64,000 bases of DNA, taken from NCBI GenBank assembly GCA_030141605.1, contig JAQGDQ010000016.1:994282-1058281 (forward strand), written 5' to 3'. The position numbers and the translations under genes were made by a program. This stretch comes from Tubiluchus corallicola (Eukaryota > Animalia > Priapulida). Each line of letters starts with the position of its first letter. The stretch's first letter is position 1. The notes under the pieces are model-generated. The model ran no database searches, was not told where the DNA came from, and saw nothing but the letters and a program-made list of their open reading frames with translations. This document shows positions 1 to 64,000 of the stretch, piece after piece.

Positions 1-469
1 TCAAATCACTCTCAAAAAAAATCGCGAATGAAACTATTTTTTTACTACTATTATGCCACCAAACACCGATCAAGATGCTCTGGCTGATAAGTAATTATAT
101 CGAAAAGCAACAAGTGGACATAGCAGAGCTTTTAACAAGCAAAAATCTGTTTATTGTATTTTGCACAAACAGATATCGAAATTGTAAACATCAGTATTTA
201 AAATGCATTGTAAGCAAACAGTTTTGTGTAAGCGAGATACTGCTAACTTCTTACATCATATTGGGAAAGATTCAAGGTTTTATTCGTAAATGAGGAGACG
301 TAACAAATGTGGTAAGCTTAATTCACCAGCCACTATGACCGGTTAACAGCAGATGTCTCCCTGTCTTCAGACAGATTTATCATGAATTTGGAAAAACTGG
401 TGCTAAATTTGCACCCTAGTGAATATACCACAATGTACATTTCTAAACACTTAGAAGAATCAATTATAC

Positions 470-3400
470 CTATGCAGAAAAGTCTCTCGGAAAAACGTGA
501 TTGTGTTTCTGCACATTGTCACTAGGAGGCTCGAATAGGTAAACATCATAGCGCTTGCGGCTCCACGAGTAACAGTTACACCATATCCGGCAATGCGTCG
601 AAGACCGGCATGCTCCCTTTCCACCGAAAAATCTGAAACACAGCAAAAGCCATACTGAAAAACACAAATGACATTACATATGCAAGCTAAAAGCTAAACT
701 CATAAAACAGAGAAACAAATTTTAATTCGACATGCTAATCACATATCATCCAACTTTAATTTACTTCCAAACTCAAAACACTATTTTTTATACAAATCAA
801 TTTTAATACAGCACTATAACAAAGTGTGAACATACATATAAAAATTTCACAGTTTATCAACTTCAAAAGCCACAAAAAGATTGGATAGAAATTTATTTTT
901 GATACTGGATGAACTAGCAAAGCTGTGAGGTAATAACACTTAGTTATACATTTGAGACAGTTTACAAAATTTAGAGGCCACGAAAAGTTTGGAAATCCAT
1001 AAATTTTTTGACAATAGATAAATTAACAAATCAAATATTTCATGAACTGCACTTCTAAGCTACTCAAACTCCTGAGGGTACAATGAATGTAGTACATACA
1101 GTAAGCTCGTTCAACAAAAACTCCTGTCAAGACCAGCGTGTATAAGATGAGCCAGAATATGTGCATTCGATGATTCTCTATGTAGCGGACCCAGGCCATT
1201 GTCAACTGTGAGAATGCACTCTTTACAAACATCTGTTTCTGAGTTTCTACTTTGAGCGATGACGATCGTCCTGAACTGTCTGGTGTCCTGCAATAGAAAA
1301 AATAACAAACACTGTTTCAGATATTTAAGGCTGTACAATTTTTTCTTCTTAAATGCTCTATCATCAAGAAAGCTTAGTCTTAATATAGAGATCAGCACAA
1401 GTGTTGAAGAGAGAAAAAGTTTAATATTTATAACTAAATAATTCCATCACTGATGGTTTTGTTTTTTAGTTAATGGTTCCCTTATCTAAAGATAGCGCGA
1501 AATGGTACAAAAATTGAAACACTTCAAATAAAGTTACAAAGTTTTTATCCCTTCTAAATTGCTGATTTTCCCATTAATTCTTTTTTCTTGGTTAAAAAGA
1601 GGTGCACTTACGCTAAGCTCATGTGTAATCAATGGTTTAATTTTTTCTTGAATAATCACACTAAAAAAGTGTAAAAACAATCAGGGAAATCTTTCCGTAT
1701 AATTAAGTTCCTGGCAATCTATCATATTTTTACTCTCTGATTACAGCCTTTACTTCAGTGGTATGTGGTATACTGTGGGGTAATTTGTATCACAAATTTG
1801 CAATAAGTGTAATTAGGACTAAATATGAATTTATTGACAAAAAATTACTATTTACTCCGAAAGTTCTTTATATTATTATTATTATTATTAATTTTATTGC
1901 TAGGCCTAGAGTCACCAGACCTGTGTTGGGTTGTGTGGCCGAGTGGTTTACATTTCAGAATGCAGCCACGTAGTCTTGAGTTCGAGACTAGTGGCTGCTA
2001 AAGCCAGGATGTATACCCTACATGTTATTTGTTATTTGTGTGTTTGCGTCCTTACTTGTATTGTTGTAAGTGTAAGTATCTAAATAGCCGTTAGTGCTAA
2101 TTTTATCTGTTAAATGAGCGGTAAATAAATCTTGTCTTTGTCTTTGTCTTTTTTTAGACCCAAGAGTCAATAAATCCAACATTATTTATAAACTGTGGCA
2201 TTCTCAACACAGCAAATACAGGTAATACACAGGCTCCCCCCCAAAAAAAGCAAAAAGCATACCCATGATCCTTTTTACTATAAGCCCGAATAATAGTTTT
2301 CCTGGCTCTTGTGGGAGCATTTTCTCTTGGCATGTTTGGCATTGCTACACCAGCACCTAGAAACAACAAAGCAACTACATATTAACTCCACATTTAAAAA
2401 CTTTTAATTCGGGAAAAGCAAGAGAGCCCTTAGTAGAGGAGCATATTTCCCTCTGTGAGATTATGGCGAAAATGTTTTTTCAACATTGACATTTCTAATT
2501 TTCACTTAAACTAAAGCTCTCTGAAAAACACAGCTCTCCATTGTCACATAGAAGTAAGACCCGGGTAGAGAAAGAACTCAAAAGTTATTATCTTAACCAA
2601 CAAAACATGTCAGAGACACAAAGCATATGGGTTTAAATTAAAACACCTTATTAATTGTTGTTGTCTGATGACGGCCATGCAGGCGACAGACAGACGCACA
2701 GAACAAACTGATAATTTTACAGTTCCCACTTCACTGAAGCAACTAATTTACATTTTTGTGGACAAAGGCAACTAATGATTAAATAACAATGACATTCCTT
2801 TACTCAGAGTAACATAAGCAATGATTACTATAATTAACAGCATCCTTATACCTTCCCAATTCAGAGAGGCAGCGTTCAGAACATCTTGGTGTCCTGATAG
2901 CAATTTCTGGAAATCGTCGAATGATATTTCTTGTTTGCTCTCCAGGCCAGCAGTTTGGAACAATGAAAGAATCACTTGATCTATCTCATCATTTGACAAT
3001 TTTTCATTTGCAAGTTCCATAAATGACCTGCAAGTAAAGCAACAAGTCTGCTACAATATCAGTGAACAGATACTCAATAGTTGCATTAGTTATCAGTTCA
3101 GCTGTGCAAGAATTTACAGCATTGGTAAGCTTAAAACAATCATTAACAATGGTTTCAAACATAAAACAGTAAACCTGTTAAAACCTCACAATATATCAAA
3201 AATTGTTACATTAACATCTGATTTTTCATGGTTACTATATGTGCATTTTAGGTTACAAAAATTTAGGCTATAATGGACATGTAAATGGTTGTCATTCGTC
3301 AAAAAATAAACAGCAAATATGTGGTACACAGGGGATATAAGCTACTTGTAAATAAGTTCATTAAAACCAGTATATTCAACACAATAAGTTGCAAGGGACA

Positions 3401-6400
3401 TCACTTAGCAAATTATTTCAGACAATACATGGTTCTTCTATTATGCGCATAAATCTGCAGCTAAAGGAAAATACTTAAGGTTGTAATAGATACATTGTTG
3501 TAAAAATGAAAACAGATACAACTTACAACATTTATACCATATACACTGTTTGATCAAACGAAATACCTGAGCATATTCCGAAATTCATCACGTGACATGT
3601 GCCCTTTCTGATTGATGTCATACATATCAAATAAAAGTTTCCCTTTTGCATCAGGTGTTCCTAAAACAAGAAAAGTAATAAACTTGTAAACCACTTGGAA
3701 AAAAATTGTGTCGTACACAGTCAAATTAAACCAATAAGAAAATGAACTTTTAAAGATAGTAACAATTTTTCGAGCAACTCTGCACAGTGCACATGCTAAA
3801 CACAAAGTAGAACATACAGTGTTCCCTCGCTACTTCGCGGTTCGCTTATTTCGGACTCGCTGTTTCGCAGGTTTTCAAAAATATTAATGTGAAATATTTA
3901 TCGCGGTATTTTTGCTGTTTTGCGGGTTTTTGCGGCAATCCGTCAAAATTACGTATCTAGGTTTAAGAGTTTAAAACATTTTTATGAACATTTAAGTAAA
4001 GTTTTTTAAAACGTACATGTACAGATGTGGGAAAGTTATTAAGGGAATGGGAAAGGGTTATGTATAAGAGTGTGGGCAGGGTTTATAAAGACTTAAAATA
4101 ATGTATAACTACTAAAATAAGTATAGCGTCCCTACTTCACAGAAAATCACTTATCGTGGGGGGACCTGGAATGGAACACCCACGACAAGTGAGGGAACAC
4201 TGTACATGCAGCGAACATGTGAAAAAAACATGCTTACTCTTTGAACTGTAAATGGAAGTCCTTGCTAGTCTAATACACTATGAATGCATATTAGACTTAC
4301 GCAAGTGTGTATTATGAATGGTCTTAGGCAAGCTACTTGTAAACTAGTGTTGCATAGCATAATGTGAAATCATAACACAAAGCAAGTTGTTTAGAGGAAA
4401 AATTGTTTTTGAATACAACTGAGATCTGAAAAAGTGATAAAGTACTGAAAAAATTGAGATATTCAATCTGGAGAAAAAACAAAGAGGAAATGGAAAAACT
4501 GGAATAATCTAGCATTTAATGAATTGATATTTCCAGTTAAATATACCTTTTGTAAAGATACACATCATATCCAAAAATTCACGGAAATTAATAAAGCCTT
4601 TATTGTCCTTGTCAATAAGGTTAAACATCTGTTCGACAAATGTCGTGTCTGGCCGCATGGACAGTGCTTCGGCAAACTCGGCTTTGGTCAACTCACACTG
4701 CAACACCTCCTTTGCTTGTTCACTGTTAAGGTTAACTGCTTCATCACGATCATGCTCTAAATGGAATGCCTGGCAGAAACGCAAAAATGTTAATCTCAAA
4801 TACTAGTTTGTCATAAAATAGAATTAGATAAATAATTTAAACAAGAATACTACTAATTATAAGAACTTCACTAGATGAAAATGTTTTGTAATAGCTCTCA
4901 TTACTTAAACAAAAATCAAATTTACAACAAATTATGGACAAAATTAATTTAATTTCTATAGAAGAAAGTTAAATTAACTTAACTTACTAGCTTATCTTAG
5001 CAATATAAGCTTATCTATAACACAGCTGCTTATACAAATGTGCATATTATCCCATGCTTTGTTCTGATCTAATTGCTTTTTCTTTTTGATAATTTAAAGA
5101 ACTCTGAGGAATATATTTAAACCAGAAAAACTTCGTATTAGCGTTAAACTTCCTGCAAACAGTTTAAAAAATTAGTTTTTATGATATCGTTCTGCCTATA
5201 ATATGTTGTTTATAATATTTCTGTGTAATTTGGCATTTTGCAAGTCGGGAACAAGCATCCAAAAGCAGCAAAGCATATTTAATGCCGATGGTTGTAGCAT
5301 GACTGGCATATGCCGTTATTAAGAAAAATCCTCTAAAATAAGACTATGAACTGGCAAGAATGTCTTAGCCACACTCATCTGTATATGCATTCCCTCTGCA
5401 AGGGAAATAACTGGAGGAATTATGGCAAACCTTGTAGACGCAGTTTTCCTGGCTGTGACTCATTTATTTACTAGTTAGCTCATTTATTGTTAATGCGAGG
5501 TACTGGCATGTGTCCTTCTAACTATTTTTAAAACGTCTGCACATTTACTATTTATTTTTCTTCAAAATTAATAAGAATCTTTAACACATTAATTGTCTGA
5601 ATTACTACTAGAATCATTTCAAGTAATTTTAGTAGGATATCTCCTAAACTGATGATATTAAATTTTTGTATACGAGTTTGCATTAAACTAAATAAATCAA
5701 AAATAAAGGGCATTGTAATAAACCAAAAAATGCACAAAACTCTCGCTTACTTGTGCAAAGGCAACACGGAAAAACTTCTCAAGTTGCGTTTGCCGATGTC
5801 GCTTTGTGTAGGCTGATGTAAATATTTGATTTTGCTTAACGATTCGCCGTTCTCTTCCAATTCCAATCTCTCCAAGAAACTGCTCAAACTTTTCAATGAA
5901 TTCTGTCTGCTCTGTTTGGTTAGGCAATTTTACAACCTAATAAGCACATAAAATAACAAGATTGGTATAAGGCTCAAATTTATAATGAGAATGTGGTTTA
6001 ATAGTAGTATGAACTGACAATTGAAAATTACCATACCACCTCTACTTTGCAGAACTGCTCATGTAGTAACATAGGGCAGACAATTGAAAATTACCATACC
6101 ACCTCTACTTTGCAGAACTGCTCATGTAGTAACATAGGGCAGCCATACATTATTACCTTACTTTCCACAGTCAATCAAAGACATTTACTTAAATTCATTT
6201 TATTTTTACTGATGCTAAATTTCCCAACCAGTACGTTTTTACAGTGGTTAAACAAATGAAGCAAAATTCAGAAAGTCTGATTCGATATGACGCATCAAAA
6301 AATAATATGTCACTAAAGAAATCATAAAAAGCTGCGAATGTACCAAAATCTAAAATACGAAAGCCAAAATACCAAATCGTATTCTCGAGGAATCTTGATT

Positions 6401-9400
6401 CCAACAATTGCATGACCCTTATCAACAGAAACTTCCAGCATGACTGACTGAGCGTGGCTTAAATCTATTGAACGAAGAAGCCGACCCCTCTCATTCAGAA
6501 CTCGCAGCTCCTTTCCAGGACCCAGTTTCAGCTGGATGGTTCGATTGCCATCTTCCTTTCCCTGCCACTCTGTTACTAAAAAAAAATTTTTTTAACTTAA
6601 AAACGATACTTTAAAAGGGATTACTTTTTGTGTAACATCAGATCTGATCACAGACTTGCAGAACCATTTCCTAAAGTCCACAATACCAGTCTCACAAAAG
6701 ATTACTGAATTAAAAGAAGTGAAGCAGTTTTAAGACTGACAATCCTTCAATAAACTTGTACAGGAAAAAAAACCATTTGTATAGTCATTGTGGAAGTATT
6801 AACAAAACATGAAATAAGAAGTCTAACTTTCCTATTGAGTAATATAAGCCTTTAAGTTGGTGAACAAAAACAAAAGAGATCTTAAAAAATGTTTCTCTGG
6901 TGTCAAGTTGAAACTTTGCATTTAATGTTCTGTTCTAAAGCTACAAAGTTCACAAGACAAAGTCGGTGAAAACCAAATCAATAAAATAAAGCACTTTTCT
7001 CAACCTAATCACGTTTTTGCTTAGCAATTGTTTGAGTTGCACCAAATGAATATCATTTGCAAACTGCTGATTTTAGAATAAACATAATTTCAATAATGAT
7101 AACCTTACTTAATGCATATTGTCGATATATAAATAATGCAATATTTACAAAATTTAGTTTGGCTACATAATTTATCATAATTCCCTGCTGAGTCCAACTC
7201 ATTCTAAAGCAATGAAAACAGCAAAGTGCACACGTCTCTGAGAATGGCAAAACTAAATTATTCAACAGTATAACACAAAGAATCATTAAAATGCTAACGA
7301 GGCAAATTATATCAAATTTATACAGTCTATGAAACTTGTTTTTAAAAAAAACCAGAACAACAAACAAGTTGCTGCTTTTAATAAATGGGAAACCGTGGGC
7401 TAACTAATAATAAATAAGGGTGACTGAAGCTGTACTTACACGGAATGATAGTAACATCAGAATGCTTTTTACGAAGTGACGCTTGTATCATTTTTCTATG
7501 CTCCACTACCTGTTTCTCTCTGTGTTTTGCCAGTACAATGAGTAACACCACACACCCTAAAACCAAACAGAGAATTTCAATTATAAGTGCAAACGAAAGT
7601 AACAACAATGTATTAGAATATGCAGAAACCTGCAGTACTTTATAAAATTGGTGATTGCCAGGTTTTTTTGTCGCGCTATACGTTGAGTAATAGCAACAAC
7701 GATAACAACAACTGCAGTGAAGACAACAATAGCAACAAAAAAATTCATATTTCTCGTGCTTACCATATCATAAACAAAAAAACTGCATACTTTCTTACCA
7801 ATGGTAAACAAGCCCACTGCTGTAAATGTTAAGGCATAAGAAACTTCGCTGCCAGAAAAATAATCAAAATGTTGGAGTTCTGTACAATCATCTAAATTGT
7901 CAGCCACTACTGGTCCTGGCATTGGGCAAGGACCTGCATCTGAAATAAAAAGTAAACAATTAGACAACAAATAAACTATGTAACAAAGTCTACATATCCT
8001 ATATATAATAAGGTTGCGGTGCTCAAATGTGATAAACGCTACAATCACAATTTTGACTCTACGACTGGAAAATCCTAATGTTTTGGGTAAATGTCCTTAC
8101 CTTTTCCAAAAGGTGAAAATATAATGCAAAATGGATGGATGAAAATTAAGAAAGGCAAGAAATTTTGGCCAATGTTTATAGGCCTCCAATACAAAGCATG
8201 TTTGTCCACCAAAGGGATTTATTTATCAGCAGTAACTAACTACATTTACAACTAAAACTTTATCACGTAAAATGAGAATAGATTACAGGTAACGTTTTTG
8301 CTCCCAATCGTGTAAGTAGACAGCCAGTGAAAAGGATCGTCTTGAATTCCACCATCGTCCATGTTTTCAGGTATGTGTGTGACGCTGATGATTATATCCC
8401 ACAGCGTGACGTTCCGAATCACATCAATCTCCTCCTTTGTAAATAAACTGAAAAAAATGCACACACATTTATCAGATTAATAATGTTCGAACTATGTATC
8501 TGTTCTAAAGGTGATGCAATGTTAGCCCAACATAAATGCTGTTCAAATATAAATGTTGTCTTGCTATACTAATTGCAGAGAACTGGTATTTCGATACGAA
8601 GTCAAGAAACCTCACTTACCCATTATTTGTATTTTCAAACCAGAAACGATCACCATCTCTAATTCTGCAAAACTGATCACTGATAATTTTCCTAAATGAT
8701 AAAGTAAAAGCTACAAAAACATTCCTAATAAGTGTAATTTAAATAAACTAAACCGAGTTGATCAAAGAAATTTTAAATACTACAGTGATCACTCACACAA
8801 AGAGTTCTCCAGGACATCGGTGTCGAGTTTCCAATATTCCTCCAGGCCAGATGTCTATCTTGTCAATACCACTTTCATTATACAGGTCTATAAGTTTATT
8901 TTGAAGCTGTACATGAAAAATAAGTGAGTTATTTTATGGCAAAAATGAAAAAAAGTGTTATAATGCTAAAAAAATCGGGTATTAAAATAATTAGTAAAAG
9001 TTCCGCAGCCAAAACATGAAACATTATGATACTGTGCTACTTATGCTCTTTCCAAGGGCATTTATCACAATTAGCAAATAAAGGTAATAGGAGAATAAGA
9101 ACTCCCACAATTTACATTCAAGTTATAACTTTTATGGAGTTTGCCATGTTAATGCAGTTTCAACAGCTGGCCCTACTTATATCAATGAAAACTAAATAAG
9201 AAACATAATACCATCAGATAAATGCGCAAAAGCACACATCCAGTGTGCAACTTACATCAGTATCATTTAAAAGCGGAAACCGCACAGAATCATTATCAAT
9301 ACAGCCATCATTTTTGTTTTCCACTTTTGCCTTAAACCAATCAGTAAGTGTGTCATAAACAGTAAGATTGAAATACTTCCGTGCAGTCATGTAGTCAGGC

Positions 9401-12400
9401 AACCCGTGGTCACGCCCTCGCTGAATGTTCACTGCCATCAAATCACGTCTTGAAAACTCAAGCGGGCCAAAAACATTACCTATGACAAAACTGCAATTAT
9501 TCCTCATCATCGATATCATCATCACCATTATCATCATCATCACCATCATTGTCACCATCGCCACTGCCACTAACACCACTGCCACCACCACTTACCAACA
9601 ATAACACCACAAAAAGCATCGCCACTGCTACCATCACCACCACCGCCACCACCACTACGGAAAATACGTACAAATTAAAAATACACCATATTACATAATT
9701 TTATTCGTTAGAACTTCTCTCTGTTCGAAAAGACATAATTCTCAACTTCAAACTTTTGAGTAGTTTACAACTTTTTTCCAATTCTCCTTTAACAAAATAG
9801 CTGTTAAATTAATCATGCTAATCTTCAGTTGTTAATTATTTAATGAACTAGCTTTTTCAAAAAAAATAGCTAGTTTACAAACAATTTACCGAGTGATTCA
9901 GTTTCACTAGTTAATACATTAGATTAACATCATTCTCTTTTTCAAGAAATTTATAAACTGTCAGTAAACACACAACACAACAGGCGCAAAAATCTTTAAA
10001 AATATTGCAAATTTTATGTAACAAACAATATATTCTGAAGTGTTCTACCTCTAAGGTCAGGAGTTATAATGTTATCTTCCCTCTCTGTAATCTGAGATGC
10101 CATTCCCATTAGGAATTCATCAATGTTGCTCTCTCGAATGGATTCCTAGGGAAAACTTTTGAGAATATATTGAAGAAACTTAACAGTGTTTTTGTCAAAA
10201 TTAAGTAGGTATATTTATAAACGATATTCTAAGAGTGAAATTTCATAATTTTGCATTAATAATCTTTTGCTGTGTATCTCTTAATCTAAAGACATTAGTT
10301 CAACAAAAATGTTAGCATGTTTTATTACTGTTGGGCTTGAATGACTAGCAACAAATAAGTGGAATAGCCGAGTGGTTATAGTGTGCGACTAGCTTCAAAA
10401 TAAGCCAAGTCTAGTTGATAAATGGAACAGTGAATCCAAAAAACAGTTCCTACAGAGTTTCACTTGCAAAAATGCTGGAGTAATTTCACTTTTTGAATAT
10501 ACATAGAATGTATGTTTATATTTATAAGCATCTGAACGTGTTTCAGTGGTTCATCTCAGAGCATCATTCTTGGCAACGAGATAAGTTTTGGTCCTACTAC
10601 AGCCACATACTGCAGCATCCTGAATTCTGAATACAGAATATAAAACTGCAAAAAGCAAATAATTTATATCCCAGTAAAAACATTATGTTACTGAAACAGC
10701 TCAGTTGTAACTAGATTTTGGTGGACTCATCTTTGTAAATAAAAATATGGACTAGTTGCACATAGAGAAACAAAAAAGCTATATTTTCATATTAGCATCA
10801 CATTATATTAAAAAGTGAAATGAGTCAGAATTAGGAATGCAATTACAGTAGAACTTTACTACAATAGAATTCACTTAGTAAATCCACGGATAATAAGTCC
10901 AGCTTCTTTTTGTGGCACTGTGGCTGGAACAGAACTGTATAATGCTTTAACTTAGTAAAATCCCAAACTTTACATATTTTGTTTTTCATATTTTGGATTT
11001 TTCCAATTAATTCCTTGTCTTTAGTAGTCTAATTTACACATTACAATGCAGCCAGAAGCATCAGTCAAGCACAAGATAAGAGATATAATTAGGTTAAACT
11101 AACATGCTAATTCTTGCAGATAAACTATTGCATGCAAGAATGGCCACCAAAGCATCACTAATATTAAAGTTACGTGTGTTGTTTTTTAACTTAGCAAACA
11201 GCTTATCACTTATAAAGGATAATGGCATCATAGATAAACAATACATACTTTATGCGAGTTGCCTTAATTATACGAATACTAATAAATTATTAGATTTTAG
11301 TTAAAAACTTTTCGCGAGCAATTTACCAAATGGTAAGAGCGTTGGCTTCGTGTAAGCGAAACGGCCATTACGTTCTCTGACAATATGCACTATAATAACA
11401 TAGGCAAAAGTACCTATTATTATTATTATCAATTTTGTTTCAGACATTTACAGCCCACAAAACAAGAATAAAAATAAGGTACGAGCAAAAACACAGAGTT
11501 AGTTTACAGAAACATATTAAGCTTTTAACAAGAAAGGGTTAGTTAGAATGGGTAAATAAAATTCCCTGCCACAACTTAAAAATGTTTGATCTAAAAACTG
11601 TATCAGTATTGTACAGCAAGTTATTAAAAACAGTGTTCTGACTCAAAAACAGCCTACTTCTGAGACTCGGTGCCTCAGAAGGGTCTGAATAGATCTCTTC
11701 CGTTTATAAATCCATCCTCTTAATAATCAATTTAGCTTCAAATGAAGGTGGATTTATTAAGTAAAGTCTACTGTATCTGATAAACTCATTACACTAAACA
11801 GAGACAGAATACCTGAGGATTCCAAAAGCTGTTACAGGTACGGAGAGCAGTCCTATTTTCTAATTCTGTTAAGCCACCTGACGTCTCACTGCTTGTTTTT
11901 CTGAACTGGCAATCAGCATTTCTATAATATGCAAATAGTGTTATCTAATCAGTTTGCATAATTACTTAGTGAATCATAAATCTTCATACAAAATACATTA
12001 ATTTTCTACTATTGGTACCTAAATACTTCATGTTTTGGCCGTATGTGTAGGGCACTTTTGACAAAACACTGGCAGAAGTCGAAAAATATTTTACAACCAA
12101 AGCCAGACATCAGTTAAAATAATCAAAACTCACTTACTTCAATCATTAAAGCAGTATGAATCAGTGGAAAGATCATTGTTAACTGATAAAACAATAAATG
12201 TTTGTCATAATTTACCGTCGATAAACACCAGGTGGGACGAGAGTGTGACCAAACCGCATTGCAGCTGACTGAAACACAGCAGATATGCCTGGATCCACAT
12301 CTGGTTTATAATCTACAAAATGTGAACAAGCTTTAGTGCCACATTTCATATAACACATTGTTGGTGTATCAATATGGACTGTAAATACCATGCAAAAAAG

Positions 12401-15400
12401 TTGCAGATTTAGACAACACATCAGTTTCACTCACACAAATTAAAAACAATACTGATTGAGTTTGTTCATTGAATCGTGTTTTCAATTCTCAGAAAGTAGT
12501 ATGAAAGTCAGTTATACAAATGTAGCACGCAATTCTAACTAATCATTAGACAAATCACATTTTCTGTCATCCCGCAGAATTTTTTTTCCTAAAAAGACTA
12601 AACATTTTTGTTTCTGAAATGCCAATCCAACCTGTCCACTGATGCAATTCACCTAATACTGTAAGGCAGAATTTAAATATTAAATATTTAATAACTATCT
12701 ATGTAAACGAGCAAAAAGCAATGTTATAAACGAGGGGCAAAATTTTAAACAACTCCTTACGTTCGTAATCAGGCAATTTCTGACCGATCCATTGAGGCAG
12801 CCAATCATAAACAACTATTTTTTGATGAGTAGCAATGACCCACTTTCTGGCTTCATTAAATATTTTCTCATCTGACCAATCATTGTGGCAATTCTTTATC
12901 TGTGCTGCAAGGTAATTATGCCACCGGAACCACAGAATGCCAAACGTGAGCAAGAATGGATTTTCGTTACCACGTGGGTTACCAAGTTCTGAAACACAAA
13001 AGATTCACGCTGGTGTATGTAAGGAAGAATAAATGACAAAATATACTATATACTATGTCAGAAATCCACTTGAGTTTTTATTTTGATTATCAAACTAACG
13101 TGAAAAAGATCAATGCAATATACAAACACTCACTGAAAAATCTATTGACATTTTTTAATCTATCCGCGGTGGTGGAAGATTTCTGATCTCTTGGTGGTGG
13201 TGGATTTGCCATTGGAAGTCGTATTCTGTTGATTTCTGGAAAATTAAATTTTTCATCCTCTTCCTTCTTTAACCTTCCATTTTTAAATTCTCTCAAAGCA
13301 TCTGCCCAGGCCTTTGTAGTGCCATATGTTAGACCTCCATCAAAGTATGCTGTTATTTCATTTAACTAAAAACAGAACAATTCAAAGAGTTTCAAAAGAA
13401 ATTGGCCTGAAAAAAAGTTGGTGGAAGTAATGAGTATTCTGTGCCAGTATGTAAAATGCAAATTTACTTCTGTAATAATAAGTGGTCCTATTTCTGAATA
13501 TTGTGCAAATTTTTGCTCCATGAAGGTGTTTGGTAAATTTTTCAAAAAAAATCTGGCAAGTGAGTGGGTCAGGAAAGTGCCTATTGTGGGAAGGCTCTGA
13601 GAGTCCAAACTATGTCTATTACACAATAAGCTGAATGCTAATATAGCAATGCAGAATGCTAATTCCAGTGATATACAGCACCCTATCTTTCACAAGCCTA
13701 GTCTACAGATTTCAGTTTTATAAGTTTTGCAGAAAAACTGGTAAAACCGGCCAGTTTTGGAAGTTTTCAGCTGTCGTTTCTCGTGAACTTCATGAATTGA
13801 AAAATGAGCTCCTCTATGGAGACTGAGGCAGGTACGTATGATGAACCATTTGTTGTGAACAGTTCAACTGTCGCAGAGAAGATTGTGGATAATACAAACA
13901 AGTCTACAAATAACTAAACATACCCAGAAAATCAATATGTTGACCAGCCGAACCCTGCAATTTTATGTACAAAAATCCACAAAAACAATTCAAGATTCCC
14001 TACAAGCACCAATTCACACCACAACATAACAATACACACACCACACTACACTGCACCAAACTGCAGCACATCATATCACATCAAAACAACAGCACACACC
14101 ACCCATACCTCAACACACCATACTTCACCACAACCAACACTGTACTACATCACACTACACTGCTCCACAACACAACTCACACAACATCCCACCACCCATA
14201 GCACACAACACCAAACCAAAACCAGAACAACAACAACCCACAGCAAACAACACCACACCTAACCATCACGACAACAACCCATGCCACACAACACTGCACC
14301 ACATCATACAATAACCACGACAATGACGACGATGGTGACGGTAACAACAATACCGACAACACAGATGCTCATCATTGAAAAAAATGAGATATGGAGAGTT
14401 TACCTGTTGGCGAGGATTATTAGGTGAAAACCCCGTCCGCATGTCATAACGACTTCGCAGAAATGGCATTACAAACTCAGAATCATTTTCCTTATTATGC
14501 TCATGCCATTCAGGTATTTTAATATTCAAGTATTCAGGTGGGCATCCGGGTCTCTGCGCATCCAGAATTTCTTCAACCACTTGCTGACCTACAATAACAT
14601 ATGAAATTATTATTGGAATAATGTTTCACTATTGATAATAGGAACATTCATTATATTTCATAAGCCAAATTTGCTAGAAAAAGACAATTTGGATGATTTA
14701 AAATTCAAGTTTTAAAAACCTCCAATCAAAGTTTATTTACAATTTTTTTCATTTTCCATTTTTTTGGCTAAATTTGGTCTAAAAAACCAAGGGAGCTTTA
14801 TAATTGAGACAGAAAATTAAATTTATATTATATAATTATTGCTATCAAGTTCAGAGCAAAAAGAATAAATAAACACATTTAAATTGACTTAAAACCACCT
14901 TGTACTAGATGAAGGAGTGCAGAAATAAGCACTCAAGTAGTTCAGTTACAATTATTTACTATCAAAATAACCGACTTTGCTACTTAAATTTTGAAATTAC
15001 TGAAAAATTTGAAAGCAGATTATGATTAACTGCAAAGAAAGGAGCTACACCCAAGAGCTAAAATATCATGTTTGCTTGTTGTGAGATAATCTACCTGATC
15101 TGACAAGGAAACTTCAATGTTAATAAAAATTTCATAGCAAAAACTAGTGACATGTAACTCACCAAAAAATACTAGCAAAGCTGTTTTGTTATCATTAGAT
15201 AAATGGCCAGTTTCTCCTTTAAAAAGCATATCACTAATTTTAAAAGGATTCGGTCTGTCAAGTCCAGAGGCGTCATATGATCCATCCGAGTATGCTGGTG
15301 GTAGAATTCGCACAAGAGGTGTGTCTAAAAACAAAAAAATATAACACGATTATTAGGTTTAGATGTCTAGTTTTAATCGCTACTTTAGTTAGCTTACCAA

Positions 15401-17441
15401 AAGTTATCCAACCAGCTCAAATTTAAAATATTTTTTTGATGGAGCCTGTCATCGATTTACAACCTATTTGATTAGTGGCTGTTCAACATTACTGGTAGTA
15501 CAAAACAAACAATCAACTCAAAGATAATATTATATCTTTATTATACATGTCCGACTTGAGTCAAAATCGTCTTAGGACCAGCCCATCGGAACCGAATGTA
15601 GTCCTAAGCCGACCAGTAGGTGTACAATCTATTAGCTTTTATTTGTGATTATCACTTCTCTTCTTGTTCTCAACATCTAAATTTGATGCAAATATATCTT
15701 ATGAATGTAGAATACAGTTTCCTCTAGAATCCAAACAATTTCTCTAGTTAAACTGTCAATTGTTTGGTGTGTAAGATAAATGGTAAAGGAAATGGGCAAA
15801 GAAAAAAAATTCTGCAAAATTACCAGATCCTTCGATTTGAAGATATTATTCTTCAATTCAATTTCAATTCTAATTTAATTGTACTATTTTTGTCTTAGGG
15901 ACAAATTAATGGAATCAATAAAATAATCATATTATACAAACTGCTATTCATCATTTTCATTCTGTACAACAAAATGTGACACATTAAAAACTTTTCTATC
16001 CAAACTGTGTGCAACTTGCTCATAGTGATAACCAATTAGAGTCAGGCAATGTGGAGAAGGATAAGTGGTGTTTACCCACAGCTCCAAGATCTGGGTGAGC
16101 GAGATTGTTGTAGAAACCATCATAGCCTTCATATTCAACCTCCCGATCTTGAAGAATAGATTCGCCTTCAGGGAAAAACCAACCTAAAATAACCACAAAT
16201 GTGGAAGGCTGATAAACTGTTTGCTTAACTGTAGCAGTTAAGTTAGTCAGTTAAATTCTTTGAATTTAAGGACTCATGATCATTTATTTATGTAAAGTTG
16301 CTTCTGATTTTAATTTTTATGAATTTTAACCAATTTCTCCAAAAATGTCTACAACATTGTACTCCAGATTTTAAGTTTCTTACTGACATTTAATTGAATG
16401 TTTCACAATAATTTGACAATTTCTCGCAAAAATGTGAAACTGAGAAACATGGTATAAACTGAAAATAAGCTCTTGGCTTATTACACACTGACTCGACACC
16501 ATAGGCACAGCCTGAAGGTTTGTTTAACTGTAGATTTAGTGTCTCTCAGGCCATAATTAAAAAAATTTAATGTAATGAATTTAATTACTTTTGGCCAACT
16601 TGCTTTGCATTTCAGTAACGGACAGATTAAATTCAGCTGTGTCTTCAATCCTTTCAAACAAAAAAATTATGTGTGGGAGCATGGAGACAGCCCAGTCAGT
16701 GCTTGGCCAGTATAACGACGAATGTTTTTCAGAGAAATGACAAAAATTTGAATGAACAATATGACTACATAGCAACTAGTAGTGTCAGATGATACACAAT
16801 GTATGTAAAAACTATTCGCGTCATTATTCACACATTAAGTTTGTTTGTCCAAAATAAAATAAAATAAACAAACAAATACAATAAAGTGCAAATAAACAAA
16901 AATCTCATAAACAAGATCTGAAAGCATAAGGATTCAGACTATGATAAACTAAATACCACAGAACTAAATTATGACTACCACAGATAAAAGGTTTGGCCTT
17001 GGCAGCGTTGACACCCATTGCTAATAACCTAGCTGACGCAACACTTAGCAACAAAGCAAAACAAAACAAAAACTGACTTAAAAGAAACAGAAACAACAAT
17101 GGTTGAGAAGTAAAAAAACGAGCAAAAAATAAGTGTAGCATAACGATGTTGCGGCATTAAGACTATTGCCATAATTATATGATAATAAGGCCTTGAACAC
17201 GCATAAAGTGTGAAGAAAGTAAATGTTTAAAACATAGTATGTAACTTACAAACACTGGTAACTTTTATACACAAAGAAACTTACAGCCTTCTGGTCGAAA
17301 CTCTGTTCCGTTGTATATGTCTGATGCATTGCAGCGTGCACTTTCTCGGTTACAACGTTTCTCTTGAGCTACCACGCTTAGAATGGTTAACAACAAAACC
17401 ACAGCAAGGTAAGCTAGTATCCACACTTTGCGAATATTCAT
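470..17441 (-). CDS. DUOX: Dual oxidase (peroxidase-like ectodomain, TM helix, EF-hands, start of NOX ferric-reductase domain); multi-exon, 3' end continues beyond the left edge
   Basis: ATG at 17441 with signal peptide ([25 protein letters not shown]). GT-AG exons approx. 17285-17441, 16076-16183 ([19 protein letters not shown]), 15163-15324, 14404-14588, 13134-13365, 12761-12988 ([23 protein letters not shown]), 12216-12312 ([13 protein letters not shown]), 11813-11900, 10049-10145, 9256-9479 ([13 protein letters not shown]), 8797-8906, 8620-8691 ([11 protein letters not shown]), ~8287-8447, ~7799-7939, ~7441-7557, ~6371-6576, ~5751-5936, ~4547-4769 (EF-hand [13 protein letters not shown]), ~3567-3660 ([13 protein letters not shown]), ~2851-3027, ~2260-2356, ~1100-1288, 470-632 ([23 protein letters not shown]). 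Confidence 0.96.
1928..2155 (+). mobile_element. Probable tRNA-derived SINE in a DUOX intron
   Basis: Pol III A-box TGGCCGAGTGG (1936-1946) and B-box GAGTTCGAGAC (1978-1988) at tRNA-like spacing. 3' end has AATAAA and a (TCTTTG)n tail. No full cloverleaf is evident. Confidence 0.5.
3817..4202. mobile_element. Tc1/mariner (pogo/Tigger-like) MITE
   Basis: Terminal inverted repeats CAGTGTTCCCTC...GAGGGAACACTG, TA on both flanks, no ORF. Confidence 0.85.
6016..6141. repeat. Perfect 63-bp tandem duplication (2 copies) in a DUOX intron
   Basis: GACAATTGAAAATTACC...AACATAGGGCA starts at 6016 and again at 6079. Confidence 0.95.
9504..9657. repeat. Degenerate (CAT/CAC)n trinucleotide repeat
   Basis: Visible low-complexity tract in a DUOX intron. 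Confidence 0.85.
14005..14360. repeat. Degenerate CA-rich pentamer/trimer satellite
   Basis: (CACAC/CACAA/CACCA)n tract in a DUOX intron. Confidence 0.8.
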
Positions 17442-17790
17442 TTCACTACTGCTAGAAAATTTGTCACAAACCAATCACCCGTCAAACAACAGTGTGTATC
17501 TGAGTGAAAAATTCCGTCAATATATACACACGAAAAAAACTGACATCAAAGTTCAGCGTTCAGGTTCTTTACATAACCAAAAATAAATAATTTGTTTACT
17601 CTGCAAAGTTTACTAAACAGAAACTACATCATAAAGTCACAAAAATTCTTTCGCTTCACCACAATAAATGTACATTTGCAGCTGCATAAACATCCAGGAT
17701 GTTGAACCAATCCTCATGACTTCCTTCTGAGTTCATAAAAGTGAAAAATTACGCTGTTTGTAACAGTAGACTGTAACACAGAGTGCTTAC

Positions 17791-17954
17791 CTCTGCAGGA
17801 ATTGATAAATAAGTGTTGCATAAGAGTTTCCTTCCTCGTTGTTATCGATTAATTATCATGTATTTTTCCTTCAGTCAAAGGTGCAACTTCTATATAGTTA
17901 AAGTAACACAGTCTGCATTTTAGTGACCAGTGCGACTCTGTTTTCTTTTGTCAT
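17791..17954. promoter_or_regulatory. Putative DUOX/DUOXA bidirectional promoter between divergent non-coding first exons
   Basis: Minus-strand donor GAG|GTAAGC at 17790 and plus-strand donor CAT|GTAAGT at 17955. Matching acceptors lie just upstream of each ATG (~17501 minus, 18484 plus). DRE-like TATCGATT at 17843 and Inr-like TCAGTC at ~17871. Confidence 0.5.
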
Positions 17955-18509
17955 GTAAGTATCATTTCTACCTTTCTGTGACTAGCAGTAAATGAGTTAT
18001 AGATGCAAATGTCAGAGACGTTATCAGTAAAAACTCAGATTTGAATTTAAAATGCCAGTTTTTAAATAAAATTTGCTAGCTAACGCTAACAAAAATTCCT
18101 CATGAATGGATCGGCATTCTATTAATGTGAACACACAACTGCATATACAAACAATTCCTTTTAATTGTAAATCATGCCTAATAAGTGTACAGTTTTTCTT
18201 TTTAGAGTCTACTAGTTTATTTTTTATATTTAAGATGTTAGTAAATAATACACATAATGTTAAATATGTGAAGAAATCAAGGCTTTTGGGTTCTATTCGA
18301 AACCCTCTGGGTATAATCTATGTTCTTGACAAAAAAAAATCTCACTGCCAGATTGCAAAAAGTATAAATATTATTTTGACAAGCAGTCAATGATCTCAGT
18401 CAAAATAATACAGGAAGACTGCATTTTCGATTATTATTAAATGACAGAAAATAGCAATTTAAAGAATAAGTTATGATTTACCAGTAGAATAAGCATTTGA
18501 ATCTACGAA

Positions 18510-21500
18510 ATGGCATACGGAGCATTTCGATCGTATGGGTATCCTACCATGTACCCATCCAATCTCAATCCAGTGTTGGCAGATGTACTCTTAGCAGGAT
18601 TTGTGTATGCTGCCTGTATTGTTGCATTCTCTTTTCTGGTCATCATGCCCGGAATCCGAGGAAAAGAGGTAAGAAATGGTACCTAATGCCATCAACATTT
18701 TTTGCTAATTAGAAAATTACCTGAAGTAAGTTACATACCAGCGACTATTCTATAAAAGTGCAACCAACTTTAATCTTATGAAGTGAGACTGTGATCACAG
18801 TTTTTTATAAGACCAACAATGCACAATACACTTGCTGAAATTTTTTTAATACGTACTAACTGTATTTTAATAACCTTCCAGAGAAAATGGGTGCTAATCA
18901 GAGGAATATTCAGCATCAGTTTGGGAGCCATAATCATGTGTAAGCATTGTACAAGTAATTACTAGGCTAGTGTACAGTATAGTAAAGTGTAAAGCTAAAT
19001 CTGTGCTTATTTGATTGTGTTTACCTGTAGTAATGAAGAATTCTTGTCAAGGAACATGGATACAAATTCACAGTAGGCCTACTTAACCAAGTGGCATTGT
19101 TTTCAGGAGAAAAGTGATTTAAAAAAAATGAAAACTAGGTTGTAATCTGAAATTGAAACTGTGTCTTAAGCACACACACAAAAGTTAATTACTGTAGCAC
19201 GAAAACTATAATGCCACCTGACTGAAGGGAGTAACGCAACTGTGATGCATTAGGTACAACAGCTCAATAACAGAATGCATGCACATTTAGCAAAATATCT
19301 CAGGATCAAACACAGAATTTGGTCTCTCAACCATCAACATTTCAATTTTTCTCAAATTAATAAACCATGTGTTTTTTTTTCCAATTACATTTCTGCCTGA
19401 ATTGCAAATATCAATGTCATCCCATCAACATTATTATCGACATCAATATCTTCGTCACAATCACCATAACAGTCACCTTCACTATCACCATCATCATCAT
19501 CGTCGTCGTCATCATCATCATCGTCGTCGTCGTCATCATCACCATCATGCCCACCACCATCACCACCAACACCACCACCGCAATCATTGCCATCACCATA
19601 ACTATTATGCTTATGTCCACAATAACAAGAAACGTTAGGAATCAAAAAACAGCAAATCAATTTAGAAAAGGGATTTTGTTTTCAGTTACCGACATTGATG
19701 AAAAGATTGTTAGTCACCAAGTTCTGTTAGACATCCGATTCCAAGACGAATTTGCAGCAAAATATGAAAGCAATGAATATAGTAACAATGATAAACAAGC
19801 ATCAGAGTAACAGATTTTGTGTCGCCATTGGCATTTTTTATAAGTCCAATTTCGTATAATCACATTTGTGTAATAATAATAAACAATATTACTATAAAAC
19901 TATGTTTTCAGTAACAAACTATGGGCAATCATGGGAAGTAGCACACGTCAAACACAAAACAGCTTACAAAGCAACAACTGGAAAGGAAGTGGAAGCGGAA
20001 ATTGGAGTGAAGATAGGATTGCGAAGTGTTAATATTACGCTGAATGGTAAAATACGTGAATCTTAATGGCTATACTTAAAAAAGCTTGATTTTTCTATTA
20101 AACAGGTTATGCTGCTCAAGTACTGCTTGGGCTATCAAGGTTCACGTTTTACAGAGCCCGACTAAAACAGAATATGAACCGTTAAATTTAGCAGACTGTC
20201 ATCATATTTCGATGGTGAAACCAATAAAACAAAACGTAAAGGTTTATATGAGAAAATGTGTTTGAATTTTTATGAAATATAAATAATGCTTTCGTTGGTA
20301 AAGTTCTTTCAGCAAATATCAAATTGCTTCTAAACTATTGTACTCTCTAGTAGCAATAAAATAGCTTAGAATGCAGAGTAGAATGGAAACCAATATAATT
20401 ATATAAGAGTTCTGTCAATTCTCAATTACATAAAGTCACCCAAAAGGGATAAAACGCACAGAGAAAACAGTTGTCTTCTTAATGATCAGATTCAGCACAA
20501 CTACTAAAGAAAAAATGAATAAACCTTAGAAAGACCAATGCTGTAAACGTAACCAAACTTAATACACTATAAAACACAAAGAGTGCGAATCATCAGTAAT
20601 AACGACAAGCTTCAACCACAAATCAAAACTCAAAAGTTGACATCTTTACTCTTTGCAAAATAAACAGACAAATACTGACAAAATTATACAAGCAATCATC
20701 AGAGCTGACATAAAATTTATCACCAATTTACTGCTATGTTTTCAGCTGATGATGACAACGAACTGAACGAAACAATAAACTACAATGAACGTTTCACATT
20801 TGGGTGGCAGAATGGAAGGATAGGATTTGGACCATACTGTATGTATTAGTTTACTGTAAGCAGTACTATTAGTAGGCATTGTAATTACAAGAGTGCACAT
20901 TGTAGGTATCTAAATTTTGAGAAACATTCCTGTTTTTAATGTGTAGTATGTTCTCCCAGCAAACTATAACCTTATATGTTAATTTATTACCTGGGCAATG
21001 TTTTCAGGGATCTTACAATACACTGCCCTCTGACACTTCCTCTATTAACACAGTTTTAATATTGGCTTATTTGTAATGTAATTAATGTAAAATAAATGTA
21101 TCTTATACCTTATTTATTTCCAAAAACTAATACGTAAGCTGAATAATTCTAAAAAAACATTGTAATCTAGTTGTAGATGATTCACAACTTAAAAATTTGA
21201 ATTAGATTCCAATAACAAATGCATCTTATGCATGCATATAGCAAGAGAGGTTTTTTACACTTTAGCAAGCATATTTAATCAGGAGTTTCGAGCGGCACAG
21301 TATAGAGGACTGCCATATCCCATCTTAGCAGTTGCTGAATACTTTACACTGGATGGAGAAGGAATCCGATGGGGACGTCATTATCGCCAAGCCGGATTCT
21401 ATGCTCATATCATGATGTGGTATGCACATTTTAGCTAAATATACATCTTCCTTTATAGTTAGAAATAACCTGAAAAGTATAACAGGCAAAACCACCCAGA

Positions 21501-24500
21501 TGCAAATTATTGATGGTCATCCATCCCTGAACCAGTTTTTTAGTCACCCAATTGTTTACTAACCACACTTGGTGCTGCTTAAACTAGAGTAAGTGAACGA
21601 TGATATTTCTCTTTTAATACAACTTAGTACACTGTAAACAGAAATTTAGCACAAAATGGTTGGGCCTATGCTTAATGCTTATGGTTGTGGCTAGACTGAA
21701 ACCTTATACATTATCAAACCAAATCCTCTAAGATGAGACAGTTTGGCACTGAGTATTCATGTTCGGATGTGAATATGTTGCTCCTTGAGGCAAGCAACTG
21801 CAATCAGTATGACGAACGAAGCCAGTCAAATGAGTATTGAACCAGGAAACAATCATCTATTCCCTAATTAGCACTGGCGATGCTTAATTTCAGGTGTTAG
21901 GTAAACACATAACTTTGCTTTTCCTTCACGCCATAGTGAACACATAGGTCGAAATTCACATTATCCTAATATTCAGATTAGTGTTAGGTTTTGTATTCTC
22001 AATAAACTTTAGCTGCTTGCACTTACAATGCACAACTCAAAATGAGTTCAGGTATATAAACTAACTGAAAACAGTGGTGACAAAATTGATAACACAAAAA
22101 CATAGTGAAAGCAAAATCTATACTATCATCATGTAGCAGGCTCAGTTATCGTGATCTCAACTCAAAAGCAAGTACCTCTTTTACACCAGGTTAGCATTTC
22201 CGCTATGGGTACTGACTAACATTCTGTTCTTCATGGTCATCAGTTATGGAGCAATGTTTCTGGCAATGACCGGTGGAAGTATGCTAACAGCCATCGTTCT
22301 GTACTCCAGCATTCGCAATAGTGCACCACTCCATATTCAATTTGATGAACACGTAGAATTATCATTCCACTATGGCGCTTCCTATTTCGTTACACTTGTA
22401 GCAGGTAACAGTGTTATTAATATGAACAATTAAGAAACACGAAAATGACATTTTTTAAAATTCATTTTAATTTTACTTGTAAACTTTTTTATTAGCGCGT
22501 ACAAGAAAAAATAGCATGGCAAGTTCATCAGCAGAAAGTTACAGGAGCAACAAACCAAATGTTCTATAAATAATTTGCCAAGACCTCTTAACCTAAACAT
22601 GAACTTGGCAAAAATGTCAGAAAAACTTGGGCTTCATAGCATCAGATCACACTGCAGATATATATTTTGTCTATAGCATGAACAAAATGAATTTTCAGTT
22701 GTTTACTTTTATAACAACGTTACCTTTAAGACAGCATGGACTAATTCAGACAGTGTTTGTCACTTGCCTATGCCTGGTCCAGTGCATGTGTCATGGCATG
22801 CCGTGTGTGACTGAGTAATCTGCCCTGATTTTCTTCTTACGGCTTCTATCTTGGACCCTTAAATAATCTCAGCTTTTTAACCACACGATTGTCAAAACCC
22901 CTACCCCAGTAATTTATCCTGCAGGTAATGTCACTCTATGTACGATAGAACTAGAGTTAAACAACTTTTTACATTCTGGTTTCTGAGACTAAAATCTACG
23001 TAACATTTACAGATTACCTGATGCATAACAAATAAGCAAGTTAAAAGCATAATTCCTGCACAAATAAAACTTTTCCAGGTTTGATTACTTTGCTGGCAGC
23101 CGCAGTCATATACTTCATGGATCTCAGATATCCAAATGAAATACATACCTTTTTTGGGCTAGATATTCTGCAAGACTATGAAGACTTTTATGCAGGTAAA
23201 TTTCAAACCAAATGCAAACACTTGATGTTCTGTAAACAGTTGCAATAAACTGCTACAATGAATAAGGTTCCCTGGTGACAAATTTGGTAGTTTATTTATA
23301 CAATTTGGCCCGCAAAGGTGAAATCTGGAATTCATGGCAAGGCCTACTTAACACAGAGACCAGAGCCTCTGAAATGGCAGGTGTCTTAACCACATTTGGA
23401 TACATATACATTCTCAGTTAATAAGATAAACAACTAGAATCAGTATGTCACATGGAACCACACAGAGCAAGTACTAAATGCAGATGGTCACGAGGCATCC
23501 AAGGAGCAACTTAACTTCGGCTGCAAAGTACACAAACATGGCCACTCACTTAGTCACCTCTCCTCAAAACAACATAATACGCTGTACATGCAAACAGATA
23601 CTGCGAAATTCAGAGTGATTCCTACACGTGACATAGATAAAGTGGCTTTTTTAACAACATTTTAATTATAAAAAAGCAGAATTGAGAATTTTCAAGTGAA
23701 AAACAGATACGTTTATTACAATGACTAGTTAGTGACTGACTAACCAAAATCAGCAAAACTAGAAACAATTAAAGATGGCCAAGAAAATAAGTGAGAAAAA
23801 TATAAATATAGAAATGTATATGTTATAAACTGGGAGATATCAGTACTAAAAGTACAAGCTATATAAAGAATTCAGAGAACAACAACATTTCACTTAACAT
23901 ATTAATAATTGTTGCTACACTGTATTAAAGCATGTGCTAGCACAATTCAAATTTTAAACAGTATTAAAACACGTGTCAGGCAGGTGGGGCCACATAACGT
24001 CAATTCTAAATACCACTTTTAATCACACCTCTGTTTTTCCAGAACCACATGAACTGGGAATAAAGGTCGCACCAGATACAAATATTAAAGATCGCAAAGA
24101 AGGCAGTCGAGACGAACTTGTGACAAACGAAGCCGGATTAGCAGAGAACGATGTGGAAGCTCCACAAATTAAATTACCGCAGGTAAACACATCATGCAGG
24201 GACATAAAATAAAATTATCAATGCAGGAATAGACAGTTCTGACAAATCTTCAAAAACAATTCCCATACATAAGAATGGTAACAGTGTTTAAAATTCTGTT
24301 CAAAATCATTACACTATTTATTTTTTATGTTTAGATTTGTACTGTTAATTTTCAAAGGCACTTACTTCAGCCTATCTTTTTGTATTTTTCTATGAACTCA
24401 TTTTCAACAGAAATCTTTACTACATGTGCTACTATTTTGCTACTGCTAGTGAGTGACGACTAGTGGATAAACAGTACAGCTTTGTGACTGTTATTACCAA

Positions 24501-25024
24501 TGCTATAGCTAGAGACCACAAGAAGCTACCAGTCCAATACTGCCACCACTATCATTACTACTACATTAGCTATAAAATGATTAAAAAAATCAAACACTGG
24601 CATGCCTAAACTAAATCTTCACATGCATGCGAATTGAGCTTCTAATTTTTTCATTTATCATATACCCACAGCAAGTACCCGTAATGAGAAGACGAGCCGG
24701 AACTAAATTCGCTAAGAGTGCAGTGAGGAAGCCAGTTATTACTCCACGACACCACAGTAAACACTCAGGTGCAGCACCCGTAACACAAATTGAGGATGAT
24801 GATGATATTCCTCTGTATGAAAACGTGGACCGAAGAGACACCGTTGGGTAAGCATATTAAGACTTTTGGACACCTGAAGCTAAACTAATGCGTAAATTGT
24901 AAAAGAAATGCCAACTGCAATATCAATTTCAGGTCTTAAAACATTTGTTGGTTGTGTATGTCACATGAATGATTTTTTTTTCAGATACCATGCAGCAGCT
25001 GAAAATGTTGACCTTGCCATCTGA
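18510..25024 (+). CDS. DUOXA1: Dual oxidase maturation factor; multi-exon
   Basis: Exons 18510-18668 (MAYGAFRSYGYPTMY...FLVIMPGIRGKE), 18882-18939, 19912-20046 (NYGQSWEV...IGLRSVNITL), ~20746-20838 (ETINYNERFTFGW), ~21265-21419 (AQYRGLPYPILAVAEYFTLDGEGIRWGRHYRQAGFY), ~22190-22403, ~23079-23195, ~24043-24182, 24672-24847, 24985-25024. Head-to-head with DUOX, as in many other animals. Confidence 0.93.
19420..19600. repeat. (CAT/CGT/CAC)n microsatellite
   Basis: Visible trinucleotide tract in DUOXA intron 2. Confidence 0.9.
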
Positions 25025-28000
25025 TAGCTACTAAGGGAACAGATTTGAAAGGTAACGGTAATGGCATGTCATAAATGCAAAAGCAGTTTGGATGAATGTA
25101 ACATGACATCAACAAATGAGCAATTAAAATGGTCACACTTGATTTCTTCTAAATAATTTAAATTGGTACAATCCTAAAATATGGTCTAAAATTCCTTATA
25201 GACAAAATGATAATTGCTTAATCACGTGACATTATTTGTTTAGCTACTTTGGCATGAGGTTGAGTTTTATGCATATCATCACAATTTTTTAATAGTCTGC
25301 ATTTAGTCTGTTTTGCATTTAATTATTCAAGATTACAACAATAATATAGACTAGCCAAACCCAGTAAAAAATTTTGCACATAAACCTACAAAACAAACCA
25401 CACCACATCCACAACACCACACCACTCACATTACATCACCCACACCATGCTACCTATGTTACGCCCACCCATACCATGCCATCAACACAATTAAAGAAAA
25501 ATGAGTGCAGATTATAAAAAGCATAGTTTCCTTACAGATAAACTGACTATAACAAAAGTTTTAGTACTTGTTTTAATAATCTGATTCAATTACAAACAGA
25601 TTTAAAAAAATGATGTTGTTTTATTGTAAAATTAGCTTTGTGAATGAAACAAACTGAAGTTTTGAAATTTCAAAATTGATGTTTTTTTGCATTTCTATAT
25701 ATCTGTGCTTATTGTTTGTAACTGCAGAATTCTAATAATTTAACATTTAGTTTATCTTTGTACTCCTATACATTTATTCACACAAATTCAGGCATCAATT
25801 GCTAAAAACTCGTACACAAAACTACCGTTTCAAATAATTTATTGGGATGTAACTTGTAAGCAAACAGAAAACTAATCACAATAAGGCTTAACATCCACGT
25901 TATGCTGCTATGCTGTGATCTACAGTAAATAAACCCATGTTACAAATATGCAACTAATTTCAAGTAGCACATTCTAGCATAACGAGATACTTTTAGTATC
26001 CAGTACCACAAACACATCCAGCAAAACACAGAATTTTAAATTGTGCCCTAAGTGACAATGTTTGAGTAATACTGGTATTGTAAGAAACCTATACGTATGC
26101 AATAATTAATAAATAAAATTAGAGAAAGCTCCTTCTTTTACAAATAATTGTGCAGCTTCCTATTGTGTGATCGTTACAATTACAAATATCTTGTACATAA
26201 ATTGTTAAAAATACATAAAGAAAACAAATATGGCTAATCCTGCATGAGAAACCAATATTTGTATATTGTGACAATATTTCTATACGATTCGTACTGCTTA
26301 CTGTAAAGTGGCATTTATTATCATGCCGATACGGATGCATTTTCCACCTGCAGAAAAGCATTAATAGGAATAGCTGCAGAAAAAAATAATGCATACACAG
26401 GCTGCATAAACGAAACTTAAAACATATCAACTAAAATGCTATTATAAAAACTAAGTAGTTCAGTTTATTAGTGCTTATAATTCTCGGAATTAGCAAAATC
26501 AACAAAATTATTCAATAGCTTCTGCAGCCTCATTTGCACCTCTATAAAATATATTGCTACTGTGCAAAAATAGAGCTGTTAAATACAGTAAATAAACAAT
26601 GAAATTCTATGTTTGATATGGCTTGTTATTAAATAATGTCATTACAAATCTACTATTAAAAAGGCCATGCTTACTGCTTAGTCAAAAGTATCTAATCAGA
26701 AAGCAATGAAATCAATTGTACAGTGAGGAGTTCTAAAATAGTCACTGCAATTATCTAGCCTTTTGTTAAAGAAGCCAGTAGCTGTTCAAGCTGAGAGGTA
26801 ATAGTAGAAAGCAAAAATATGGATTCAGGGTCCAAAAAACTACGATTCTTATTATTGATTACTAGTTATAAGGAGTATCTACTGACGTTATTAAAAGACA
26901 TAATTAGTTTTTATTAAATCAAAAGACATGCTTTCCCTTTTGTATCCAAAACAACGTTTACATTTGTGCATGTTCATGTTGTCTGAGTTTGCACATTATA
27001 TGCTTGATAAAGATGCTATTTCAAACAGTTTAACCAGCAGGTGAATCATGCACAGTATATACAATCACTATTTTAAAGCATCTGTTACATCATTAAAAAA
27101 AATGGCTACTTGACATTTATGAACTGATGTGACAGTGCATACATTGCAGTGTCAACCCCACACCATCAAATCAATTAACCAATTACAGCAACATTTCAAA
27201 CAATGGGACCTACACTCTACACCCTGCTTGACCTGAGATCCTACAAATAACTATATATACATATTACCACATCAGCTATTCAAGTAATACAGCAACAACA
27301 TTTAAATAAACCCTAAGTTTAACTCTTCCTGTCTACAGCCTATCACTGACTTATTAATACATTAATAATATTGATCATTATCAACGATTTGGTTATATTT
27401 ACAACAGCTACAAATGGCCAACAATTTTGAAAGTACACCATTAACAATGTTGGAAAGCTTTATTATCACGTACACACATACACACACATATACATACATA
27501 TATGTATATACACACACATATGCAGCAAATAATCAAAATGTATTTCGATGTTAAAGACAGAAACAATTTTTGATATTAAATGTTACACACAATTTTAGTA
27601 GGAGCTTAGAGTTTAAAGTTAAAGAAATTAACAATTAAAACTTCAACTGCTATCCAAAGTATCAATACAACAAAGATACAGAGATAACAGCTTTCAATTA
27701 CATTCAATATAATCTTTTAAGTAATTGCTTGAATTGTTGCATTTGCAAAGAAAAACATATTATAATGTTTCGATGAGCAAGTACAATTTACTGAGCCATA
27801 ACTGCAATATACCTCCAGAATAACTTTAACATCAACAAACATAACAAGACAATGATAAATTGATGCACATTTATAAATTTAAGCTTCTACTAGTAAAACT
27901 TTCAATGCCATACTTGAATTACTTTATAAGAAACTCAACTCTATTGAACATTAAGCAGTAATATACAGTTTTGCAATAACTCTTGTACAAGACTTCACTT

Positions 28001-28250
28001 AACTTTCACTTTCTTCTGTTAAAAGAGTTTATAAATTATTAGTCTAGAAAATGTGAGAATACTCTTTTTTTTACAAACTACACTCTTCATGTTATGACTA
28101 CTCTATTTTCTTCAAATTCCTAGATAAATATTCTCGATTCCTAGCTAGACAAATTTGTGTGCACAGGATTCACTGACAAAAAAGATTTTAATTTTAATAA
28201 TTTTATAATTACAAATTTTTGCTCCTAACGCTCATCCGAGGACTAAAAGG

Positions 28251-46305
<18,055 letters not shown>

Positions 46306-46462
46306 CGATCATGCTGATGAAAATTGTTAAACTTGAACAGTAAACGCTGTTGAATTCACCCACTGGGTTTCACCTTCTCTTTTTCGACATAACAAAATGT
46401 TACAGGATGCTCACTTTTAACGATACGCTCAAGGAAATGTATAACACTAATCGTTTAATAGT

Positions 46463-46852
46463 TAGGGGTGAGCATTCTCTACCAGAAAAAGAATTCGAAT
46501 CGAACAGAACTTCAGTGTTTCGCATTCGAACTGAATTCGAATTGAGATTGAATGATTTTCGAACAAGTTTTCGAACCGCCAGTAAAAATTAGTATTACAA
46601 AGATCATGCATATTACTTGATTTTTTTCTGCAATAAAACGACTAGTAATTTGTTTAAAGTTTTGCACAGAAATCACAGCTAAATTATGCTAATTGAATGA
46701 TGTTTCAATCGTTTTAATGATCAGGAACATATGTGATTGAAGTGCTGAATTATTTGAATCTATAGTTTTGGATTCGAATCGAGTTCGAACTAATAAAACT
46801 CGTTCGAATTCGATTCGAATGTTCGAACTCGAACGTTGGATGCTCGCTCCTA
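46463..46852. mobile_element. hAT-type MITE rich in TTCGAA motifs (copy 1, full length)
   Basis: TIRs TAGGGGTGAGCAT / ATGCTCGCTCCTA; 8-bp target-site duplication TTAATAGT / TGAATAGT (7 of 8 match). Confidence 0.8.
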
Positions 46853-48096
46853 TGAATAGTATGATATGATAGTATAATATCAATAATCATACAATAGTAG
46901 CATATCCCTTCTATGAGATTATTAAATTTTATCAAATAATGTGGCTATACACACATTAATTTTTTAGTGTAGTATGACAGGAATAAATTCAGAAAATTAT
47001 TCATCCTGTTCAGAAAACACGTGTTAGGTAAACAAGTTATCACGAAACAGTTCTAAAAAACTCAGTCTAATACTGAGGTAAACTCAGTGGTATGGGGTCA
47101 GGCAATACGAAACTTAGTAAACTAAAGTTCACCACATGTTATGATATCACTAGCTGAATGAAATCAATTAAATGGCTAATCTCGTTAAGGGCAAAAATCT
47201 CTGAAACCCAAAAAGTTGAAATATAATCAGGATTGTAAGATCTATGTGTGCATAGTAGTGTTGAAGTCTGGTGATGGAGACAATGCAATTTTATTCCAAA
47301 TCCTCGGAATTAATCAATTAATTAGTCAATTAATTAACACAACGAGTTACCACAATTTTTGTTTTGAACCAATGACATCCCTAGATAATAGATAGCTAAT
47401 CAAGAGAATAATTTGAATTTCAACTATTGGGACCTGGAAAGGTGAAATTTCTGTCAAACTAAAATTTGTATATTAAATGGTTCTAATTAATGAACTCATA
47501 GTTAACAAATTGCCACATTTTTTGAGCAAATAACATTCTACATTGGTTAAACCTGACCTTTAGAATTGTCTTACTAAATTGCAACTCAACTAGATATCAG
47601 AACATGAGTTTAGATCAATTCAAAATTATTTAATTAAACTTGCTCTAACTGATTGACTAATATTAATATGTTAACTAATCATCATTTAAATCTCAAGTCA
47701 AATAGTTCATGAAAACATACAATTCAAATCAGTTTGAAATTAATTAATTAATTAAACAGCTAATGAGTTCTACAGATTTTTCTCTTTGAACCAATGACAT
47801 CCTAGCTAATTATCATGCTAAGTCTGAACTCAATAGGGTCACGGTAGAATGAAATTTGTATCAATTTAAAATCAATTAATCAATAACAGGTGTGGTAGTT
47901 GAATGCTCGGAGTGGAGCTTCATTTTTGATGCAACCGAATTCCAAAGTTTGGGCAATTTCAAAAATTTTTATCCTGGACTGAGTAAACTGTAAATATGTT
48001 CAGCAGCTCCTGTTACTTCTTCATATTTATTTTATATGTAGAAAAACCAATTAGCAGGCCAGTAATTATAATAGGCTGAGCTAACCTCCTCTTCTT

Positions 48097-48463
48097 TTCG
48101 AACGAGTTTTTTAAGTTCGAATTCGATTCGTATCTAAAATTATAGATTCGAATAATTCAGCATTTCAGCCACACACGTTCTTTATCATGAAAATGTTTGA
48201 AACAGTATGCAATTAAAGCAATTTGGCTGCAGTTTGTGTAAAAAGCTTTTAACAAACTAATGGTGGTTTTACTGCAGAACAAAATCAAATAATATGCATG
48301 ATCTTTGTAAGGTCACTTTTTACTAGTGGTTCGAAGACTGCTTCAAAAATCTTTAAAACTCAATTCGAATTCGATTCGGATACGAAATACTGAAATTCGG
48401 TTCGAATTCGAAAGTGACAAATTCGATTCGAATTCGCTTTCTGGTAGAGAATGCTCACCCTTA
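48097..48463. mobile_element. hAT-type MITE, copy 2 of the same family, inverted and truncated at one end
   Basis: Reverse complement aligns to ~46463-46808 (e.g. TTTCTGGTAGAGAATGCTCACCC, ATATGCATGATCTTTGTAA). Confidence 0.8.
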
Positions 48464-49598
48464 ACACATTGCATAATCACAATGTTGTGGCAGCAATGGT
48501 AGCACTCATCCATGAACTTCTGGTGCGTACAGTAGTTCTGGATGTCACATGCCAGTCATCAACATGGAACCAATATGGGAAAAGTTAACTCTTTTTTAAG
48601 AAAGTGGATAGCTGCAGAATTTTTGGTGCATTTACTTTAATTCAACACTTATTAAAGCTTAAATGGTTACTTATGAACATGCCTGTGCCCCTGATACGAA
48701 ATATCTTCAGAGCGAAAACCTGCCTTTGCGTCTTGCGTGTTAATTATGTTAACGTTGGGCTTTCAGTTTCATTTCGTGAGTTTTTTTTAATTAATATAGA
48801 TGTCATTCCTCGCAGTTAGTAGAGTACGTTTTGCAGCTTTTGTGTTACTTGTAAACTAAAATGTCAAAGTTTCCATTATTTTTCACTTGGGGTTTTTTGG
48901 CACAGCAGCAGTTATTTCAGTAATTGTCAAGAACTACTCAAACTCAGGTCGACGTTATTCAAAGCGTTTAGTTTCGAATTTCGTTACCACCTGTATCAGC
49001 TCAAACTGCTACTACAGTTTGTTGAGACATTGAGTTCTCATCGCCAGTAAACCTGTGGTTCGGTTTGTCCCCTTGCTTTTGACAGCTGAGTGGTTCAGGG
49101 TTAGATGCCTATTCATTGATGACTTGCTGTCACAGCCAATATTACCAGTTATGTCTGTTATGACTATGAAAACACGTGATGAGGAGATTCTAAATTAAAA
49201 AACTTGCCTGAATTCTATCCTGTGTCCCTCATGCTAGTTGCGACTTCGTAACAAGTGCTCCATCTTCCTACCATTACATGCTGGTATAAAAATTACACTT
49301 GCTAGTGTACAATATCCTCATAATGGATCGAATCATCACAATGCAGAGGGACATTATAGAGAGGGTGAATAAAAATGACATTTTGCATACAGTATTATTT
49401 ATGTGGCATGTGAGTGTTAAGGATGCATTAAGCAGTTGCTTATAATAGATTATAGCTAATGTTACCTGTTTTCCCAGAAATTGTAAATTAGTGCTTTGAC
49501 ATTTTTTTGTCTTTCGTCCCTTCTGTGTGAAAGGCTTAATAAAAAATGTGACTAAAGTTTACTATTTCCCACACACAAAATATTAATTCGTGAAGCAG

Positions 49599-49712
49599 AT
49601 TAGGATTAAGGGTAGGATTAGGATTAGGGTTGGAACTGGGGTTAGGGATAGGATTAGGGTTGGGTTAGGGTTAGGGTTAAGAGTAAAGTTCGGGTTAGGG
49701 TTAGTGTTAGAG
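49599..49712 (+). repeat. Degenerate interstitial telomere-like (TTAGGG)n tract
   Basis: About 18 hexamers of TTAGGG/TTAGGA/TTGGG variants. Confidence 0.75.
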
Positions 49713-49997
49713 TATTTAGATTGTATGGGGAATTGTGAACTCCTTCCAAAAATGCACTTGTACTAAGTTTTTTAAAAAAAATCAAAATCTGTGTTTTTAA
49801 ATTACATGGTCTGTTTCTAAAGGTTATGACATTTTTTAATGTGGTTCTGAACATATTTAATTTGAAATTTATGTGATTCTTTGGCAATAAGTAAAAGCCA
49901 TGGCACCTGAATACAAGTTTTCATAACTGGTTTTTCAGATATTGGTGTTCTAGTGCCACATGAATTTTTCACAAGCATTTGTTTTTGTTTCTTACAG

Positions 49998-51247
49998 GTA
50001 ATTTATCATTACATTGTGGTGGCATTAATAATGTTCACCATTGGCAAAAGGCTTCATCATCATTGTGGCTTTCCAGCAGACTTCTATGGAGACCTGAACA
50101 AGACAGTGAAAAACTTATGACAAGTTCAAGCTTAACAAGTCATTTAATGACATTTTATCCTAGCAAAGAAAGTGTTAGCACTCTGAACCCAATTCAGCTG
50201 TTAGAATTTCAGCATTTTAAACTTACAGATAGTGAATTAAAAATCTCCTGTTTAGATTTTATCAGAACTGCCTCTACATTGAAAAATACTGTGGACTACA
50301 AGTGCCCATCAAAAACGATGTCACATTTTCCATTTGTGTATACTGTCCCTGGTGCTGCAGTTATTGAGAAAATGTTGCCAACAACACATTCTATGGAGTG
50401 TTTCGATCCGGAGGTGTCTTATTGTCCTATGGAGATGCCAGAGCGAATGAATTCTGGTGAAATGTTGGTACGTGGTAAATTACCTTGTGGCCTGCTGAAA
50501 ATACGCAGACGCAAAATGAATAAGCACAAACTTAGAAAACTGCGCAAGAGGATGAAATTCATATGGCGAAGGGTAAGCTTCTTCAGTTTAAAAGTATTAG
50601 GCCTGCTAACTTTCCTAAAGCTAATGAAGTGGTTGGGAAATTTAAGTTAATTTAATTTACTGACCATTTTAAATGCATGTTACACGATTATCAATTGCAT
50701 CATAATAAATATAAAAAATATATATATATATATATATATATGCATCAATATAAAAGTCCTCATTAAGAGCACGGTAGTCTTAAAAGTCTGAATATATTTC
50801 TAAAATATATAAATCATATATATAAATATATATGAATAAAAATATAGCTCATTAAAAGTTCACTGAGTTAGAAAACTGAGTATAATAATGCTAATTTTGC
50901 TAAAATTCATTTTGTTCATTTAACTTTTTAACATTGTCAAATGTAGATTATCTGGAAGTTTCAACTTCAAGGATTTCTGTTGCAATTCGGTAATAATTAT
51001 GGTCTGCATGTTTTAGGCAGAATTAAAGAAGGAACAAAAGAAAGAGAAGGCATTCCAGGCTGAACTTGCTATGATCCTCAAAAAAGCAGAAGATTTTAAT
51101 GCTGAACAGGAAGTTACTACAATGTTAAAGAAATACAATGATGCTCTGTATTGGCAAGCAAATCCGCCTAAGAAAGTTCCTCGGGTACCACCAGGTCACT
51201 CTATTATACCACCACCACCTCGTCAAGCGTATGAGTTTGAGGAGTGA
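49998..51247 (+). CDS. AURKAIP1: Mitochondrial ribosomal protein mS38 / Aurora kinase A-interacting protein 1; last two coding exons, first exon unresolved
   Basis: Exon 49998-50572 ends with the family motif CGLLKIRRRKMNKHKLRKLRKRMKFIWRR. It splices in phase 0 to 51017-51247 (AELKKEQKKEKAFQAELAMILKKAEDF...EFEE*). Confidence 0.88.
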
Positions 51248-51428
51248 TATTTGTAATAGTTGCTGGAGGGATATGGCTGTGACAAAATTGGTAATTCATT
51301 GTGTACTTACAAAATTAATTTTGAAAAGTAAATCGTTCAAAAATTAGAATATGGCACCTCTTTGAGGAATTTCGCTTAGTTTTATTTATACTGTTGTTAC
51401 CGTTTATCGTTCAGCTAATTTTTCTATA

Positions 51429-52018
51429 CAGTAGGCACTGCTTAATAGACTCAGTTTGGGATGAAAATGCTTCGACCCAATCAACCGAGTAAATCCATTA
51501 ACCGACAGACATAGTATTACTAATATAGAAGTATGAATCATCAGCTTAGTATGCACCTCAAAGGCTTTTAATGAATTCTAGAAACAAAATGTTTCTAAAG
51601 TTTCAAAAGCAAACCATGAGGCAAATGTTTAAAAGTTTGCCTTATAGAAATTCGTGGGTAACGATGTTAATTGCAGTGGATGTGCAGGTCAAAGCAAAAC
51701 CACTAGGCTAGCGTATTAGCGTATGATAAATGTTCCTGCTTACTAACAAAATGGTATTTAACATAATTCTTTCTACGTACAGTAGAGCACAAAAGCTAAT
51801 TAAGATGACATGAAAGTCATAGAAGCTTATTAGTCACACAAAAGTGTCTTATTGAAGCACGTGAAACAGACATATTGAGACAACGATGCGGATTATTTGA
51901 ATCTATTATATAGTTAGTTTTTATATAGATTTGAATAGAAGTGGTCTGTGCCAGATATTTTTGAGTCAACTAGGCGACTGATTCTGTTAACCGTGAATCT
52001 AATAAACAGCACCTACTG
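51429..52018. mobile_element. Tc1/mariner-type MITE
   Basis: Imperfect TIRs CAGTAGGCACTGCTTAATAGACTCA / TGAATCTAATAAACAGCACCTACTG, TA on both flanks. Confidence 0.75.
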
Positions 52019-52967
52019 TACTAAAAAATAATTAAAGCTGTCTAATTTCACTTGACAGTATTATTATTAGGTCTCCCTGATGGAAAATTGTGTATTAGTA
52101 TATTAATTCTAGCACTTTTATTCAAAATACCTAGCTATAACCTGTGGCCAGGGTCAATACTATTTTTTACATTTGACAGAATGCAATAATTGTTTTTTAT
52201 TCACTTTTTTGTATGTCTTTCAATTCTTGCATTTACCTGCGATGGATATTACAAGAGAAATAAACAACTCTTTCCTGTTTTCACTGACGTGTTGATTTTT
52301 CAATGTTACCAAGTTGTACCAACATCATTGAACAACTTAATTAATGAGACAAAAATGAGCTCTTTTACAATAGACCCTTGTACACCTTTTTTCTATATAT
52401 ATATATATATATATATATACTGAATTGTTGTATAAGAAGTTACAAAATGTCTATAAATTGGGAATACATTTGGATAGAAAATTCTTTTATTGTAAATAAT
52501 GGTTTATAATGTGAGGCCATATCTGTGCTTCAGAATAGAATTTTTTCCACAACACGTGGTTAATTGCTATAAAACAGCTAAGTAATCTTTCAACATTTTT
52601 CTTTTTATAGAGTTTATAGAGTTTGGCACACTGCAGCTAATATCCAGCATTGTGCTTGGCTTAATAACGATAGTGGTTGTGTCAGAACTGTAACCTAATC
52701 ATTTGCATGGTTAAGGACAGTCTGGTAAGATGACACACTCACCTGCAGAAAGTTTTAGCCACTCTCTCGTCATAAACATTCCCTCCCTCAATGAGAGAAG
52801 ATAACTTGATAGTAGAGCAGGATCCCAGTAGTAGAGATAAGGTATAGAGAGAGAGATACATTTGCGAGATAGAGTAGAGACAAGGCACAGGACCCCGGAA
52901 GTCACATCATTGCATGCCACTGTCACAAAGACTTGCTATTGCAATCATTAACATACTATGACTGTAA

Positions 52968-53627
52968 CAGGGCTGAAATTCATATGCACCCGCTAGCTCA
53001 ATGTTGTAACGACTAGTGTAGTTAGTCAGTTCCTAGTTCCAAATAGCTGAATCAGGTAAGATATTAATTGTTTACACGCAATGTATACGTGTTATGAATG
53101 TTCGTTGACAGAAAATGTGGTTTTGGTTCTCTTTTTACGATGTATAAGAACAACTTATTTTTGCATCCATCAGGCATTCATGACAGATTGACTTGTGCTA
53201 GTGATTCTATGCACAGTGAAAGCATTAAATCGGCTTGAACGTTATGGGTGATTAAAGCCAAATCATTGGCAGTATATGAGTGCTTATAAAACTCTGTGAA
53301 GCAGACATTCAAGAAAGGCCTAGTGCAGTTTTTTGCACTGGAAATGAAAAACATGGAAATCAAACATTAACTGTTCAAAGAAAATGTACGACATTAGTAA
53401 AATACAAACATCATATACAAAAAGTAAAATGTGTTTGACCGATCTCTTGTCTTCTTATTACTTTTTGCTAAAATAATTTAATAGTAGTTACACTTAAATT
53501 AGTTTCTACTTAGGCAAAATATCTATTTTTGCAAATTCACATTTTGTCTTCTGTTCAGAGACTAGTGATTTCTAGAGATTACTAGTCCCTTGAACTAGTG
53601 TGCCATTTTCATGAATTTAAACCCTTG
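52968..53627. mobile_element. Possible old hAT-like non-autonomous element
   Basis: Imperfect inverted termini CAGGGCTGAAATTCAT / ATGAATTTAAACCCTTG with related subterminal CTAG motifs; no clear target-site duplication. Confidence 0.35.
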
Positions 53628-53907
53628 TGCAAGAAATATCACTTCATTTGTCAAACATTCTGAGCATTTTTAATAGAGAGAGGCAGTGTAAAATGTGGCT
53701 AAGCTACTACTGCTGGTTCATTATTTCATCTTAGGAGACATAAGTTTTAAAAACTATGATTATATTTGTATACAATTACGTGTACTTAGGGTTTCAATAC
53801 AAATATATTGGTGTGAGCCACTAACAACAAGTTGTAAATTTTTAGGTTTAGTCTTGATTATTAATAACCAACTTTACTAATTTATCTCAAATTGAAAACT
53901 TATCAAA

Positions 53908-55112
53908 CTACAACTGTAAAAGTTTTGTCAGCATTAGCAACACGCATATCACTATTACGGCACTTGGATATCGTCCTCTTACTCCTCTGTCCAGTCCTCC
54001 TCTGTCCAGCCCATCTTCCTGATGTGGATAGATATCTTTGTAAATTATAGTGGTTGTTGTTGCTGCCCTATCATGACAATTATCCAGGTACTCGCCAATG
54101 CATGCTGCATATGTCATTGCATGCATTATGTAACTTTGCTCTTGAGTGCCTTGAAACAGATGTGACCATGGTCCAATGGCATACATTGGTACGTCTTCTC
54201 CGGCGTGGGCTCCACTTCTTCGTGGAGCAACAGCTTGTTGCTTGTATTCAGGATTGCCTGCAAAAGCCATGTGCTGAATATAAATTTATTAATATTGCAC
54301 AGTGCTATATATTTATATATATATATTTGTGTTAGATGGTGGCACTTGTCAACAAGCTTTCAACAATCAAACTTGCTGACAAACCTTACATGTCCAATTT
54401 TGATGATACAGTCATTGAATCTGGGGATAGATTGGAAGTTCAACTTACTTCAGATAAAAATAATTGTACAAGCCATCACGACACAACATAAACAGCAAAA
54501 ATAAAAAAAACGCATACTCAAAAGCATTAACTTTAAGGCTTAAGTACGTCAGTACAGGAATGACAACACAACTTTAACTAACATGTGACTGTAAAGCTGT
54601 CTCGTCTGTTACTTCCCCAACAGTAACGGAAATTTGAGATTTTATTACTATAATATAGATTGTGTAATACGCAGTTTAATTTTATTGTTTGGTCATTGTG
54701 TAATAGGAGTGGTAGCATGCATCACATATCATCAGTGTAACGTGCATGACAGCGAGCTTACATTGTTGGAGATAGACTTTCAAACGATCTAGGCAGTATT
54801 CCGACTGAAATATTCATTTAAGTGTTACTGGTAAACTTGTTTGTTTACTTAAGGATTGAGGGCTTGGTCAGTAACCATAATGTTCTTATTGGTCTCAAGA
54901 AGCTACTTTTCTTGACTGAATATAAGACAGGTCAAGGCCTATTAGTTCACAACTTAAAAAACGACGTCTTTGTTAACATTGGCGAAGTTATTTACCCGTG
55001 TCTACTCCTGTAATGTTTGGTCTGCCGTCAGGTCCTATTTCAAATCCTGGAGCCAATCCATAAAGCAGTGTCGTATAGGGCTTTTTATCGATCTTCGAAA
55101 TTCCACCTAGAC
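53908..55112 (-). CDS. ALPL: Alkaline phosphatase (tissue-nonspecific-like, GPI-anchor-type tail); only the last two exons are present
   Basis: Exon 54996-55112 (GLGGISKIDKKPYTTLLYGLAPG...RPNITGVDT) splices to 53908-54257 (GNPEYKQQAVAP..HAGEDVPMYAIGPWSHLFQGTQEQSYIMHAMTYAACIG, then a hydrophobic C-terminus). Upstream exons were not found in the window. Confidence 0.9.
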
Positions 55113-55190
55113 CTAGAAAAATCTATTTTTCAAATTTATTTCAAACTTTAAAGCATAAACTAAAGATTTAATGATGGCCTTAATGTTTCT

Positions 55191-55612
55191 AAGGTGCGCG
55201 CGCTCGTGTGTGTGTGTGTGTGTGTGCGCGCGCGCGCGTGTGTGGCTGACTCGATGACCTTCTAGTCCTTCTCCACACCCTCTCTACACAGTTTACATAG
55301 TTTTTTGTAATTCTCTTATGAATATAGTATTGGAGATAAACTTTTGAATTCAAAAAAATTGTGCGCATGTGCTCGTATGTGTGTGCGTGCGCGTGCGTGC
55401 GTTTGTGGCCCAAAAGCTCACCTGGCAAAGCATGTGTCCCGAAAGCACGAAGTTCTGGTTGGGCCACACCTACTTCAATCAATTGGCCATTAGGCTAACT
55501 GTTTTAAGAATGACTCCTCTTAATCTCAGTGCTCACGAGTGTGCGTGCATGTTGTGTTGTGTACGTTTGCGTATTCGATTTTGTGTATGTACAAGTAGTA
55601 CGTACATACCTT
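55191..55612. mobile_element. Possible small non-autonomous DNA element with (TG/CG)n tracts
   Basis: Ends TAAGGTGCGCGCGC and GTACGTACATACCTTA are inverted copies differing only by transitions; GC-richer than the flanks. Confidence 0.35.
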
Positions 55613-56020
55613 AATATGTGCATAATGAATTCAAGTGCTTTAAAGTCAAGAAAGTTGGTTAATTGCACTTTAAAATACATGAGTAGGATAGATGTTACAC
55701 CTCTGGCCGATTTCCCGGGGGGGTGGGGATTTCCCCGGGGGGTGGGGAAAAACACCCCTAAAAAAGTGCGAAAATCCGGGAAAACCCCTAAAAAAGTGTG
55801 AAAACCCGTGTGAAAGTGCGCACGTGACCGAAATCGACGAAAAAGCGCGAAAAACAAAGAAAAACGAAGAAAAGGCGTGTGAAACGAGGTAAAAATTTTG
55901 CAGTTTTTCCCTCCCGCATGGCTTCATTTGGATCGAATGACCTTGAACTCTAGGTCACGTGACCAAAGTTCATTGACCCCTGGCCCCTGGATGGCTTCTT
56001 TTTTTGACGCCCCATTTTAA

Positions 56021-56100
56021 ACCGCGTGAAAGCGCGCGAAAGTGTGTGAAAGCGCGTGAAAGCGCGCGAAAGCGTGCGAAAGTGTGTGAAAGTGTGTGAA
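56021..56100. repeat. Array of eight 10-bp units (AGYGYGYGAA) in the left terminal region
   Basis: accgcgtgaa agcgcgcgaa agtgtgtgaa agcgcgtgaa agcgcgcgaa agcgtgcgaa agtgtgtgaa agtgtgtgaa. Confidence 0.9.
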
Positions 56101-56403
56101 ACGAGGTAAAAAGCGCCTCAAACGAAGAAAAAGGGAGAAGTGGAGTTCCCGCCGAGGACTAATTAGTGCTAATTGGCGCTAATTGGGGAGCCCCTGCCAC
56201 CCCTCCGCCGCATGCAAACGTCCATCCCGGGGGTCGGGGACCCCCCCCTGCAACCCACCCCTCCGTCGCGTGGAATCGTCCACTGCAGGCAATGAGGGAA
56301 ATCTTTTTCTCGCCACTCGCGCAGTGCCGGCCCTTTTCCGCGACCACTTCTCTCTCTCTCGGGTGCCCTCCCTTTTCCGCGACCACTTCTCTCGCGGGTT
56401 TAG

Positions 56404-56455
<52 letters not shown>

Positions 56456-56598
56456 GGAGATTTATTTCAAATGCCAAAGTTTGATAAATGCATTTTCACA
56501 AATCTTTTTTATTGATGGATTACAGGTGTGGAGATTTATTTCAAACGCCAAAGTTCGATAAATGCATTTTCACAAAACTTTTTTTATTGATGGATTAC
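56404..56598. repeat. (TG)n microsatellite followed by a ~73-bp tandem duplication found only in the left arm
   Basis: GTGTGGAGATTTATTTCAAA...GATGGATTACA occurs twice (~56452 and ~56526) on the left but once in the right arm. Confidence 0.85.
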
Positions 56599-56729
56599 AA
56601 AAAATTTTTTTACATTTTTTATGCAAAATACATACGTGCTAAAACTAGATTATTATTATGGTGACATGATAGTTCTACATTTTACGTTTTTTTTCGCAAA
56701 TTACACAAATTATGCAAATTACAGTAAAA

Positions 56730-57322
56730 CTACACTAATGACGACGAGCGAGTACATGGATTGTCGTCGTCGTCGTCGATGTGATACAGACAAACGTTAT
56801 TGTTGTTAAAAACGAATTCGTTAAATTTACGGAAAACACGAGAGAAATCCTCGACCTTTGTCCCGCCCATCATTATTATGCTTCCGGTGTGAAAAATGTT
56901 CAGAGTAATTTATGCTCGCATTTGCAAGTTAGTTTGGGAAATAGTTCCACTTCGTAAAACACTTCTCTAAAAGAATGCGTCGAAGGACGAACGAGTTCTT
57001 CGTACAGTGCACCCAGTTTCAATCTGCAGTGAAGTTTGGCTCTGGCGGTGATGGTGCGAATTGCGATCCCGTCGGCGGGCGTCAGTCCGAGACCTTTCGA
57101 GAGTTCTTCGATCGCATTGCGTAGTGCTTTTTCCTCCGAAAAACCGTTGGCCACCACGGAGCCGGAGGCAAAAATCATCAGCGTCCCGCCCAGTCGCTTT
57201 AGCAGAAGCATTTGCGGTTTCCTTTCGTAGCGTCTTCCGCCCGTTCTCCGCCGGAGTTCGTTCAGATCGAAGCGCTGCGAGAACGAAGCAGTGGCGACGA
57301 TGTTGACCGTTTGGACTGACAC
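56730..57322 (-). pseudogene. TBP-like gene, left-arm copy, frameshifted
   Basis: Mirror of 58958-59548. A 2-nt insertion at ~56911 (GAGCATAAATT vs GAGCAAATT) gives CEHKLL* and removes the end of the second TBP repeat. Confidence 0.8.
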
Positions 57323-57774
57323 GTTAGAACGTAGTTGGCAATCGTTTCGGACGCCCGAACCGCTCTGCCTCGCCCGTTGCTCTGCCAACGTATGGCGGGC
57401 GGCGGGTGCTCGCTTTCCAAATCTTCTACGCGTATGACCACGCGATTTTTGGGGAGATGTTTTTTGACGAAATCGTACATCTCTGCTCCCTTGACGTAGG
57501 TGATCCTGCCTCTGGTGGTCTGTCGTAGAATGTTTTCCAATTCTGCGTACTCGATCATTCCCTCCTCCCACGAGATGCCGTGTATGTGTCTGATTAGGTA
57601 GTTGTAGGTGGATCGCTTGTGCTGGGGAACGCGATTCCAGGGGTGGGGCGGTTTGAAGGTGTAGTTGTGATATATGCCGGTCTCTATTTCGCGAATTACC
57701 AAATTTTTGACCAGGTATTCTTCTTTTCCGCACTGGAAGGCATCTACGGTGAGAACTATGCTCGATTCAGACAT
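57262..57774 (-). CDS. 170-aa DnaQ/DEDD-exonuclease-like protein of a Polinton-associated family (left-arm copy)
   Basis: ATG-initiated ORF with pattern VDAFQ..YLVKNLVI..YTFKPPHPW..YNYLIRHIHGISWEEGMIEY..YVKG. Family assignment is from recall of motif pattern, not a search. Confidence 0.65.
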   Translation of the reverse strand: MSESSIVLTVDAFQCGKEEYLVKNLVIREIETGIYHNYTFKPPHPWNRVPQHKRSTYNYLIRHIHGISWEEGMIEYAELENILRQTTRGRITYVKGAEMYDFVKKHLPKNRVVIRVEDLESEHPPPAIRWQSNGRGRAVRASETIANYVLTCQSKRSTSSPLLRSRSASI

Positions 57775-57997
57775 CTGTGACGATGGGGGGTCCTTCTACG
57801 CCGTCGGCAACGAGTTTTCCTTCGATGACGATTTGCTTGTGATTGTTCACAAATTCCAGAGACTTGATTTTTTCGAAGGTGTATTTTTTTATGACCTTGT
57901 TGGGGGCACTCTTGCGTGCGTTGGCGCGCTTGCCGCCCCGCGTCCCCGCTTGTTGTTGTTGCTTGCGAGGAACGGTGGTTAGAGGTTGTTTGAAATC
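57767..57997 (-). CDS. Small basic protein of unknown function (probably a 3' exon; no in-frame ATG)
   Basis: DFKQPLTTVPRKQQQQAGTRGGKRANARKSAPNKVIKKYTFEKIKSLEF...PIVTDV*. It is preceded by a strong acceptor TTCTTCTTCTCTTGCAG, and its stop overlaps the next ATG (ATGTCTGA). Confidence 0.45.
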   Translation of the reverse strand, partial: DFKQPLTTVPRKQQQQAGTRGGKRANARKSAPNKVIKKYTFEKIKSLEFVNNHKQIVIEGKLVADGVEGPPIVTDV

Positions 57998-58048
57998 CTG
58001 CAAGAGAAGAAGAACAATAGTTATAGTATTGTTGTTCGCTAACGACAA

Positions 58049-58306
58049 CTAGGCATTTTTGATGAGCCATTCTTTCAGATTTCTAGGTTTTTTGGGGGCA
58101 GTGGGGGTGAGCACCATCGGCGGCGATGGAGGGGGCGTCGCGGAAATTACGAGTTTGTCTTCTTCTTTATCATCATCTTTCTCCTCTTCCTCCTCCTCCT
58201 CTCGAAAGATGTCCATTCGTGTCCCTCTCTCGCGTCTGCTTTTACACGGAGGGGCGGAGGTGCCGACGTCCGTGTCTGGCAGACTTCTTTCCGTCCAGTT
58301 TGTCCA
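58049..58306 (-). CDS. 5'-truncated acidic/proline-rich ORF in the palindrome spacer
   Basis: ...MDIFREEEEEEEKDDDKEEDKLVISATPPPSPPMVLTPTAPKKPRNLKEWLIKNA*. The frame stays open up to the arm junction and shares polarity with the left-arm genes. Confidence 0.45.
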   Translation of the reverse strand, partial: WTNWTERSLPDTDVGTSAPPCKSRRERGTRMDIFREEEEEEEKDDDKEEDKLVISATPPPSPPMVLTPTAPKKPRNLKEWLIKNA

Positions 58307-58505
58307 GTTCCTCGCAAGCAACAACAACAAGCGGGGACGCGGGGCGGCAAGCGCGCCAACGCACGCAAGAGTGCCCCCAACAAGGTCATAAAAAAATACA
58401 CCTTCGAAAAAATCAAGTCTCTGGAATTTGTGAACAATCACAAGCAAATCGTCATCGAAGGAAAACTCGTTGCCGACGGCGTAGAAGGACCCCCCATCGT
58501 CACAG

Positions 58506-59018
58506 ATGTCTGAATCGAGCATAGTTCTCACCGTAGATGCCTTCCAGTGCGGAAAAGAAGAATACCTGGTCAAAAATTTGGTAATTCGCGAAATAGAGAC
58601 CGGCATATATCACAACTACACCTTCAAACCGCCCCACCCCTGGAATCGTGTTCCCCAGCACAAGCGATCCACCTACAACTACCTAATCAGACACATACAC
58701 GGCATCTCGTGGGAGGAGGGAATGATCGAGTACGCAGAATTGGAAAACATTCTACGACAGACCACCAGAGGCAGGATCACCTACGTCAAGGGAGCAGAGA
58801 TGTACGATTTCGTCAAAAAACATCTCCCCAAAAATCGCGTGGTCATACGCGTAGAGGATCTGGAAAGCGACCACCCGCCGCCCGCCATACGTTGGCAGAG
58901 CAACGGACGAGGCAGAGCGGTTCGGGCGTCCGAAACGATTGCCAACTATGTTCTAACGTGTCAGTCCAAACGGTCAACATCGTCGCCACGGCTTCGTTCT
59001 CGCAGCGCTTCGATCTGA
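58506..59018 (+). CDS. 170-aa DnaQ/DEDD-exonuclease-like protein of a Polinton-associated family (right-arm copy)
   Basis: Mirror of 57262-57774. Of six arm-to-arm substitutions I found outside the TBP overlap, five are synonymous in this frame and one is E/D, which supports coding status. Confidence 0.7.
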   Translation: MSESSIVLTVDAFQCGKEEYLVKNLVIREIETGIYHNYTFKPPHPWNRVPQHKRSTYNYLIRHIHGISWEEGMIEYAELENILRQTTRGRITYVKGAEMYDFVKKHLPKNRVVIRVEDLESDHPPPAIRWQSNGRGRAVRASETIANYVLTCQSKRSTSSPRLRSRSASI

Positions 59019-59548
59019 ACGAACTCCGGCGGAGAACGGGCGGAAGACGCTACGAAAGAAAACCGCAAATGCTTCTGCTAAAGCGACTGGGCGGGACGCT
59101 GATGATTTTTGCCTCCGGCTCCGTGGTGGCCAACGGTTTTTCGGAGGAAAAAGTACTACGCAATGCGATCGAAGAACTCTCGAAAGGTCTCGGACTGACG
59201 CCCGCCGACGGGATCGCAATTCGCACCATCACCGCCAGAGCCAAAATTCGCTGCAGATTGAAACTGGGTGCACTGTACGAAGAACTCGTTCGTCCTTCGA
59301 CGCATTCTTTTAGAGAAGTGTTTTACGAAGTGGAACTATTTCCCAAACTAACTTGCAAATGCGAGCAAATTACTCTGAACATTTTTCACACCGGAAGCAT
59401 AATAATGATGGGCGGGACAAAGGTCGAGGATTTCTCTCACGTTTTCCGCAAATTTAACGAATTCGTTTTTAACAACAATAACGTTTGTCTGTATCACATC
59501 GACGACGACGACGACAATCCATGTACTCGCTCGTCGTCATTAGTGTAG
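58958..59548 (+). CDS. Divergent TATA-box-binding protein (TBP)-like protein, intact right-arm copy (~196 aa; initiation site uncertain, GTG at 58958)
   Basis: Two TBP repeats. Repeat 1: VNIVATASFSQRFDL..TLMIFASGSVVANG (cf. TBP QNIVSTVNLGCKLDL..TALIFSSGKMVCTG). Repeat 2: FYEVELFPKLTCK..TLNIFHTGSIIMMGG (cf. SYEPELFPGLIYR..LLIFVSGKVVLTG). Intronless, with AATAAA at 59697. Confidence 0.85.
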   Translation: MSVQTVNIVATASFSQRFDLNELRRRTGGRRYERKPQMLLLKRLGGTLMIFASGSVVANGFSEEKVLRNAIEELSKGLGLTPADGIAIRTITARAKIRCRLKLGALYEELVRPSTHSFREVFYEVELFPKLTCKCEQITLNIFHTGSIIMMGGTKVEDFSHVFRKFNEFVFNNNNVCLYHIDDDDDNPCTRSSSLV

Positions 59549-60080
59549 TTTTACTGTAATTTGCATAATTTGTGTAATTTGCGAAAAAAACGTAAAATGT
59601 AGAACTATCACGTCACCATAATAATAATAATAATCTAGTTTTAGCACGTATGTATTTTGCATAAAAAAATGTAAAAAAAATTTTTTGTAATCCATCAATA
59701 AAAAAGATTTGTGAAAATGCATTTATCGAACTTTGGCGTTTGAAATAAATCTCCACACACACACACACACACACACATCTAAACCCGCGAGAGAAGTGGT
59801 CGCGGAAAAGGGAGGGCACCCGAGAGAGAGAAGTGGTCGCGGAAAAGGGCCGGCACTGCGCGAGTGGGGGGGGGGAAGATTTCCCTCATTGCCTGCAATG
59901 GACGATTCCACGTGACGGAGGGGTGGGTTGCAGGGGGGGTGTCCCCGACCCCCGGGACGGACGTTTGCACGCGGCGGAGGGGTGGCAGGGGCTCGCCAAT
60001 TAGCGCCAATTAGCACTAATTAGTCCTCGGCGGGAACTCCACTTCTCCCTTTTTCTTCGTTTGAGGCGCTTTTTACCTCG

Positions 60081-60170
60081 TTTCACACACTTTCACACGC
60101 TTTCGCGCACTTTCACACACTTTCACGCGCTTTCACACACTTTCACATGCTTTCGCGCGGTTTTGCGCGG
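60081..60170. repeat. Array of 10-bp units (TTTCRCRCRC) in the right terminal region
   Basis: Mirror of 56021-56100 with a different unit order and number. Confidence 0.9.
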
Positions 60171-60964
60171 TTTAAAATGGGGTGTCAAAAAAAGAAGCCA
60201 TCCAGGGGTCAATGAACTTTGGTCACGTGACCTAGAGTTCAAGGTCATTCGATCCAAATGAAGCCATGCGGGAGGGAAAAACTGCAAAATTTTTACCTCG
60301 TTTCACACGCCTTTTCTTCGTTTTTCTTTGTTTTTCGCGCTTTTTCGTCGATTTCGGTCACGTGCGCACTTTCACACGGGTTTTCACACTTTTTTAGGGG
60401 TTTTCGCGGATTTTCGCACTTTTTTAGGGGTGTTTTTCCCCACCCCCCCGGGCAGCCAAAGGGGGGGTGGGGAAATCGGCCAGAGGCAAAACATCTATAC
60501 TACTGAGGCCGAAATACCTGGGAAAGTTAAAGTTGTCCAAAAGTCCTGTAAGACCTTCACGACCTGGTAGAACCAGTACTTGACAATAATTATTGAAATT
60601 ATCTCTTTTACTGCATTTGTCACAGACTGGCAATGTTTAAAGCATGTGACGCAAATTGTGGCCTTCAACTATAGGTGACAGTAGGAAATTGTAATAAAAC
60701 CCATCGACCTGTTTTTGTGACTTGATTATAGCTTTTTAATATAAGGCTTAGTTCTAAAAATCCTAACGTTGATTGGGATAATATGTACAAAACATCCAGG
60801 TTACAGAATTCTTGAGATTCGAACACCAAACTATCACTGTCCGTTTGTTTTGGATTTTTTTTTGTAAAAAATAAACCAAAACAGGTACACCAGGGGAAAG
60901 TAATTTTTGTTATTATAATGGTTATTCTCGCGGTGATTTCCAAATAGTTGTTTTCTTTTTATAG

Positions 60965-62767
60965 TTTGAGAAATCTGGTAGTCGAAAAGAAGAATTAGTA
61001 CTGGAAGATTTTCTTGCCAGTTTAAAAGAGACTGAGTTTATGGATGCACATTTTGCGAAGTACAAGGTATAGGCTGTGCTTTCTTTAAATATCAAATAAT
61101 TCATTGTTTAGTATAAGTGACCCAGTCAACATTTTCTTCTTTTTTCTCTTGCTCTTTCTCCTTATTATCACCATCACCATCGCCATCACCATCACCACCA
61201 TCACCACCACCACCACCAACATCATCACGACCATCATCACCACCACCACCACCACCACCACCACCACCATTATTGTTAACATCATGATTATCCGTTGCTG
61301 TGGTCATCACATCATCATCATCATTATCGTCGTCGTTGTCGTCGTCGTCGTCATCATCAACCATCATCATCATCATCACCACCATCACCATCATCATCGT
61401 CGTCGTCGTCGTTGTCGTCGTCGTCATCATCATCAACCATCATCGTCATCATCACCACCATCACCATCATCATCATCATTATCGTCGTCGTCGTCGTCAT
61501 CATCATCATCAACCATCATCGTCATCATCACCACCATCACCATCATCATCATCGCCATACGCTTAACCGTCATCACTGTCATTATTTTTATCATCAGTAT
61601 TTAACCAGCCTAATTTGATAATTGTGAAGGAGAAAATGTTTAATTAGTTGAATTAAAGCAGTGGTTCCCAAAGTAGGGGTAAATTACCCCCCCCCCCCGG
61701 GTAATATGGTTTTGGGGGGGGGGGTAACGGGTACCCATCTGAAAACTTCGCTCGGAATGCATTTTACGTAGTTTTCTTCTTGAAGAGACTGCCTCCGGCA
61801 GGAAACACTGTGTCATGGGGTCCATCATTCGCACGTTCTCACGATCTCTGGTGCGATCCTGGAGAGAAGTCAAAGTTCACGATTGTTTCTTTGGTTTCGA
61901 GTTGGAGAAGCAGTACTAGGTGGGGGGGTAATGGACACGACCGGGTTTCCCTATTTGGGTAACGGTCCGAGAAAAATTTGGGAACCACTGACTTAAAGTG
62001 ACTTAGTTCAGTCAGAACAAGAATAAGAATAAGAATGAGGATAGGAACAAGAAAATGCGTTATGCCAATTTTTTACATTTCAGAGCCTCCGATACACTGA
62101 CTTCTTGGCAGAATTTCCCCAAAGTGACGTCAAAAATTTGCTAAAGGGTGATCCAAAGAGGCACCAAGCCGTGTGGGATTTATTCAAGACTGAATGTGTT
62201 TTTCTTTATGATCATTTACTGGTTCTAAAACAGGTATGTAGCTAAGCAGGGTATCCAGGTTGCTTGACTTGCATTTATACAGTCAATGTATAGTATTGTT
62301 TCTAACATATTCACTTTTAAAGTAAAATAAATATCAGCTGTGACAATTGTTTTGATTGCAGAATATTTTATAGATTGCTGATTTAAAAAATATTTTTCGA
62401 GTAAGTAAGTAACAAAAAGAAAGTACTGTGACATGATAACTAGCCCATTTATTTTTCCATCACTCATTTATTGGTTTATTATTTATTTATTAATTTATTC
62501 ATTAGTGCGCTTTATTTCCATTGCGTTATTCACTCACTCACTTATTCATTACTTTTTTCACTTATCCAGAAAGAGACAGAGAGAGGAAAGAGATAGAGAG
62601 AGAAAGACAGAGTGCATGAGTGACTGAGAGAGTGGGTGTTTGAGTGAGTGAATGAATCAGCGAGTGAGCGAGTGAGTGACAGAATGAGAGAGAGAGAGAG
62701 AGTGAGTGAGTGAGTGAGTGAGTGAGTGAGTGAGTGAGTGAGTGAGTGAGTGAGAGAGAGAGTGAGT

Positions 62768-62819
<52 letters not shown>

Positions 62820-62995
62820 CTTTCTCATTCAGTGCAGACTAATGAAGAAGTTCGCTGCTGCTTCTAAAAAAGCTAAAAATGACTTTTTTATTATTTTAGG
62901 TATTTATGGAACCGTTAAAAAAATGCCAGGTGGAAGGGTTTCTTATGTTTGCTGAGCCAGAGTGTCTTTTTGGAAATTTGGATATGCTGTGTTGT
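60965..62995 (+). CDS. PLEKHG7: PLEKHG7-like RhoGEF (start of the DH domain); three internal exons, partial gene
   Basis: Phase-0 AG/GT exons 60965-61066 (FEKSGSRKEELVLEDFLASLKETEFMDAHFAKYK), 62084-62233 (..KRHQAVWDLFKTECVFLYDHLLVLKQ) and 62900-62995 (VFMEPLKKCQVEGFLMFAEPECLFGNLDMLCC). These match DH-domain helices; the DHLLVLK motif is PLEKHG7-like. Confidence 0.75.
61146..61580. repeat. Compound (CAC/CAT/CGT)n microsatellite with internal higher-order duplications
   Basis: Visible trinucleotide tract in a RhoGEF intron. Confidence 0.92.
61659..61990. mobile_element. hAT (Charlie-like) MITE
   Basis: Perfect 14-bp TIRs CAGTGGTTCCCAAA / TTTGGGAACCACTG; 8-bp TSD AATTAAAG / ACTTAAAG (7 of 8 match). 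Confidence 0.85.
62570..62815. repeat. (GAGT)n/(GA)n microsatellite
   Basis: Visible directly in the sequence. Confidence 0.92.
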
Positions 62996-63326
62996 GTAAG
63001 TTTGATATTCATACATCTAGTGCGTATAAATTCACTTAACAAGAAATCCTTATCAAAGGATACCTTACTAAAATTAGGGTCCAATTACTTTAGGGTACCA
63101 ATTTATTATAAAATTTAAGAACTGTAGTATAAATATACAAACACACGAAATGTTAGAAAGAATGGTGACCTGTTGGAATTCTGAATCATAATAACTCGAA
63201 TGCCCCGAGTTTAGAGGCAAGGTTAATAAAGACTCTGTAGATGTTCGGCGATATTTAGTTTCCAAAAAACTTTCTGAATTTTGTTCCTTCCGTCATGCTA
63301 ATTAATTATAATTATATCTAACAATA

Positions 63327-63480
<154 letters not shown>

Positions 63481-64000
63481 TGATAACTACATTAAAAATG
63501 ATAAAGTGAGATACATTATTCAGATAGAATACGTTGTTTAAGGATCAATAATTTCTTGACCATGGCACAACAAAACCGAGGCAAGGTTAGTTCAACAGAG
63601 ATGAGTTTTTTAGGGTGTCTTTTGTAGCTTCGAAAAGTTCTACCCTTTTAGAAAACGTGATTTATCCCATGCTTTTTTGGTCAAGCGCAGCTGTAAATCC
63701 TCATTGCGTGTGTAACTCATAAGGAATGTCAGAATCGCACTGGATGTAATAGACGTGCTAGACCACTGTGCCAGGCTTTTAAGCCCATGACCACCATGCG
63801 CCTATAACTGGTTTAGAAGTGAAGCAAAGGGATTTCGTGTAATAAGGTTCCGATGAAGTTATTAGGTTACTATATGACGCCATATATATAGAACTTTGCG
63901 AAGGAAAGATAATGTTGATAAATTATTAAACAGCAATCCCTTTTACATGGTTTGCTATAGATTTGCTGAATTGAAAACATCTGAAAATATCCGAAGGGAT

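What the first reader, a model, noticed from the sequence alone, without database searches (positions are those of the whole stretch)
55682..60504. Gene-bearing 4.8-kb palindromic Polinton-like mini-element
Seen: arms of 2292 and 2198 bp in inverted orientation around a 333-bp spacer. Both end in AGTAG(T/G)ATAGATGTT and both carry the same outward-reading array (basic ORF, DnaQ-like, TBP-like, polyA signal). The spacer simply continues the left-arm array. Established: AGTAGT termini with long TIRs characterise protein-primed Polintons/Mavericks, which normally encode pPolB, integrase, ATPase, protease and capsids; all are absent here. Inference: a snap-back defective genome with two copies of the same end, a non-autonomous derivative with unusually long gene-containing TIRs, or two fused ends. 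It keeps both origin-like termini and could be mobilised in trans.
Basis: partly seen in the sequence, partly recalled or inferred. Interest (0 to 1): 0.85.

Follow-up and report, generated by a model that had tools for sequence, protein, structure and literature searches.

The report
Fold-back scar joining two Polinton ends
This 4.8-kb mirror-image stretch is two copies of one end of an abundant, likely Polinton-type virus-like transposon, but it has no insertion scar and appears to link two different genes, so it is likely a one-off fold-back accident (in the animal or during sequencing) and not a new mobile mini-element; the end itself carries an unusual TATA-binding-protein-like gene.

Summary
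The palindrome is in the sequence as described: arms of 2292 and 2198 nt, 97.8% identical, around a 333-nt spacer, with AGTAG(G/T) ends. A TBP-like gene (Pfam E 4e-22) and a DnaQ-fold gene of a family carried by Polintons/adintoviruses are confirmed. The 'mobile mini-element' reading is not supported. There is no target-site duplication. The left flank holds only the 3' exons of an alkaline phosphatase gene; the right flank holds exons of another gene on the other strand. In public runs the family is roughly 60-80-fold over unique DNA, yet no shown contig crosses the central joint; contigs leave it on both sides into other sequence. The joint sits on a 9-nt inverted repeat predicted to pair, and the inner 342 nt of the arms are identical while the rest differ by about 2%. 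Best reading (0.72): fold-back copying of one Polinton end, then joining to a second copy at another locus, about as likely an amplification/assembly chimera as a real rearrangement. A rare real satellite is not excluded, because contigs also drop other private variants of this copy. The TBP-bearing Polinton end is the more lasting point of interest.

The parts
55682..57973 (.). Left arm: one end of the parent element (terminus AGTAGG, about 1 kb non-coding repeats, gene cassette read on the minus strand)
57974..58306 (.). 333-nt spacer; continues the left arm in the parent family (public contigs run from the arm into it)
   Evidence: (X3 record 19 covers 57596-58013; X3 record 20 covers 57984-58115)
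58307..60504 (.). Right arm: inverted copy of the same end (terminus AGTAGT); inner 342 nt identical to the left arm, the rest about 2% different
57965..57973 (+). 9-nt inverted-repeat half (GCGAGGAAC), predicted fold-back priming site
58307..58315 (+). 9-nt microhomology at the joint (GTTCCTCGC): spacer-side contigs match through 58315, arm-side contigs start at 58307
58506..59018 (+). DnaQ/DEDD-fold (MAEL-like) ORF, 170 aa, open; first acidic ExoI position is Thr and the family's C-H-C motif is absent, so likely not a normal nuclease
58958..59548 (+). TBP-like ORF, 196 codons, open, overlaps the end of the DnaQ-fold ORF; no in-frame ATG before codon 38, candidate splice acceptor at 58963-58964
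57262..57774 (-). Left copy of the DnaQ-fold ORF, open
56900..57322 (-). Left copy of the TBP-like ORF, frame ends early (2-nt indel against the right arm at 56911)
57767..57997 (-). Basic ORF behind a candidate splice acceptor at about 57998; no family found
58049..58216 (-). Short acidic ORF in the spacer with a candidate splice donor; likely first exon for the basic ORF (inference)
58316..58513 (+). Right copy of the basic ORF, 5'-truncated by the joint
53908..55122 (-). Left flank: last two coding exons of a host alkaline phosphatase (about residue 375 to the end); upstream exons not found up to 64000
60965..63007 (+). Right flank: three phase-0 exons of another host gene (60965-61066, 62084-62233, from 62900), unidentified by tools
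   Evidence: no hit

Best explanation
The palindrome is likely a one-off fold-back product of one end of a multi-copy Polinton/Maverick-type element, likely completed on a second copy of the same family at another locus. Inferred steps: a strand ending at 58315 folds back over a 333-nt loop onto its 9-nt complement at 57965-57973; synthesis copies the same strand outward for some 340-550 nt (inner arms identical); the new end, now homologous to every family copy, continues on a different copy and runs out through that copy's terminus into its flank. This gives two same-type ends, no target-site duplication and two unrelated flanks. The same steps can happen in a cell (foldback inversion with repeat capture) or in the tube and assembler (amplification palindrome plus repeat mis-join); I put these at about 45:55. 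It would not be a unit that transposed as a whole. In the parent, the cassette likely works as an accessory/late module: the TBP-like protein is predicted to bind promoter DNA as a private transcription factor, and the DnaQ-fold protein is likely a non-catalytic nucleic-acid binder.
For: Shown: 9-nt inverted microhomology exactly at the joint, paired in both the minimum-energy and centroid folds of 57955-58315; no TSD; 0 differences in the inner 342 nt and 1 in 549 against 14 events in 1239 coding nt (P about 0.011 and 0.003 if uniform); spacer-side contigs in X1, X3, X4 stop matching at 58315 and run on into other sequence, arm-side contigs start at 58307 preceded by the left-arm continuation; in X1 the depth at 58320-58324 (13007.2) equals the three listed arm-side pieces, so 0 of 15 contigs cross the joint, and 0 of 2 in X3; single pieces of spacer (12,278) and arm (12,925-13,410) against unique flanks (162-210) in X1 show a multi-copy family; an X1 contig carries the right flank but goes on left of 60505 with at least 44 letters unlike the element, and no joint from the left flank to the right flank is among the 3 joints listed; left flank is the 3' end of alkaline phosphatase on minus, right flank in-phase exons on plus. 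Known mechanisms: foldback synthesis followed by template switch or repeat-mediated capture in yeast (PMC10622511, abstract and passages); amplification palindromes in long reads (PMC6218980 passages; PMC13265396 abstract).
Against: Absence of the joint from contigs is weak against a single real copy: the window's own allele at 58250-58274 also has no cover in any of the 4 runs, and only 8 of 27 (X2) and 8 of 36 (X4) pieces were shown. The overall fold of the loop is not better than shuffles (z -1.24; 10 of 100 as good) and 9 such 9-nt inverted pairs lie within 500 nt in this end. The identical inner run was tested after seeing it, and divergence is uneven along the arms. The right-flank gene was not identified, only 3.5 kb of right flank was searched for the missing phosphatase exons, and long introns could hide them. 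The parent's other end and core were not seen, so a parent with very long gene-bearing TIRs is not excluded; equal depth of spacer and arm only excludes a TIR that stops at 57973. X1, X2 and X4 are one sample and may be the window's source.
Confidence: 0.72

Rival explanations
1. A real, low-copy palindromic satellite (snap-back defective genome) of the family exists at two or more loci and can be copied by helper elements; the window shows a recombinant or mis-join between two such copies.
For: Both origin-type termini are kept and the right-arm DnaQ-fold and TBP-like frames are open; CpG o/e 1.1-1.4 against 0.65-0.76 in the flanks suggests a young element; contigs drop private variants. Earlier scan notes describe palindromic Maverick-ended families in other genomes (unchecked leads, not support).
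Against: No contig crosses the joint in X1 (0 of 15) although X1 keeps variant pieces at depth 35-47 beside pieces at 13,000; no TSD; the joint cuts a reading frame and removes its acceptor.
Confidence: 0.12
2. The parent has unusually long (over 2.6 kb) gene-bearing TIRs, and the palindrome is a microhomology-mediated internal deletion of one element, later recombined with or mis-joined to another locus.
For: About 2-kb gene-containing TIRs are reported in butterfly polintons (bioRxiv 10.1101/2025.02.07.637071, section 12); an inverted 9-mer inside a TIR is a direct repeat between the two TIRs; equal spacer and arm depth fits; binned depth over the terminal 700 nt is not higher than over the genes in X2 and X4.
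Against: Usual TIRs are 100-1500 bp (bioRxiv 10.1101/2023.08.22.554363 passage); a deletion could land anywhere in the core, whereas a short loop closed by a stem is what fold-back predicts; in X1 the terminal bins are deeper than most gene bins; a second event is still needed for the missing TSD.
Confidence: 0.09
3. A free linear snap-back genome integrated once with uncoordinated ends, deleting or rearranging the host DNA between two sites.
For: No TSD, termini differ at base 6 and in the next 50 nt, both flanking genes appear to lack their 5' parts.
Against: A fresh snap-back genome should have identical arms, but outer arms differ by 47 substitutions and 14 indel events with an identical inner part.
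Confidence: 0.05

Closest known systems
Polinton/Maverick elements, adintovirus type (PMC8097293 passages; PMC8502044 passages and sections 8, 10; bioRxiv 10.1101/2023.08.22.554363 passages)
   Same: (AGT)2-type terminus at the right end and a one-base variant at the left; accessory DnaQ/MAEL-like gene whose nearest named viral structure is a Drosophila-associated adintovirus 2 protein (E 1.6e-10); multi-copy, CpG-rich.
   Different: No pPolB, integrase, ATPase, protease or capsid; no 6-bp TSD; both arms are the same end; carries a TBP-like gene.
mael-associated polintons and butterfly polintons with 2-kb gene-bearing TIRs (bioRxiv 10.1101/2025.02.07.637071, section 12; MAEL ORFs in leafhopper adintoviruses, bioRxiv 10.64898/2026.07.28.741253 passages)
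   Same: MAEL/DnaQ-fold accessory gene; duplicated genes inside inverted arms.
   Different: Those are full-length insertions with core genes, and their TIR genes are hexon and adenain; here the core is absent, the joint is a 9-nt fold-back site, and the protein lacks the family's Glu and C-H-C residues.
Foldback inversions stabilised by repeat-mediated capture (yeast; PMC10622511 abstract and passages)
   Same: Short inverted repeat at the centre, a spacer, and continuation at another locus through a dispersed repeat.
   Different: Yeast spacers cited are 6-35 bp, here 333 nt; here the whole duplication lies within a mobile element; in-cell origin is not shown.
Palindromic chimeric reads from whole-genome amplification (PMC6218980 passages; PMC13265396 abstract)
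   Same: Inverted duplication absent from short-read-type contigs.
   Different: The library type is not on record; the outer arm differs from the first arm and ends in another flank, which needs an extra repeat mis-join.
TBP (PF00352) and viral TBP-like proteins; a TBP-labelled gene in MELD viruses with adintovirus-like PolB (figure legend in PMC8502044 section 10; figure not seen)
   Same: Two-repeat TBP saddle by Pfam (E 4.2e-22), PDB sequence hits (best E 2.9e-9) and fold matches to giant-virus TBPs.
   Different: Very divergent; by the alignment the NVVAT-like, IFASG-like, ELFP-like and IFxSG-like motifs are kept but the Phe of the first YNPxxF loop is replaced (role of these residues recalled); no upstream ATG, so likely spliced.

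Membership tests
Polinton/Maverick (autonomous) | (AGT)2//(ACT)2-type terminal motif | tested here: met
   AGTAGT at the right end, AGTAGG at the left; motif per PMC8097293
Polinton/Maverick (autonomous) | 6-bp (5-8 bp) target-site duplication | tested here: not met
   TACATG vs GAGGCC; no 4-8 nt match at offsets -3..+3
Polinton/Maverick (autonomous) | pPolB, integrase, ATPase, protease, major and minor capsid genes | tested here: not met
   No ORF of that size or kind between the ends; Pfam on 5 ORFs gives only TBP
Polinton/Maverick (parent family) | Core genes beyond the spacer in natural copies | not testable with these tools
   No genome held; contigs only show that copies run on past 58315
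Polinton/Maverick (parent family) | Accessory gene family typical of adintovirus-type elements | tested here: met
   Relatives lie beside DJR capsid, integrase, A32 ATPase or adenoviral protease genes in 4 of 9 loci (L003, L008, L009, L010); the other 5 are 1.2-1.7 kb and were not scanned
Non-autonomous transposon derivative (mobilised mini-element) | Several insertions share the same internal joint | tested here: inconclusive
   0 of 15 (X1) and 0 of 2 (X3) contigs cross the joint; 0 of 8 shown of 27 (X2) and of 36 (X4); not the common form, but a rare form can be dropped
Non-autonomous transposon derivative (mobilised mini-element) | Inserted as one unit (TSD, flanks adjacent in the empty allele) | tested here: not met
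   No TSD; no left-flank to right-flank joint among 3 listed although element-free right-flank sequence is present
Snap-back/fold-back defective genome | Both arms are the same end, joined at a short inverted microhomology | tested here: met
Snap-back/fold-back defective genome | Arms copied from one molecule along their length | tested here: not met
   Only the inner 342-549 nt are (near) identical; 61 difference events overall
Snap-back/fold-back defective genome | Exists and replicates as a free linear DNA with helper | not testable with these tools
   No raw reads offered
TBP family (PF00352) | Two TBP repeats above the Pfam cut-off | tested here: met
   78.2 bits vs cut-off 22.9, 2 stretches; 35 PDB sequences, all TBPs or TBP fusions
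TBP family (PF00352) | Binds TATA-type DNA | not testable with these tools
   Bench assay needed
DnaQ/DEDD exonucleases | DnaQ fold | tested here: met
   Model pLDDT 93; ISG20 Z 13.0, rmsd 3.0, 145 aligned; epsilon Z 12.1; Maelstrom Z 10.9
DnaQ/DEDD exonucleases | Acidic catalytic residues / family metal ligands | tested here: not met
   Position 9 is Thr where 58 of 67 relatives have Asp or Glu; position 24 is Asn where 61 of 67 have Glu; C-H-C motif in 50 of 67 relatives, absent here

The most novel reading that the evidence does not exclude
A genuine germ-line snap-back genome of a TBP-encoding animal Polinton: two replication-origin ends and two copies of a private transcription cassette (TBP-like plus a dead DnaQ/MAEL-like protein), present at low copy, able to ride on or interfere with full-length elements, and caught fusing two host loci.
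Probability: 0.15. Interest if true: 0.7.

Novelty: new variant of a known kind. Interest (0 to 1): 0.3.

Why it matters
If the joint is real DNA, it is a base-resolved record of how Polinton ends fold back and capture another locus, which would make these elements a source of fold-back rearrangements in animals and would show the first step towards palindromic satellites. If it is a chimera, it marks a mis-join in this assembly that cuts two host genes, and warns that palindromic 'mini-Polintons' without a TSD need read support. Either way the family end carries an overlapping DnaQ-fold/TBP-like pair, also seen in a relative at about 60% identity; my searches found only a figure-legend mention of TBP in such viruses, so a private TBP in animal Polintons looks under-described and is easy to test.

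Tried and rejected
No genome is held, so the parent could not be searched. Word-index protein search: DnaQ-fold ORF 0 of 52 candidates, TBP-like ORF 1 of 152 (P0001, 59%), right-flank exon 0 of 1. TBP-like relatives with context: none in viral contigs by single query (0 of 40 stretches) or in metagenome contigs (0 of 295); 2 of 195 (L001, L002) are short matches inside phage tail genes and were rejected as noise. Alignments A1 and A2 were too diverse for the locus scan; A4 gave 0 of 74. No Pfam or PDB sequence hit for the DnaQ-fold family. Basic ORF: no Pfam hit, Atlas hits uninformative (recognition 1589). Right-flank exons: no Pfam or PDB hit; their likeness to a RhoGEF DH domain is recalled only. 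No RNA holder listed. The 57954-58408 'opposite strands' joint in X2 maps to a short internal deletion in mirror coordinates, not to the central joint. Binned depth as a test of TIR length gave opposite answers in X1 and in X2/X4 and was dropped; my notebook remark that the cassette occurs once per parent overstated it. X2 record 15 links the right terminus to the right flank with 28 letters inside the element, just under the tool's 31-letter bar. Papers PMC3014272 (passages) and PMC11445987 (passages) did not give the terminal motif; bioRxiv 10.1101/697771 (passages) added only the same TBP legend. Other papers were seen as listings only. No supplements or figures were read; gene maps in PMC8502044 and the Pannagram preprint may bear on TBP and mael context. 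Earlier-finding look-ups by sequence and in this genome showed nothing relevant.
Full report
Observation. The window holds an inverted pair of arms, 55682-57973 and 58307-60504, around a 333-nt spacer. Over the arms 2123 of 2170 ungapped columns match, with 47 substitutions and 14 indel events. The ends read AGTAGGATAGATGTT and AGTAGTATAGATGTT; (AGT)2 with a 6-bp target-site duplication is the commonest vertebrate Maverick end (PMC8097293 passages). The element is 44-53% GC against about 33% in the flanks, with CpG o/e 1.1-1.4 against 0.65-0.76. No other part of it occurs in the window.

Genes. The right arm carries an open 170-aa ORF (58506-59018) and an overlapping open 196-codon ORF (58958-59548). 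The second is TBP-like: Pfam PF00352 E 4.2e-22 with two stretches, 35 PDB sequences that are all TBPs or TBP fusions, and a model (pLDDT 71) whose best named viral matches are giant-virus TBPs. It has no in-frame ATG before codon 38, and an acceptor-like site lies at 58963-58964, so splicing is likely (inference). The first ORF has no Pfam hit but 644 relatives at E up to 0.001; its model (pLDDT 93) has the DnaQ fold (ISG20 Z 13.0, rmsd 3.0, 145 aligned; Maelstrom Z 10.9), and the best named viral match is a Drosophila-associated adintovirus 2 protein (E 1.6e-10). Nine loci with family members were fetched; the window protein hits 7 of the 9, and 4 of the 9 show Polinton virion-module genes by Pfam (L003, L008, L009, L010); the other 5 are short and were not scanned. 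None of the 9 gave a TBP hit. This matches the 'mael' accessory gene reported for polintons (bioRxiv 10.1101/2025.02.07.637071 section 12; bioRxiv 10.64898/2026.07.28.741253 passages); that it is the same family is my inference. The window protein has Thr and Asn where most of 67 relatives have acidic residues (58 and 61 of 67) and lacks the C-H-C motif seen in 50 of 67, so it is likely not a normal nuclease. The closest relatives of the two ORFs (P0001, 59%; P0002, 62%) each come from a 1855-nt contig, probably the same one (inference), which would make the pair conserved. The arms are not equal: the left TBP-like frame has a 2-nt indel against the right arm at 56911 and stops after about 137 codons, and the right basic ORF lacks the acceptor that lies in the spacer.

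The ends do not mark one insertion. The flanking hexamers are TACATG and GAGGCC, and no 4-8 nt duplication appears at offsets of up to 3. The left flank holds the last two coding exons of an alkaline phosphatase on the minus strand (PF00245 positions 369-423; PDB residues 375-415); no further phosphatase exon was found among 105 frames scanned from 51000-55681 and 60505-64000. The right flank holds three phase-0 exons with AG/GT-type borders on the plus strand (first two complete, third by its acceptor), which no tool identified. Both genes read away from the element and seem to lack their 5' parts, though long introns could hide them. In public contigs, X2 record 15 links 28 letters of the right terminus to the right flank without difference; X1 record 8 carries the same flank but continues left of 60505 with at least 44 letters unlike the element; X1 record 2 stops matching at 55681; and none of the 3 listed joints links left flank to right flank. 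So element-free alleles exist, and they do not join these two flanks. X1, X2 and X4 are one sample and may be the window's source; X3 is from a second study.

The central joint. On 58250-58370, contigs from the spacer side match through 58315 and go on into other sequence in X1, X3 and X4, and contigs from the arm side start at 58307 with the left-arm continuation in front. The shared 9 nt, 58307-58315, are the reverse complement of 57965-57973, and they pair in both the minimum-energy and centroid folds of that strand, although the whole fold is not better than shuffles (z -1.24). In X1 the depth at 58320-58324 equals the sum of three listed arm-side pieces, so 0 of 15 contigs cross the joint; 0 of 2 do in X3; none of the 8 shown of 27 (X2) or of 36 (X4) does. 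Single pieces have depth 12,278 (spacer) and 12,925-13,410 (arm) against 162-210 for unique flanks in X1: roughly 60-80-fold, a crude figure that the tool warns is not a copy number. The joint is therefore not the amplified form of the family. It does not follow that it is absent: the window's own allele at 58250-58274 has no cover in any run either. Differences between the arms are uneven: none in the inner 342 nt and one in 549, against 14 events in 1239 coding nt (P about 0.011 and 0.003 if uniform, tested after the fact). At 57747 and its mirror both arms carry the allele that is in the minority in the runs.

Mechanism. The simplest account is two steps (both inferred): fold-back priming at the 9-nt repeat with outward copying of the same strand, then continuation on another family copy through to its terminus and flank. 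In cells this is the foldback-inversion route with template switch or capture at a dispersed repeat (PMC10622511 abstract and passages). In the laboratory, amplification makes palindromic reads (PMC6218980 passages; PMC13265396 abstract) that an assembler could extend through a 98%-identical repeat. Library types are not on record, and the scan's notes on this genome fall on 27 pieces for 29 windows, which hints at a fragmented assembly. I give the two-step account 0.72, split about 45:55 between cell and tube. Rivals: a rare real satellite (0.12), an internal deletion of a parent with very long gene-bearing TIRs (0.09; such TIRs are reported in butterflies, against a usual 100-1500 bp), and aberrant integration (0.05).

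Comparison and novelty. It works like a snap-back derivative of a Polinton end but fails membership as an inserted Polinton or as a mobilised non-autonomous element (no TSD, no core genes, joint not amplified). The parent is probably an adintovirus-type Polinton; its core was not seen. A TBP label appears in a figure legend on MELD viruses (PMC8502044 section 10; figure not seen); searches listed no paper devoted to TBP in animal Polintons, and searches listed none on palindromic Polinton derivatives, by title and abstract start. Earlier notes of this scan describe both TBP-bearing Polintons and palindromic Maverick-ended families in other genomes; they are unchecked leads, and they mean that neither theme is unique to this window.

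Verdict. Real in the assembly, Polinton-derived, most likely a one-off fold-back and mis-join or rearrangement, not a demonstrated mobile mini-genome. New variant of a known kind; interest 0.3.

Noticed in passing
window 55682-60504 in run X3: In the second study's run, element pieces reach depth 500-4500 while host flanks are at about 4-5, a far higher ratio than in sample S1 (about 60-80). Could be many more copies, free replicating DNA or library bias; library type is not on record.
   Followed up: no
window 46461-48465: Older inverted-repeat element, arms about 350 nt at 77% identity around 1.3 kb; no perfect terminus/TSD pair found in a small scan.
   Followed up: partly
window 55128-55368: X1 and X2 contigs show a joint from 55368 back to 55128 with 23 other letters between, at near full depth: a local duplication or repeat variant that the window lacks.
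   Followed up: no
window 60435-60475 and 55709-55748: Just inside the right terminus lies a GC-rich 41-nt imperfect hairpin; the left terminus has a 19-nt tandem repeat there instead.
   Followed up: no
window 56452-56599: 74-nt tandem duplication on the left arm that doubles the poly(A)-signal region next to a (TG)n tract.
   Followed up: no
window 58049-58216 and 57767-57997, minus strand: Acidic ORF with a donor-like site and basic ORF behind a strong acceptor; likely one spliced gene with an unspliced alternative (inference).
   Followed up: partly
window 9214-9591 (-), 49964-50650 (+): Host exons resembling a peroxidase/dual oxidase and a mitoribosomal mS38/AURKAIP1-type protein (names recalled from motifs, not tested).
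   Followed up: no
L008 and L009: L008 is a Polinton-like contig with the ATPase placed after capsid and the MAEL-like gene and the integrase on the other strand; L009 holds two MAEL-like genes facing each other around an adenoviral-type protease.
   Followed up: partly

Follow-up and report, generated by a model that had tools for sequence, protein, structure and literature searches.

In the window (the whole stretch of 64,000 nucleotides of Tubiluchus corallicola DNA that was analysed), AT-rich host DNA with genes recognised by Pfam (peroxidase, DuoxA, DZF and alkaline phosphatase) surrounds a short element of different composition. Indeed, GC content is 49% in 55682-60504 vs 34% in positions 1-55000 of the window, CpG o/e is 1.27 vs 0.53 in the same intervals, and single-copy contigs of sequencing run X3 align up to 55681 and again from 60505. 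The following features were recognised:

55682..60504, no strand: near-palindromic Maverick-derived remnant of 4.8 kb, delimited by base composition and by run X3 contigs at both edges
55682..56700, no strand: left terminal non-coding region, beginning with AGTAGG, one mismatch from (AGT)2, with internal tandem repeats
56730..57322, minus strand: second TBP-like copy, ~99% identical, frameshifted near 56912 (Pfam, 54 bits)
57262..57774, minus strand: MAEL-like ORF, left copy, 170 aa
57767..58048, minus strand: short basic ORF3, 93 aa from stop to stop, a putative exon
57974..58306, no strand: unpaired spacer of 333 nt between the arms
58307..58315, no strand: junction with the inverted arm, with 9 nt of microhomology
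58506..59018, plus strand: MAEL-like ORF, 170 aa, a member of the gene family found next to TBP in related Mavericks
58958..59548, plus strand: TBP-like frame of 196 codons with both saddle repeats and without an AUG at the 5' end
59600..60504, no strand: right terminal non-coding region, terminating in ACTACT, the (ACT)2 Maverick end
59697..59702, plus strand: AATAAA, putative polyadenylation signal of TBP

Outside the element, positions 9217-22430 carry animal haem peroxidase exons (minus strand) and a DuoxA exon (plus strand), which fits a head-to-head DUOX/DUOXA pair, and positions 36436-41745 (minus strand) carry the zinc-finger and DZF exons of a ZFR-like gene. The last exon of an alkaline phosphatase gene lies at 53908-54285 on the minus strand (Pfam, 43.6 bits); neither a motif search nor Pfam on 41 minus-strand ORFs found an upstream exon of this gene in 54285-64000, and the absent exons might lie beyond a long intron or have been cut off by a rearrangement at the element. 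Two exon-like frames on the plus strand (62045-62245; 62900-63118) gave no Pfam or PDB match; we take them to resemble a PLEKHG5/7-type RhoGEF DH domain.

The two arms of the remnant, of ~2.2 kb each, have the same gene order (a piece of ORF3, the MAEL-like ORF, TBP and the terminal repeat) and are separated by indels and by 47 substitutions over 2170 aligned bases. A fold-back artefact of the assembly was ruled out because the arms have diverged, because each has its own terminus and flank, and because single-copy contigs match both flanks. The spacer carries the end of an acidic, proline-rich minus-strand frame with its stop at 58049, and ORF3, for which Pfam gave no family match, contains a splice-acceptor-like tract near 57998. 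With regard to the termini expected of Mavericks/Polintons, namely (AGT)2/(ACT)2 or (AG)n inverted repeats, the right one is exact and the left one has one mismatch; the (AGT)2/(ACT)2 end motif is given in the accessible part of PMC8097293. The hexamers flanking the remnant differ, so that a 6-bp target-site duplication is lacking, and the sole likeness between the flanks is a 4-mer, asymmetric and ascribed to chance, no more than 4 nt from the ends. No gene for pPolB, integrase, ATPase, protease or capsid was found in the 4.8 kb, which hold no ATG-started ORF longer than 185 aa. The missing target-site duplication and the differing termini favour an origin from two copies: the palindrome was likely formed when two copies of one element end underwent a template switch or recombined at the 9-nt microhomology. 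The natural element end would then be the left arm plus the spacer, and the right arm would be an inverted second copy of that end.

The element stretch is contained in four of six sequencing runs, which come from two studies. In run X3, flank contigs have depths of 162-209 vs 13,740 on one element contig, and in run X1 depths are 4-5 for the flank vs 536-1026 for the element; depth is not a copy number, and we read these values as a family of tens to hundreds of copies. Contigs of runs X1, X2 and X3 match the window along the spacer as far as 58315, beyond which they depart from its sequence. In run X1, contigs of the spacer have a greater depth than those of the arms, whereas a palindromic family should show the opposite; no contig of this run spans 58316-58339, a gap without evidential weight of its own. 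The inverted right arm is probably specific to this locus. In run X3, a single-copy contig from another haplotype, aligned at 60505-61131, carries to the left of 60505 a stretch of 44 letters that do not align, a hint of an allele that lacks the element end at that position.

The product of 58958-59548 belongs to the TBP superfamily with virtual certainty. Indeed (i) Pfam TBP matches it in two stretches with 78.3 bits (E 4e-22; cut-off 22.9), (ii) 35 solved TBP-type sequences match it at E up to 10, the best at 3.6e-9, and (iii) an AlphaFold2 model built from a 14-row alignment has a mean pLDDT of 90.8 and the saddle fold of the superfamily, the best 44 ranks of a Foldseek search against the PDB being all TBP-containing entries, with a TM(query) mostly of 0.65-0.76, about 0.75 to solved TBPs, at 20-26% identity. 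The first-pass annotation, which had described a frame of ~196 aa with both saddle repeats and had proposed HMM and AlphaFold checks of the fold, is thus borne out, and its residue-level description is also accurate: IFASG, IFHTG and YEVELFP are present, YERKPQM lacks the Phe of repeat 1, and IRTIT lacks the Asn of repeat 2. The protein departs from canonical TATA-binding TBPs, which have four intercalating Phe and paired Asn/Thr, since equivalents of F99, T124, N159 and T215 (in what we take to be yeast TBP numbering) are missing. At its 5' end, 61 nt of the frame overlap the upstream MAEL-like ORF. Within the open frame 58958-59548, the TBP region has no in-frame AUG at its 5' end or before it, and the earliest one, at 59069, lies inside repeat 1. 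The idea that ribosomes enter TBP from the MAEL-like ORF by a programmed -1 frameshift was also considered and rejected: no canonical slippery heptamer was seen by eye, and relatives have two separate ORFs.

A word-index search with the window TBP protein (P0001) found one relative (P0002), which is 59-60% identical and comes from a different source. A full HMMER search gave 109 matches, including short proteins with an (R/K)P motif replacing NPKRF; a profile of 14 (R/K)P-motif proteins found 34 proteins, and a tighter profile (A2), made from 15 proteins of the sister family, fetched 51 metagenome loci from 349 pattern matches. These loci, many of which are near-duplicates, stem from the A2 sister sub-family, and none belongs to P0001's own clade, the linkage of which to Maverick genes is indirect. 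With Maverick markers taken from four of them, at least one gene for pPolB, ATPase, integrase, capsid, protease or a PLA2-like protein was detected in 46 of the 51 loci and in all 25 loci of at least 3 kb. Pfam confirms DNA_pol_B_2, rve and PLA2 in L001, L002, L021 and L037, and its matches to the ATPase and the capsid are weak; the protease is presumed to be one from its motif. P0001 shares only 19% identity with the TBP of L037. Searches of viral contigs with P0001, the MAEL-like ORF, P0127, A2, the L001 capsid, A5 and the terminal-repeat pattern found no relatives. The first-pass annotation had assigned the gene to a mobile or virus-like element, which agrees with the Maverick-type ends and with a MAEL-TBP layout like that of full elements; the linkage to pPolB, INT and MCP that it had proposed to look for exists in the loci of the relatives, but not at the window, where the remnant lacks core genes. 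A Maverick origin of the window TBP is highly probable. As a separate observation, a pyrimidine tract and an AG just before the start codon were seen upstream of L001:4457 and L021:1491, which suggests spliced early transcripts.

The MAEL-like ORF upstream of TBP was compared with the genes neighbouring the relatives. A profile of 31 neighbouring ORFs, from which the window ORF was left out, gives it 30.6 bits, the best of 200 shuffles reaching 5.1. Of 49 loci with a TBP ORF, 15 have a MAEL-like gene that runs into the start of TBP and eight have it after TBP; the window has the overlapping layout. The conserved E/C/H/C residues of the family are absent from the window copy. The name rests on an Atlas lead to Maelstrom (0.86, a lead only, next to arthropod hypothetical clusters at 0.94-0.96) and on the MAEL label in adintovirus maps, found in Suppl. 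Fig. S2 within the accessible part of PMC8502044. A homologue search with the window ORF retained none of 52 candidates, Pfam and PDB searches with the family gave nothing significant, and a single-sequence model of the ORF has a pLDDT of 37.5. Tandem duplicated MAEL-like genes lie directly 3' of TBP in L021 (2078-3034) and also in L022-L026 and L028.

Trees were computed from rows hand-picked among the matches found, a sample without animal TBP, TRF2 or TRF3. In a 46-row tree, P0001 groups with P0002 (100/99), then with three further matches (89/88), and this side joins the Maverick-locus TBPs (93/90); the same branch has 99/95 in a 41-row tree from which most long rows were dropped. The Maverick side of the branch comprises P0001, its four nearest matches, ten Maverick-locus TBPs and P0122. 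A union of P0001 with eukaryotic or archaeal TBPs was rejected (AU p 0.0025, 0.0023 and 0.0006), the first two values placing it outside the cellular eukaryotic clade in a sample devoid of animal sequences. As the first-pass annotation had supposed, the protein thus stands apart from the cellular TBPs sampled. Membership of the Maverick-borne family is indicated by this grouping and by the MAEL-like neighbour, whereas profile cross-scoring disagrees: P0001 scores 77 bits with the archaeal profile, 71 with the eukaryotic and 58 with the Maverick-locus one, the cellular sets having been picked as matches of P0001, an ascertainment bias toward cellular sequences. P0003, P0004 and P0008 score higher on the Maverick profile. 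The Maverick-locus relatives are under purifying selection, the lack of which the first-pass annotation had listed among the signs of a decayed retrocopy. Indeed, dN/dS among 40 distinct locus TBPs is below 0.5 in all 51 unsaturated pairs, with a median of 0.13; these non-independent pairs are what remained of 59 that passed at least 65% identity and pS >0.05, eight being saturated.

These results bear on the notion that the gene arose when a non-autonomous transposon took up the retrocopy, now decayed, of a TBP paralogue of the host. The frame is intronless and lacks an AUG, cellular profiles outscore the Maverick profile, and the trees lack animal TRF2 and TRF3, all of which would suit such an origin. 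Yet the frame has stayed open at 20-26% identity to cellular TBPs, a relative 59-60% identical exists in another source, the AU tests reject a cellular placement, loss of the F99 loop is common to Maverick-linked TBPs, and the MAEL-TBP overlap matches that of full elements. A retrocopy is already largely refuted and is considered very improbable. The window TBP is a real TBP-fold gene and a member of a conserved Maverick-borne family, viral TBPs being already known.

Sequences upstream of the relatives' genes contain a recurrent word. In the 80 nt upstream of marker genes, ATAAAC is the top enriched hexamer (61/122 vs 251/5494 background windows), and YATAAAC occurs in 57 of 122 cases, vs a mean of 9.5 in shuffled sequences. 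When the genes were clustered at 70% identity, 44 non-TBP genes were left, of which 27 have YATAAAC upstream and none has it on the opposite strand; the canonical TATAWAW precedes two of these 44 genes. YATAAAC is absent upstream of the relatives' TBP genes (0/22) and protease genes (0/3), and it does not occur on either strand of the window remnant. Since the counts come from TBP-carrying loci, it may be host TBP that reads the word. The words named for a comparison of binding by the family TBP are YATAAAC and TATAAAAG.

The 40 locus TBPs keep N69 and F116 (both 40/40) and E188, F190 and F207 (39/40 each), and have F99 and N159 in none; P0001's clade differs from them at several DNA-facing positions. 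The F99/F116 pair of cellular TBP touches the box at its 3' end, TFIIB docks on the acidic stirrup, and several partners use the basic surface of helix 2. The loss of the F99 loop and the retention of the acidic stirrup are in keeping with a word altered at its 3' end and a preserved contact with TFIIB. A Maverick-borne TBP would likely bind a private TATA-like word and direct the host's TFIIB and Pol II to the elements' genes for capsid, packaging and integrase, the TBP itself presumably being made early from another promoter. The Phe pair of repeat 2 is kept, as is the acidic stirrup, the site of contact with TFIIB; loss of the Phe loop of repeat 1 would suit a word with a final C at the place of the A/T read by cellular TBP, and loss of the basic residues of helix 2 would free the protein from control of the TFIIA/TAF1/Mot1 type. 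From these correlations, a role of the family at late promoters is reasonably probable. The idea of the first-pass annotation that the protein redirects Pol II to non-TATA promoters holds to the extent that YATAAAC precedes structural genes of the relatives, and falls short at the window remnant, where the word is missing; likewise, an element-encoded initiation system is plausible for the relatives, but is not supported for the window copy, which has no 5' AUG and a frameshifted twin.

The alternative function raised in the first-pass annotation is that of a decoy: the family would bind the host's TFIIB, or other partners of TBP, without engaging promoters productively, and would dampen host transcription or defence genes. 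Retention of the acidic stirrup among the best-kept features (E188 in 39/40), while F99, T124, N159 and T215 were lost, would suit a decoy, and the constant MAEL-like neighbour could point to a counter-silencing module. However, N69 and three of the four intercalating Phe hardly vary, the positions that face DNA have settled on new residues instead of changing freely, the helix-2 basic surface is lost, and a strand-specific non-canonical word stands before structural genes. Redirection of Pol II is favoured over a decoy on account of this word upstream of the relatives' structural genes, and the decoy is regarded as unlikely.

As for the state of the window copy, at least 95% of the depth in three runs matches the window at TBP codon 1, and one differing contig per run, ~85% alike, has a depth of 29.5/565, 214/39,486 and 8.7/3,936, respectively; the 5' defect is thus common to the amplified family and seemingly particular to it. 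The lack of an AUG, the frameshifted twin and the shared first codon make it likely that the window copy is inactive, and it is probably a passenger of the high-copy family. Taken jointly, a late-gene initiation factor in the family and an inactive passenger on a palindromic remnant at this locus form a reading that is, on balance, somewhat probable. The window copy might instead still be expressed by non-AUG initiation, by leaky scanning from the MAEL-like mRNA or by splicing, and be kept by the amplified family with the same family function: the frame is open over its whole length, the same first codon dominates the high-copy family, and relative to the diverged low-copy relative eight of 13 listed differences beyond the overlap fall at third codon positions (p 0.035). 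This third-position signal spans both branches, though, and is older than the amplification; the arms differ by amino-acid changes in TBP and a frameshift (pN 0.010, pS 0.018), and a splice-acceptor-like site near 58964 is absent from the diverged relative. Continued expression is judged improbable. More doubtful still is a broader scenario in which a wide group of animal Mavericks has its own minimal late switch, a bare saddle tuned to YATAAAC, paired with a MAEL-like partner and bypassing TFIID, and in which the high-copy family would still make TBP from a non-AUG start, as a satellite supplying or hijacking the switch of a helper, its copy-back palindromes being competent for transposition.

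Nucleocytoviricota with TBP-like proteins encode their own RNA polymerase. TBP-like proteins of this group in BFVD resemble the window TBP in having a viral TBP fold (TM up to 0.71), but are 8-22% identical to it and are not named rows in the trees. Cellular TBP (PF00352; PDB 1tbp, 1mp9, 3oc3) shares the two-repeat saddle (TM about 0.75), N69, F116, F190, F207 and the acidic stirrup; in contrast, the window TBP is 20-26% identical to it, has no N-terminal extension, lies outside the sampled eukaryotic and archaeal clades, and has lost the F99 loop, T124, N159, T215 and the basic residues of helix 2. With Mavericks/Polintons/adintoviruses as described in the accessible parts of PMC8097293 and PMC8502044, the remnant shares AGT/ACT-type ends, long inverted repeats and a MAEL-like gene, but it lacks pPolB, INT, ATPase, protease, capsid and the 6-bp duplication, and both its arms are the same end. 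TBP is outside the core set of eight genes in vertebrate Mavericks in PMC8097293, in the accessible text of which 'TBP' and 'TATA' have no occurrence. TBP-like genes are labelled in Polinton-like MELD viruses in the Fig. 5 legend of PMC8502044 and its preprint; this is a TBP-like gene in a Polinton-related element, but it appears in the accessible text as a legend label alone, in a section on non-animal datasets, without analysis of family, selection or promoter. The first-pass annotation knew of no characterised animal Polinton TBP; TBP-like genes had already been labelled in Polinton-like viruses, though not characterised. The accessible supplement text of PMC8502044 does not contain the term TBP, the accessible parts of PMC12220804, PMC2836005, PMC8232201 and the Pannagram preprint have no relevant mention of it, and in the literature covered, which excluded most subscription papers and Repbase, no Maverick/Polinton TBP was found beyond that legend.

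The closest working precedent for the Maverick TBP family, by analogy, would be KSHV ORF24, which according to the accessible part of PMC12529657 has a TBP fold, reads TATTWAA late promoters and uses host Pol II. Both are viral TBP folds associated with a non-canonical TATA-like late promoter, the association here being word enrichment in relatives; ORF24 carries additional domains at its N and C termini, makes direct contact with Pol II and depends on five viral partners (PMC12529657, same part), unlike the Maverick family, which is a bare saddle of 160-190 aa that keeps the TFIIB-type stirrup. If the proposed function is true, Mavericks would have reached a herpesvirus-like strategy independently with a far smaller protein, and the family would be a natural TBP with altered specificity. 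We know of no account of how Mavericks time and drive their capsid genes, a question relevant to their status as true viruses; a conserved element TBP with a matching non-canonical word would be a marker for a late gene class. The window locus, a poor experimental subject, adds a new TBP sub-lineage and a snap-back remnant. Separately, P0005, a DPANN archaeal protein of 702 aa, has four TBP repeats fused to a tail that is likely membrane-anchored.
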